This document shows, in pieces, positions 1 through 64,000 of a stretch of 64,000 bases of DNA. The translations under genes were made by a program, and so were the position numbers. The stretch is taken from the NCBI GenBank assembly GCA_977017575.1, contig CDRNVI010000028.1:60447-124446 (forward strand), written 5' to 3'. This DNA comes from Paramoeba atlantica. Taxonomy: Eukaryota > Protista > Discosea. Numbering within the stretch: the stretch's first letter is position 1; each line of letters begins with the position of its first letter. The notes under the pieces were generated by a model that saw only the letters and a program-made list of their open reading frames with translations, had not been told where the DNA came from and made no database searches.

Positions 1-415
1 TTGCGAACACATCATGTGCTCCTTTACTTCATTATGACTGCTTTTTGAGAAAAAAGACAATTAATTGAATTAATGGAAAAAGAGGTGTCGGATCCGTATG
101 TGAATTGAAGCCTGCACCTTGCAGGTGCTTTTGATAGGGTGTTTCTGGGCTGCGTATATCGCGCAATGTCTGTCATGCCTATGAGTGTTTTACCAACTTA
201 CATTGGTAAATGAGCTCTTACTTTCTCTGGGGGGAATTTTAAAGGGGTGTAAAAGGCTGCAACAAGGTAGAACGGCGGTAATAAGCCTTCGTATAAGCCT
301 TCGTAATAAGCCTTCGTAAAGGAGCGATATTTCGGACTTGAAAAGTGCTTCTTTTCGCTCTGTGTACGAATTCTGTGGGGCGCAAATTATCAGAAATATT
401 ATTTCCGAAGTTTTT

Positions 416-745
416 TTACTGCCCAGGAAGCGTATGAACTCCATGATTTTCTTTTTCCGACTTTCGAATTTCCGATCGAGCTAACTCCACTGACTGCCGC
501 AATAATAGGGATGAAGGCTGATACCACGTCAGATCCTGTTGATGGTAATCCAAAAGGAGATTCCGAAGTAATATTTGCCCCACTTGTTTTTCCTCTGGCG
601 CTGGGTGAGATAGAGCCAAAATGGTAGTCTCTATACGTTCCTCGTAATCTTTGAATGCACGACTATTAGTGAAATGATTACAAGTAAGTCGCAAAAGCGG
701 CTGTAATTCTTTCCGAATTTGGAGCTCTTCTGCTAGCCATTGCAT
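416..745 (-). pseudogene. ORF fragment weakly resembling the Harbinger accessory ORF at 17410
   Basis: RIETTIL...LLRNLLLD versus RIEENIL...ARRNLVQD; lies inside the 243-1866 element. Confidence 0.25.
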
Positions 746-1223
746 TTTTAGTATTCTTGTTCAGAAAAGCATTGAAAAGTAGAAAATATCAGCCTGCAGT
801 AGCAGAATATCATTGAACGCAAAAATCCACCCAGTGGTGGAAATCGAGTAGACGTAATAAGAAAACGCCAATAACCTACAGTACAAATTAGATTTATATT
901 TTTCCGCTACTGTCCTAACACTACGAAAAACTTACTACGAAAAAGAATAAAATCAAAAGCTCTCTCCATGATTTCAAACCCTTTATAACAGTTTTTCTGA
1001 TTAGGGGTGTAGGATCATCTTGAGCATCGAAAGTTTATGAGAGTACAATTTGGTGTGCCGCTGCGCCTCAAAAAGAGCCACTAAACTTGAGCTCCGAACC
1101 GGTAAGGTAACTGATCGATCGATCGCATTTGAATTCTGTCATACTGAGGGACAGAATAAAACGTATGACTAATTTTGGACTGTACAAAATTTAAAGTCAA
1201 TCAAAAAGAATTGCTTTTGACAG

Positions 1224-1487
1224 TTATGTCATGATATTCTCATACCACCTTCGCAGTTGAGTACACTGTTCTTCAAGCTTCTTCAGTGTTTTAGCGTATT
1301 TCTCACACTCCTTTGTCAAGCTTTCTTTTTCGAGTTCATAAAGTCCTATTATTTTCTGTATTTGCGAACGATCGCCTTTTCCGGCTGCACTGCGAAACTG
1401 CTCGAAAAGTTCAACGTCGCGTTGAAGTTCGTTTACCACACGCCCCTGGTCATCGCGGGCCGATGTCGGAGGTGTCAACGTATCCAT
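1224..1487 (-). CDS. Small coiled-coil hypothetical protein (87 aa)
   Basis: ATG start and heptad-like C-terminal half; may belong to the surrounding element. Confidence 0.35.
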   Translation of the reverse strand: MDTLTPPTSARDDQGRVVNELQRDVELFEQFRSAAGKGDRSQIQKIIGLYELEKESLTKECEKYAKTLKKLEEQCTQLRRWYENIMT

Positions 1488-1975
1488 AAAATTTTAAATG
1501 TACCTTCGAAAAACGTGTACAGAATCACGTGTCCTATAAAAAGCCACAACTGCATACACGATTTTTACACTAGAAAATCAAGAATAGAGCAGTCCTCGTG
1601 CAATGGGGTTCTATAAGTGCACTCTTTCCCAGAAACGTACAATAACATGTAACATTTATACATATTTTTGTACCAGGTGAATGTAGTACAAAGTGAATGT
1701 ACACCAATGTAATGTAAATTTACAGCTAATTTATACTGCTAATTTATACAATATCCAAAATCGATTAACTTAATGTTCGAAAAGGATCAGGAAAATGAAA
1801 TAGTATAGCAAGTTACTATGTTTAAAGTAACTTCTTAAAATAACAGCATTTTTTACACCCCCCCCTTAAACCCTTCGCCAGCAAAACAAGCATTATCATA
1901 CAGCAAAAATCCTGTATTACGGCAAATATAATATAATATTATACATTTGTATAAACAGTAAAAAGCATCATCATA

Positions 1976-2815
1976 TTAGAGGGTAATGCTCAGCGCTAGA
2001 GTGTGATCGATATCAAGAGGATTGCCTTCAGAGGCGAGTTCGTCATTGTCGTGCATCCACAAGACTTCCAAGCTTTCTGGAAGATTATCAAGCCTTGCTA
2101 ACCCAGTGAAGTGATTGTTGTTAAGGTACAGTGCTTTCAGCGTCGCGGGCAACCGGCGCAGCTGAACTGGTCCAGTAAACAAATTTCGCGATAGATTGAG
2201 ACAGGTCATGCCGCTAGGCAAACTAACAAGATCGACATGCCCGGATAACTTATTGCTACTAAGAGTTAACGCTAACAAGCTCTGAGACAACTGCGTCAAG
2301 TCCACACCATCTTGAAAATTATTGTAATCCACCCAAACCTTCTCTAATGTGTTTGGCAAAAATTGTAAATCCAAACCGCCCGAAAATTGATTTAGAACCA
2401 AATTTAAAACACGTAATTTCGAAGGAAGCGTCTTGAGAGGGACATTTCCAGACAATTTCTGTTTTGCGACATCAACCACTAAGATTTTCTGGGGGAGCCA
2501 CTCCCATTGAATGGACCCGGATAGGCTATTCAGCTCGGCAACATTTTCCCAATCAATCTTAGTGACATGTAGGCCATCCTCACAAGTTACACCTTTCCAT
2601 TCACACGCCGGTGTCGATACGTTCCATGTAGGGTGTGGATTTTCTACTAATTCAACAAACCGTGCGAGCTCGTATTCCTGAGGTAAATTCGAACCTCCCA
2701 CCCTTCCTATTCGAACATTGTGCTTGCCTTCTTCATTTCCCTCGTTGTGCGAATTTCGCGGGGCGTGCGGCTTCTGAGCGTCGGAGAGGGACATCGCAAG
2801 TATTGTTATGCTCAT
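1976..2815 (-). CDS. Leucine-rich repeat protein (Perkinsela-type family)
   Basis: Leader RIGRVGG..LPQEYELARF, CxWxGVxC cap, repeated LxxLxLxxNxFxGxxxLxxLP. Confidence 0.9.
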   Translation of the reverse strand: MSITILAMSLSDAQKPHAPRNSHNEGNEEGKHNVRIGRVGGSNLPQEYELARFVELVENPHPTWNVSTPACEWKGVTCEDGLHVTKIDWENVAELNSLSGSIQWEWLPQKILVVDVAKQKLSGNVPLKTLPSKLRVLNLVLNQFSGGLDLQFLPNTLEKVWVDYNNFQDGVDLTQLSQSLLALTLSSNKLSGHVDLVSLPSGMTCLNLSRNLFTGPVQLRRLPATLKALYLNNNHFTGLARLDNLPESLEVLWMHDNDELASEGNPLDIDHTLALSITL

Positions 2816-3199
2816 GTGGTGGATGCCAAAACAAATTTACGAAAGTTAGAGGTAAGTTATATAGATAAAGTATTGGTTTATAATAAACCAATGGTTATAA
2901 TAAACCAATGGTTCCAATAAATTATTAGAATCCATGGTTTGCAGTCCACTGATAAATTAAGGAAAACAAATAAACGGGTCCGGCTTAATATACACCCCGG
3001 TATTGTACGAGGTCACAGGTATGTTAGAAGGTCACAGGTGTGATAAGTTATTCTTGCTAAAGTGTTAAAAAAGTGATCACCAGTAGAAGTGAAAGTGAAA
3101 GTGAAGCATAATTTTACGAAAAAGTGATATTTTGCTTTGATGTGGTCTAAACGTTTTCTTGTCATATTCTACTCGCAAAGTGTTTTTTGTGAACACAAT

Positions 3200-3340
3200 G
3201 TCAAATTATCCAGGTTCTATAACGTATGGCGAATGACAATGGCCGTGAACAATTGGCACTAGAAACACTTTTAAGCAGTCAAACTGTCACAGAATTGACC
3301 AAAACGTTGGAAGCAAAGTTGTTGCTTCTGTCCATGAAAT
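3200..3340 (+). pseudogene. Merlin/IS1595-like transposase N-terminal remnant
   Basis: NGREQLALETLLSSQTVTELTKTLE matches NGREQIALECQLSARTVTNISHMLE of the 49334-49915 ORF. Confidence 0.5.
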
Positions 3341-3393
3341 GCGAACTGCGGCTGCACGAGACACTGTTTCTATCATACAGAAGGAATTTATAT

Positions 3394-4857
3394 ACCGTTA
3401 TCCCCCCCTTACTTAGCCCCCACTTTTTGGTCCAAAACCTGTACTTTGTGGTGAAGTAAGGGGGGTGGTGAAGTAAGGGGGGTGAATAAGTGATTCAAAG
3501 TTCGATCAATCTATATTTCTTTCGGAAATCCTCAAATTATTGAAGTACACTATGCTATCGATATTGAGCATAATTTCCTTTTCTTGAGTGTTGTAATACC
3601 TCGTGTTGCACGTTCTATATTTTATGTTTCTTTTACCGGTGAAACACTTTTTAACGTAATTAAAATGTACGTTTTTTTAATTAACGTAGTATTAATTAAC
3701 GTAATACCGTCAAAGTACTTATTAACGGAATAAAAATCATTGGAATAAAAATTAACGGAATAATAATTAACGGAATAATATTTTTTTTAGATTTTCACCA
3801 AACTCTTCCCAAAAATTTTAGTCAGTGGTCGGTCTGTTCATCAACAAAATTCAAAACATTTCTCTCCTGAAAAACAAAAACGACGTCACCGCGAAAGGAT
3901 GAATCGATTAAGACGTATCCGCAGAAGTTACAAGATAGATCTCTTGACGCTTAAATTTTGTTAGGATTTTGGTAAAAATCATTGGAATAATAATTAACGG
4001 AATAATTTCCGTCCAAAAAAACATTCCGTTAATTACTATTATTGTTAATAAGTACTTTGACGGTAATTAAATTTGGTCAAAAAAAGGCGAAAAATAAGTA
4101 ATAATTTCTTTTTTTAAATTTCTAGCAGACGCCTCAATACGGCCCGTTGCCCTTGGAAACTACACCCATAGGCGGTGGACTATTTCGCTTTAGGTGAAAT
4201 TTTGGATAAGTGTCCAAACTTTGTTCAATTTTGTGGGCTTAAAAATAATAAACCTCAAATTTTTTGTGGAACTAAATTTTGCTATCGCGCCACAAAAACA
4301 CAAATTAACGTAACTTTAATGAACGTAGCATTAATTAACGTAATCATTTTTTTCTCGTCAGACATTACGTTAATTAATGTTATTCTTAATTAAAGTTTCA
4401 CCGGTAGCTTGTCCACAATGTCCCATGCATTTTTATCTTTCCGCCCATGAAAATTTCTTACATCGTAAAATTTAAATGATGTCGCAGAACATAACTTATT
4501 GAACATCAACTTAAATTTTAGAACTACAAGACGCTGTGGCGCAACTTTATGATCAAAGCGATGATGAAACTGACATGGAAGAAAATCGTTCTAAATTCGA
4601 AATGGTTCAACGAATCAATCATTCCGGATTGCTCCGATTGGTCACTGGCAAGCCAGACACTTCACAGATAGATTTGGAAGTCTGGAGGCCGAAGTCCTCT
4701 ACCGATGTAACGGTCGGTTGCAGTGCACCCGTCCGGCTGTGTAGAGGTGGTAAGTTGCCTGGGGAAAAATCTGACACCCCCCTTACTTCACCACACATCC
4801 AGTGACTAAATGTGGTGAAGTAAGGGGGGAGGCGAAGTAAGGGGGGGGGGTAACGGT
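3394..4857. mobile_element. TA-flanked MITE (Tc1/mariner-pogo type ends)
   Basis: TA|CCGTTATCCCCCCCTTACTT at about 3392 and AAGTAAGGGGGGGGGGTAACGG|TA at about 4835-4859. Internal GTGGTGAAGTAAGGGGGG repeats near both ends. A similar right end recurs at about 41943-41962. Confidence 0.55.
3636..4404. mobile_element. Nested TA-flanked MITE
   Basis: TA|CCGGTGAAAC ... GTTTCACCGG|TA, with many internal AATTAACGTA/AATTAACGGAAT motifs. Confidence 0.65.
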
Positions 4858-4914
4858 AATGACAGGAATGCCGAGAGAAAAAGAAACGTGCACGACAACG
4901 CAGAGATCATCGTA

Positions 4915-4965
4915 TGCAGGGGTGAAAATCAGATGCTGGGGGGTCTAAAATTTGTAAAACTTGTC
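4915..4965 (+). repeat. Remnant of the inner direct repeat of the Tc1-like element at 29583
   Basis: CAGGGGTGAAAA...GGGGGGTCTAAAATTTG matches about 29815-29855. Confidence 0.5.
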
Positions 4966-5282
4966 CATATTTCAGAATACGCTCGAAATCATGGGATTTA
5001 CAATGTTTGTCTCCCCTTAATTTATGGTTTCCGTGATATTTATGAATGCTGTAATTTTTTTCGTATATTCTGGTACATGTTGTAGGACCGTTCCATAACC
5101 GTTTCCATAAGGCCGCGGTTTTCTTCAATTGCTTTTCTTATTATGTATTCTATGAAACCCAAAAAATGTATTTAAATGGAGCTCAAAATGAATATGTACG
5201 CCGGGTACAATTGCGATTTCTTGAAAGACTACGAATTTCTCTCTTCTATCGCAAAACCAATAAAAAGTATTTATTCCGGCCT

Positions 5283-6113
5283 TTAGTTGCCTTTCTTCCA
5301 CAACCACCTCTCCACTGTCTGGCGTTGTTCTTGAGGCGTATCAAATACGTCATACACTCTACTCAGAATACAGTTTGCTTTTGAATCGAAATTCTGAAGA
5401 AATTCTGTCGTACACGGACCCAGATCACGAATACAATCATGTAAGAGTTCGTTATCTTCACGACCTGCACTGTCCACTTTTCGATACTTCGATGCCTTGT
5501 AACCCCCGAGCTGCCGTACATGATTTAACGTGTGCTTTGCGAGGTAGTAGGCAACAAGATTAAAAGAAAGATCGCTTGCAGCTTGAATGACAGTTGAAGT
5601 AACAATGTCGAAAAGGTTGTGGTCGGCATCACGAATAAGTTGACGGAACGTTCGAATAGCATTCTGTGTGTTAGAAAGAGGATGATGAACGCGGTCTAGC
5701 AATAAATTTTTCTCGCCGTTTTTAGCTTCATCAGTATTAGGACCATTTTCCGTTGTATCTGTTCGACCTGCTAGAGCATCCACTTGTATCATTCCAGACA
5801 ACGAGAAATGAAGGATATCTACAAGTTCAATGCATACATTTTTTAGATCGGGCTCACGGTGAACGCTCTTCCACCATTTCCACGGGTAGGAATCAATTAG
5901 CTCTGCACATTCTAACGTTATCGCGAGAGACCAGTCCGCGCAAGATCTCTTCGATATCCAATCTTTGTCAATAAACTGGTTAAGCGCGTCTTGAAGAGAA
6001 GAAAGTTTTCCCAATACTTCTTTAGGTATGCCCACAGTTTCTGTGTCTATAGTAGGTGGATTAGATTTAATTGCTTCCTTTTCCCCAACTGGAATGCTTT
6101 CTTTTGACATCAA
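5283..6113 (-). CDS. Dimeric (all-alpha, kinetoplastid/Campylobacter-type) dUTPase
   Basis: LQDALNQFIDKDW, ITLECAELIDSYPWKWWK, IELVDILHFSLS, YLAKHTLNHVRQLGGYK and GREDNE motifs. Confidence 0.92.
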   Translation of the reverse strand: MMSKESIPVGEKEAIKSNPPTIDTETVGIPKEVLGKLSSLQDALNQFIDKDWISKRSCADWSLAITLECAELIDSYPWKWWKSVHREPDLKNVCIELVDILHFSLSGMIQVDALAGRTDTTENGPNTDEAKNGEKNLLLDRVHHPLSNTQNAIRTFRQLIRDADHNLFDIVTSTVIQAASDLSFNLVAYYLAKHTLNHVRQLGGYKASKYRKVDSAGREDNELLHDCIRDLGPCTTEFLQNFDSKANCILSRVYDVFDTPQEQRQTVERWLWKKGN

Positions 6114-6445
6114 ATCGTATTTGAGAAAAACGTTTTTGAAAAAAGTACGTTGGTTTCAAAAGTAAAAGTTGATTATGCTACTCGGTTGAATTTAATATGT
6201 ACATCATTAAGCCGGTGAACGCAACTTCTGTTACGTAGCGTTGCAAAAACCCTCCTGAATCTATCCCTTCATCAAGAATTTCCAAATATTTTCTTCTAAA
6301 ACAACACAGAACACCTACATAGAAAGTTATTACACTTTTTTTACAATACACTGTACCACTACTGCTTCATTGGATAGACCGACATGCGTTGCGTGTCTGC
6401 CAAGTGAATTGACAAGCGTCATCTTTAGTCAAGGATGAGTTCTTC

Positions 6446-7075
6446 TCACATAGTAGTACACATGGACGAACTATGGCTGTCACCCCATTCGATGCCTGTC
6501 CCCAGCAGTGAACAATGCACAAGAGTCTTTGGTAAATGTTCTTTGGAAATTTGACCACTCAACCTTTGATTGTAATCTAAACACAATATTGTGAGACCAT
6601 TCGGAAGCTGACTAAGATTTACTTCCCCATCAAACTGATTGCGATCCAGATTTATGGAACACATTGTGGGCGGCAGCTGCGTGAAATCGAGTGCACCCGA
6701 AAACAAATTTCCGCTTGCGTGCAGTTCCACCAGCTGCCCCGGAAGATCTTCAAACGGTAATGACCCAGAGAGATGATTACCGTTCAGGTAAATCTTTTGC
6801 AACATGGCAGGTAACGATGACCAGCAGGGCTTACCCGCTAAGTTACGAATCGCCCACATCAGTTCCACGACATTCCCCCGCTCGTCACAATTCACACCGT
6901 TCCACTCACACGCAGGTCTCTTTATATCCCACGTGGGATGAACAGGATGCACGTTGCAGGTGAATTGAAAAAGCTGATCTTGAAAATGCGACGCAGCGCT
7001 GACTCTCCCTAGGCGCGTCGCTGATCCGGATGTCGCTCGCTTTTGCGTTTCGAATGCCTCACTGGAAAAATCCAT
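6446..7075 (-). CDS. Leucine-rich repeat protein
   Basis: RLGRVSAASHFQD leader, PACEWNGVNC cap, about 4 LRRs. Confidence 0.88.
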   Translation of the reverse strand: MDFSSEAFETQKRATSGSATRLGRVSAASHFQDQLFQFTCNVHPVHPTWDIKRPACEWNGVNCDERGNVVELMWAIRNLAGKPCWSSLPAMLQKIYLNGNHLSGSLPFEDLPGQLVELHASGNLFSGALDFTQLPPTMCSINLDRNQFDGEVNLSQLPNGLTILCLDYNQRLSGQISKEHLPKTLVHCSLLGTGIEWGDSHSSSMCTTM

Positions 7076-7549
7076 TCGCTATAAATTTACAATGTAGAAT
7101 ATCCAATCAAAGGATGCTGAGTAGGGTGTGTAAACGTACGTATCAAAAAGTAGACAATTACTCATGTAAATAGAGTACCTGGAGAACTAAGAAACAGTCA
7201 TGGTATCAATTTTCAAACGCTAAGCATCCGTTTCAAACCAATTTCCTAGCTCCTCTTTTTTTGAAGACCCATGCTTTTTTTCACGACTCATACGTTCAGT
7301 GTCTTTATCAAAATTTTTATACATATTTTAGTGCTTTATATACGTATTTAGTGCTCATATGGCAAACACTTTTAGTAAACACCACAAGAAAATACAAAAA
7401 AAGACATCGCATCCTAAAGATTTATGGATAAGTTTATAAGTTCTTTAAACTGTACCCCACGTTCAAGCGCGCCTCATTTTCCTTAAGAACTTAAACGGGG
7501 GTCACTGTATACAGTAATATGCAATGCTGTACTGCATGCGTGCTAGTAC

Positions 7550-8203
7550 TCACAAATGCGTACCCAAGAAACTGTTTTTGCTAACGTACATGTCCAGAAA
7601 ACTTTTCTCCACGATTTGCGTCCCTTTCCAACACAAGTTCTGCGAACGTGAAAGATCCGCACGCAATGCCATGGACAATTTCGTCACGTCTACCGAACCC
7701 GTGAGTCCGCGGTTATGGGAAAGGACCAACTCTACAAGACCACGGGGAACGTTCGAGAAATCTACCTCCCCGGAAAATTTATTGTAGTCTAGCCTAATTT
7801 TCTGCATCGATCTCGGTATGTCCCCTAGATGGATTTCTCCTTCGAAAGCGTTGTTGTGAAGTCGTAGTTCTTCCAGATAGGGAGGCAAACTTTCCCATTG
7901 CACAGACCCGGAAAGGGTGTTCTGAGGAAGATTGATAGTAATGGCTGTCTCGGGACTGTGTGCCCAGTCAATTGTGCCCTTGCTTCGCGTGCAAGAAATG
8001 TCGATTCTATTTATTTTGCTTTGACTATTGCACCTGACGCCTCTCCACCTACATGCAGGTGTTTCAGTGGACCACGTTTTGGGCGGCTCCTCAATGCCCC
8101 GGAAAAACCGTGCGAGATCGTATTCTTGAGGTAATCTGTGACCACGTACTTTACCCAGGCGTGGCCTTGATGGCGTGTCTGACATGAAAAATAATGTTAT
8201 CAT
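7550..8203 (-). CDS. Leucine-rich repeat protein
   Basis: RLGKVRGHRLPQEYDLARF leader, PACRWRGVRC cap, LRRs. Confidence 0.88.
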   Translation of the reverse strand: MITLFFMSDTPSRPRLGKVRGHRLPQEYDLARFFRGIEEPPKTWSTETPACRWRGVRCNSQSKINRIDISCTRSKGTIDWAHSPETAITINLPQNTLSGSVQWESLPPYLEELRLHNNAFEGEIHLGDIPRSMQKIRLDYNKFSGEVDFSNVPRGLVELVLSHNRGLTGSVDVTKLSMALRADLSRSQNLCWKGTQIVEKSFLDMYVSKNSFLGTHL

Positions 8204-9541
8204 TAAAATTTTACGATAATTCTACTGGACGACTCGGTGGACAATTCTATAAACTTATTTTATTGAACGCTTTTCAATTGCTGGACTCAATACTCGGAGT
8301 GGTAGTACAGTAGCGCACTCCTTTTTTTAAATGTTGAGAGTTTTTAAGAGCAACAAAAGAGCGCGGCAATATTTGCTGTATTTTGATAATAAATCTTAAA
8401 CTTATCCGGTACAAACCGGGTTTACAAACCCGGCTATAAGGTAAAATGTCAGCGTAGTGCTTTGCTATGAGAGCGAGATTTCTCGTTTGCAACAAAAATG
8501 AGCTCTATGGCCAAAAAGCGTCTGAAGCGGGACAGGTAGGAAGCTGTAAAAGAAGGGTACCGAATACAAGCATAAGCAGAGGTATGCACCGGAAGTTTGA
8601 AGTGTAACGGGGGTGATTCATTGTTTCAAGTTTTAGTAAATTTGAAGCAATGCCGTGCATGCGTTTATTTGTAAGAAGTAAGCATGTACAAGTTGAGAAA
8701 AGCTTAAAGTACGAGAAAAAAGAGATTTTTTCTGTAAAAATTTGCAAAATTGCGAATATTAGTTCAGTTTAACCCATTTTTCTTATCTACTGTAACTATA
8801 AACTTGCGCAACCCTGTTTTATTACTATCTCCCCCTATTTAATAGGACGCCGATTTTGGGCAAAAGGCCCCATTCAAGGGGGGGCCTGGAAAATAATGTG
8901 AAAGAAAAAAAATCGGTTTCGGTATACCTTATTTACCGAAAAAATAAAATACCGTATATTCGTACGTAATATATACGTAATTGTTACGTAAAAGTTGAGT
9001 ACGTAATATATATACCGAAAAAAAATCGGTTCGCGGCGCCCTTTTTTATCGTTGTTAAACAAGCTTCTGCTCCCTTTCGATACACTTTTTGTTGTTGGGG
9101 TAGATACGGAAAGCGGCGGATTCGACAATTTTTTGGGTGGAGGTAAAGGAAAATTCGCTTTTCTTATGACTTTTTAGCTTGACATTTTTCCTTTCGACAA
9201 AAGGCCATTATCTACGTAGATAATATTGTATATGACTATTGTATACCCTTTTTCCGTTATTTTCTATGGTATGCCAGGGGTGTCGGGGGTTCGCTTGTCG
9301 AAGAAAGTTCACCCTCAGCCGTATATCACGCCGGACGGAAGCATAGCGAGCAGTGGCTTCAAAGCCACGGGCTTGTCACGAGAAGGGTCTTCAGTGGAAA
9401 AAGGACACACTCATCACCAAAAGAAATGGAATTAGAGGATAGTGTGTGGCACTGTACTAAGAAATGCAAGGGTAGATTTCTAGATAGGGTGTAAAGCATT
9501 TTTTTTTGAATCACGGCGCTATTGAATAGGGGTGACAGCAA

Positions 9542-10177
9542 CTATTTTCTCTTGTTCGAAATTGCAGTTTCTTTTCCTTTTTTCCATTGATAGTCCTTTT
9601 TTGTCGATGCAGCACCTGAACTCTTGTGATAAAGCGGTGTTCTACTTTGATCTTGTTGTTGTATGAAGGACCTTGCATTTTCCCTTATTGATTTTGCCTC
9701 GTCCAACAGAACTTTCTTCTTCCTGTACGACAGGGCAAGGTAGTCGGCCCTAACCTGCTTGAATGCCGCAAGAAACGCGTTTCTTCGATCGGAAAATACA
9801 GGCACTATGTCTTGATAGATAGATTTCATATGCCTGCTTTTGTATAAACAAAAAGCGGAACTTCTTAGACCTTTTACAATGTCTTGCAAGTGTCGTTTCC
9901 TTTGCAAATTAATAAAGGCAATATCTTTGTATCTGCGAAGCAGGTCTTCGGTTAACCTATCATATTCTATATTCGCCGCTTTTAGTGTGAAAGGAGTCGC
10001 TGGATTCGATTTTCCGTATTTGGCATATTCGGAAAAGAAAATCGTCTTTGCACTTACTGGTAATAATTCAACACATGGCCGTTTTCGAATTTGTCGTACT
10101 TTCGCAACTCGATCCAATTTTGGTTTTTCCTTAAAAATACGTCTTGCTGCTGAAATGCAATGCGTGTGACCAAACAT
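9542..10177 (-). CDS. Basic protein with two HMG-box-like units (kinetoplast-associated protein/TFAM-like)
   Basis: SAKTIFFSEY...YDRLTEDLLRRY and SAFCLYKSRH...YLALSYRKKKVL resemble HMG-box helices. Basic N-terminus is compatible with a mitochondrial presequence. Confidence 0.55.
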   Translation of the reverse strand: MFGHTHCISAARRIFKEKPKLDRVAKVRQIRKRPCVELLPVSAKTIFFSEYAKYGKSNPATPFTLKAANIEYDRLTEDLLRRYKDIAFINLQRKRHLQDIVKGLRSSAFCLYKSRHMKSIYQDIVPVFSDRRNAFLAAFKQVRADYLALSYRKKKVLLDEAKSIRENARSFIQQQDQSRTPLYHKSSGAASTKKDYQWKKGKETAISNKRK

Positions 10178-10410
10178 GATGTATCTGCTCGGTCCATCTC
10201 GCTAATGGTAAGACGGAACATGGTAGAAACTAAGACGCATTTTAAACATTTATACAGAATTACAGAACTTGTATAAGCCGTGAATTGAATGTTTAGCTAT
10301 TAGATTTATTGTACCAAAGTGACTTTAAGTCAGAATAACTGAGTTTTGCTGCGAAGTCCCATAAAAATCCTCCAGGCACTCCCAAACCCGACAAAAACAA
10401 ACTCTCGACC

Positions 10411-11061
10411 TCAATACCAGGTACGAGGTATAGGTGGTCGCGTGCGCTTCATGAAATCTTTCCACTTTGGGATAGTCGCGCTGTACAAGTGCTTCGCATC
10501 CGGGTCATCGGGGTAGTCCATCACCTTTACGAAAGGCTCGAAAGGGGTGAAAAAGGGGCACTGGTTCTTCCGCCACAAGTCCTCATGGGTAGGGTCGGGC
10601 AATTGCGTGCGTCGACGTTCAATCACCCTGGGATCCTCGAACACGTGGATTTGCTCCACAAAATCACCCGAGTTACTCACCCACCAGCGGTTGTAGCGAT
10701 ACCGAGCAGTAGGATAGGATCCGGATGTGTGGGGAACCAATTCCTTCTGTGGCGACTCTCCTCCCAATGGAGAAGAGGTGGACGGACTTACGTTACGGTC
10801 TTGTAAAGTTTCTGTGGAGGTCCTGTCCCGTTTATGACGCTCGTGTGCGTTTTCCATGCTCTGCTGGACGTAGCTATTCGGAGCAGGGCCTTGAGCATGA
10901 TTGGGGGAGTAGCCAGGAGGGAAGGCACCATCCCCCGGTACTCCTGTCGCGTTTACTTTCCTGTCCCGAAGCCATTGGGCGAGTGCGAGTCTTCGAGGTC
11001 CATGAATGCGGTGGTAAAGCTCTCGCCAGTTCTCATGGATTTGAATGCACCGTCTAAACAT
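10411..11061 (-). CDS. Hypothetical protein, probably mitochondrial (MFRR start)
   Basis: ATG at 11061 gives MFRRC, a typical kinetoplastid presequence start. 216 aa with a W/P/R-rich protein-like composition. Function not recognised. Confidence 0.7.
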   Translation of the reverse strand: MFRRCIQIHENWRELYHRIHGPRRLALAQWLRDRKVNATGVPGDGAFPPGYSPNHAQGPAPNSYVQQSMENAHERHKRDRTSTETLQDRNVSPSTSSPLGGESPQKELVPHTSGSYPTARYRYNRWWVSNSGDFVEQIHVFEDPRVIERRRTQLPDPTHEDLWRKNQCPFFTPFEPFVKVMDYPDDPDAKHLYSATIPKWKDFMKRTRPPIPRTWY

Positions 11062-11409
11062 GATGTGTGAAATAGAACAGCAAGAACGAGAAATAGTGTG
11101 TGATTCGTTAATTCTATATTCAGTGGTGCTGTAAAATGCACCCAAAAAAGGTTTAACTCAGATATGGTAGTGTGTATGTACTACGCTAATGTCTTTTAAA
11201 GAAGTTTCAATAAAAAACACAAGCAGACATGCAAAGGTAAAGACGAAGGTAAAGACACTTTACCTGATTTCTAACCCGGACTTGATTCCTCTTTCGTGTA
11301 AGAATCACACATACAGGCACAACACCTGTTCCAAAAGAGATCAAACTCTTAAATTAGCTCCTCGCACCAAAAAGAGGCACAGAAACTGTATCTTAATCGG
11401 TTCACCATC

Positions 11410-14034
11410 CTACTCTTTTCGGTGTCGCACGTTTGTGATTTCGACGATAGCCCTTAACAAGCTTTGTCGTAAATCCACTGTTTGCGATGAAGCGTTCGCA
11501 CGCTCTTCACTACCTCCTTCCAAGGCCCCAAGATCCACCTCCCGTTCCCAGCGTCGAAGAAACGGCACCAAGGCCCTGAACACACTCTCCATCTCCACCC
11601 CAGGACCACAGCATTTCAGCACCACAATGGCGGCCTCCATCTGTAGCGCCTCCAACGGGTCCAGTCTCCCCTTTGTCCCCGTCCCCGGAGTCTCGGCGTT
11701 CATGAAATTGTCCTCCCCCCTACTACCCCGTTGTTCTACTCCCCTTTCTCCCCTTCCACCTCCTGCAGGTTGCCATCGTAGTACCGCCAGGGCTTGTTGT
11801 ATCAACGGGTGGCTCGGGGGCAGCCACCCCGGGAGCCGGGGGTAGGCCGCCACCAATGCCGCCAACATCGACACACATCCCCACCCCTCTGCGAGCTCGC
11901 GGTGCACAAACCCAACCGCCCGGGAGGGGTCCATGGTGGAGGTCACGAGCAGTCGTAACGACAGCCGTGCCTCAAGATCCACAACAAACGGAGCAACACA
12001 ACCTGGTGGCTCCTCCTCTCCCTTTCTTAGCCCCTCCCCAGGAGAGGAACCCGATCCCCCACTCCTCTTCCCCTCATAAAAAGGAGCAGCGCCCTTCCCG
12101 GGGAGAACCCTTGGCTTCTCCTCCCACGACCCCGTGGCCCCCACCCCCGTTGGCAACCCCCACCCCCCGGCGCCGCTGTGGTGGGATCGGATCCGTCGCA
12201 ACGCGACCCGTAACAGCGTCTCCACATGATAACTCGGGGAGGGGGGGAACCCCGCATCGTGGAGGAACCCCTTTAACGAGGGGCCGCAGTCCGCACACAG
12301 CCGCAGCAGCGTGAGGTGCAGCGTGGCATAGAGCAGCCCGGGGTGGGGGGCGGCCCCGCGATACGGCTCCCCCCCCAGCACTGCCGGGGCAGCGCTGCTC
12401 CCGGAGACGCTGTGGAACACCGTGAGGAATTTTAACAGCGTGTCGGGGAAGCGAGGCCCGATGGCGCAGGTGGCGTAGTAGAGGAGGAGCCAGGAGGGGG
12501 CGAGGCCCTCCTTTGCGGTGAGGGCTTGGAACGCGATGCATAGGACTCTGAGCTCGGGCTCGGGGAGCGCACGGAGTGTGGAGGCGTGGAGGAAGTAGGC
12601 TTGGGAGACGAGATGGACGTAGGACTGGGTGAAGTCGCGAACGGGGAAGGCGCGTTTGAGGAGGACGAGGAGGGTGTGGAGGGTGCGGTGAAGGGTGAGG
12701 GGGGGACAGGAGGTCCACCGGGTGCGGAGGAGGTGGAGGAAGGGGGCGGTGAGGTGGGTGACGCAGGGGAGGGTGCGTCGTAGGAGGTGGAGGTGGGCCC
12801 GGGAGAGGGATTGGATGGATTCGTGATCGGTAACGAGAGCGGTCTCGGAGAGGTGTTGCATAAGGGAGTGGAGCAAGTCGGGGAGGGGGAGGGAGGCGAG
12901 GTGTTGTGTGGGTGCGGGAGGCGGTGTGAGTTCTTGGGATGGGGATGGGATGGCAATGCGGGTCGTTGTACTGTTGTCGATAGATTGTTTAGAAATGAGC
13001 TTCTCTTCATCCAGCGGTAAAGACCGTAAGGAAGTAGTTTGACCTGGTTGTGTGTCAAGAATAGCGCTCGTTTGCAATGGTCTTTGTGTGACATCGACGA
13101 TCGGAACATTTTTTCTACTTTTCGCGGGCCTTTTCTTAGGTATTGCAGTAATCCGTTTGCGAGCCTCCAAAGAAACTGTTTTAGCTTTCTTTGAAGGTTT
13201 TGAAATGGTGTTCCCCACTTCTTTGATATCGCGTTCACATACTTGTAAGACAGAGGCAATTCCCTGAGATGTTAGTGCATGGGAAAGTGGGGAAGCGTCT
13301 CCTTCGCATTCAGTTTGTATCATTGAGGACTCTTGTTTACCCAATGTGATGACTGTATTTTTTAGCTTATGCAATGCATCGATCGTACCGCGTTCAAATT
13401 TGGCTATATTTCGCTCTAATTTTTCCAACCTCTGGAGCAATTGCTTCTCGGATATTTGCGTATTTTTTGTGAACTTTTCGGACAGCTCGCTTATTGCCTT
13501 GTAAAGTTCCTGTAATATTACTGGACTTGGTTCCTTTGTGACCTCCTTCCGAGTAGATCGCTCTTCAACCTCTTGGGAAGAAGATTTCATGTGGACACAG
13601 CACTGTAAAATTTCGTCGATCTTTGTGTGCAACGATTTCAGAATTTCTGCATCCGCAGCGACTTGTGCTCTGTTTTGTGTTTCTTTCGTTCCTGGTATAC
13701 TCTTTGAGGGTGGTACAGCCCTTCGTCTCGAAGCTGCACCATCGACTATGTCATCCGCTAATTTCCTTTTCGTTACCCTCTCTATGGAAGAGTGGTGTGA
13801 TTCAGAAAAAGTGTGAGTATTTTTTTCCTTATCAGTCGCACTGTCCCCAGGAGTCGATTCAGAAAACGAGCTCGTAGTATTCGAACCGGGTTTGGCAATT
13901 GCCGATGCAAGTTGATGCTGAACTTGACGCAATCGCAGTTTCAGCTGGCTTATTTCGGCGTCCTTAGCTAGTATTTCATGCGTGCTCATGTGATAGAAAG
14001 GAAATGTGATCCTACAGAACTGGTGGCAAGACAA
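11410..14034 (-). CDS. Large hypothetical protein (coiled-coil N-terminus, helical C-terminal half)
   Basis: 874-codon ORF on the cluster strand; no family recognised. Confidence 0.75.
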   Translation of the reverse strand: MSCHQFCRITFPFYHMSTHEILAKDAEISQLKLRLRQVQHQLASAIAKPGSNTTSSFSESTPGDSATDKEKNTHTFSESHHSSIERVTKRKLADDIVDGAASRRRAVPPSKSIPGTKETQNRAQVAADAEILKSLHTKIDEILQCCVHMKSSSQEVEERSTRKEVTKEPSPVILQELYKAISELSEKFTKNTQISEKQLLQRLEKLERNIAKFERGTIDALHKLKNTVITLGKQESSMIQTECEGDASPLSHALTSQGIASVLQVCERDIKEVGNTISKPSKKAKTVSLEARKRITAIPKKRPAKSRKNVPIVDVTQRPLQTSAILDTQPGQTTSLRSLPLDEEKLISKQSIDNSTTTRIAIPSPSQELTPPPAPTQHLASLPLPDLLHSLMQHLSETALVTDHESIQSLSRAHLHLLRRTLPCVTHLTAPFLHLLRTRWTSCPPLTLHRTLHTLLVLLKRAFPVRDFTQSYVHLVSQAYFLHASTLRALPEPELRVLCIAFQALTAKEGLAPSWLLLYYATCAIGPRFPDTLLKFLTVFHSVSGSSAAPAVLGGEPYRGAAPHPGLLYATLHLTLLRLCADCGPSLKGFLHDAGFPPSPSYHVETLLRVALRRIRSHHSGAGGWGLPTGVGATGSWEEKPRVLPGKGAAPFYEGKRSGGSGSSPGEGLRKGEEEPPGCVAPFVVDLEARLSLRLLVTSTMDPSRAVGFVHRELAEGWGCVSMLAALVAAYPRLPGWLPPSHPLIQQALAVLRWQPAGGGRGERGVEQRGSRGEDNFMNAETPGTGTKGRLDPLEALQMEAAIVVLKCCGPGVEMESVFRALVPFLRRWEREVDLGALEGGSEERANASSQTVDLRQSLLRAIVEITNVRHRKE

Positions 14035-14691
14035 AACGAATATACATTGCTAGACGTTAAACGTATATAAAATTCATGTGAGATTAATTTATAGCAGAAC
14101 ACTTATGATCTACACACGCAAGAGAAGTACCGTCCAGGCAATGGTCCCCCCTCTCGTAAGAGCTTTTGACCTAATTCCTTCGACATTCTACAGAGCTCAA
14201 AAAATTAAAGCGATTTCCGCGGTCTTTTTGCCCATACCAACTCCTACGTCCATCATAGCTACAAAATACACGAAAAAATGCTTGTTTTTCCCGAATTTTT
14301 CTAAATTTCCCGTTTGGTTTATTTTTTTAGGACATTTTTTCTTCATAATTGGTTTCTCATTCATGTATGCATTTGATGGAAACTCCCGTTAAATGTATAA
14401 AGGGCCAGTATTCCAACTCAGCCAAAAATGAAACTACTCACAATTACTCACCAAACAGTGCAATGTACCTTCCCACAACGCCTTGAAATTATTTGGTCGT
14501 TAATGGACCGCATCATCAAAAAACATTTTCGAGAACTTGAGAAAGTATTTTTGATTCCGGCTCAACCCATGAAAGAAAATTATAATATTTATAAATGTTT
14601 TAGCAAGTTGTCTACTTTCACTTTATAACTTTAAAGAGTCTCCCAATGCAATCAAGAAAAACCGAGCAACCAAATACAAATCAACCGCTTA

Positions 14692-15207
14692 CTATCCTCC
14701 TATCCTAGCGTTGCCTGGTTTTCGTAAAAAGCAACGCTAGGAGGGGGAGTCAAAAACAGGGACTCAAAAATTGGTAAGCCGAAGATGTTGTGGGATGTGG
14801 TGAGGAGTGTGAATGCGATTACGGGGTTGTGGATAATAAATAATTTATAATGATCTAATTGACCTTAGACGGGCCATGTCTTATTAAAAGGATTAAGAAA
14901 ATGATGTAATCAAATTACGTTTTTATAATTTCTTCCTATTCATTAGAAAATTAAGTAGGTGTTCGTAAAAGGAAGACCTCATAAAATTATGTTCTGCGCA
15001 CTCGGGTTGACATGACACTTGGGTTAGCGAAGCGACCCAAAAAGAAATTACTTCGAAGATAATAATTTCATATTTTTGCATGAATATGACCACAAAAAAT
15101 GAATGGAAAAAATGAAAAACAAATTGCCGCTTCGCGGCAGGATGAACTTCAAAAGCAACGCTAATAAGAGGGGGTACCGGGGCAACGCTAGGATAGGGGG
15201 GGGATAG
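14692..15207. mobile_element. TA-flanked MITE
   Basis: TA|CTATCCTCCTATCCTAGCGTTGCC ... GGCAACGCTAGGATAGGGGGGGGATAG|TA. Confidence 0.7.
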
Positions 15208-15210
15208 TAC

Positions 15211-16445
15211 TACCATTTATGACGCCCGAAATGGCGGCAACGGTCCTTATAGCCCACAAAACTGCCTCCCGATCGGGGGAAGTTAGTCATCTGATGCGGA
15301 AAGATTTCATAGTATTGCGACCGGACTGCATTGTCCTTTACTGGGGCCACAAAACGAAGACTACAAAGGCTCAACTTTTTCGCCCCGATACAATGGTTTG
15401 TTTTCGATGGTACACATACCAACCGTCTGTACCAGTATTTGCGCAATCCTTCCCCCCTGCACTCGAATTACGAGTCTTGGGTCGATCCATATCACCCGCT
15501 TCTTACGAAGCCACCTGGGGAAGGAATATTCGTCCCATTCCATCAAGCGCGGGGGTATTCACCAATTAATGGAGAGTGTTGCGCATGGGAAAGTAACTAT
15601 GGAGGAGGTTATGCGCCTGACCAACCATCGCCAAATATCTTCACTCCTCCGATATTCCGGGATAAACGAAAATACAGCCCGAGCTTTGGGGACCCAGCAT
15701 GCAACGAGATTGTTGTAAAGGAAACGGGACCGACCCAACTAGGCATATCATGGGATACAAAAGAGAAACATGCGCAATTTAGAAGTCGTAGAGTGTGGTC
15801 GCGCCACCATCGAACGTGTCAGAAGCCCACGCCAGAACAGATAAAGTTACCTATTCATACCCCTAACGTGACTGCTCTGGATTTGAATACATTGATGCAA
15901 TGGATGACATCCGCTGTCAAAGAAAGATTTGACGAAATCTGGAAACTTTTAATTTCTCCCACATGCAATAATCGCTACACAAAATTTTCTCCTATAAGTA
16001 AATCCTGTTTCAGAAGCAGACTTGGTACAATTAGTGAAATCAAACATTATACGAAGGGTAGACTACAACGAATTAAAGAGTCGTCCTACGAAAGGCGAGG
16101 TAATACCTTTTACAACACACGAAGAAGGAGCAGAGGGAGCGCGCCGTCGATTTATTTGCTGGCCAAAACAACAGAACCAAGAGTTAGAAATGAGATGTCT
16201 AGCAAATGTTCCAATTGGACAGCCTATTTCTTACGTAGGGAAAATTCTTCATGAACAATCTATAAAAAGGAATTTGAAGACTGGTTTCTTTCAAGTACAA
16301 TGACCCCGTGAGGCTGGGGCGCACTATCGCTTTCAATATGGGGGGCGACTTATGAGATGATGCGCATGCCGATGGGGGATGTCTATGCCCGGGAAATACA
16401 ACAGATTTTGACAACAACCTTAGCTGGACATACAGTGGTGATCAG
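15211..16445 (+). mobile_element. Degenerate tyrosine-recombinase retrotransposon (VIPER/TATE-like): YR followed by RT
   Basis: KTASRSGEV (R), KTKT (K), SHSIKRG (HxxR), LTNH, SLLRY (Y) split over two frames. Downstream NLKTGFFQV*..HYRFQYG..YEMMRMPMG RT motifs carry a stop and frameshifts. Confidence 0.8.
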
Positions 16446-16601
16446 CTTCTTTTACCCCCCCTACAGGTCTTGTATTTTGTTCGATTTTGGAAAGATTTGG
16501 TATACCACCGTTTTTCGACCCAATCGTTCCGAATGAGAGATCCTTTTCACTCGAGCGACCCCCTACCCCCCTAGCCAGGTAGGGGTCAAAAAAGCTAATT
16601 A

Positions 16602-16935
16602 CTGTACCCCCCCTACTTATCTGTCACTGCTTTTCGCGAAAAGGTGACAGATAACTAGGGGGGGTAGGGGTGTGACAGATAACTAGGCGGATCAGTGTAT
16701 ATATAGCATCAGTGTATAATAGCACCACGCACGACCATTCGCTTGAAACACAAAAAGAAAAAATGTAAGTTTCATTTTATCATTTTTTTCAGAAAAAAGC
16801 ATTTTCCCTATTTTTAAAAAGTGACAGATAAAAAAGTCGACTAGTGGGGTAGTCGACGAAAAAAAATTCGAAGTGCCAAAAAGTGACAGATAACTAGGGG
16901 GTGACGTGTGACAGATAACTAGGGGGGGGCACAGT
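16602..16935. mobile_element. TA-flanked MITE
   Basis: TA|CTGTACCCCCCCTACTTATCTGTCAC ... GTGACAGATAACTAGGGGGGGGCACAG|TA, with internal GTGACAGATAACTAGG repeats. Confidence 0.65.
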
Positions 16936-17409
16936 ACAACTTTTTTGGGTGTACTTTTTCGAATGTTTCGGATGAAGAACAGTGGTAAAATAAGTCAGAA
17001 GACGCGGAAAAGGAGTGCAAAGTATTCTCCAGTATTTAGTCATATGCCATTTGGCCTCCTTGACCAAGAGTAAACGAATACGATAGTCCCGGAAGATATT
17101 CTTAAACGTTTCCGGTTGATCTTTAGAATAAAAAACGAATAGTTTCAATGATGGACCCGGGGTTAAATTTATGAAGTTTTGCGACTGCCTTAGAGGGGTG
17201 AAGCCTGCTCGGTTCTAGCGTTCTTCGCCCGTGTTCGCCCGTGTTCGGTCGAGTTAAAAGTTCGGACACTTAAGTTGTGGAGAATATGCAGTTTCTTTCT
17301 AATCTATATTTTGTATTTTGTAATTGTATAGTGCAATTTGACTACCAAAAAAATAAATATTTAATAGCAATTTTTTGTTTTGTACCTAGTTTTTCGGGCT
17401 CGTTTTTGA

Positions 17410-18414
17410 ATGGAACACGACTTGCCCCCCGATCAAAACGTTTATCAAGACGTCTACGGAAATCCTTCCTCAGACACTTATGAACGTCTTCGTAAGTGGG
17501 TGCGCCACCAGATGAAAGAAACCTTCTTGATACCACTAACCCGTAAGGAAATAGTGGATATCAAGTTTGCGGGACTGAGCGCGGCCGAAAAAAATAGCAT
17601 AAAATATGCTGAGAAGCGTATGCCACCTGCGGATCTCCTAGATCGTATAGAAGAGAACATCTTGGAAACCTGTGCAGGATGGCTGGTAGCGCGACGGAAT
17701 CTTGTTCAAGACATGGCGCATACTGGTGTGACGCGCTCTTTGTGTGGAGTGCCCATCGACGAGCGTATATTATTGGAAGCTCTGGTCTTGTTGACTCAAT
17801 CGCGTGATACGGGATTATTGTTCTTCAAAGATGATGAGCGCTCAATGCTCAACGGGGTAAAGGAAGAAGAAATGCCAGCTTATTGGCAGTGGAAAAGCGC
17901 GTGCGGGAAATGGGGATTAAACATGAAAGAGCTTCCGCTCGAATTGCTATCCAAAAAACTATGTGAGTACTTGAAGAAGTGTTACTCTGGCTTGTATGAG
18001 AATTCTTCTAGTGCTCATGAAGTTGTTGCTGAATGGTTTCGTAGCGTTTGGCGAAGTTTACGTGGGGATTCCTCTGAAGTGGCCAAGCGATGTCGCGAGC
18101 GCACCAGGGATATAAAGAGGGTCGTTTCCCTAACGGAGGCTTCAGCATCGCAAACGGCACGTGACGTAAATCAGTTGCAAGACGAATTTCTTGCACTGAA
18201 AAGTGAAGTACAATCCCTCAAGGACCAGTGCTCAATTTTACAGGCTCGTGTGCAGAGTCTGGAGGCGAATAACACCGTTCGTCGACAGGAAGCGTCAAAT
18301 AGCCGATCCAGTGAAGCATTAAACAGACCGCCTCTAATCTATGATGGTCAAAAATTGTCTCGTCCAACTAAATCATTATATGACCAGGCAGGTTTGCGTT
18401 CCATTCGAAAGTGA
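17410..18414 (+). CDS. Accessory ORF of element C (unknown domain plus coiled coil)
   Basis: 334-aa ORF; its N-terminus matches the remnant at 48600-48750 upstream of the paralogous transposase. Confidence 0.7.
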   Translation: MEHDLPPDQNVYQDVYGNPSSDTYERLRKWVRHQMKETFLIPLTRKEIVDIKFAGLSAAEKNSIKYAEKRMPPADLLDRIEENILETCAGWLVARRNLVQDMAHTGVTRSLCGVPIDERILLEALVLLTQSRDTGLLFFKDDERSMLNGVKEEEMPAYWQWKSACGKWGLNMKELPLELLSKKLCEYLKKCYSGLYENSSSAHEVVAEWFRSVWRSLRGDSSEVAKRCRERTRDIKRVVSLTEASASQTARDVNQLQDEFLALKSEVQSLKDQCSILQARVQSLEANNTVRRQEASNSRSSEALNRPPLIYDGQKLSRPTKSLYDQAGLRSIRK

Positions 18415-18671
18415 AAAGGAAAAAGGTACATGTACGAAGACCGGTAAACGAAAAGTAGAAAGTGGCATAGGTACAAACAAGTTATAAAAGTTGCTAGTCA
18501 TTCTACGTTGTTGCTGTTACTCTTGTGTTCATGAAACAATATTTTATTGCTTTGTCTAATGAAAGCTCTTCTTCTGTTTTTCATTTCTGCAATTTTTTGA
18601 GCGCTTCTATTTGTTAACAGTTTCTAGCAAGTGTTTTCTTATCCTAACGCAGTGTTTCATACTGGTATTGT

Positions 18672-19598
18672 ATGTCAAATCCCATGCTGCCTTGGACCCT
18701 TGTGTGCCATGCTTTCACCGGATACAACCCCGACATTGTTCAGTACCTTTCACAGACGTTTAATTGCTCCAACGTTCAAGTTTTCGCTATTTCTATGTTG
18801 CACATGAATTTAACTTTCGAACAGGCTTGTGCTGTTCTTTATCCTTACATTGGCAATCGTCTTTTTTCTCCTACATGGTTTAGAAAGTCGATTATGGAAC
18901 CTGTTCTTGCTGCCTCCAACAACGTAGGAAACATGGCTGATGTTGAAAGAAGATTTAGAGTGCGTGAAGAGAACTATTTTATGTGTACTTCAATTGTCGA
19001 TGGACTTCCTGTCTTCAGAAGGGGCCCGCAAAGTCTGTATAACGGAAAGCACGCCACAAAATACTGGACTTTTCAGGTCTTCATCATGATCGACGGCTGT
19101 CCCTTAGCGTGGAGTGGACCCTTTGAAGGTAGCATGCACGACAGTGAATGCTTGGCTGGGTCCGATATTTATGGATGAACCCACAAGGTGGATGAAATGG
19201 TGATTGCAGACAAAGCTTACCGATCTGTGCGCCACTGCCCACGCCAAGAAACAGGTTCTTCCGTCGATGACCTATTTAACATAGATTTTCGACGTGTGAG
19301 AAACCGAAGAGAACGTTTTTTTGGGCATTTAGACAAACACAAACTGCTCCACTACAATCAGCATAGAAAAGAATTTCTGAAGTCGGCATTCGGACTTCTG
19401 TGGAACAGTGAGTGCGTCGACTGGCGTATTCGCCCTCGGCAACTTTATTTAACTTCGTTGACACTCCTTGATGTCGATCACCCTATTGTACAAGACACGT
19501 GTAATTCTACGCAGCATAATTTTCTAGGATTCTGCAACCATGACACGAAGCAATATAACTTGAGTACAGTGAAGTATTCAAATAGGAGTGGATTATAA
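18672..19598 (+). pseudogene. DDE_Tnp_4 (Harbinger/IS5-like) transposase with an in-frame TGA
   Basis: IVDGLP..YNGKH..GSMHDS | VIADKAY..RNRRERFF. TGA at 19176-19178 aligns to Leu of the 47422 paralogue. Confidence 0.85.
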
Positions 19599-19603
19599 TA
19601 CGG

Positions 19604-20497
19604 TTGCGGTGGTTGTAAAACTACCGCTCTACACTCGATTATTGAAAAAAAAGTGAACAAAAACAGTGAAAATATAAAGGGGAACACAGTAATATAATAG
19701 AAGAAAAAAATATAAAAGGGGGCTCCGGTGGACCAAAACTGAAAAAAAAATTTGAAAAAAATGGGGGGTCCATGGGGGGGGTCCAGGGGGGGGGGTCCAG
19801 GGGGGGTCATGGTCGAGCAAATTTTTTCGAAAAAATTAGTTTTCGAAAAAAAACCGCAGAAAGGGTAGCCGGGGTCTTGGCGCGCATTTTCCACCCCCCT
19901 ACCCGGGGGTGACCCCCGCGCGTATCCGCAGGACGGGTCCGCCAAGTTCGGATATTTTCGGAAAAATTTTTTTGAAAAAAATTTCAACTTGGCGAGAAAA
20001 ATGACAAAAAAAATATTTTTCCAAAATCGTTTCCCCTATTGTATTTTGATAGTTTGGGACCTACACTAGCTTTCTCCGCAGTTGTTTTCGCAAGGTATCA
20101 CTTCTTCGAACCGTGGTGCGCCCCTCAAAATGACCCATTTTTGACTAAAAAAGGTGAAAAAGTATTTTTCGGACCTAAAGGGGCATTTTTGTGTCGAAAG
20201 AATGGTATGGTTGGAGTCGTATTCTCTACCCAATACCTTTGGTAGGCTTCTATTCATGCCTACGAGTGATTTCCCACGCGCAAATGTCGGATTTAGTGCT
20301 CTGACAGCAAAAATACGCGAAAATCACCCCATTTTTACCCGAAATTCGGCTATTTTTGGCTATAATTTTTCCGTTTTCCAGGCTAAATTTTCTTTTTTAG
20401 GCTCTTCGTTAAGCGCGGCGGTAGTTTTCAACGCGAAGCGCGCAGCATGAGTGACTTCTAAGTTGAAAACAACCACCGCGTTTAACGAAGAGCCTAA
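19604..20497 (+). mobile_element. Hairpin-ended non-autonomous element, copy 1
   Basis: Starts TTGCGGTGGTTGTAAAACTACCGC, contains GGGGGGTCCA G-run repeats, ends in a roughly 100-nt palindrome TTAGGCTCTTCGTTAA...TTAACGAAGAGCCTAA. Confidence 0.85.
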
Positions 20498-20691
20498 AAA
20501 AGTGACATTATTTTTAATTACGGTTATCTTTATTTAAGATTATTTTTAGCCCCGAAACAAAATACTTTTTTTCATGTCTATCACCATCGACCTCACTTTC
20601 ATACGAAACACAAACCTTTATAAAATGATCACAGACGAATCCAATGGCTTGGGCGCTCAAAAAGTGTGTTCAAAAATTATTAACTTACGAG

Positions 20692-21614
20692 TTGCGGTGG
20701 TTGTAAAACTACCGCTCTACACTCGATTATTGAAAAAAAAGTGAACAAAAACAGTGAAAATATAAAGAGGAACACAGTAATATAATAGAAGAAAAAAATA
20801 TAAAAGGGGGCTCCGGTGGTCCAAAACTGAAAAAAAAATTTGAAAAAAATGGGGGGTCCATGGGGGGGGGGGGTCCAGGGGGGGGTCCAGGGGGGGGGTC
20901 CAGGGGGGGGGTCCAGGGGGGGGGCATGGTCGAGCAAATTTTTTCGAAAAAATTAGTTTTCGAAAAAAAACCGCAGAAAGGGTAGCCGGGGTCTTGGCGC
21001 GCATTTTCCACCCCCCTACCCGGGGGTGACCCCCCCGCGTATCCGCAGGACGGGTCCGCCAAGTTCGGATTTTTTCGGAAAAAAAATTTTGAAAAAAATT
21101 TCAACTTGGCGAAAAAAATGACAAAAAAAATATTTTTCCAAAATCGTTTCCCCTATTGTATTTTGATAGTTTGGGACCTACACTAGCTTTCTACGCAGTT
21201 GTTTTCGCAAGGTATCACTTCTTCGAACCGTGGTGCGCCCCCCAAAATGACCCATTTTTGACTAAAAAAGGTGAAAAAGTATTTTTCGGACCTAAAGGGG
21301 CATTTTTGTGTCGAAAGAATGGTATGGTTGGAGTCGCATTCTCTACCCAATACGTTCGGTAGGCTTTCATTCATGCCTGCGAGTGATTTCCCACGCGCAA
21401 ATGTCGGATTTAGTGCTCTGAGAGCAAAAATATGCGAAAATGACCCCATTTGTACCCGAAATTCGGTTATTTTTGGCTATAATCTTTCCGTTTTCCAGGC
21501 TAAATTTTCTTTTTTAGGCTCTTCGTTAAACGCGGCGGTAGTTTTCAACGCGAAGCGCGCAGCATGAGTGACTTCTAAGTCGAAAGCAACCACCGCGTTT
21601 AACGAAGAGCCTAA
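20692..21614 (+). mobile_element. Hairpin-ended non-autonomous element, copy 2 (tandem with copy 1)
   Basis: Near-identical to 19604-20497, with more G-run units. Confidence 0.85.
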
Positions 21615-22589
21615 AAGAGAATTATACCTCCTAGGTATAATAACCCGGACGGTGGTTTAATTTGTTTCGCTCAAATTCTAAAATTAAAACTGTTTTTTAA
21701 CCTAAACAAGGGTCCGGTTTAGGATACCTGTGAGCTCGTACCATACCGGAGGGGGTATGGTATTGTTACCCAGGGCCGATAGCATACCCCCCCCTGGTTT
21801 TTAGCAGTTCCCCCTGGTTCTCTTTAGCAGTTCTGAATGGTTTTGCCTAACTCCTTTTTCGTTTGTGTTTAACTTTCTTTTCAAACGCAATATTTTATTA
21901 ATACTTATCACACGTCCGAATATACACACACAATACATTACTATTCATACCGAACTACCTTCATACCATTACTGTTCCGAATCTGTCTGTGAATGGTCTG
22001 GCTTACCAGTGACCGTTCGGAGCAATCCAGAATGATTTGGATTGTATTGGATTTATCCACACCGCCTATATTTCCCTCAACAAAGAAAATCTCCACAAAT
22101 ATTTGTGCAACAAAAATTTGTGAACTTTTTATTGTGCAACAATTTCGAAAGTCGCACAATAAAAAATTCACAAATTTTTGCGAACGCTGTACGTTAAGCA
22201 CACTTTCCTAGGGAGGCGTCTTGTCGCCAAAGACATTGTGCAAACCTTCTTTCATTTGCTTTTCAATTGTACGGAAAGAACGGCTTCTTCTGATTCTCTT
22301 CACCTCACTATCCTCGAGTCAGATCCAATACATGAACTCATTTGAACTTATGGGAGAGAAGTAACGTAATGTAAAAAAACGTTAACCACCACGTTTACTG
22401 GAGCGACTACAAACTCGCACTAATATTTGTTACTTGGAAGAATTCTAATTTTCTTTTACCTCATATATTTGTATTTTTTCCTCTTCATACACTTCATACT
22501 CCCTCTCTGAGTTTGATTCCCACCCCGTCTTTTCTTGTAAACGGGTACCAAGATCCACATGAAGACGAGCGCCAAAGGTGGTCATCGTG

Positions 22590-22876
22590 CCAAAAATCTT
22601 CGCTCTGGATGGCACAGGATGGCACGAAATGGCACAGGATGGCACAGGATAACTGCATAGTATCCAATGATAGTCATGCATACAGCAGAGGTCAACACAG
22701 AGATCGTTTCTCTTATTTTTCCCAGCATAGCATAAGTAAGTTGGCATGAACTGGCACACGACGGCACGTGATGGCACCGGTTAGCTGCACAGTCCACCTA
22801 GAATCTCCTTCACCTTCCCTACCGCGTAACGTACATGCGGGCCTGTGGGTGAAACGTCGTCACCCGCAGCCCCTCA
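22590..22876. repeat. 10-bp GGCACAGGAT-type repeats plus a solo right TIR of Harbinger-like element B type
   Basis: GATGGCACAG repeats at about 22607-22650 and 22745-22780. ACCCGCAGCCCCTC at 22862-22875 is identical to 52386-52399. Confidence 0.45.
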
Positions 22877-23157
22877 CACGCGCGAGGCTTCATGAGTGCT
22901 ACGTGGCAGCCTCCTGGATGTGGAGTTCTCTTCCAAAAGCACCTCTTGATGCCACATGACTTGTCCAACCGTACGATTTAAAATATCACGTGACCTAAAA
23001 TTTTTACGATGATTTTCATGATTTCAACAATTTTTATTCAATTGTTGATTGATTTATCATCCCATTTTTCGTACTTTTCATCGGGACATGTGAAGGGGGT
23101 GACAATACTGTATACAATATAGCCATGTATTCATTGCTCCTCTGAGACTGCAATTCG

Positions 23158-24009
23158 TCAAATTGTAACACAGAGTGGAAGAGGTGTTGAATATTTCAAG
23201 GGCTCCCTGTTGCCTTCAACGTTAAGAATTTGCAGAGATGGCGGAAGAACATCAAAGCTTACTGACCCAACAAAACGATTTCCCCCTATATAAAGTGCTT
23301 TTAACGCGTTGGGTAAATTTCGTAAAACCAGCACGCCCTCAAATGCATTGCCTGACAAATACAATGCACGCAACTCACGCGGAAGCTGTGTCAAATCGAT
23401 AGTACCTACAAAGAAATTATCGTGCAAATAGAGTGCTGTTAATGTAGACGGCAAGAGTGACAGATCTATTTTTCCTTCAAGTCTGTTTTCCATTAAAGAG
23501 ATACTCTCTAATTGTTGTGGAAGGTTCGAAAGATCAAGTGGCCCACTAGAAATATTTTCTGCACACCATAACTCATTCAACTCAAACGGAAGAGTAGTCG
23601 CATCGAATCTTCCACTAAAAGTATTTCTTCCGATACTTATAAGAGCGAGTTCCGCAGGAAAACATGACGTCGGAACACATCCTATAAGATGGTTTTTGCC
23701 AACGTCGAGCCCAAGCAAGCTAGATGGCAAGTACTCCCATACAAGTTTACCTTCTAACGACTCGGCTTTCCACTCAAGTCTAGTGACTTGCTCCTCAACG
23801 TTACAATACACTCCGCGCCATTTACATACAGAACTATCATTAAACATGTCACGCCGGTTCGTGCGGATGTTTGAAACGAAGCGACGCATTTCAATATCTT
23901 GAGAAAGTATGGCACCTCGAACCTTTCCTCGTCGTGAGCTCAGAACAGTGCGTTCGCTATCCTCGGATAAGATACTACGCAAGAAAATGCCAAATGAAAG
24001 AATGTGCAT
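23158..24009 (-). CDS. Leucine-rich repeat protein
   Basis: SSRRGKVRGAILSQDIEMRRF leader, VCKWRGVYC cap, about 8 LRRs. Confidence 0.9.
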   Translation of the reverse strand: MHILSFGIFLRSILSEDSERTVLSSRRGKVRGAILSQDIEMRRFVSNIRTNRRDMFNDSSVCKWRGVYCNVEEQVTRLEWKAESLEGKLVWEYLPSSLLGLDVGKNHLIGCVPTSCFPAELALISIGRNTFSGRFDATTLPFELNELWCAENISSGPLDLSNLPQQLESISLMENRLEGKIDLSLLPSTLTALYLHDNFFVGTIDLTQLPRELRALYLSGNAFEGVLVLRNLPNALKALYIGGNRFVGSVSFDVLPPSLQILNVEGNREPLKYSTPLPLCVTI

Positions 24010-24325
24010 TATGGTGCAACGGGTAAAAGTACTACGGAACTTTTATCAACTAATTACAAAAAGGACTAATAAATACAAAGGACTAAAGAAATACAAAAAG
24101 GACTAATAACAAAAGGGACGTTTCCGTACTAACAACACTGGATACCCAAGTTATTCGGTAATTTTGATCAGGTGAGTTCCATACGCGTTAGTTTTCGAAA
24201 TTAACTCGAAATGTCTCAAATTAAAGTTTCTGGAGTTAAAGATTCCCTTGTACAACATGAAAGTAGTACTTTAAAAAAATGGATTCGGCGTCATAATAAG
24301 GTTTAGAAATCTCAACGATCGTTCT

Positions 24326-25177
24326 TTAAATCCGAACACAGCGTGGAAGAGGTGTTGAATATTTCAAGGTCTCCTTGTTGTTTTGAATATTGAGAATCTG
24401 CAAAGATGAGGGAAGAGCTTCGAAACTCACCGACCCCACAAACCGATTTCCTCCTATGTAAAGCCCTTGTAAAACGTCGGGTAAATTTTGCAAAATGAGT
24501 TCGCCCTCAAAAGCATTGCCTGCAAGATGCAATGACCGCAAGTTAGGGGCTAACTGCGTCAAATCGATAGTTCCTACAAAAACATTATTTTGCAAATAAA
24601 GTTCGCACAACGTACGGGGCAGAAATGTTAAATCTAGTTTTCCTTCAAACCTATTGCCCATTAAAGAGATTTTTTCTACCTCTTTTGGAAGTTTCGTAAG
24701 GTCAAGTGATTTACTGAAACGATTATTTGCGGACCAAAGCGTAGTCAACGCTAATGGAAGAGAAGTCGCATCAAAGCTTTCACTAAATTTGTTGTTTTCA
24801 ATATCTATATAGGAGAGCTCTGAAGGAAAGCATGGGGTCGGAACACGTCCGGTAAGACGATTTCCTATAACTATGAAGCTAACCAAAGTAGATGGTAAGT
24901 ACTCCCACGTTAAATTTCCTTGTAAACGTTGCCTTCTCCAACTAATTTTCTTCACTTTCTCTTCGCTGTCGCATTCCACTCCGCTCCATTTACATACAGA
25001 ACTATCTTTAAACATGTCGTGGCACTCCGCAACTATGTTTGAAATTAAGCGACGCATTTCAATATCTTGAGAAAGTATGGCACCTCGAACCTTTCCTCGT
25101 CGCGAACTCGGAACGGTGCGTTCTCTATCCTCTGCGAAGATACTACGCAAGAAAATACCAAACGAAAGAATGTACAT
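24326..25177 (-). CDS. Leucine-rich repeat protein, tandem paralogue of 23158-24009
   Basis: MYILSFGIFLRSI start at 25177 matches the paralogue; collinear throughout. Confidence 0.9.
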   Translation of the reverse strand: MYILSFGIFLRSIFAEDRERTVPSSRRGKVRGAILSQDIEMRRLISNIVAECHDMFKDSSVCKWSGVECDSEEKVKKISWRRQRLQGNLTWEYLPSTLVSFIVIGNRLTGRVPTPCFPSELSYIDIENNKFSESFDATSLPLALTTLWSANNRFSKSLDLTKLPKEVEKISLMGNRFEGKLDLTFLPRTLCELYLQNNVFVGTIDLTQLAPNLRSLHLAGNAFEGELILQNLPDVLQGLYIGGNRFVGSVSFEALPSSLQILNIQNNKETLKYSTPLPRCVRI

Positions 25178-25644
25178 TACGGAAAAATGTGTATTAATTG
25201 CAGCGAATAACATGCCGTACGCAGTCTGCATTTTACACAGGCAGTCTGTATGTTACACAGTTATACAGTGTACATTACACTATTACAGTGTATATTACAC
25301 AGATAACACAATTGCATAACCAAAGGCAAACAAAAAATTGTGGCCTTTTTGTTGTGAAAAAAATCATGCCTTACTTAATATTCTTCAGAATTATGAAAAA
25401 CGGGGTCCTCGCTATCTTTCTTGCAAGTTGTCGTCTTTTCTGGGACTTGGTGTCCCTTGCAACTTGGTTTCCTTTCTGGGTTTTTGGGGATCCCAAATGG
25501 TCTGTAATGTGCGCATGCGCCATTGAAGGTAAGGTAAAGTATCCTAGGAAACATCTCTATTTCGTTAAAGGTTCAACGCTGAGTACATTGGCCGTATGCT
25601 CTGTGGGACAAAGCTCATGTTCGGAATAAATGTCACAAGCTCCA

Positions 25645-25760
25645 AGGACAGGATACTGCGCAAAAAAATGCCAAACGAAAGAATGTACATTGCGGAAAAA
25701 TGTATATTAATCGCAACGAATAACATGTGGTATACAGTCCGTATGTTACACAGATAAAAT
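25645..25760 (-). pseudogene. 5' stub of a third tandem LRR copy
   Basis: MYILSFGIFLRSIL plus upstream sequence matching 25140-25250, then similarity is lost. Confidence 0.6.
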
Positions 25761-25903
25761 GACAGATAAAACTTGTCAGAAACATCGCAGAAGTGCATAA
25801 ATTTTATGCACTTCTTTTATTAAAATCGAATAATTGTTAAATAAAATCAACAAGAAACAAAGATGATCACTAATCAGAGCTCTACTTTCGAGAACAAACC
25901 CTT

Positions 25904-26752
25904 TTATTCGAACCTACCCCCAACTTTAACACGGCTCGACAATGGGGAAGGTAACAACAGGTTGCCCACATTTCTACGAATATTTACTTCAGTCAGCGAA
26001 TTGGGCAGTGTGTTCACGTAAAGCTCACCAGAAAAACAATTTGAATGGAGATTAAGTCTCGTCATTGATGTCGGAAGGCATCGCAGGTCAAGATCACCTA
26101 CAAGGTTGTTCTGATGAAGCGACAAGATTTCCATTCCGTGTGGAAGCTTCGTCAAATCAATAGGCCCAGTAAAAGCGTTTTCTTGCAGGTACAAACTTCG
26201 CAAAGACATCGGAAGGCACGTCAGCTCAATGGATCCGACAAAATTATTTTTCACAACAGAAAACACCTTTATAACAGGAGGTAATGAAGTTAAGTCTAGA
26301 ATCCCTGAAAAGTCTGTGCCTGCAGACCAAAGTTCGGTTAATTCGTTTGGAAGTTCTGTCGCATGAAATGGTCCAAAGAATCGATTCTCTTGCATATTCA
26401 AATATTCCAGCATTGGCGGTAACACGCGCGTGGGGAGCTCTCCCGAGAGACGGTTGCTCGCTAGATTCACGTTTAAAACGGTCGAGGGTATGCACTCCCA
26501 GGTAAGATTTCCGGACATCTTCTCATATGACCAATCGATCTCTACAACCTCGGCTTGATCGCTACAAGTAACACCGTTCCAAGTGCAGACATCGTCACCC
26601 TCAGTAAATTTCAGACTTTCTATTTCAGCAACAAATCGGCGCATCAGCATGTGCTGTGGGAGAATAGCGCCGCGAACTTTACCACGCCGCGAACTGGTAG
26701 GGAGTTGAGTGTCACTCGATTTCACAGTCCCAGAGAGAGCGATGGAGAACAT
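25904..26752 (-). CDS. Leucine-rich repeat protein
   Basis: SSRRGKVRGAILPQHMLMRRF leader, VCTWNGVTC cap, LRRs. Confidence 0.9.
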   Translation of the reverse strand: MFSIALSGTVKSSDTQLPTSSRRGKVRGAILPQHMLMRRFVAEIESLKFTEGDDVCTWNGVTCSDQAEVVEIDWSYEKMSGNLTWECIPSTVLNVNLASNRLSGELPTRVLPPMLEYLNMQENRFFGPFHATELPNELTELWSAGTDFSGILDLTSLPPVIKVFSVVKNNFVGSIELTCLPMSLRSLYLQENAFTGPIDLTKLPHGMEILSLHQNNLVGDLDLRCLPTSMTRLNLHSNCFSGELYVNTLPNSLTEVNIRRNVGNLLLPSPLSSRVKVGGRFE

Positions 26753-26966
26753 ACAAACTTAATCTTCTAGGCAAAGAAATGCGTTCAACCTTTACATGAA
26801 GCCTTCGTCTCGCTTTTTCATTTGAGAAACTGCGGGTTTACACCCTTAAGGGACCTAAACACCAGTTCCCTCCTTTAGTTCCTATACATCACTCTTTTTA
26901 AAAGATGAAGCTTATTTTTCGTTACCATTTTACATTTCGTTATCCTTCAACGGGACAAACGTTTTT

Positions 26967-29276
26967 TTACACTATTAAGGGGGCTATTATCGCGTTCCAA
27001 TATGGCTCCCATCTCTGGTTTTCATACTCACTCCAAAGTTGATCGCATAGCGTTCTGTAAGAGATGCCCGATGACACATTACATCTCGACCTGTCTTCCA
27101 GCATGATCTCACGTCGCCTCCATAATTTACGGAAAATATTCGCACGACGTTTCACCCAGTAGAACGCGAGAGAAATCAAAATCCGTGGCTTGTTCCCGAT
27201 GAAAGCTTTTTCTTTATTCCACGGGTTTTGCTGTTCTAAAGCTGCTAACTCTACCGAATATCGTGCTGTGTTTTTCGCCCCTTGATGATTATTTACGTCC
27301 TTACTTTGCATCAGACAACTTTGCATAACGTCGGCCATTTGGTGCGCATTTTGAATACGCCATCCTCCAAAGCATTCGATGGGGTTTTCTGTTTTTCGTT
27401 TTTCTTTTAAAGAATTCTGATCTTCTTTGTCACACTTTAATGAATTCTTACTATGTTTTTCACTTTTTTTCAAATTCAAATCGATACCCTTTGATGCTCT
27501 CGCTGGCATACGCTCCGCTAGGGCGGGGTAATCCAGCGCAATCGCAGGAACCCCACAGCCCCATAAATCTAAAATTTTCATCGGGAAATCCATTTCGCTG
27601 GTACTGCGATGCACGCAGATGCCCACATCGGCACTGCCCACCGCTTGGGCGTACGTTTCATAGTTTGTGAAATAAGTCGGATAAAGATGAGGCCACAGGG
27701 AGGGATACTCTTTTTCTACAGTTTCTAAAAAACAGTTTTTAGTCGGGCCTTCCCCGGTAAGGATGACACACCAGGAAACTACGGAATTCGTCTCTTCTTC
27801 TCCGTGTCTCGAGAGCGTTGAGTTTTTTCTCGATAACAAACGACATTGGAGCTCGTAAAGTGCAGAGAGCAGAAGACGCCAGTCGTCGTCCACACCCCAA
27901 CTGCAGTTCATTATGAAAATAAACGGGAAAAAGTTTGTTTTCTTCCTTTTAGAAAGCGCGGCTTCCGGGAGATAATCTCTCCAAAACGTTTGTTTCTCCT
28001 GCGCATCGGTTCTGCGTGTGAAACACACACTTTTGGGCGCGTAGTCTCGGAACACAACCATGCGAGGCGGCGTAAGTTTATCCCCTTCTCGTTCTCTTGT
28101 TTTCACGAACTGTTCCTGTAAATGTGCAGCCAATGCCTCGCTGACACATACATTCAGGTCACCATAACCCCAGCGGTATTCGAAATGTCGAAAGATTCTA
28201 TAAAGCATACGCGGCGGATTTCTTTGATATAAAATACTGTGGCTTAGATTATGCCAGTCCACAAGCAAAACCGCTTTTGTGGCCCAGGCGTGAATTTGCA
28301 ACAAGGGAAGAAAAGGGAAAAACGGGGGATTTTGTATGACATAGTATCGAACCGGATACCGCCTGGATCTTGCAAGGTCCCACCAAATGGTTTTACAAAA
28401 CCACACGGTTGTGTAGGTCCAGCGCGTAACAAAAACAAGTCCCGTGATCACACCCAGAAGAAGTCCTAGAAAAACACGCACAGGTGTGAAAATAAATCTT
28501 GCGGTCAAAGTCGAGGATCGTGCGAAACGGTTTGATAGGCTCAACGCGCAACTGAAAAGGCGAGAAAGATTGCCTGGCGAAAGGAAAATGCTTTGCAGAG
28601 GTCGAAACATCTTAAATTTGTAAGGTTTCAGATGCATACAAATGCGGTTTTGCTCTATCAAATCACGTATGGCACGACACGGGGGATGTGGACTGTCATA
28701 GGCAATCACATGTACCAAACCGGGAGAAGAAACATTCGCAAAACTTTGCATCCTCCAAGCAGATTCGTCAGATTTATGTACAGATTTCAATGAGCAGGAA
28801 TCCAAGGGGCCTGACATTTCCTTGTTTAAGAATTCAGTTGTGGGTACATATGTACAAGGGGAAGCCAAATTCGTTTTTTTTAGCAAATGTTCAGCTAGAG
28901 ATAGGGTGTGGTATTGCATTCGAGGAGATCGTGAAAAAGGACCGCCTACAACAACAGCAACATCGAAATATTCACAATCATTCGTTCCGCTACACTGGGA
29001 TATGCTCTCCGTAAAATGGCGTTCAGAAAACTTCGTTCGGGTAATCGTTGGTTTCCTTCTGTATTTTCGATATATGATCCAAGAGAAACACAAAAATATG
29101 GCAGCAAACAATCTGAAGAATATGTGGATCCAAACACAGCTGTCTTCCGCGTACGTATCAAAGAAGATATCAAGAAAATTGACATCTCGTGGGTGTTGCG
29201 CTAGTGATAAAATATTCGAAGATGTCAAGAGCGACAGGAGGTGTGGCGGAGAAAAGAAAGTCACCAAAAAGCTCAT
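26967..29276 (-). CDS. ALG1: Chitobiosyldiphosphodolichol beta-1,4-mannosyltransferase
   Basis: VVVGGPFSRSPRMQYH, QNPP, LVDWHN and SADVGICVHRSTSEMDFPMKILDLWGCGVP motifs; N-terminal TM segment. Confidence 0.9.
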   Translation of the reverse strand: MSFLVTFFSPPHLLSLLTSSNILSLAQHPRDVNFLDIFFDTYAEDSCVWIHIFFRLFAAIFLCFSWIIYRKYRRKPTITRTKFSERHFTESISQCSGTNDCEYFDVAVVVGGPFSRSPRMQYHTLSLAEHLLKKTNLASPCTYVPTTEFLNKEMSGPLDSCSLKSVHKSDESAWRMQSFANVSSPGLVHVIAYDSPHPPCRAIRDLIEQNRICMHLKPYKFKMFRPLQSIFLSPGNLSRLFSCALSLSNRFARSSTLTARFIFTPVRVFLGLLLGVITGLVFVTRWTYTTVWFCKTIWWDLARSRRYPVRYYVIQNPPFFPFLPLLQIHAWATKAVLLVDWHNLSHSILYQRNPPRMLYRIFRHFEYRWGYGDLNVCVSEALAAHLQEQFVKTREREGDKLTPPRMVVFRDYAPKSVCFTRRTDAQEKQTFWRDYLPEAALSKRKKTNFFPFIFIMNCSWGVDDDWRLLLSALYELQCRLLSRKNSTLSRHGEEETNSVVSWCVILTGEGPTKNCFLETVEKEYPSLWPHLYPTYFTNYETYAQAVGSADVGICVHRSTSEMDFPMKILDLWGCGVPAIALDYPALAERMPARASKGIDLNLKKSEKHSKNSLKCDKEDQNSLKEKRKTENPIECFGGWRIQNAHQMADVMQSCLMQSKDVNNHQGAKNTARYSVELAALEQQNPWNKEKAFIGNKPRILISLAFYWVKRRANIFRKLWRRREIMLEDRSRCNVSSGISYRTLCDQLWSEYENQRWEPYWNAIIAPLIV

Positions 29277-29582
29277 TGAGCAACCTTTTTACGCAATCAA
29301 AATAATATTCAACTACTCAATGCTAGCTGTACAATGCTGACGTATTCCTCCTTTTCCGTCGTTTTTCATACAATTTGTAAAAAGTGTTATAAAAAACACA
29401 AACATTCTATTTTATAAAAATAGTAATATATTTATATTATCGTATTTATAAAATAGACAAAAAACAATGGCTAATGTCGTAAACTAGGTCGTCTCTAAGC
29501 TAGTGTTCTCTAAGCTAATGTCGTCTCTAGGCTAATGTCGTAAACTTTACACTTAAAATTCTTCCGTGAAAATGTAATCGTA

Positions 29583-31501
29583 CAGGGGGGCGCGATGTTT
29601 CTGGGGGGTCTAAAATTCGCAATATTTGTCCGACTTTGGAAAGTAATAGCGCATTCGAGAGCTCTTGGAAGGTCTGATACTTTTGCGCAATGCTACACAG
29701 GCGGTTACAGTGGTTACTAAGGCAAAAATATACGTTTCTTCGCCTAAAATACCGTTTTTCCTAAACTGCAAGTCGTCTTTTACACTCCGCAGAATATAAG
29801 GATAGCTCATGCATACAGGGGTGAAAACTTCCATCTGGGGGGGTTCCAAAATTTGGAAAATTTGCTCAATTTTGTAAAATAATAGCGCATTGGAGAGCTC
29901 TCGCAGAGTTGTATGTCTTTGGCGTATTCGGAACGCTCGACTTGAAAGATTTAATCTGATGACAAAAAAATAATTTTTTTTTCCTGTGAAAATATGGCAA
30001 TTTTTTGTTTTTCCCCATTTTATGTCTCAAAAGCCAGTTCGCTCAAGGACTTCCCGTGGTGTTTTGAGCGCACGCTCCTATGCCTCACCAGGGAAGATTA
30101 AGGAAAGTCACAGGATGCTTTTTGTGGCGGACTTTGAGAAAACAGAGTCTTATTCCCGGACTGCCCAAAATTTTGGTGTCCACGAGGGAACTGCGAAACT
30201 CTGGGTGGAAAGATTTAATTGCACTGACGACGTGGCCAGTCCATCCCCTACGCGTCAACCTAGGGTCACCACCTCTGATCTTATGAAAGTATCTTTAAAG
30301 CTTATTGATGACGCTTATCGTGACCTCCCTTATGGTATCTCCACTTGGAGCGAGCTCTGGAGAGAGGTAAAGCGACGTGGCTTCACATGTTCAATAACAT
30401 CCCTAAGGAACATGTTGAAAAACTCAAAAGAAAAAATTGTGCTCAGAACAGCTTTAAAGACCCCTTTCTTATCTAATAATCATAAGGAGCGCAGAGTGCA
30501 ATTTGCCACTGAAATGCTACAGTGGAGCGACGCTGCGCTGGAAAATATTATTTTCTGCGACGAAAAAAAATTTACGTGCAAAAGATCCGCCCGACCCACG
30601 TACCTTTGCCGAAAATCTGACCCCCCCAAAGAACAAACAGGGGAATTAGAACCCTATCATGGTGGAGAAGGTATTATGGTTTGGATGGGGGTGAGCTTAA
30701 AGCATGGGTTTCATTTACACGTCTTTCCTACCCATGATTCTCAAGGAAACAAAGTAACTGTAAAGGGACAAAATTTTTATGAAGCCATGAAAAAAAGGGG
30801 GGGTCTGTTCCAATATTTAAGGAGACATCGGGCCACAATAGTGATGGACAATTGCCCGGCACATAATAAGGCTCGTGCCGCGGCCCAAGAAAAGGGTTAT
30901 TCTTGGCTCCGATGGCCAGCACGATCCCCTGATCTAAACCCCATAGAAAATCTTTGGTCAATAATGGACGGGACAAAGGACTAAATTCAACCCAAAAATC
31001 AACAACAATTACTCTCCGCAATTCATGATTCCTATGATAAACTTAATATCTATCTAATTTTGAGAATACGCTAAAAAGCTTCAGAAAGCGTTGTAGAATC
31101 ATTGTAGAAAAGAACGGTGCACATTGCGGATACTAACAGGGGTTACTAACAATCTTCTTGGGGGGGAAAACGTTATTTTTTAATTTTTTTGTATCATTTT
31201 TCAAGTGACAATTCGAGTTTTTGACCTATTCGGCATTTGTAGTTCCACTTTGATATGTTAAAAGCTACCAGTACGAAGACATACAACTCCGCAAGAGTTC
31301 TCGAATGCGCTATTATTTTACAAAATTGAAAAGTTTTTACAAATTTTAGACCCCGCCAGATGAAAGTTTTCACCCCTGTATGTTGAAATAAATTGCGCGA
31401 CAGCATCATACCTTCCAAGAGCTCTCGAATGCGCTATTACTTTCCAAAATTGGTCAAATATTACAATTTTTAGACCCCCCCAGAAACATCACGCCCCCAT
31501 G
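29583..31501 (+). mobile_element. Tc1-like transposon with long IR/DR-type termini
   Basis: TA|CAGGGGGGCGCGATGTTTCTGGGGGGTCTAAAATT... and its inverse ...AGAAACATCACGCCCCCATG|TA. A second inner repeat occurs at about 29813-29920 and 31280-31385. Confidence 0.9.
29986..31134 (+). pseudogene. Tc1-like transposase, frameshifted near the C-terminus
   Basis: HTH (AQNFGVHEGTAKLWVERF), IFCDEKKF, VMDNCPAH and WPARSPDLNPIENLW. The C-terminus continues in other frames to ..IVEKNGAHCGY*. Confidence 0.9.
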
Positions 31502-32875
31502 TATGAAGACAAGGCACCAGTTTTTTTTTAATTCATGCTGCTGCAAAGCCAATTTGTGGGTCATTCATACGTTGTGATTCCGGGAACATACCTCTCCTTC
31601 TGTTCCGGGAACACAGGGAGCACCGCTCCGGGAGGAGAGAGACACGGATATTTTATAAACTGCAGACTAACATTTCTAACTGTAAACTAGAGATTTCTCG
31701 CCTACCTAGCGATTTACATACCCTGGACTCAGCTCCAAGTAAACTGAGCATCATTAAACACAACTAAACATTTTTCTCTTTCATTTACAAGTACAATTAT
31801 GTTTCGTATGTATATTATATTGTGTACCTGGTTGGGTATCACAATGCATGTATCGGCTCTCCACGTGAATAAGAAGTATATAATGAAGTGAATAAGAAGC
31901 AATTCTGATTAAAATGAGCTAGAAATCCTTTTACTGCTTCCTTTTTTCAATATGCAACGCCGCCAGATTGCAAAGCGGGTTCGATCCTCCATGCCAAACG
32001 ATTCCTCGCAACACGTCGATCCCGAGAGTAACCCGCCTTCTATGAGTCAGAGATTGACTCCAAGACGTCAGAACGGGGCAGAAGAGCGAAGAGAAATTTC
32101 AGGCGCAGTGGAAAGGAGTATTGTAGGTTCATACAGCCAAGCGGCTGTAACTGCTTCGCAATTAAAAACACCACGAAAACCAACTTCATATCGCCGTCGC
32201 TCCGGAAATGTGGCCGACCCTTTGCGGGACGGCGGCCTGTAATCAGCGTCATGTACGTCGGTGCCCAATCCCTTGTTTTACTTCCTGTGTACCACAAACG
32301 GAAAAAAGCATTTAGCGGACAGGAAATGGCGCAACATCTCATGACGATGCTTAAGGGTGGTCTAGGCGCAAAAACCAAGAGACGATTTCGTAGGCGTATG
32401 TGCTGTCAACCATGTCGCGCGTGCTTCTACGAAACAGGAATAATGATAAATTTATGATGATAAATTTATGTCTAGTATAAGATATTCTATATTCACAGAA
32501 TCACAGGAATGTTGCCCTCCATCCCACCCGGCCGAAGCGTACCACACAAGAGAAAAGGCCCAATCGTGAGTACAAAAATGTTTTATACCATTTTATGCCT
32601 TATCCTTTTATGAAAGCCGGCCAATATAAATTTATGATCACCATTAGCAAATTACTCCAAATACATAGTACGATATGTAGTAGATATGACTTGCACATGT
32701 TTGGATATATCACTATTCAAATATTCTTGATAAAAAAATGAAAAATGTTTTTAGTAACAAAGCATAAATGAATCTTATTAATACCATAAATTAATCTTAT
32801 TCTTGATTTACTACATCACTTCCTTCTTTATGATCACCGAGAATTAGGTAAATAATCGTATGCCATGAAATCTAT

Positions 32876-33170
32876 CTAAAACAGTGGTGCATAAGGAAAA
32901 AGACGTTCTTCATCCTCTGAAGATATTCGCGTGCCCTTAACGCCTATTTCTACCAAACCCTTTGGAAAGCTGGAAACGTCGAATTCAATGTTAAGGTCAG
33001 AGTTGCCTTCTATAGAAAGACTCCGAAGCGATTCTGGAAAATTCTCTAAACATATAACACCCGTGAAATTGTTATCCTGGCAATCTAGATGCTCGAGTAG
33101 CGGGGGCAGATTATGCAAATTGAGCGGTCCTGTTGCACCTGCCAATTTTGGCCTATGCGGCCTTTTTGGC
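32876..33170 (-). pseudogene. 5'-truncated LRR gene fragment
   Basis: GPLNLHNLPPLLEHLDCQDNNFTGVICLENFPESLRSLSIEGN; no ATG or leader. Confidence 0.7.
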
Positions 33171-33337
33171 TAATTTTTGTTGCATTTTGCAGATCTCAGT
33201 GTTAATATCGTGTTGAAACCAACACCTGTTCAATTTTCCGAAACCAATAATTTTGGTACAAAAAATACGAAAAATTCATCCCCAAAAAATGCAAAAATAC
33301 AAGAAAAAGTCCCTCTTTTGTCTGTTTGATCTGATTT

Positions 33338-33667
33338 TTGTCGAAAATGGGGAAAAGATGCCGTCTAAATCGTCGCCAGCTTTCGCCGGAGCAAACATCT
33401 TATGCCACTAGGGTGGTTTGCGCTCATGAGGTGGATCAAGGGGCCTCTTTGCGCGAGACAGCTCAAATGATGAACTGTTCACACACTTCTGTATCGCGCT
33501 ACATTAAGCGTTTTGAAGAAACGGGTGATGTAGAGCGAAAGAAGTACACACGCGAAAACACCTGTGATACTGACGAGTTTCGACAGATGCTTGCTGGAAA
33601 AAACAGCAATAAACAGCCTCCCAACTCGATTACAAGAGCTGCGGGACAAAAATGGTGGCTCCATTGA
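33338..33667 (+). pseudogene. Tc1/IS630-like transposase N-terminal HTH fragment
   Basis: GASLRETAQMMNCSHTSVSRYIKRFEETGDV; no catalytic domain follows. Confidence 0.65.
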
Positions 33668-33813
33668 CTACTGAATGTTAAATATGATATTTTTTGGTAG
33701 CCAAACGGATTTGCAAAAACAATAGAATTCTTGTTTTCGGAGCCCAAAAAATCACCCTACCCCGTCTACTCTTGTACTCAGAATGGTTTTAACACGATAT
33801 TAACACTGAGAGC

Positions 33814-34542
33814 TTTAGGCTCTTCGTTAAACGCGGTGGTTGTTTTCAACTTAGAAGCCCCTCATGCTGCGAGCTTCGCGTTGAAAAATCCCGCCGCGTT
33901 TAATGAAAAGCCTAAAAAATAAAATTTGGCTTCGAAAGTAGAAATTGGAAGGATTGGAGCCACAAATAGCCGATTTTGGGGTAAAATTCGGGTGCTTTTT
34001 GGGTATTTTTGCTCTCAGAGCACTAAATCCGACATTTGCGTGTGGGAAATCACTCGTAGGCATGCATGAAAGCCTACCAAACGTATTGGGTAGAGAATGC
34101 GACTCCAACCACACCATTCTTTCGACACAAAAAGGCCCCTTGTGGTCCGAAAAATACTTTTTTGCCATTGTTTTCGCCAAGTTGAAATTATTTTCAAATA
34201 AAAAATTCCGAAAAAATCCGAACTTGGCGGACCCGTCCTGCGGATACGCGGGGCGGTCACCCCCGGGTAGGGGGGGTGGAAAATGCGCGCCAAGACCCCG
34301 GCTACCCCTTCTGCGGGTTTGTTTCTAAAAATATTTTTTTTTCAAAAAAAAATCGTGCGGTATGCCCCCCCCTAGACCCCCCATTTTTTTCAATCTTTTT
34401 TTCAATTTTGAACCACCGGAGCCCCCTTTTGTATATGGTTTTCTTCTATTATATTACTGTGTTCCTCTATATATTTTCACTGTTTTTGTTCACTTTTTTT
34501 TCAATAATCAAGGGTAGAGCGGTAGTTCTACAACCACCGCAA
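33814..34542 (-). mobile_element. Hairpin-ended non-autonomous element, copy 3 (more diverged)
   Basis: Reverse-oriented match to 19604-20497 including both termini. Confidence 0.85.
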
Positions 34543-34644
34543 TTAAAGCATATGAGCATAAATTGCCTCGTGCAATCAATTTACTTTCAAGCTTGAAGTA
34601 TAGCAAATATGAAAAAGGTACCTAAAGAAAGAAAATGGTACACT

Positions 34645-35420
34645 GGTCGTCACTATTCTCAGAATCCGTAATTAAACATTGACAGGATTTTTTTATTTTC
34701 ATTCTCATTTTCGCGACTATTCTCATTTTCGCGTTTATTTTGCAGTTGAACGTTGACAAGGAATAGAAAAGAAGTAGAAAAAACAATTTTGGGCCACCTG
34801 CACTCATACTGTACCCAAAAATACGCTTTTTCAAAACAAATGCTCCCTTCGACCAAATTTCCATTTAAAGTCGTTTTGAGCACTATAATTTATATACAAC
34901 AATAATTCCCGAAAAAATGTATATAAAACAATAATTCCCGAAATTTGAAAGATTGTAACCCATATAAAGTCACTAGAAAAAAATTTAGAATTACATGTAC
35001 GATAGCGCCACAAGATCACGGGTAAACTCGTAACTGGGCGATTTTCATCAACTCCAAGTTCCTTCATTAAAACAAAATACACACCCATGTACACAGCTGG
35101 AAGAACAATCACTAACTACTCGATCCAAGCTCATCTCAAGGACTAAAGGTAGCCCCCCACTAAGGTACCCCCCAGGAAGACTACCCCCAGGAAGAGAGAT
35201 TTGGCCCTTCCAGCATGTTCGCTCAAAAGTGAAAACCATAATGCCTAGACGCTGAAATTTCGAAGGTCATCACCCTCACCACTGCAGTAGCTGAATTTTT
35301 ATGCGGGTGTTTCCTTTTCGAGGCCCAGATTGCACAACAGGGTCCCTTTTGATCCATTCTCATTCTCATTTTCAAGGCCCTTTTTGAGTTGAACGTTGAC
35401 ACGATAATTTGTCATTCTTG
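34645..35420. repeat. Partial copy of the 57767-58794 MITE family
   Basis: GTCACTATTCTCAGAAT, TTGAACGTTGAC and CATTCTCATTTTC motifs are shared. Confidence 0.5.
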
Positions 35421-36125
35421 AGAGGGCCATGGTTGCCTCCCCCGACACCAACACCCCCGGGTTGCCACCCGACACCAACATGATAAGGTGCTAAAGAACT
35501 AGGATGAGTGCAATCCCGTATCCTTTTTTGCGTGCGTTTGCGCAGGTTCGCCCGCCATGAAAATGACAAGATACTAAATAACTAGGGTAAAGCCAGTGAA
35601 ATTCGGATCCAACTGGTTAGCTGCGATGCGCTTTAAGGAAACTCGAGTATACCTCGCGCCTCGATTGTTGTGCCTAAAATCAGGTATTTTCGCTCAAAAA
35701 GTGGATTATACATGATTTATGATTATTCATGATCTTTTGCCCGATTATTATCTTTTAGTCTTTTCGTTAAACGCGGAGTTAGTTTTCCATGCGAAGCGCG
35801 CAGCAGCAGTGCAACAGTTGAAAACAACAAGGGACTAAAACAATTATTCTTTTGAATTAACTTTTAAATGTCCATTGTCCATTGTACAAAGTATGCATAT
35901 CATACAAAAGAAATGCGGCACACGGTATATCTCACCGGTTTTAAAAAGGTTAAACTAATTGTCCATGAAATGCCGCGAGAAAGCATCGATTGTTTCATAA
36001 AAAGACTTGGAGACGATGATGCTAAAAGTAATCACTCTCAGGAATTATCAACCTCTCTTTTGAAAGCAATATTTTGTCAAGAAATTGGATTAAAAACTTC
36101 TCTTCGGACGTATGGAAATTGCAAC

Positions 36126-36977
36126 TTAAAGTTTGACAAACTTTGGATGAAAACAGGATTGCACATCCAAAGAATATTTATTTCTGCTCAAATCCAAAGT
36201 ACGCATTGATGAAGGCAATGTATCAAACCATATTTTGCCCGCAAATGCGTTACTCCCAAGAGACAGCGCACGCATTGAATGCGGAAGCTTGCGAAACTCC
36301 AACTCACCATCAAGTTTATTGTCGGATATGTATAAAATTTCAAGTTGTTTCGGAAGACATGTCAAATCCACGCTCCCTACGAATTGATTCCCTTGAAGAT
36401 AGAGCTTGCGTAGCCCTCCCGGCAACAACGTCAAATCCAACGTTCCTGAAAAACAGTTACTGGGCAAAGAAAACACTTTCAACGAAGAAGGGAGTGACGT
36501 GAGATCAAGCACACCGGAAAACTTTGTATTTGATGACCAAAGCTCTTCAAAAACATGAGGTAAGGAGCCGGCTTCAAAGGATCCATGAAACGGGTTGTAT
36601 TGGAGGTTTAAATATGTGAGTTTAGGGGGAAGTGCAGAAACCGGAACAGTTCCACTAAGTTCATTATCTCCTACGCGAACATTGCACACAGTGTGGGGTA
36701 GGCTACCCCAGCTAAGGTTACCCTTCAGCGCTTTGGCCGACCAATCGATGCCAGAAACTTCATGGTCGGAAGTACATGTGACACCGGTCCATAAGCATGC
36801 CTCTGTTTTATTGCTGGTAATTACTGACTTCTTCTCCAGATTCTCAATAAATTGAGCCATTTGTATGTCTTGTGAGAGAATGGCTCCGCGCACTTTACCC
36901 AGACGGGTTCGAGTATGGGTTGAATCTGCAAGTGCAGCTCTTCGGATGCTTAGAGATTGATGTTTAGACATTGACAT
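36126..36977 (-). CDS. Leucine-rich repeat protein
   Basis: RLGKVRGAILSQDIQMAQF leader, ACLWTGVTC cap. Start placed at MSMSK because the longer ORF runs into a Tc1 TIR remnant. Confidence 0.88.
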   Translation of the reverse strand: MSMSKHQSLSIRRAALADSTHTRTRLGKVRGAILSQDIQMAQFIENLEKKSVITSNKTEACLWTGVTCTSDHEVSGIDWSAKALKGNLSWGSLPHTVCNVRVGDNELSGTVPVSALPPKLTYLNLQYNPFHGSFEAGSLPHVFEELWSSNTKFSGVLDLTSLPSSLKVFSLPSNCFSGTLDLTLLPGGLRKLYLQGNQFVGSVDLTCLPKQLEILYISDNKLDGELEFRKLPHSMRALSLGSNAFAGKIWFDTLPSSMRTLDLSRNKYSLDVQSCFHPKFVKL

Positions 36978-37028
36978 GAAATAAATAAGATCATTTGAAC
37001 GTGCGGTATAATGTACATCTGTGATAGA

Positions 37029-37135
37029 TACAGGGGGTGGCACGAAAATAATGGGGTCTAAATTTTCTATTTTGGTCGTAAAACTTAACCAAATCCATAC
37101 ATGGTTAATAATAGCGCATTGAAGAGCTCTCACAG
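37029..37135 (+). repeat. Solo TIR remnant related to the 29583 Tc1-like element
   Basis: TACAGGGGG...GGGGTCTAAATTT...TAATAGCGCATTGAAGAGCTCTC. Confidence 0.55.
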
Positions 37136-37194
37136 AGTTATGGGTCACCTCAACATGCATTTACCCTCCATTCCTCCATCCGCACCACACTTTT

Positions 37195-38073
37195 TTACCC
37201 TTCCCCTGCACTTTTTATTTCCTCCCTCTCCCGTGTCTCCTCCCCCTCCTCCGCAAACAGCTCTGTTGCAAACTTCCATCGGTGGGTCTCCCCACTCTTC
37301 CTCTTTTCGTCTTCTTTTCGTTGTGCTCTCCCCTTTCCTGGAGGGCCACGTTCTGTTTTATCGGGGTTCACGTCTTCACTACGCCCACACCCGAGGGCGG
37401 CCATGAGATGTTCCAGGGTTACGGTTTTGCGTTTCCTTGCGGCCGTGACCTCCGCGGCTTGCTGGGCTAATGTCTCCATCAGGGTGACGACGGCAGCGGT
37501 GAGGCACGCGATGGATTCCGGGGTGAGGCGTGTGGCGCGAGGCACGGCGCTTTCCTGCTGCAGCAGGGCGTGGATCGTGTCGCGGATTTCGGGTGTCGGG
37601 GTATGGGTGGGGGGGGTTGGATTTGTACTTGTGCTTGGGTTTGAAATAGAATTCAAGCTTGGACTTCGATTGGGATATGAAGTTAAGTTTGGATTTGAAT
37701 TTGAATTTAGGGTTGGATTGGGATTGGGATCTAAGGTTGGATTCGGACTTAAGCTTAACTTTGTATTTGAATTTAGGCTTGGAATTGGATGTAGATTTGA
37801 ATTTGGATTTGGATTCGTCTCAGATCGAGGTAGAAGATTTTCTGAAACATCGTCCATAGAATCGGGATCTAAAGAATTAGAGCGTGAAACCGAGTCAGGC
37901 GTACAGTTGTGTGAAATTTTTGTTGTGGAATGACAAACTGGGCCTTCTTCCGCAGAAAAATTGGTTTTTTCAGGCAATATGGAAGAATCGTGGGAAAGAG
38001 GAGGGATGGTCAACTCTTGCAGAAATGTGTGGACGAATTTTTGTATGCGTTTTTCCAGTCCAATGTGTGACAT
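37195..38073 (-). CDS. Histone-fold protein (NF-YB/C, DPB3/4, CENP-like class) with an Asn-Pro low-complexity linker
   Basis: IHALLQQE...RLTPESIACLTAAVVTLMETLAQQAAEVTAARKRKTVTLEHLMAAL fits the alpha1-alpha2-alpha3 histone fold. Confidence 0.75.
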   Translation of the reverse strand: MSHIGLEKRIQKFVHTFLQELTIPPLSHDSSILPEKTNFSAEEGPVCHSTTKISHNCTPDSVSRSNSLDPDSMDDVSENLLPRSETNPNPNSNLHPIPSLNSNTKLSLSPNPTLDPNPNPTLNSNSNPNLTSYPNRSPSLNSISNPSTSTNPTPPTHTPTPEIRDTIHALLQQESAVPRATRLTPESIACLTAAVVTLMETLAQQAAEVTAARKRKTVTLEHLMAALGCGRSEDVNPDKTERGPPGKGRAQRKEDEKRKSGETHRWKFATELFAEEGEETREREEIKSAGEG

Positions 38074-38426
38074 TGAATGTGTGGGATAGTAAAGGGAGGA
38101 AAAATAATGATGGTAAGCAATAAATTAAAATTGATAACCCGTTTCTGAATAATAGGATATGCTGGTGATTTCTTACCTACTGCATTTTTTACGACAGATG
38201 CAAAATTCATCAGTACTCATTGGGGCGCAGAATTCTAAGCGAATAGTATTGCTTGTCGAAAATGACGTTTAGAATCATACATAGGTAAGAAGTGTTCATG
38301 TTTCTATTCTACACTACGTACTGTGGCCAAGGGTTTGTTACCATTGCGCACGAAACCGATTAAACAAATAACTAAAAGTATCGACTATCTTTTTTTTCTT
38401 TTTAACAAACCTTTGTAGTTTCAAGT

Positions 38427-40880
38427 TTATTCTTTTTTGGAATATTTTTCTGCAAATTCTTCACAGCAACTCTCCGATTTATGTTGACATAAAATGTCGC
38501 GTAGATGGGAAAATTCGTTTTGTAATTTTTCGTACGAAAGGCTTTGCTTCTGAGCTTTCATCCAACGTTCCAGTTGGGTCCCAATGCTCTTGAGTTTTGC
38601 GCTGCGCTGATCGCTATCTTTCACAAATTCAGAGGTGTTCTCCAGGAGTGTACATTGTGGCTTCAACACTGTGGTTTTAAAAACTTTGTAGTTTTCTTGT
38701 AAAGGTTGGAGTGTTTTAGTTTTAAAAGAATCCCAACTTGATTCCATCTGGGAAGCGGATGGAAATTCTTGGAGTACGGTTTTCAGTGATTGCGTCCAAG
38801 ATTGAGTAGAACGAGAGGAATCGTTTGGTACGTCATTTGTACGGGTCGCGTCTTCCGTGCCGGGTGCATTGACATCGTTTGTACCTTCTCCTTCACTTGT
38901 CAAAGGTGTATTTTTCATATCCGTTTCGGCCTTTGTTGATAGGCTGTGGCCTTCCTTTCCCCGTTTCTCGCCCCTTTCCTCCTGCTCCTCAATTAATTTT
39001 TTACAGTCTTCCACAAACGTTTTCCACTTTGGTAGAAACCCAATCGCATCTTCGATTCGCTGAGAGAATGTTGCTTCCGTGCCTGTTTTTGGATCCTTCT
39101 CCTCCCCTGTAATCCCCACACACTGCATTAACGCGTCTTGGGTGTTAACAATTAACTTTACCCAAACTTCCTGACACTCACGCAGTACCGATCGAATCTC
39201 ATCGGACTCACAGATCCAGGAGACACCCAGACGATGGAGCGTGGCTAAATTCTCGGACATAATTTCTCCATTTCGGTTGAGTGCTTCCGCAAACTCACGT
39301 AGTTGGGTAAAATATTTCGCTTCACTCTTTTCTTCTAAGGAATTTATTCTTATTTCATTTTCATTTTGTTGTTTTTGTTGCTCTTGTAGAGTGGAAAGAT
39401 CCACACCCATTTGACGACACCATTGCAACACTCGTTTAGCCTCTGTAAGCAGTAACTCTGGAGTTGTGGTTGTAGGGTATGCAGGGGAGTCGGGAACAAC
39501 AAGATGGGTAGGGGAATCCGGAATGATCTGCTGGGGGGTTTCATCGGTTTTGATAGGATTGATCTCGTTCTCGGTAAGGTTTTTTTCTTTTAGAGTAGAA
39601 TTTTCGGAATTCGAGATGGGGGACATGGAGTCAGATGCTAAAGGTATGTCGGGTTTGGTTTCTTCGTTTTCTTGGCTAATTTTCACACTTTGTACGTTTA
39701 CGATCGTGTCCTTGACGGTATTTTCTGTTTCAGATTTTTCTTGTTCGAGCTTTTTACTGGATTCCACACTATTAACATGTTTTCCCTTCAATTCTACTTC
39801 AACTAACGAAATATCTGTTTTTTGCTCGTCTTCCAGAATTTCCATTCGAGATGGCCATCGTTGTTGTAGTAAACCTTTAACCTCTTCAATAGCCTCACCA
39901 GCTCCACACCATTTCGGTAACATATCCCCGTGGGCTTTGACGCGCTCGAATTCGTGAAAGAAAAACTGAATGCGATTTTTTGCTTTTGTTTCCGGAGATT
40001 TGCGGAACGGTGACAGAGGTTGTCGTATGCCTGTGAGATTGTACCCAGAAATCGAGTCCTCTTCTGGAGCTTTCTCAGGCAACGACGCAATGATTTCAGA
40101 AACGTTACCTCGTAGAAGTATGGGGTCATGAGAGGGAGGTGGGGGGTTATTCACTGGAAATTCACGCTCAATGGAACCTCGGAGAGTCGCCACTCGGTCA
40201 TAGAAATGCGAAATTTCAGGGGCTGCAGGGCAAACGAACGTGGGGGTGGATAGCTCGGGAACCTCTCCGCTCTTAGAGAGTAAAGTATCCAATAAGATTT
40301 GGGATTCTGCGACGTTGGTCGTCCTATCTCCGGGATTTGCATCGTGCAAGTCTGTGGTGTCTACCTCAGCTATATCCGTCTTTGTATTCGAAATTGTAGT
40401 TTCTTTTGGACTTTGATGTTCGCCAGCTGGTAAGTTTTGCTCCCTTTCCACGACTACAACATCACGATCGACTTTATCTTCACTTTCCTCTCCCTCCTGC
40501 TCGCCCTGCACCTGACTAGCATCCTCTTGTTCCTCCAAGCTCCTCTCTTTTTCTCCAATCTCTTCCTCTCGAAGAACCCCTTCTTTTTCTTCTTTTTCCT
40601 TTTCCATCTTTTTCAGCTCTGTCTCGACTTCTGCCACCACAGTCTCAAACTCTTCTGTGACATTCTCAAATCCTTGAGCAAAGGCCTCGTGCGCCTGTTC
40701 CAGCGAGGGGGGAACGAAATACGGACTGTTGTTGTCTTCCTTTTCAAACGGGTGGGCTTCGAGATGGGAAAGCGTTTCCTCGGTGTCCTGGACGCGGAGA
40801 TGGTGCGCCGTGAGGAGGGCATCCAGGGAGGCATAGGCATGGTGAAGACGAGAAGCAAGACGCTCGGAGGAAACCGCCAT
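38427..40880 (-). CDS. Acidic coiled-coil hypothetical protein (817 aa)
   Basis: Long ATG-initiated ORF on the cluster strand; Glu-rich helical segments. Confidence 0.78.
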   Translation of the reverse strand: MAVSSERLASRLHHAYASLDALLTAHHLRVQDTEETLSHLEAHPFEKEDNNSPYFVPPSLEQAHEAFAQGFENVTEEFETVVAEVETELKKMEKEKEEKEGVLREEEIGEKERSLEEQEDASQVQGEQEGEESEDKVDRDVVVVEREQNLPAGEHQSPKETTISNTKTDIAEVDTTDLHDANPGDRTTNVAESQILLDTLLSKSGEVPELSTPTFVCPAAPEISHFYDRVATLRGSIEREFPVNNPPPPSHDPILLRGNVSEIIASLPEKAPEEDSISGYNLTGIRQPLSPFRKSPETKAKNRIQFFFHEFERVKAHGDMLPKWCGAGEAIEEVKGLLQQRWPSRMEILEDEQKTDISLVEVELKGKHVNSVESSKKLEQEKSETENTVKDTIVNVQSVKISQENEETKPDIPLASDSMSPISNSENSTLKEKNLTENEINPIKTDETPQQIIPDSPTHLVVPDSPAYPTTTTPELLLTEAKRVLQWCRQMGVDLSTLQEQQKQQNENEIRINSLEEKSEAKYFTQLREFAEALNRNGEIMSENLATLHRLGVSWICESDEIRSVLRECQEVWVKLIVNTQDALMQCVGITGEEKDPKTGTEATFSQRIEDAIGFLPKWKTFVEDCKKLIEEQEERGEKRGKEGHSLSTKAETDMKNTPLTSEGEGTNDVNAPGTEDATRTNDVPNDSSRSTQSWTQSLKTVLQEFPSASQMESSWDSFKTKTLQPLQENYKVFKTTVLKPQCTLLENTSEFVKDSDQRSAKLKSIGTQLERWMKAQKQSLSYEKLQNEFSHLRDILCQHKSESCCEEFAEKYSKKE

Positions 40881-42040
40881 GAAAAACAGGGAGAAAAGGG
40901 AAGGGGAAAAAACTATTATTCTTTGTTTTTTACTTCTTAATTACTCAAGCGGGGATGTGCGCCAATAAAGCTAGGCTCTACACTGTATACAAAAACAAAA
41001 AAGTACTGTTACCCCCTCTCTTTATACTTCCGCAGGTTTCAGTGCTTTTGGAAGTATAAAGGGAGGGCTTGAATTTTCGAAAAATACGCGAAAGAAATGT
41101 TTTTGAAAAGGGGGAAAAAGAAATTAGCCAAAAGCCAATCCTCTAATCTCCAAACATGCGGGCACAATCTTTGTTTTCGTGTGCGTCTTGTAGACAATCA
41201 ACGTACCGTGTACACTAGTGACTTCCGTACCTTGTTGTTTCTGTACCTTGTTGACTTTTTCCAGGTAAAAAAATTTTGATGCCTCAGTCGGCGCAGGAAT
41301 CGCCTTGCAGAAAATGTCCGCGCAGTCACTTTCCTGTAGCACTCGCATAGAATCCTATGAATCGCCTGCAAAGGTCAGTACTAAAAACTCAACTTTGCGA
41401 GAATTTATTATTATCGCGAGAGTAGCATCCTGTTTTTATCGTCAATGGTACGCGGCGTCGTAAGGACTCGCCGACTTCGGCACTAAGAACTTCGCATGTA
41501 AAATTTGGGCGAGAAGCCATGGAGCGGCTTGTGGGGGGGTATGGGAAGACGACACGACCACGGAGTATCCATTCCCGCATAAAGATCTTGAATATTTTCG
41601 TGTAAGCATTGTTGCGGTGTTCTCCAGGAAGAGAACGTAGGAAACATGATACAGAGTCTAGAAGGCGGACGGCCGCTGCCTCTAGTGTCTGATAGTCTCA
41701 CTCCCTAGATGGGGGAAGGGCACAGTATGCAGTAAAAGATACTGCAAAGGAAAAGCGTAAGTGGTTACATTCCATGGTCGCACGAGCCCACGATAAAATT
41801 ACTACTACTATGAATGTACAGGACCAAATTAAAGAACATTAATTAAAAAAGAAAATCAAGTAAACGAATTACCGTTATATCATTACAATTACCGTTACGT
41901 TTCATCACAAAAGAGGATAAGTAGCGTACTAGGATATCTAACGGGGGGGGGGGGGTAACGGTATGTCAATTACTTGATATTAAACGGGAGGGGGTATTAC
42001 CTTGCTTTCCCTAGAACTGATCAAGCCCACGAAAAAAGCA

Positions 42041-42664
42041 TCAAAGTATTTGCTCTGTCAGCCATGAGTTCGGTATATCCCACCATACACCTTTAGGAAC
42101 AGCTTTTTTAGACAAAGATCCATGTAGTCTGGGATTATCTTTTATACTAAAGCTCGAACCCAACTGTGCAAGGGGCGAATGTTGAAGACATAAAAAATCC
42201 ACAAAACCACTGAAGTCGCAATCTGACAATGCTAAAACTCGAATGTTAGGAGGAAGATGCTCGAAATGTAGTTCTCCACTAAAAGCGTTGGAATCCACCC
42301 ACAAATGAACCAAGCCTAGAGGTAATGCGGAAAAATCGACAGTACCGCTGAGCAGGTTGTTAAATATATTCAAAGATCTCACAGACCGCGGTAAATGTTG
42401 CCAATGTAATGCTCCTCGCAATCCTTGACTACACCAGCTAATACGGATAACTTCATCTTGCTTATTGCAATTCACGCCATCCCACTCACATACAGGTGTG
42501 GCAGTACTCCAGGACGCATGTGGATTTTCAACATCGCTAATGAACTTCGCGAGTTCGTATTCCTGGGGGAGAAATGTGCCCCTTACCTTTGCTGCACGTG
42601 AAACTGAAGTCGCAGAATTATCCACACTACTGCAAAGTAGGTGCAAAGAAAACATTTCAATCAT
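42041..42664 (-). CDS. Leucine-rich repeat protein
   Basis: RAAKVRGTFLPQEYELAKF leader, PVCEWDGVNC cap, 3-4 LRRs. Confidence 0.88.
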   Translation of the reverse strand: MIEMFSLHLLCSSVDNSATSVSRAAKVRGTFLPQEYELAKFISDVENPHASWSTATPVCEWDGVNCNKQDEVIRISWCSQGLRGALHWQHLPRSVRSLNIFNNLLSGTVDFSALPLGLVHLWVDSNAFSGELHFEHLPPNIRVLALSDCDFSGFVDFLCLQHSPLAQLGSSFSIKDNPRLHGSLSKKAVPKGVWWDIPNSWLTEQIL

Positions 42665-42900
42665 AGTTTTGAGAATATCAAATTTTGGAATTCTTCATGT
42701 CTTGTTATCGTTCGAGATAACATTCGAGAACTGTGACATTGTACGTCAATCTTCACTTTGGATGTACTGCAGAAGTGTACGGTTTTGTCTGCCACCATTT
42801 GCCACCGTCTGCCACTATTTTGCAAAATTTATGCTTTTGTTTATGAGTCTAAATCAGTTGCTTTACAAATTTCCTCAATCATACTTCAATGAATAATAAT

Positions 42901-43020
42901 TTTTTTTCAGTTTTGGACCACCGGAGACCCTTTTTATTAGGCTCTTCGTTAAACGCAGCGGTAGTTTTCAACGCGAAGCGCGCAGCATGAGTGACTTCTA
43001 AGTTGAAAACAACCACCGCG
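42901..43020 (+). repeat. Deleted derivative of the hairpin-ended family
   Basis: CAGTTTTGGACCACCGGAG joined directly to a truncated terminal palindrome. Confidence 0.7.
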
Positions 43021-43248
43021 TTTTCTTAATTCTTTAATGTACTTACAAGTAATTATATGATAACTGGAAATATAAAACTAGCAAGGGAGCGCACATATTG
43101 CATATAATCTTGAAGTGAATAAAATCCCAACTGTGCTTTTCTTAATTCTCTGATGTCATGCGAATGGTGAATAAAAAGGAAAACTGGTGTATACAAGATC
43201 TAATGCTGCAATATGCAATATAATGGTGCATTATGCAATATTTTCTTT

Positions 43249-44124
43249 TTTAGGCTCTTCGTTAAACGCGGTGGTTGTTTTCAACTCAGAAGCCACTCAT
43301 GCTGCGCGCTTCGCGTTGAAAACTACCGACGCGTTTAACGAAGAGCCTAAAAAAGAAAATTTAGCCTGGAAAACGGAAAGATTATAGCCAAAAATAGCCG
43401 AATTTCGGGTAAAAATGGGGTCATTTTCGCGTATTTTTGCTCTCAGAGAACTAAATCCGACATTTGTGCGTGGGAAATCACTCGTAGGCATGAATGGAAG
43501 CCTACCGAAAGTATTGGGTAGAGAATGCGACTCCAACCATACCATTCTTTCGACACAAAAATGCCCCTTTAGGTCCGAAAAATACTTTTTCACCGTTTTT
43601 AGTCAAAAATGGGTCATTTTTGGCGCACCACGGTTCGAAGAAGGGATACCTTGCGAAAACAAATGCGGAGAAAGCTAGTGTAGGTCCCAAACTATCAAAA
43701 TACAATAGGGGAAACGATTTTGGAAAAATATTTTTTTGCCATTTTTTTCGCCAAGTTGAATTTTTTTACAAATTTTTTTTTCCCGAAAAAATCCGAACTT
43801 GGCGGACCCGTCCTGCGGATACGCGGGGGGGTCACCCCCGGGTAGGGGGGTGGAAAATGCGCGCCAAGACCCCGGCTACCCTTTCTGCGGTTTTTTTTCG
43901 AAAACTAATTTTTTCGAAAAAATTTGCTCGACCATGATCCCCCCCCTGGACCCCCTCCATGGACCCCCCATTTTTTTCAATTTTTTCAGTTTTGGCCCAC
44001 CGGAGCCCCCTTTTATATTTTTTTCTTCTATTATATTACTGTGTTCCTCTTTATATTTTCACTGTTTTTGTTCACTTTTTTTTCAATAATCGAGGGTAGA
44101 GCGGTAGTTTTACAACCACCGCAA
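43249..44124 (-). mobile_element. Hairpin-ended non-autonomous element, copy 4
   Basis: Reverse-oriented, near-identical to copies 1 and 2. Confidence 0.85.
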
Positions 44125-44178
44125 TATTTCCTAAAGCAATACTATTTAAGAAGTCTTTAAGAACATTTTTTTGGCACA

Positions 44179-44556
44179 ATGCCCGAGCCCGCCACTAAGA
44201 AAATGTGCCCGAGATGTAAAGAATTTAAGGTTTTGCGCAACGTCCCACTTGTTGCACCAAAGCGTTGTCTTGTTTGTGCGTGTCGCATAGACGGCAGCGA
44301 CACAGAACCTTGCGTATCCTGTAAGCAAGTAGTTGTACCTCTTGGCGCACAGTACTGCCCACTGTGCTTGACTCCACAAGAAGTTGAAGGACTTTCAACC
44401 TCTGTAGTGGATCAAATTAGGTGCGAAGGCATGGACGAGGAGATGGTCATGCATACTTGCATTGCACGCAGTGTATGTTGCACAGAGTGTATGTTGGAGT
44501 TCCCTTCAACGGTGCCACGCTTAAGCGCGGGCATATTGGGAATATGCTCATTTTAA
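44179..44556 (+). CDS. Cys-rich zinc-ribbon ORF upstream of a transposase fragment
   Basis: CPRC, CLVC, CVSC, CPLC and CCTEC pairs. Confidence 0.5.
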   Translation: MPEPATKKMCPRCKEFKVLRNVPLVAPKRCLVCACRIDGSDTEPCVSCKQVVVPLGAQYCPLCLTPQEVEGLSTSVVDQIRCEGMDEEMVMHTCIARSVCCTECMLEFPSTVPRLSAGILGICSF

Positions 44557-44699
44557 TGAAAAAGCGATTTATTGTTTAGAAGGAAAAAGTGCACGTCCGT
44601 GCTGCAGAAGCAGTTGTCCGGTACTTAGATCGTGCGATCAGCAAGCCGCAGATGCGCGGGGCAAAAAACAATTTTGCCAACATGTGGGCGTCTTGCAAA

Positions 44700-45148
44700 G
44701 CAGATGCATCATGGGAAAGAAAATAATGTGTGAGCGTGTTGTGGTGGCTTCAAAGGAGTTACTACGCGCTACAGTCCGGTCAAAGGAGAGTATTCGCCAG
44801 CTTCTATTTTCTTCAAATGGGGGAGTTACTTCACCATATCGGAGTATCTTGCAATGAAATTTCGGACGGGATGGGGAGAGCAAACTTGTGCGAACAATAT
44901 CATACATTTTTTCCCGCACGTACCACGACATGAAGAACACGTGGCTAGATTTGGATAATGACATATTATTTCACGAAGACAATAACGCCATCCCATTTTG
45001 GAATGAGGACGTCAAGGTGATATTCGACACAGTGCCATTATACATGGATAACCTACCCCACTGCTATCAACCCAAATACTCAACGCACGTTGCTAAAGCT
45101 TTCGTTGCGTGCATATTCAGTAGGTATGTATGTTTTGTAGGCGACTAG
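44700..45148 (+). pseudogene. DDE_Tnp_4-like transposase N-terminal fragment
   Basis: VIFDTVPLY...YQPKYSTHVAKAFV aligns with CIFDGLPVY...YNGKHACKYWTLQV of the 47422 ORF; frameshifted and truncated. Confidence 0.55.
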
Positions 45149-45324
45149 TATTTTAGTCTTTTTTTCGGTTTTTTCCAATATTTAGTTATTGTGCCTAGAA
45201 CCACGTATTGTGCCTAAAGCCAGTTATTGGTGAGACAAAATCATATTAGCCGAAAGCATACAGATGAAAAAATATTTCACACGAATCAGTCCGCGAAAAA
45301 ATCATCAACCTATTTGGTCCGTGA

Positions 45325-46541
45325 GCCATGAGTTCGGTATATCCCACCATGCACATTTCGGAACAGCTTTTTTAGACAAAGATCCCTGTAGTCTGGGATT
45401 CCCTTTTAGCTGAAGGTATGAACCCAACTGTGCAAGGGACGAATGTTGAAGATAAGAAAAATTCGCAAAACCGCTGAAGTCACAACTTGATATATGATAT
45501 CATACGCTCGTGGCGCAGAGATACGTCTCTCTGTGTGACGGCCGATACCATCGGCGCATGACCCGCATACGACGGATGTCACACAGAGAGTGGAGTGCGA
45601 GGTAGGAGACGAGTCGCCCATCGGTCATGCTACAGCACGTATAGCCATGGTTCATGCTGCAACACGGTCAAGCCGTGGGTTCATGCTGTCAGATGGTCTA
45701 TCGTGGATCATGATGCATCATGGGGAGGTCCGTTACCGCCGCACTCGCTACAGCATGTAGGGAGAGAGGGGTGCAAGTTCGCATCCCCTATACACGCATA
45801 CAACGTGTCCTCCCGCTGTAGCACGCCCAGTGGTCCTCAAGGGAGGCCACCATGGCGCATAGCTCCCGGGAGAAGAAAGCACGAGAAGGAGAGAGCCGGG
45901 GAGGGAAGAAAGCTCACTCGAAGAGAGCGAGCCGGGGAGGGGTGAAGAGTGCGAAGTGCGTCCCCTACTTCCGCGACAAAGAGGGACAGTTCCAGCTAGC
46001 CGTCAGCCGGAAACGGGCATTTAAAAGTAAGAATATGCCCGTTTCCGGGAAAAGAAAGGAAGGGCTAGCAAAATGTACAACAAGGTACAGAAACTGTATC
46101 TTTATTATTTAAAACTCTAATATCAGGAGGAAGATGTTCGAAATGTAGTTCTCCACTAAAAGCATTGGAATGCACCCACAAATTTCGCAAGCCTCGAGGC
46201 AATGCGGAAAAGTCGACACTACCGCTGAGATGGTTGTAGGAGATATCTAGAAATGTGACAGACCGCGGTAAATGTTGCCAATGTAGTATTCCACGTAGCT
46301 CTCGATAAGCCCAACTGATATCTATAATTTCGCCTTGTTTATCGCATTTCGCGCCATCCCACTCACATACAGGTGTGGCAGTACTCCAGGACTCACGTGG
46401 ATTTCCAACATCACTAATGAACTTTGCGAGCTCGTGTTCCTGGGGGAGAAACGTGCCCCTTACCTTTGCTGCACGTGAAACTGAAGTCGCAGAATTATCC
46501 ACACTATTGCAAAGTAGGTGCAAAGAAAACATGTGAATCAT
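45325..46541 (-). pseudogene. LRR paralogue of 42041-42664 split by an insertion
   Basis: The 5' part (about 46106-46541) and 3' part (about 45325-45495) are each collinear with the 42041 gene. Confidence 0.85.
45496..46105. mobile_element. Unclassified insertion of about 610 bp
   Basis: Interrupts the LRR frame (IRVLN|ISSCD); internal GAGAGCCGGGGAGGG direct repeats; no TIR or TSD seen. Confidence 0.65.
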
Positions 46542-47421
46542 AGTTTCAGATCAAATAAATTTATAGCACAAAGAGAAGTTCAAGTTTTGGAATTCATCAT
46601 GTCTTGGTATGATTCTAGATCAAGTGTGAATCGTGTGTCAACAAGCACTTTGCCACTAAGCTTTTTCTACGTTTTTTATAAGCTACATACATACAGTAAT
46701 TACGGTTAGATCAAGCAAAATGCTAAAAGATAAGTCTGCATGTATCCATTTCCCTGCCCCAGGAACGAGGCATATAAGCGGGATTCGGACTCTCTCGATT
46801 TTTTAGGGCCAATTTTTAGCCGCACGAGCGATACAGGATGTAAATAAGCTAAAGCTTCTTTCATACTGTTTGATCACGTAGCAGCTTCGAGTCCTTCCCA
46901 CTGCGTTTCCACCCATTAATTATCCAAAGCAACCAATAAGAATGTCATGCATCGACAAACCTACCCGCTGCCTACCAGCCAATCCCACATAATTTTTTCC
47001 TTCTCACCCCCGTACAACAAACGCTCGGTTTCTTTTTGTGCTTTTACTTGTGCTTCACCAGTACTACCCTACACCGCAGCGCACATTTCCTTGCCTTACA
47101 TCCACAAGTTTCTACATTTCTCCCTCTGCTACCTCAATAAGAGGGCTGAAACTGAGTAAAGCAAATTCAGGCAAATTCGGGCAAATTTTGTGTCGCCCTA
47201 TTGGGTACTGGTGAGGAATACACTTGGAAAATTTTAGGCGGGGAAAATCTCTCTTACTGGAGGGGGTGGGTATGCTTTTTTGGCCAGTTTCCTCTTTTCT
47301 CCCAATTTTTTTGACCATTTTTTCCATTTTTTCTTCTGAAAACGTGTTAAAACGCTTCTTTGGGTTACCCCCGAGCCCCCCAACATGCAGACACCCACCC
47401 CCTACCCCCTATACGCCTCCC

Positions 47422-48258
47422 CTATACGCCTCGAGACTTCCACTCGAGAACTCGGGGATCGCTTTTACTCAGCTCTTCAATAGAGTCCCTGTAATATTGG
47501 GGGCGATCCACCTGCCAGCGCACACACTCAGCGTTCCACAGGAGACCAAAGAAGGAACGTATTACTTCTTTTTTATGACGATTATGTTGAAATATTTGAT
47601 GTTGCTTCAATTGGGCAATAAAGCGTTCCACCCTGTTTCTAATTCGTCGAAATTCCATGTCAAAATGCTCGTCCACCCCACTTCCGATTTCTTGACAAAA
47701 GCAATGACGAACATTCCTGTACGCCTTGTCTGCCATAACGAGCTCGTCAATCCGATGCTCTAGACCAGGAATCCCGAGGCATGCGAAGCATTCACTGTCG
47801 TGCACACGTCCTTCGAAAGGCCCGCTCCAAGCCAGAGGGCATCCGTCCATCATGACGAGAACCTGGAGCGTCCAGTACTTGCAAGCATGCTTCCCATTAT
47901 ACAGCTCACTGGGTCCCCTACTATAGACAGGAAGTCCATCAAAAATACACGTGCACAAAACGAATTGCGACTCTCGCACGGTACAGCGTCTCTCCACAGC
48001 CGCCTGGTTTCCAGCACGATTTGATGCCTGAAGCGATGGAACGACGTAAGTTCTCCACACCCATGTAGGCGAAAACTTATCGGGAAGGTAGGGTGCGAGC
48101 ACGACAGAAGCTTGTGCGTGGGTCAGATTAAGGTGCGCTACGGTCAGTGCACAAAAAAGAAGAAGAAACTCACAATGAAGATGTTCAGAAAGTCGTTGTA
48201 CTACTTCGTAGGTACATCCGGTGAGAGGGAGGCATGCCTCAGGCAGTGATGGTATCAT
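47422..48258 (-). CDS. DDE_Tnp_4 (Harbinger/IS5-like) transposase of element A
   Basis: CIFDGLP, YNGKH, GRVHDS, VMADKAY and RNRVERFI; open frame. Confidence 0.88.
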   Translation of the reverse strand: MIPSLPEACLPLTGCTYEVVQRLSEHLHCEFLLLFCALTVAHLNLTHAQASVVLAPYLPDKFSPTWVWRTYVVPSLQASNRAGNQAAVERRCTVRESQFVLCTCIFDGLPVYSRGPSELYNGKHACKYWTLQVLVMMDGCPLAWSGPFEGRVHDSECFACLGIPGLEHRIDELVMADKAYRNVRHCFCQEIGSGVDEHFDMEFRRIRNRVERFIAQLKQHQIFQHNRHKKEVIRSFFGLLWNAECVRWQVDRPQYYRDSIEELSKSDPRVLEWKSRGV

Positions 48259-48479
48259 GACGCGTAAAGTAATGATTGCACAAAATTAATATTCTTTTTT
48301 CTATTTTTTTATCCCCCAACCACTACCCCAGCTAGCGTACAACGCGTTTTACAAGACGCTTTATAAGGCTTCCTTTTCACTTTTTATAAAACATAAGAAC
48401 TTTATAAACTTTCTCATTAAGATCTACATTAGAGGCCAGCTAAATCATATGGCTTTCGCTTCTTGGAAACTGCTTCAGT

Positions 48480-48750
48480 TTCGACACAGTTCGTCTGCTT
48501 TACAGACGAATTCAAATTTTAAATTTCAAGACATAGCACCTTTTTGCGCAGGATCGAAATTTCATTACGCATTTCTTCTATTTCAACTCGCAACTTTTGT
48601 TACCTTTTTAATGGCATGCCGAACGTTTCTTGAATAGAGTACGCCACCCACTTTCTCAAGGTCAAGTACCTCTCAGAATCAGGAGAATCAGGACCGTCAT
48701 CCACGTATTCATCGTTGCTCGGAGGAAGGTCGTAGTCGAACATACACCTT
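48480..48750 (-). pseudogene. Internally deleted accessory ORF of element A
   Basis: DYDLPPSNDEY...YLTLRKWVAYSIQETFGMPLKR matches the 17410 N-terminus, then jumps to a coiled-coil segment after a stop. Confidence 0.7.
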
Positions 48751-48834
48751 AAGAAAACAGAAAACACAGACAACAAAGAAGCTAATGTCAGAGAAGTCAA
48801 TTATTATACAGGTGAGGGGCTGCGGGTGTGCATC

Positions 48835-48911
48835 ACCGAACCCGCACCGAACCCGCACCGAACCCGCACCGAACCCGCACCGAACCCGCACCGAACCCGC
48901 ACCGAACCCGC
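48835..48911 (+). repeat. 11-bp tandem repeat CCGAACCCGCA, about 7 units
   Basis: Direct reading; the same unit recurs in the same orientation at about 52364-52385. Confidence 0.9.
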
Positions 48912-49333
48912 GCTTTGCATTTGAGGTCGAACGAGATCTATTTTAGCCCAAAAAAATGGATTGTACACGTACAAAGTAGTTTAAAGTGTAGTTTTTTTAG
49001 TTTGTTACCGTACTACTGTGAAAATACGGTGTACGCTGTATACGGTGCTGTATACGAACGGTGTATGCATTACACAAATCAAATGTACAATTAATATACC
49101 CTCCACAATACATGCATAATTCGGTCAAAGTGAAGCATTATTGCGCCTTTTTTGAAAAAAAGTAAAGTTTTTTCAATTTTCAATTTTTCGACCGCTACTA
49201 CTTATTTCTTATGGTTTCACTTCCAGAAAGCCGAGTCTGCAAACTAATTTGAGGTCTTCATACAGTCGTCTTATTGGGTGCCCCTCGCTATTTCCAATCT
49301 TCAGACGACCATTCACAACTTCTCCGCTGAACT

Positions 49334-49915
49334 TTATCCGATCTTCCCTTTCTTCATCAAAGCACCCAAGGGTCCCATTCCCACTTCTTTCTTGAGCATC
49401 CCGTTCATGCGTTCAACAGTGTTGGTGTGTACACCAGTGTTGGGGTCCACCCAAAATCGTCGATGATTTACTGTCTCATGCCGCAAGTCGTTTCCGAGGG
49501 AGCGACTCGCTCGCCAGCAATCAGTGCGCGCCACGGCCCGGCTCCCAGCAGACAACTCAATGACTTGTGTATTCAGACTCTCAGCACTTCGATTTTCCAG
49601 AGGGCTTACAAATATTTCCTTCGCTTTCTGATTTCTCGTAGTACTTGTAATCACATGCACCCATTGTGACCCATTCTTACGGACGCGACGTGGTTTGTAG
49701 CTGCCCCCTTTTTTTTGCGTTGAGAAGCATGTTTCGTCTTTTTGCATATGATTTATTGTTCCAGCCGCTTCTATAGTGCGAATGTCATGGGCATGAGAAA
49801 TCATGGACTCCAGCATGTGGGATATGTTCGTTACTGTTCGAGCGCTAAGCTGACATTCTAACGCAATTTGTTCCCGTCCGTTGCGACAGCTCATTCCGTA
49901 AAGAACGTGAAGCAC
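49334..49915 (-). pseudogene. Merlin/IS1595-family (IS1016-like) transposase fragment
   Basis: QKDETCF, LENRSAESL, RTDCWRA and HETVNH...WVDPNTGVHTNTVERMNGMLK. Confidence 0.82.
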
Positions 49916-50139
49916 CTGTTTTGCTGTTCGTCGCTTAAATGCAGTAAGAAGAGGTTGTAGGTAGTAGAGTTTTCCTCGGCATTTTTTCCTCTCAGGGCAT
50001 ATCCAGTGCTCTCCTACAAGGTTGCAAGGGAGAGGAGAATAAATTTCAAATCAATATTTAAAAAACATAAAAAATATTTTTTTTGGCGCAATAATGCTTC
50101 ACTTTCACCCATAATTCTTTTACATTATCCTCCTTTTAA

Positions 50140-50738
50140 TATGATGAGCCCTGTTGAGAGCAACGAAGATTTCACTTCACGTATGAAGGTAACATCTGCG
50201 AGGGATGATGACGTATACGACGTCATTGTCGCATCGCTTATGCGCACCTTCACGAAGCGCAAAACTCCTTTCGCCCCCCCAGCGCTCGTTATCACTGAGG
50301 AGGAGTTGGGAGCCAAGGTGGAAGAATGTAAGAGGCGCATATCGCGCACGATGGACAGCTACTCTGTCCAGCTACTCTGTGTCTGGCGTGGAGGTTAGCT
50401 CCCAAGTGCTGCAGCGTGTCATCTTCCACCTTGTGGAGCGCCGAGGACACCTTCTCTTGGATTGTCTGCCACGAGGGGTCTACTTCCTTGCAGAGGCGAC
50501 GCGTGATCTAGAAGCTTTCTTGGAACAGAACCCTCTCTACGCCCCTCCTCATGAAGGAGCTGTGGGGGAGTTCGTGGAGAACGTGTGGTGTTCTGTTTCA
50601 GGAAAGCGTTCCAGATCATGCACTCTGTGGCGCAAACGGAAGAGTGGCCAGGGTAAAGAAAACGTAGCAGAGGAATCCCTTTCTTCTACGGTGATCTCTT
50701 CACCCAACTTGCGCACTCAACCTTCCTCGCTCCCTTAA
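50140..50738 (+). pseudogene. Frameshifted accessory ORF of element B
   Basis: Two overlapping protein-like frames (50006-50398 and 50205-50738) directly upstream of the transposase. Confidence 0.45.
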
Positions 50739-50952
50739 CCTTCGCTTGGGGAAGCCTCTTTGAAGCCACGTTCCTCTCGCGTGATGCGCTTTCCTTCCCT
50801 TTAGTTTTCCCTCGCAGAAGCGAACGTTTCCCCCACAAAGCGTACGTAAGAGAAAAAGAGTTGTAATTCAAGAGAAGTGATAAGCTCGTTTTTTTTGAAG
50901 TTTGAAGTGCTAACCTTTATATATCATTCTTTTTTTAGATATCATGCATCTT

Positions 50953-51090
50953 GTATCATGAATAAGTTAGGTATCTTACCCATGAATGTCATCTTATATG
51001 TATCATGAATAAGTTAGGTATCTTACCCATGAATGTCATCTTATATGTATCATGAATAAGTTAGGTATCTTACCCATGAATGTCATCTTA
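50953..51090 (+). repeat. 47-bp tandem repeat, 3 units
   Basis: GTATCATGAATAAGTTAGGTATCTTACCCATGAATGTCATCTTATAT starting at 50953, 51000 and 51047. Confidence 0.9.
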
Positions 51091-52149
51091 CTTTTTGGTT
51101 TCTCTCTAGGCGATATTTTATCCTGCAATTCTATCATGTACGGCATTACCAGAGAGCAACTCACAGATTTTTTTCTTGAGCTACAGAGAGCAAGTCCTCT
51201 TGTCGCCACGGACACTGATCTCAGACGCCTTAGCTTTTCCTTAGCTATGTGCGCTTTGAACTGCACATGGGAGCAACTGTATGATTTACAGCCCATGTGG
51301 ATTGCTCCCGAAACTCCTCCTCTATCCATCAGGACTCTCCGCGATGACTTTAGCCGCATCGCTGATCTTTGCCGCTCTCCTGCTTTAATGAATCCGAAAC
51401 TTCGTTTCAAGCATGGGGTATCTTGGATGTCTGATGTGACATGTATGATGGACGTCACGACAATCCCATGTCGTGCAAGGAAGCCGCGGGACATATGGGA
51501 CGAAGCCTCTCAGGAAATGAGAAAAAAAGATGCGACCTACTCCGGCAAGCACAGGGAACACTGTTTTAAAGTGGAGTTCTGGCTTACGCTTGCCGGAGTC
51601 CCTATTTTTTTTCGCGGACCCGTTCCGGGCAGTGTACATGATGCGAAAATTTATAAAGAAAGAACCACGCACGGAACATTTCTTTTTGACCATCATGAAG
51701 ATGAAATGTTTTTGGCGGATCTAGGATACGTGGATTGCAACCACTGTTTTGTTCCATTCAAGGCACCACGCAAAGGTTGCCTTGATGAACACCAGGATCG
51801 GTTCAACCGCATGCATTCTTGGATTCGTTCAAGAATCGAGCGTTGTTTCGCTCATTTCGATAAATTTCGTTTTTGTCATGGAACGGATCACGATATTACG
51901 TGGGTAAAGGATGCCGTTCAGATTGTATCTGTTGCAGTGTATGGTTTGCTTGCATCAGAACCCCAGTACGACTTTGATAGTGAAATAAATGTACACTTAC
52001 AAAATATCGATGACTCATCTTTTTGTTGGTGTAGCAAAGGGTGTGGTTTAGTCAAACCGCTTGATGAACGGAGGGATTGGCTCAAAGAACACATATACGA
52101 TGTGGGATATGTTCCCAAGAAACCACAGCATGGATCAAAAACTAAATAA
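51052..52149 (+). CDS. DDE_Tnp_4 (Harbinger/IS5-like) transposase of element B
   Basis: MDVTTIP, YSGKHREHCFK, GSVHDAKI, FLADLGY and RSRIERCF. The true start may be the ATG at 51137 because 51052 lies in the tandem repeat. Confidence 0.9.
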   Translation: MNKLGILPMNVILLFGFSLGDILSCNSIMYGITREQLTDFFLELQRASPLVATDTDLRRLSFSLAMCALNCTWEQLYDLQPMWIAPETPPLSIRTLRDDFSRIADLCRSPALMNPKLRFKHGVSWMSDVTCMMDVTTIPCRARKPRDIWDEASQEMRKKDATYSGKHREHCFKVEFWLTLAGVPIFFRGPVPGSVHDAKIYKERTTHGTFLFDHHEDEMFLADLGYVDCNHCFVPFKAPRKGCLDEHQDRFNRMHSWIRSRIERCFAHFDKFRFCHGTDHDITWVKDAVQIVSVAVYGLLASEPQYDFDSEINVHLQNIDDSSFCWCSKGCGLVKPLDERRDWLKEHIYDVGYVPKKPQHGSKTK

Positions 52150-52647
52150 AATTAAGTATCTAGTCGTTTTCCATGAATTGCGAAATGTAAACTACGTAGT
52201 CATATCGTATACATGGCTTATAAATTTTTGTTATTATCGTATATTATGTACACTATGTATGTCGCACATTATGATTTCTCCTTCGATCTAACTATTTTTC
52301 TCCTTCAATGTCTGCAGCTCCGACTAATTTCGCATGCTTTCAGAGGATTTTTTTCAACCCGCGCCGAACCCGCACCGAACCCGCGACCCGCAGCCCCTCA
52401 GGTATGTAGTTTAAAAAAGGAGAATACCTAGTAAATGTTTTTTAGCTAGTAAAGTTCTACCTAGTAAAAGGTTTTTTTGATGGACGACTTCTAAAGCAAA
52501 TTTAGGAAAATTCAGGCAAATTTAGAAAGGTTTCAGCCCTCTAAACCTCCTTCTGGGAGTGGGTAAAAAGGTTTCCAAACACTCAAGTCAACAAATGGCA
52601 AAGAAAACTTGAGTCGTCAAAAAACATTTGAAGATCTACATGACACC

Positions 52648-53065
52648 CGCACACTGATAACGCATAAAACTCGCACACTAATATTGCATAATGCACACTG
52701 ATAATGCATATAGGCACACTGATAATGCATATAGGCACACTGATAATGCATATAGGAACACTGATAATGCATAAAACTCGCACACTGATAATGCATAATG
52801 CACACTGATAATGCATAATGCACACTGATAATGCATAATGCACACTGATAATGCATATAGGTACACTGATAATGCATATAGGCACACTGATAATGCATAA
52901 AACTCGCACACTGATAATGCATAGTAACTCGCACACTGATAATGCATAATGCACACTGATAATGCATAATGCACACTGATAATGCATAATGCACACTGAT
53001 AATGCACAATGCACACTGATAATGCATAATGCACACTGATAACGCATAATGCACACTGATAATGC
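52648..53065 (+). repeat. Tandem array of about 20-bp units (GCACACTGATAATGCATAAT and variants)
   Basis: About 20 units read directly; two inverted units at about 55163-55200. Confidence 0.92.
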
Positions 53066-53124
53066 ATGAAGCCTATATTAACACAAAGACTGTTTTTTTT
53101 TGATAATTTTTGTTGCATTTTAGT

Positions 53125-54126
53125 ATGAGTGAACCACGAAGTCAACGTGTAGATTCAGAGGACCGCACCATGATTGAGGTGCTTTACAATCAACAGAATT
53201 TCACCCAAGTCCAAATTGCTGCGAAATTGAATATGAATCAATCCTCTCTGAGCCGGAAACTCACACGCGGACTTCGAAATGATACGTACAGTGCCAGGCG
53301 CGCTGAACGAGCAGCGAAGCAGTCCATGCTGAAACGCCAGCCGCGCCCATGCATGATTAAAGGAGAGATTAAAGACAAAGTCGTGTCTCTCCTACGCAGG
53401 CGCTTTAGCCCCCAGCAAATTACAGTAGTCTTGCGCAAAGAAAATGATATTAAAGTATCCCGAACGTCAATATACGGGTTTATCAAGCGGGATGATGGTC
53501 AACATGGGAACTTGGAGAGTTGTCTGCGCCGTGGAGGAAGACGTGGTCAACGTCGCCGTCGGGGAACCAACCGTACCGGTATTCCGAATCGCACCGACAT
53601 TGAGGAGCGACCGAATATTGTTAACAATCGGGAGCGATACGGCGATTGGGAATGTGACCTTATAGAAGGCACAAGACACAGCGGATTCTTCCTCACCTTG
53701 GTTGAGCGAAAGAGTCGGTTCGGGATACTAAAGAAGCTCACATGCAAGAAATCGGCACTGGTCGCTGAAAACATAACCAGTGCTCTTCAAGGTTTCTTGG
53801 TTCACTCCATAACATATGATAACGGAACCGAGTTTGCAAAACACGAGAAAGTAAATCAGTCGCTTAATTGCTCTTCGTATTTTTGTAAACCGTATGCAAG
53901 TTGGGAGAAGGGGGGTGTTGAAAATTTCAACGGCGTAGTACGAGATTTCTACCCGAAACGACGTTTGTTTAGTGACATCTCGCAGAAGGATCTTGACTCC
54001 GTTTCGCGGGATATAAATGCTCGACCAAAAGAAGTGCTCCAAGAGCAATCGCCATCTGAGATCGTAGAAATTCTTCGGAAAACTCGCCCACAATTTTTGG
54101 TCGACAGTTCCCAGGAGTCCTCTTGA
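53125..54126 (+). CDS. IS30-family DDE transposase (HTH_38 plus integrase-like core)
   Basis: QVQIAAKLNMNQSSLSRKL HTH; GDWECD, TLVERKSR, SITYDNGTEF, YFCKPYASWEKGGVENFNG and INARP; D-to-E spacing 33; frame intact. Confidence 0.93.
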   Translation: MSEPRSQRVDSEDRTMIEVLYNQQNFTQVQIAAKLNMNQSSLSRKLTRGLRNDTYSARRAERAAKQSMLKRQPRPCMIKGEIKDKVVSLLRRRFSPQQITVVLRKENDIKVSRTSIYGFIKRDDGQHGNLESCLRRGGRRGQRRRRGTNRTGIPNRTDIEERPNIVNNRERYGDWECDLIEGTRHSGFFLTLVERKSRFGILKKLTCKKSALVAENITSALQGFLVHSITYDNGTEFAKHEKVNQSLNCSSYFCKPYASWEKGGVENFNGVVRDFYPKRRLFSDISQKDLDSVSRDINARPKEVLQEQSPSEIVEILRKTRPQFLVDSSQESS

Positions 54127-54409
54127 ATCTCCGAAGGACCCATCAGTCCCTTTCTCTAGCGCTTTTTATGTGCGTATTTCACTCTTCCATGTGCGTATTT
54201 CACTCTTTACGTGCGTATACAATTTTTAAACATGTTTGGACATCTACTCAACTCCAAGCTGGGCGGGTTCTTCTCTTCTGCATAAGATGTGACTCCCTTG
54301 AAAGCGGCATGGGTTACATAATAAATTCTTCCAATTTTGAGTTTTACCAACTTTCCTTCAACTGCATATTTCCGATTCCTAGAATGGGCTTTCCATTTCG
54401 ATTTTACCT

Positions 54410-55050
54410 TGCAGACGGTTGGGCTTCGCAAATTACTTCCCACTAACGTCAGACGTTTTTGTCTTGCACACGGATAAACAAGGTCTTGGCTTTATTAAGG
54501 GTGGGGTATGGTAGAATTGTTGGGCTTCACAAATGGGTAAACAAGATCTAGGTTCATTGGCCCGGCCGGCCCCTCCGTGCGTTCGGCCTCTCATTTCCCC
54601 CAAATCAACTACCACCTTTCGCGCGACCCCCGCTAAATAGGGGGGGAAGGTGGTAGTTGTGGGGTATGGAGGCCTCTCGCAACTCCGGGGCCTCACCGGG
54701 AACAAAGGTGAAATTATTAGCCGGACGGGTAAACAAGGTCTTGGCTCTATTACGGGTTGGGTATGGTGGAATTGTTGGGCTTCGCAAATTGCTTCCCACT
54801 AACGTCAGACGTTTTTATTTTGCAGACGGGTAAACAAGGTCTTGGCTTTATTACGGGTTGGATATGGTGGAATTGTTGGGCTTCGCAAATTGCTTCCCAC
54901 TAACGTCAGACGTTTTTATCTTGCAGACGGGTAAACAAGGTCTTGGCTTATTACGGGTTGGGTATGGTGGAATTGTCGGGCTTCGCAAATAGCTTCCCAC
55001 TAACGTCAGACGTTGTTATCTTGCAGAAGGGTAAACAAGGTCTTGGCTTT
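54410..55050 (+). repeat. About 100-bp degenerate tandem repeat inside the IS30 element
   Basis: GGGCTTCGCAAAT...CCCACTAACGTCAGACGTT...GGGTAAACAAGGTCTTGGCT at about 54420, 54777, 54878 and 54978. Confidence 0.85.
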
Positions 55051-55560
55051 CGCCTTTTTTTCTAGAGTTTTTTTTCAAGGGCCTTTCTCCAATTTTTTTG
55101 AAGGGCTCAATTTTTTTTTGAAGGGCTCAATTTTTTTTCGAAGGGCTTGCTCAAAATATACGTTATCAGTGTGCGAGTTTTATGCATTATCAGTGTGCGA
55201 GTGGCCATCTTCAAAAACCTTTCTCCTTCGTGTACAAGAGTGAAACTCTCCACTTTTTCTTTCTCTTTCGTACTCTTTCTTCTATAAACAAATAGCAAAG
55301 TATTTTTGTCCCAAACACTTTGAAATGACGTGAAAAAAATAAAAACAAACTCCCAAAAATCACTTCCCTCCCCTCTACCCTTACCCTAACCCCCCGAACC
55401 CCCTTTTTCCTTTCTCCTTCTCCTCCCCCCCTCTTCCCCCCCCCTACCCCCTCCTCAACGACACCACCCCCACCCCCACCACGCCCAGCTCCCTTCTCTT
55501 AGCCCTTTTCGAAAACAACCTCTTGGCTTTGCGTAACCCCGTAGCCCCCCCTTACCCCCC

Positions 55561-56712
55561 CTACCCCCTCCTCAACGACACCACCCCCACCACCACCATC
55601 ACCCCCACCACGACCACCACCCCCACCACCAGCACCACCCCGAGCGCCCTCCTCCTCCCCCTCCTCGAGAGCCTCTTCGCCCGCCGCAGCTCCACGGTCC
55701 CCCTCTCCAGGTAGTCGTTGGTGTCCCGCACCCGCGAGACGACGTCCTCCACGTAGTCCCCCTGGTCGCTGAGGACCGTGGAGAGGTCGTGGAAGAGGGC
55801 GTGGAGACTCCGCAGGGAGGCCTCGAGGGCGTGGACCTCGGTGCGGGTCCCGGAGAGCTCGGAGAGCTTGTGGAGGGACTGGGCGAAGAGCTGGGGGGGA
55901 GGGGCGTGGAGGAGGTGGTCCACGGGGAGGGGGGGGAGAGGGGGGGAGGGGTTGGGGTTGTGGTTATTGTTGTTGTTTGGGTTGTTGTTTGGGTTGTTTT
56001 GGGTTTCATAAAGTGGTAAAGTGGCTTCCGTGGAGGTTCTGGGGTGGGGTTGGGTTTTTGTGGTGGTGAACCAGGTACGGAAAGGGAAAGGGGAGTTTCC
56101 GGTTTTAGGGCTATTTTTGGGATTTGGTGTGGGGTTAGTGTTGTGGGGGGTTGGGTTGGGATGCTTTTCGGTTTTTTCGTTTCTGTTTTGGTTTTGGTTT
56201 TTATCGATTTCTTGTTGTCTCATTTTGTTTTCTTTTTCTTCGGCCACAAGTTTAGTTTTCAGTTGTCGTACCAACTTTGCTTTTTGTTTACGATCCGCCT
56301 CAGTTTGGGTTTCATGGAAGGTGCGGAGACAATCAAGAAACTGACGGTGTAGAAAACGCTCCTGGTTTTCTCGAATACGAGTCCGCGCGTCGCCGGGGGA
56401 ATTCTCCGCTTTTGAAACACAAATTGCATGTTGTGAACGAAGTTGTTGTAGGTGCGTTCGGATGACGTCGCTTTGAGTTCGGATTTGCTCCTCAGTTTCT
56501 CGAATTTCTTCTCTTCTGTTTTCTGAGTCACCAGGAAGGGTAGAGGAGAGGGAAGAAGCGCTCTGGTGAAGGGACTGGAGCTGGGAGAGAGTGTCCTGGA
56601 GCACCGAGAGCTCAGTTTGGAGTTGCTTCGCCAGTGAAAAGAAGGCGTCTTGTTCTGCGGTGACGTCTGGCATGGGGAGTGGGAGGAGAGTGGGGTGTGT
56701 GTGATAAATCAA
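55561..56712 (-). CDS. Syntaxin (Qa-SNARE, plasma-membrane syntaxin-like)
   Basis: Habc helices (RTRIRENQERFLHRQFLDCLRTF), SNARE motif VHALEASLRSLHALFHDLSTVLSDQGDYVEDV with central Q, C-terminal TM. Confidence 0.9.
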   Translation of the reverse strand: MIYHTHPTLLPLPMPDVTAEQDAFFSLAKQLQTELSVLQDTLSQLQSLHQSASSLSSTLPGDSENRREEIRETEEQIRTQSDVIRTHLQQLRSQHAICVSKAENSPGDARTRIRENQERFLHRQFLDCLRTFHETQTEADRKQKAKLVRQLKTKLVAEEKENKMRQQEIDKNQNQNRNEKTEKHPNPTPHNTNPTPNPKNSPKTGNSPFPFRTWFTTTKTQPHPRTSTEATLPLYETQNNPNNNPNNNNNHNPNPSPPLPPLPVDHLLHAPPPQLFAQSLHKLSELSGTRTEVHALEASLRSLHALFHDLSTVLSDQGDYVEDVVSRVRDTNDYLERGTVELRRAKRLSRRGRRRALGVVLVVGVVVVVGVMVVVGVVSLRRG

Positions 56713-57241
56713 CCCCTCAAGTGTGTCTCTGTGTGAATTTTCGGGGGCATTTTGGTGGGTCGGATCTTCTTCGTGAGAACTGCATTTTCGATTTTTTAAC
56801 TAGTAGTATTACGAATATCTGAGTGGACAAAGAAACAAGAAAGTTTGATTTTTGGAAGCAAAGTGATTAAAACTTGTTTTACAGAGGGATACAAAGACAC
56901 TACTCACACTGTACGTATGCGTAATTGCAAGTACGCCATCTTGTAAAGGACTTATAGGCACTGAGAAATATGTATTTACGTGCACATCTGGCTCAAACAT
57001 GAGCGTAGTTTTATGCCTCAAGTCGTTATGGCTCGTCAGTTTTCCTTGCTGCGCTGAATTCCATAGATTATTTTTCTCGGATTCTTTTGTTTCGCTAGTA
57101 AAATAGGAGAACTCTTCTTCAATATCCGAGTACCCATTTCTCCTCGAAAAAACTATTACAATAGAGTCATCGTCCTCTTCTTCATTATAGTATGTTGCCC
57201 TTAGATGGCACCGTCACTTTTTGTGCATCATATATACTGCG

Positions 57242-57409
57242 CTATTGTATGTATCTGCTATAAAAGTGAAGAACCAACACAACAGTAACCAAAGCCATGC
57301 CAAGGCAGACCACTGTGCTTGGACTTAACTGAATAGAACCACTCGCATCAGAGCAATCGCTATAGCGAAACATGCTGTTGCTCTTGGTAAACCGCCCGGG
57401 TCGCTTCAT
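57242..57409 (-). CDS. SEC61B: Protein transport protein Sec61 subunit beta (55 aa; absent from the ORF track)
   Basis: Hand translation MKRPGRFTKSNSMFRYSDCSDASGSIQLSPSTVVCLGMALVTVVLVLHFYSRYIQ* has the basic N-terminus, x-SP-x-V motif and tail anchor ending LH, as in Sec61-beta. Confidence 0.75.
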   Translation of the reverse strand: MKRPGRFTKSNSMFRYSDCSDASGSIQLSPSTVVCLGMALVTVVLVLHFYSRYIQ

Positions 57410-57766
57410 GACGCAAAGTAGTAGTAAAGAAAAAACGATGGTTCGCAGAAATTTTGTGGTAAAAAAATATTTTTTTAGAGTAAAAAAGTTACATACTAGA
57501 GTAAGAAAGTTGCTGTTTTTGCCTTAATTGACTACAAAATTTTTAAAAACGTTTTTTTCTGTTTGCCCAAAAATTCAATTACCGTGAATCGGTAATTCCC
57601 GTGACATTGTTACCGTGACATTGTAGAACTGCGTTGACCTTTTGGACAAAAACAACCCAAATTGTCCATAAGCTGATATATCGTTTTAAGAAAGAAAAAC
57701 GCACCTTTTGGACGACTCGAGACCCTCTTCTTCGGAAGCGATTTGCAAACCTCAATTTGTCACATA

Positions 57767-58794
57767 CAGTAAACGTCACTATTCTCAGAATGCTCAGTTG
57801 TACGTCGACACAGAAAAAACGGCTTTTTTGTCGTTTTTCGTCACTATTCTCAGAATTGGTCTGTTGAACGTTGACAGGCACTTTTTTATGAGGTCAAATC
57901 ATAATTCTCATTTTTAAAAAAGAAAACGTTTTGCAAGAAAAATGTTAGCAGCGGAGCAACAGGCCGCTTTGGGTGCACAAAAATGACCCCCAGAGATCTC
58001 CCACCATCTCCTTGGTTTGCGGAGTCGCCGCTCTATCAGAAGAACACCGCGCAGTCAAACAGTACAAGTTTTCCTTTTGTGTATTAGCGTTTTGTTTTCA
58101 GAAAAACAAAGTTTCATGACTCGTAGTCACCTAAATCAGTGTTTTGTTTTCTTTTTTTGGTCTCACTAGGACATTTGTGTGCCTTTCATGAATGGAAGAA
58201 GGGACAACGATAAAAATGATCTCCAGTGATCCTCTGTGACCCCCATCTATCTCCACCTACCTATACCCCCCCAGTAATAGAATCGATTTTGGACCATAAA
58301 GGCCAAATCCTTGTTACTGGGTGGGGTATGCTTTTTCGGTGGGCAAAGGCCTTTTTCGTTCATGAGTGCGCTGATTTTCTGTACAGCCAACCCAGAAACC
58401 ACGCGATTCGCTACTGCACAACCACCCTCATCCCGTCCAGACACCCCCCTCCAACCACCCTCCCGAGACAAATCCTTGTTACTGTGTGTCGGCCCAAAAA
58501 TGGCGAAATCTCTGCTACTGGGGGGTCCATTACTGGGGGAATATACAGTATCCCCAGTGATTCCCACCGATCTCTCGCATACTCTCCAGTTAGTGAAGAT
58601 GAAGCAGTGAGTTAATCAGTGAGAGAACGAAAGCGTTTTTTTTCAATTCTCATTTTTGAGTGTAAAATTGAATTGAACGTTGACACATGACCGAAGCTCC
58701 ATTCTCATTTTCCAAGGTGCATTCTCATTTTAGTCAGTTGTACGTTGACAGCCCAATTCTCATTTTTAGCGGCTCAGAATAGTGACGTTTACTG
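57767..58794. mobile_element. TA-flanked MITE (pogo-like CAGTA ends)
   Basis: TA|CAGTAAACGTCACTATTCT ... AGAATAGTGACGTTTACTG|TA. Confidence 0.75.
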
Positions 58795-58984
58795 TATGCT
58801 TTTTCAAATGGAAATGTGGGTTACGCAAGACCGTAGAGGAAGGAGGAGCAAGGCAAAAAGCAGAATGCGGTGCCTCCTGCCTTTTTGCCGCAGCGACGAC
58901 GACTTCCTCGCGTGGGAAGCTGTAAGGGAACATGTTTCCTAGGGAGCATGTTTTTACTATGTAACCCAGGCTAAAGTGGACGAG

Positions 58985-59480
58985 GGAGATACCAATAGTA
59001 TAGATGTGGCAGTTTCCTGCAGGAAAAAAAAGGTCAGGGCGTCCGATTCACATCGGATGATGGGACTTAGCGATCCCAGCCTCCCGAGCTAAGGCCCGCG
59101 CTAACAAAACAAAGCGCTAAATAACTAGGCCCGTTCAGGGAACTGGTTGTCCCTCGAGGATCGTTAGTGAATGAGTGCGTCCTCACTCTACGTCCCTTGA
59201 TGAGTTCTCGGTGGTGAGATTCTGACGCCCGTACTCTTCCGGAAACGGAGAGGTTGCTCAGCCCCACTTAAAAAGAGACTCAGACCGACGTAGAGGTTTC
59301 TCTGTAACGGAGATTCCTGCTACGATCCTATAGCCCTAGTTGGCCAAACGGGATATCTTAACTCTTAACTTCCTGCAGGAAAAACGGTATCTCCCTTATG
59401 GCATGGAAACTAGTGCCTAAAAAGGTGGAGATGCCGTTTTTCCCGTGGGAAACTGCCGCACCTACATTATTGGTATCTCC
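58985..59480. repeat. About 500-bp segment bounded by 33-bp imperfect inverted repeats
   Basis: GGAGATACCAATAGTATAGATGTGGCAGTTTCC versus the inverse at 59448-59480. Confidence 0.6.
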
Positions 59481-59519
59481 TTTACTTTTTTTGGGTCAAA
59501 AAAAAATTTTTTTTGGTCA

Positions 59520-59772
59520 CCCCAAAAAATTCGGAGATTTTGACCGTGTCGGACCCCTCCTGTGCGTACCAGGGGGGTACCCCCAGGGGGGGGGGGGGGA
59601 AATTCTCGCTGCGGCCTACTCTACCACTTCCCTGCGCTCGATTTCGAAAAGCAAAAAAATCGAAAAAAAAATTCGTGGTGTATGCCCCCCCCCCTGGACC
59701 CCCCCCATGGACCCCTCCCCTAGACCCCCCATTTTTTTAAATTTTTTTTTCAGTTTTGGACCACCGGAGCCC
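59520..59772. repeat. Diverged internal module of the hairpin-ended family
   Basis: CCCCCTGGACCCCCCCATGGACCCC...CAGTTTTGGACCACCGGAGCCCC, as in 43930-44010. Confidence 0.7.
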
Positions 59773-59779
59773 CATCAGG

Positions 59780-61286
59780 TTCTAGGTTTTTCTGATTCTA
59801 GTGAAGAATCTCAAAGTGAGGCGGGAGACGATGAGGTAGAAGAGGCGGGCGAGGAAGAAGAAGAAAACGGCGAACCGCATCTTTTTAGCAAAGAGAAACA
59901 AACATGCCAGGGAGGTCAACATGCCAGAGAAAAAAGGCCGACCCATGAAAGCGGCCGTCGGTCGAATGAGTGTATCACCACTTCTCAAAAACGTCGCATA
60001 TGCAAGTACTATGAGTCTCTTCCGACTAAAATTAAGGACACAAAAAAAGGGTTAATTCCTCTCCTCAATGCATATGTCAGGGAAGCATGGCCTCAGAAAC
60101 GCCTTCGTATATGTCACAAACAACAGCTGTATTCCTGGTTGTCCATGTTTTCTGATAAAAAGAATGAAGGTGGTAAACGAAAACGTTGTGAGCATCAAAG
60201 ATCGAGTTGTCCGCCTCAGAAAACAAAAGAAATGCTCGCTTCTTTTATTCGAGCAAGGCGTAGTGCAAATGCAATAGTCACGTTTTCCATGATAAAAGAA
60301 GAAGCCCATCACATTCTTTGTCGTAGGCCATCTTCAGAAGTAGGAAATAAGCGAATCGTAAGCGATATGAGGGTATCCCGCTTTCTTCGCCAATTTTCCT
60401 TCAGTCTACGCATTGTCCAGAAGCAAACGATTTTGACGAAGGAGCAGTTAAATCATTCGAAAAAATCAAACGTTTTCATACTTTCATTGATCGTGCCTTA
60501 AAAACTAAAATATTTAGTTGTGTGTTCAATTTTGATGAAATTCCCCTGTCCCTTCGCGGCACTATGAGGGCACTGAAAACTGTAACCCACCGAGGTGAAC
60601 AAGATGTTCATGCACATGCAAATCCCAACGATCGCAAGCGTTGTGCTACGCTCATCTCCGGCGCAGGTGTTATCATAGATAGCGAAAGAAATCCCTTACG
60701 ACATTTCTTTATGAAACCCCTAATTGTATGGAAAGGTAAGAAAGATCTAATGCGAAATGTTGCCTTTGATCCCAAAACGGCCTGTGCTTTTACTCCAAAG
60801 GGAGTTGTCACTGAAGAATTTTTTAAAAGTATATTTGTTCCTTTTTTCAATCAATTACTGGAGCAACATCAAGTAGAAGGACCGACTTTACTTGTCCTTG
60901 ATTCTTGCCGATCACACATTACGGCAAGCGTTCTTAGCTCTTTCTGCCTAACAAAAAATTACGTTGCTGTTCTTCCGGGTGGAACCACATCTTTGTTGCA
61001 ATGGATTGATGTATACTACGCTGGTCCCTACAAAGCTGCGCACGTGAAATACTGGAACGAGGAACATACCACCAAACGAACAGCGGCAGAAAATCGTAAG
61101 TGGCTGCATTGTACAGTAGCGCGAGCGCATACAGACGTTATATCCACCATGGATGTGACCAAGCAGTTCAAACATCTTGGCTACCTTAATCCTTCCATTG
61201 CCGAATTTCATTCACCTCATCTCTCAAACTACAATTTTGAAAATCCAACAGAAAACCTCGCGAGCATAGCAGATCATAAGAAATAA
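59780..61286 (+). pseudogene. pogo/Tigger-like (DDE_1, CENP-B-type HTH) transposase with one frameshift
   Basis: FNFDEIP, KPLIVWKG, LLVLDSCRSH and LPGGTTSLLQWID (DD35D). Frameshift in the A-run near 60465. Start codon and ends not determined. Confidence 0.85.
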
Positions 61287-61514
61287 ATTGAAGAGCAGTT
61301 TGTAAGATGCTCCCAACTAAGTTTGACTGCGAAACGCGGTCCTATAGATCGCTTTGTAAAAACTAGTCGGTCACAGAGGAACAATAAGACATAGGAACAA
61401 TAATTTGTTTACACTTCAACAACGATGAGACTTATTTTCTACTTCAGACTATGTCTAAACTTTTCTCCTATGTTCTTCTCTTTGAATATTATAGCGTTAA
61501 CGCTATATTATTTA

Positions 61515-61719
61515 AACCCAGATTGAAAGGGGCGAGGGAGATACGAAGCAACAGGCGTGGCAGATTCCCACTGAAAAGAAATGGTATCTCCCCGCACGAG
61601 AAAAGCCTTTGTGCTTTCTAGCTCGGAGACAAACTTCGTGCGGGAGATACCATTTCTTTTCAGTGGGAATCTGCCACGCCTGTTGCTTCGTATCTCCCTC
61701 GCCCCTTTCAATCTGGGTT
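61515..61719. repeat. Near-perfect foldback: arms of about 85 bp and a 36-nt spacer
   Basis: 61515-61599 is the reverse complement of 61636-61719 except for one C indel. Confidence 0.92.
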
Positions 61720-61726
61720 ATACGGC

Positions 61727-61947
61727 GGGCCGTTCGAGGCGCAGACCCGCTGGCGCGGGTGGTGCTTTACCTCGTGACAAGTAATCTTGAAGGAAACAAG
61801 CTTCTGAAATCTTTTTTTTGAAGGGCCCGCCCGGCGGGCCCTTCGAGGCGGTGCAGACCCGCTGGCGCGCGGAGTGCTTTACCTCGTGGCAGGTAATCTT
61901 GAAGAAAACAAGCTTCTGAAATCTTTTTTTTGAGGGGCCCGCCCGGC
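61727..61947 (+). repeat. About 110-bp direct repeat, 2 units
   Basis: TTCGAGGCG..CAGACCCGCTGGCGCG...GAAACAAGCTTCTGAAATCTTTTTTTTGA.GGGCCCGCCCGGC twice. Confidence 0.85.
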
Positions 61948-62292
61948 TAACATTTTGCCTCTGGGAGGTCTATGTTCGATTCTACTTACGTCTTGTTTAT
62001 GTTAAGCATTGAGCCCTTTATGTTGTACTTTAATAATGCAAAAGTGCACCTATGGGCACTTTCACTGGCTCAGTGAGACGGAACCGAGGTTCCCCCAACA
62101 CTTACACCAGGTCGTGCATACGGAACATTTCGTTCGTTGACAGTTCTTTATGTACCTCTGCTTGGTTAGCCAACAGGCATTAAGCTCAGACGCCACGTCA
62201 AGGCGAGAGATAATTGTCTGAGGACCCTCTTCTCACGAAGAAGGTATTCAAAATGAATGTGATTTTCGTATCAATTTACTCTAATTTCTTTT

Positions 62293-63580
62293 CTATTTTC
62301 CACTGTACATTTCTTGTTCCACTGTATTTCTTGTTCTTCGCTCTTTTGCCCATACCGCTTCTACCGATTCCCGGCTGACGATCTGAGCAAGTTCCGTACG
62401 AGACAGTTCAGGAGGTGTTTCGAGACCTGGAGTTGCGCACTGAATCATCCAACGGCAAACGAATAAAGCACAGTCATTGGTGCCATCATCTTGCACCAAG
62501 GTTGAGCCCTGTATAATCTCCCAGCCATGTGCTCCGTGAAAGATATTTTGCGCAACAGTTTGCACATCTAAGAGCACTTCAGTTCTTCTCCTCGGATTGT
62601 GGTTAGGCAGGGAATCGAACCAAAGTAACTTTCCGCCTTCTTTATTTTCATGCGGTACGATAACACATAGAGCGAAGTGTTGATTGAAAAAGAATGGAAC
62701 GGCAGTGCGGTCAGCCAAGAAAATTCTTGTTCTTATTTCTGCCGGTAAATCTCCTACTGATGTGGCATATCTCTTAAAAATCGTAGTTGCCACAGAACTA
62801 TCCAATACTTGATATCTTTCAGACGGGCTTGAAAGTACTGAACCTAAAGTGTTTATAACTGTGTCCGGTATAAATTGTCCAGGTTGTGTCCACTGATTGT
62901 CTTGCGTCCGATCTTTTAACTGGGGTCGCGTGTAAGTTTCACTTTCGCGCGACATAGGGTATTCCCCCTTTCTTTGCAGTTTCTTTTTCTTAGATGGCGG
63001 AGGGCAACGGTACAGAGTTTTTTCAGGTACGTATTTTTCATTGCCTTCCTTCTGCGTCATAAGTTTCACGAATTTCGAAACGTCGGCGTTGGGTCGCAAG
63101 TTTTCCAAGTAGCTAAAGCCTCCATCACTTCTTTCAGGGAGTAACCAAAGTTGACTCACACTTTTTACTCTTGAGAGGGCCACGTACACCGAGGCATGAC
63201 ATAACATCTTGCTGTGATAGCATGTTGGTCTGCGGTTCAAGTCTATGCAGACATTTTCTGTAAGAGTAGCTCCCTGTACTTTGTGAATGGTGTAAGAGAA
63301 GCCGCACCCAATTTCAAGCTCATCATCAATATCACTTTTTCGAAATTCAGCCGAAAGATTTCCGTCTACTGTTGAGGCCGAGATGCCAGCTATTTAGAAG
63401 GCTGTGCAATCCAAAATTTTACCAGGCCTTCCATTTTCTTTAATGTATGAGCTTAATTCTTCTTTGGTCTTCTCGTTCTTTACAATGATTTCATCTTCAA
63501 TCATTAGCGTACCATTCACTAGTCGCCTCTGCGGGCATAGGTTGACTAGGCACATCACGGGTTTCCCAGGAACAGAAAGG
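62293..63580 (-). pseudogene. PIF1-family helicase C-terminal part fused to a Ulp1/C48-like cysteine protease
   Basis: GKPVMCLVNL...LVNGT, TIHKVQGATL and YVALSRV (PIF1 motifs), then FNQHFALC, WFDS and QDDGTNDCALF (H-D-Q-C). One in-frame TAA at 63394-63396. Confidence 0.8.
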
Positions 63581-63760
63581 CCAGCTGGCCACTTTTCGAC
63601 GAAGCACAAACCGTGTTTTTGGTGGCCAGCTGGCCACCCTTCCACAACATGGCCAGCTGGCCACCCTTCCACAACATGGCCAGCTGGCCACCCTTCCACA
63701 AATTGGCCACTTCCAAAACATGGTCACTTCCACAACATGGCCAGCTGGCCACTCTTCCAC
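63570..63760. repeat. About 29-bp repeats built on the palindrome GGCCAGCTGGCC
   Basis: GGCCAGCTGGCCACCCTTCCACAACAT repeated 4-5 times. Confidence 0.85.
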
Positions 63761-63804
63761 AAACACTCTCCCACCCCCGTGGGACTCACTCAGTGGACTC
63801 ACTC

Positions 63805-64000
63805 AACGTGAGCCACTGCCCCACGTGGCAGTGCTCTGACTCTCTCACGTGCTACTGCAGCTACACTGCAGTCACTGCCTCACGTGGCACTACTCTTACT
63901 CTCGCACGTGCCACTGCAGCTACACTGCATCACTGCATCACGGGGCACTGCTCTCACTCTCGCACGTGCCACTGTAGGTACAGTGCCGATGCAGTCACTG
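63805..64000. repeat. About 58-bp degenerate tandem repeat (CACGTG-rich), running off the window
   Basis: GCCACTGC...CACGTGGCA.TGCTCT.ACTCTC.CACGTG repeated about 3 times. Confidence 0.75.

Follow-up and report, generated by a model that had tools for sequence, protein, structure and literature searches.

Few links between prokaryotic insertion sequences (IS) and eukaryotic transposon superfamilies have been described, and each of them shows how an element crosses between domains and adapts to chromatin, the nucleus, and eukaryotic expression. In a survey of 430 genomes, IS607 was the only such family detected (PMC3673617). The links added later are, according to the passages cited, IS481EU and IS3EU (PMC10045372, PMC13343696). 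IS481EU, a eukaryotic transposon superfamily of parabasalids, stems from prokaryotic IS481 (Kojima and Bao 2023, PMC10045372). IS3EU/GingerRoot and Ginger1/Ginger2 are described, in the sections consulted, as eukaryotic cut-and-paste elements (PMC2836005; cited in PMC10045372 and PMC13343696), and the transposases of IS3EU and Ginger fall within the integrase-like DDE group, of which IS3, IS481, and IS30 are also members.

A literature search found no paper on IS30 in eukaryotes. The window analysed here (the whole stretch of DNA, 64,000 nucleotides long) contains an element of 2558 bp (2.56 kb) at about 52644–55201. In our view, this region is very probably an autonomous member of a multicopy DNA transposon family in the nuclear genome of a eukaryote, with a transposase of bacterial IS30 descent that was most likely acquired in one transfer from a PVC bacterium. 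We consider the family a candidate for a new lineage among eukaryotic DNA transposons, and a single genome shows its trajectory: a bacterial sister group, a long stem, changes in the protein, rebuilt ends, radiation into subfamilies, and non-autonomous derivatives.

The transposase and its bacterial relatives

The transposase gene occupies positions 53125–54126 of the forward strand. The unbroken ORF reported in the initial annotation indeed reads open throughout, beginning with an ATG (53125) and closing with a stop codon (54124–54126), and encodes 333 aa. ORF, profile, alignment, motif, and AlphaFold evidence identify it as an intact IS30-family DDE transposase gene. The protein matches the NCBIfam IS30 model (NF033563) with 253.2 bits (cut-off 80, E-value 3.4e-75) over profile positions 1–266 of 267. 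The core motifs GDWECD, TYDNGTEF, and WEKGGVEN, on which the IS30 assignment had been based, are all present, and the catalytic triad is D178/D232/E266, that is D(53)D(33)E, in agreement with the DD33E signature proposed earlier. When aligned with bacterial IS30 transposases, both aspartates are invariant and the glutamate is nearly so, being lost in one copy (P0002). The helix-turn-helix (HTH) domain claimed for the N-terminus is seen as a helical, HTH-like region: the AlphaFold model of the window protein places helices at residues 11–125 with a pLDDT of about 90 (overall mean 86.7), the Pfam HTH_32 (E-value 4.9e-5) and MarR-like matches there are both under their cut-offs, and HTH_38 is annotated on the proteins of sister copies. 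The catalytic core in the same model is integrase-like. Judged by its sequence, the window protein represents an entire DDE enzyme of the IS30 type.

Like IS481EU, this family is a case of a prokaryotic IS family with an integrase-like DDE transposase founding lineage-restricted eukaryotic transposons, and the catalytic fold is related. The parent family differs, since the window transposase scores only 62 bits against the NCBIfam IS481 model (NF033577, cut-off 224) versus 253 bits against IS30, and the host group is different as well. The target duplications given for IS481EU in the cited part of its description are about 4, 15, or 25 bp (PMC10045372), whereas the candidate duplication in the window is 3 bp. 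Unlike the new family, IS3EU/GingerRoot and Ginger are not IS30-derived; no IS3 model was among the NCBIfam scan matches of the window transposase.

In an unrooted tree (midpoint root only) of nine eukaryotic copies and bacterial IS30, the eukaryotic copies group in a single clade (support 100/100) whose stem measures 0.61 substitutions per site, and this clade is nested (97/86) among the IS30 transposases of Verrucomicrobiota and Planctomycetota. A bacterial origin of the transposase, and with it the horizontal acquisition of an IS30 proposed in the initial annotation, is supported by this sequence-based placement within IS30, among PVC bacteria.

The relatives in these two phyla are 41–48% identical to the eukaryotic protein and share with it the N-terminal HTH and the DD33E integrase-like core, as well as the arrangement of a single ORF between inverted ends. 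Those measured are 1071–1214 bp (1.07–1.2 kb) long, have simple inverted repeats of ~25 bp, and lack internal arrays; three identical 1214-bp copies reside in one Verrucomicrobiae genome (L021–L023). Unlike bacterial IS30 (~1.0–1.25 kb, with simple repeats of 20–30 bp), the eukaryotic elements are 2.2–2.6 kb long and carry 20-bp arrays, 101-bp repeats (in the window), a palindromic module, and a T-rich leader. The eukaryotic protein differs too, adding an Arg-rich disordered linker and an acidic, Ser-rich tail: the linker, RRGGxRGxRRRRG, occurs in all eukaryotic copies and in no bacterial sequence aligned here, and the C-terminal LVDSSQE tail, along with certain residues, is common to the eukaryotic copies and missing from the aligned bacterial sequences. 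That the element might represent a new eukaryotic lineage had been suggested from the window itself; a distinct, eukaryote-style lineage is now supported by the size of the elements, their subterminal arrays, the subfamilies, the deletion derivatives, and the eukaryote-specific C-terminal tail.

Repeated, independent acquisition from related bacteria, once for each subfamily, would be in keeping with the deep divergence of the subfamilies (56–82% amino-acid identity, saturated dS) and with a 20-bp unit that is different in each of them. However, all nine copies in the tree fall into the single clade, without any bacterial sequence inside it, and the LVDSSQE tail, the Arg-rich linker, the arrays, the GC-rich module, and the T-rich leader are common to all and not found in the bacterial sequences aligned and the bacterial elements examined here. 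Repeated transfer is thus very improbable, and a single acquisition remains the preferred reading.

Copies and their residence in eukaryotic chromosomes

Towards the copy count recommended in the initial annotation, protein searches gave 12 proteins more than 55% identical (including that of the window), all from assembly ERZ24900291. The other matches among 15 billion proteins are at most about 47% identical, and the named ones, few library entries being named, are bacterial. The 11 further copies are spread over nine other contigs, the longest of 122 kb. A syntaxin/SNARE gene is located ~360 bp beyond the right end of the window element, one sibling copy (L001), on a contig of 122 kb, has PIG-P/kinesin genes on one side and an HSP90 gene on the other, and another (L003) is ~6 kb from an adaptin gene; no bacterial gene was found beside any copy. 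Host PRP16 and HSP90 are clearly eukaryotic, with 44–50% identity to those of unrelated eukaryotes (PRP16 compared with a protein library, HSP90 with solved structures). Copies are thus integrated among the eukaryotic genes for kinesin, HSP90, PRP16, adaptin, and syntaxin, which again distinguishes the family from bacterial IS30.

The genome had initially been called kinetoplastid-like. Its host is a eukaryote with intron-poor genes in same-strand clusters, which may or may not be a kinetoplastid. A kinetoplastid spliced-leader core has one 1-mismatch site in the window, at 46084–46096, which is not significant, and Rfam at gathering score gave no match across the window. Should the host be of the kinetoplastid type, it would belong to a group in which DNA transposons were themselves discovered only recently (PMC8101967).

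One has to consider whether the IS30 of a culture bacterium could have been fused with eukaryotic DNA in silico, through contamination or chimeric assembly. IS30 is bacterial elsewhere, the contig of this locus in the ENA assembly breaks off at window position 55143, within the T-rich repeat and so inside the element, and the two assemblies differ in the number of 20-bp units at the locus (24 in the ENA assembly versus 20 in the window). Nevertheless, read contigs join the element to both flanks, a point that the initial annotation had asked to be verified with long reads: the left junction is bridged by contigs of runs X3 and X1 and the right one, narrowly, by one short X1 contig with only 29 element letters in it. 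Contamination is also contradicted by the 11 other copies, some of them between eukaryotic genes and each without an adjoining bacterial gene, by the size of the element, twice that of its bacterial relatives and with arrays that those lack, by its host-like base composition, and by the identity ceiling of about 47% outside the assembly. This explanation is very unlikely and close to refuted.

The resident transposon family has diversified into subfamilies under purifying selection. The subfamilies are 56–82% identical in amino acids, and each has its own 20-bp repeat unit. Between them, dS is about 2 (saturated) and dN/dS is 0.03–0.07; for instance, the window copy shows dN 0.155 and dS 2.1 against L093 and dN 0.07 and dS 2.5 against L009, and in the deepest pairs the saturation of synonymous sites leaves the Nei–Gojobori estimate undefined. 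The GC and GC3 of the transposase genes are like those of host genes and fall below the values of the bacterial relatives. Both the divergence and the base composition speak for a long stay in this genome. A domesticated, transposase-derived host gene that is no longer a mobile element could also account for the strong purifying selection seen between subfamilies, and one copy (L002) does have a full ORF from which the catalytic glutamate is gone. Yet the window ORF keeps the entire triad and is flanked by inverted terminal repeats, and near-identical and decayed paralogues are found at unrelated loci, together with deletion derivatives. We regard domestication as highly improbable, and mobile elements as the correct description of these loci. 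The ORF-deletion derivatives, which outnumber the autonomous copies, were recognized as read joints at 53135>54761, 53098>54772, 53096>54992, and 52860>54618, three of the four in two runs.

The family might also be real but extinct, the window copy being a fossil with an ORF still open by chance. Damage, in the form of stop codons, frameshifts, truncations, or the loss of a catalytic residue, affects seven of the 11 readable copies, and the recent copies appear neutral, the dN/dS between the window and L092 being about 0.8. The one RNA-labelled run searched contained nothing from the window stretch and no transcript of the ORF, spliced or unspliced. Against extinction, two complete elements from different subfamilies, the window element and L093, have intact ORFs and the full DDE triad; the coding DNA of the window and L092 is 98.8% identical, with a dS of 0.014; and several ORF variants 95–99% alike are present in read contigs at a depth above that of the flank. 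We would leave extinction a small but real chance, and favour a family that is still active.

Internal architecture of the element

Most of the sequence between the left end and the transposase gene is an array of 20 tandem 20-bp units with the consensus GCACACTGATAATGCATAAT (52649–53067, forward strand), which reiterate the core sequence of the terminal inverted repeat; Tandem Repeats Finder reports 19.9 copies with a period of 20 and 88% matches. The unit motif occurs in the window element 20 times in the forward orientation and twice in reverse; across the eukaryotic elements, 8–20 tandem units lie inside the left end and 2–9 inverted ones inside the right. These units are presumed to be candidate transposase-binding sites. 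A sigma-70 promoter scan gave 19 matches, all of them the 20-bp repeat unit, and was dismissed as an artefact.

Subterminal arrays of transposase-binding repeats and MITE-like deletion derivatives are features of En/Spm-CACTA, Ac/Ds, and P elements. The family described here resembles them in the short, binding-site-like repeats inverted inside both ends and in the excess of ORF-deleted derivatives over autonomous copies; the transposase families are unrelated.

The array is followed by the leader (53068–53124, forward strand), a T-rich tract with an AG 2 nt before the ATG, the start of the ORF reading TTTTAG and then TATG. Both the tract and the AG had been likened to a trans-splice acceptor in the initial annotation. 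The T-rich tract lies between the array and the ATG in all subfamilies seen (six of six leaders), but the AG upstream of the ATG is present in only three of the six. Because of the conserved tract and the host-like base composition, the leader may be read as a possible trans-splice acceptor region. The lack of a Shine–Dalgarno sequence, although correctly observed, is not diagnostic and says little, since a verrucomicrobial relative likewise shows none.

The features downstream of the ORF are all given for the forward strand. The 3′ spacer (54127–54417) includes 2.7 copies of a 21-bp repeat at 54165–54218, as found by the tandem-repeat scan. Next comes the first unit of a 101-bp repeat (54418–54534), which begins GGGCTTCGCAAATT.CTTCCCAC; the same motif stands ahead of the GC-rich module in L001, L003, and L008. 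This palindromic module (54535–54723, core 54554–54711) separates the first unit from the remaining ones, 3.2 tandem copies at 54724–55050 identified by the same scan and with very high read depth. The module is conserved across subfamilies, being 84–98% identical in L001, L003, L005, L007, L008, L010, and L093, and its folding energy as DNA is −46.9 kcal/mol (z −5.8). It is highly multicopy in the genome, with a summed read depth of 11,000–19,000 versus 12–52 over the syntaxin gene. Its copies far exceed the ORFs, and the module with arrays also occurs where there is no ORF nearby. The module is probably a cis-acting part of the transposon family. Its reading as a small RNA was discarded, the matches in an Rfam E-value scan being only at chance level. 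Close to the right end, at 55093–55147, the tandem-repeat scan detected 2.8 copies of a T-rich 20-bp repeat (TTTTTTTGAAGGGCTCAATT), and a similar T-run/GGGG repeat occupies the corresponding position of L003 and L093.

Element ends, target site, and a possible mechanism

The element is bounded by an imperfect terminal inverted repeat with arms of 47 nt (52644–52690 and 55157–55203, 87% complementary). The left arm, on the forward strand, begins CACCCGCAC, a terminus matched in L003, with the variants CACACGCAC in L093 and CGCCCGCAC in L008. The right repeat (55157–55201, reverse strand) comprises two inverted 20-bp units and ends in GTGCGAG, as it does in L005, L003, L008, and L093. Thus, the termini CAC(C/A)CGCAC ... 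GTGCGAG, followed by TGG, are common to four complete copies from three subfamilies, with the left variant of L008 noted above; the three complete copies other than the window element are 2165–2522 bp long.

The ends had initially been placed at TGAAGAT. TGAAGAT (52629–52635) and ATCTTCA (55207–55213) do form a genuine inverted pair, and the full inverted 9-mer is TTTGAAGAT (52627–52635, inverted again at 55207–55215), but they lie outside the element: sibling copies cease to match the window at 55204/55205 (read-contig joints and the right end of L005), and the conserved termini are 3–9 nt further inside. TGAAGAT was therefore rejected as the element end. The 9-mer, located beyond the region matching sibling copies, probably belongs to a palindromic target site.

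The left candidate 3-bp target-site duplication (52641–52643) reads TGA in both the window and the ENA assembly; the read contigs of three runs (X1, X2, and X3) have TGG there, with A>G at position 52643, and L004 has TGA. To the right, TGG at 55202–55204, past which (55204/55205) other copies diverge, represents either the candidate duplication of the target site or a terminal trinucleotide that is conserved. TGG stands on both sides in three of the four complete copies (the window element as read contigs have it, L093, and L008), and L003 has GGG on the left and TGG on the right; L001, L006, and L002, with their ill-defined termini, were left out. All five right ends seen (window, L003, L005, L008, and L093) read GAG-TGG, and no empty site was found through flank paralogues among the DNA searched, so that a TGG duplication and a conserved trinucleotide are indistinguishable. 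The comparison of flanks proposed in the initial annotation has thus delivered the TGG pair but not the empty site. The flanks of the window element are unique among the DNA compared, except for a 100-bp repeat at 52306–52405. Bacterial IS30 elements duplicate 2–3 bp of their target. The TGG pair is compatible with the 3-bp duplications made by the bacterial IS30 relatives, which in the verrucomicrobial ones are CTG, ATA, and GTT. If TGG is taken to be the duplication, there is a 2-nt offset between the two termini (CACCCGCAC versus CTCGCAC).

In the mechanism that we propose, the transposase gene is probably transcribed by read-through in the same-strand clusters of the host, and the conserved T-rich tract ahead of the ATG may serve RNA processing. 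The N-terminal HTH domains would bind the subfamily-specific 20-bp units, arrayed in inverted orientation inside both ends, and the transposase-bound ends would then be drawn together. The DDE core would cut at the CAC...GAG termini, with a 3-bp staggered insertion at a preferred TGG, and bacterial IS30 serves as a model for a possible intermediate with joined ends (IR–IR) or in circular form. On balance, we lean towards an undescribed, still active superfamily ('IS30EU') that arose by one bacterium-to-protist transfer, with its own 20-bp arrays, a GC-rich module carried on many non-autonomous elements, and TGG insertion with a 3-bp duplication. The intact transposase and the defined 20-bp sites would make the element a candidate genetic tool for such protists. 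At two of the four target sites seen, a small palindrome is centred on TGG.

The transposase and its bacterial relatives

The element at about 52644-55201 of the window belongs to a genuine multicopy eukaryotic branch of the IS30 family, in which the architecture of the element has been rebuilt. Its ORF is indeed uninterrupted, as the initial annotation stated, and runs from the ATG at 53125 to a stop at 54124-54126 (333 codons). The protein aligns along the entire NCBI curated IS30 model, scoring 253 bits where the cut-off is 80 (E 3.4e-75); its score with the related IS481 model stays far under the cut-off of that model. The catalytic triad consists of D178, D232, and E266, with 33 residues separating the last two. 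In the alignment with bacterial members, both aspartates are invariant and the glutamate is nearly so, being lost in one family protein, P0002. In the AlphaFold model of the window protein (mean pLDDT 86.7), the N-terminal half is helical, the core is of the integrase-like RNase H type, and disorder is confined to an Arg-rich linker (residues 137-149) and the final 13 residues. The structures that the model matches best are those of retroviral integrases and of the IS21 and TnsB transposases.

Several features are common to the eukaryotic proteins and absent from the aligned bacterial ones, namely T in place of L in YDNGTEF, A in PYASWEKGG, D in VRDFYPK, the linker RRGGxRGxRRRRG, and an extra C-terminal tail finishing in LVDSSQE. 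A family member in locus L002 (3102-4124) has a full-length 340-aa ORF with GGVKRF in place of GGVENF, so that the catalytic glutamate and the following residue are both substituted; only a short array with a 10-bp period lies upstream. This copy is either a relic or a domesticated one.

When 5.8 billion clustered proteins and 1.84 billion representatives were searched, twelve proteins in all proved more than 55% identical to the transposase, its own entry counted; every one comes from assembly ERZ24900291. The remaining matches are at 47% identity or below, and the named ones are all bacterial, the best coming from Akkermansiaceae, Puniceicoccaceae, other Verrucomicrobiota, and Pirellulales. 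The Atlas clusters resembling the transposase are bacterial throughout. In a maximum-likelihood tree of 60 sequences, rooted at the midpoint only, the nine eukaryotic copies form a single clade (100/100 support) whose stem measures 0.61 substitutions per site, and this clade groups with verrucomicrobial and planctomycetal IS30 sequences at 97/86 support, in agreement with the bacterial origin proposed initially. So far, the family is confined to this genome.

No account of a eukaryotic transposon derived from IS30 turned up in full-text literature searches. In a survey of 430 eukaryote genomes, IS607 alone was found (PMC3673617), and a 2026 paper names IS630-Tc1/mariner, IS3-IS3EU, and IS481-IS481EU as prokaryote-eukaryote links (PMC13343696), the last of which is also treated in PMC10045372. 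The branch is of clear interest for transposon classification and for research on cross-domain transfer.

Architecture and ends of the element

The ORF lies in a unit of 2.56 kb that has an imperfect inverted repeat of 47 nt at its ends (52644-52690 and 55157-55203). Twenty tandem copies of a 20-bp unit, which is the core of the terminal repeat again, occupy 52649-53067 and are followed by a leader that is rich in T and closes with an AG 2 nt ahead of the ATG. Downstream of the ORF (53125-54126) come a spacer, 101-bp repeats broken up by a GC-rich palindromic module, a T-rich 20-bp repeat, and two inverted 20-bp units within the right terminus. The bacterial IS30 relatives measured are 1071-1214 bp long and have simple inverted repeats of about 25 bp without arrays, in contrast to the arrayed family described here. 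Each subfamily carries its own unit of about 20 bp (GCACACTGATAATGCATAAT in the window, GCACCCTTATCTGTCATAA in L003, and GCACATTGATAATGCATATA in L008), repeated 8-20 times within the left end and, in inverted orientation, 2-9 times within the right.

The inverted TGAAGAT pair taken initially for the element ends does exist, as the inverted 9-mer TTTGAAGAT at 52627-52635 and 55207-55215, but it lies outside the element, because copies of the same subfamily part from the window past 55204/55205 (read-contig joints and the right end of the copy in L005) and because the termini CAC(C/A)CGCAC ... GTGCGAG, followed by TGG, are common to four complete copies that represent three subfamilies. The left end of L008 departs from this consensus and reads CGCCCGCAC. 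As to the suggested trans-splice-acceptor-like leader, all subfamilies keep a tract rich in T between the array and the start codon, but just three of six have an AG ahead of the ATG; no transcripts of the window stretch were found in the single RNA-labelled run searched.

The GC-rich module (about 170 bp; window 54535-54723, core 54554-54711) recurs at L001 9358-9537, L003 9956-10122, L008 2780-2955, and L010 10473-11318. It folds into a long hairpin (z -5.8), keeps its position and orientation relative to the ORF across subfamilies, and is 84-98% identical between them, as against 66-73% for coding DNA; conservation of this degree calls for selection or for ongoing exchange among subfamilies. 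Read depth summed over the module exceeds that of the single-copy flank roughly 100-1000 times, and the module is also found beside arrays of another 20-bp unit, in clusters without a nearby ORF. A second conserved non-coding motif, TCCACAGCTC ... GAGATTTCTGTGGTTT, with complementary CCACAG/CTGTGG, accompanies the ORF on its 3' side in three subfamilies (L001 9105-9290, L002 4300-4385, L003 9795-9885); it is doubled in L001 and missing from the subfamily of the window.

Residence among eukaryotic genes and the target site

Residence in eukaryotic DNA is supported by read contigs covering the junctions and by sister copies lying among eukaryotic genes in long contigs. The left junction is covered by short-read contigs of three public runs (e.g., 52518-52712 in X3 and 52513-52670 in X1), and the right one by a single X1 contig (55176-55467) that reaches just 29 letters into the element. 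The contig of this locus in the ENA assembly terminates at window position 55143, within the T-rich repeat, and counts 24 of the 20-bp units against 20 in the window; the arrays are therefore hard to assemble. Evidence independent of this locus comes from long contigs of the same assembly, where the sister element in L001 has PIG-P/kinesin genes on one side and an HSP90 gene on the other, and that in L003 lies about 6 kb from an adaptin gene. PRP16 and HSP90 of L001 are plainly eukaryotic, and bacterial genes were found beside none of the family copies.

The right flank of the window element holds a syntaxin/SNARE gene (55561-56712, minus strand) with a long N/P/T-rich low-complexity insert between its Habc-like region and the SNARE motif; beside it, 55330-55600 is an unusually C-rich low-complexity tract. 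Host genes may be intron-poor and arranged in one-strand clusters.

A verrucomicrobial relative present in three identical copies is flanked by 3-bp duplications (CTG, ATA, and GTT). If the eukaryotic element is taken as CAC...GAG, TGG stands on both sides in L093, L008, and the window. In the last case, the left flank is read from read contigs: position 52643 is A in both long-read assemblies, the window's and that of ENA (left flank TGA), but G in every X1 and X3 read contig and in most of X2, which makes the left flank TGG, like the right. The flanks of L003 are GGG and TGG, and all five right ends seen read GAGTGG. These flanks fit a candidate 3-bp duplication with a preference for TGG, in which case the termini would be 2 nt out of register; the search for an empty site found none. 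Rebuilt with TGG as the duplication, the window target would be a near-palindrome, TTTGAAGAT ... ATGGCCAT ... ATCTTCAAA, and the L093 target contains GCCATTGGC.

Age, decay, and neighboring mobile elements

Comparisons between subfamilies show a conserved protein but saturation at synonymous sites (dN 0.155 and dS 2.1 for window versus L093; dN 0.07 and dS 2.5 for window versus L009). The composition of the transposase genes is that of the host: their GC3 is 0.41-0.51, compared with 0.39-0.47 in five host genes and 0.66 in one, and with 0.59-0.76 in five of the six bacterial relatives measured (0.50 in the sixth). Within the window's subfamily, the coding DNA of the L092 copy matches that of the window at 98.8% identity and gives a dN/dS close to 0.8, as expected for copies drifting since a recent insertion. 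A second complete element, that of L093, measures 2321 bp, belongs to a sister subfamily, and retains an intact ORF of 330 aa. Seven of the eleven readable copies are damaged: they carry stops or frameshifts, are truncated, or lack the catalytic glutamate. Read contigs also contain forms that skip the ORF (53135>54761, 53098>54772, 53096>54992, and 52860>54618), three of them found in two runs and two with short filler sequence; these are internally deleted, non-autonomous derivatives. The eukaryotic branch is probably still active.

Two copies from different subfamilies are nested or rearranged in L005 (3312-6919), where the window-type copy is cut exactly at the module palindrome center (window 54618/54619), with the halves oppositely oriented. 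Mobile elements of several classes abound in this genome. Harbinger/PIF-type DDE_Tnp_4 ORFs occur at window 51052-52149 and 47422-48258 and at L009 4496-5668, and Tc1/mariner-type ORFs (DDE_3, HTH_Tnp_Tc3_2) share contigs with hAT and reverse-transcriptase/RNase H ORFs (window 29986-30984, L006 3430-4587, and L010 7541-8026). L010 and L011 belong to contig ctg3742c (28.9 kb, circular according to its name), in which a block of about 11 kb with RNase H, DUF6729, an IS30 fragment, and DDE_3 is present twice, which may be a tandem-repeat assembly artefact. Finally, window 52306-52405 holds a 100-bp repeat that reappears with 98% identity at L009 5874-5973, where it adjoins a 5'-truncated IS30 copy, and many read contigs part from the window after 52400, as at a repeat end.
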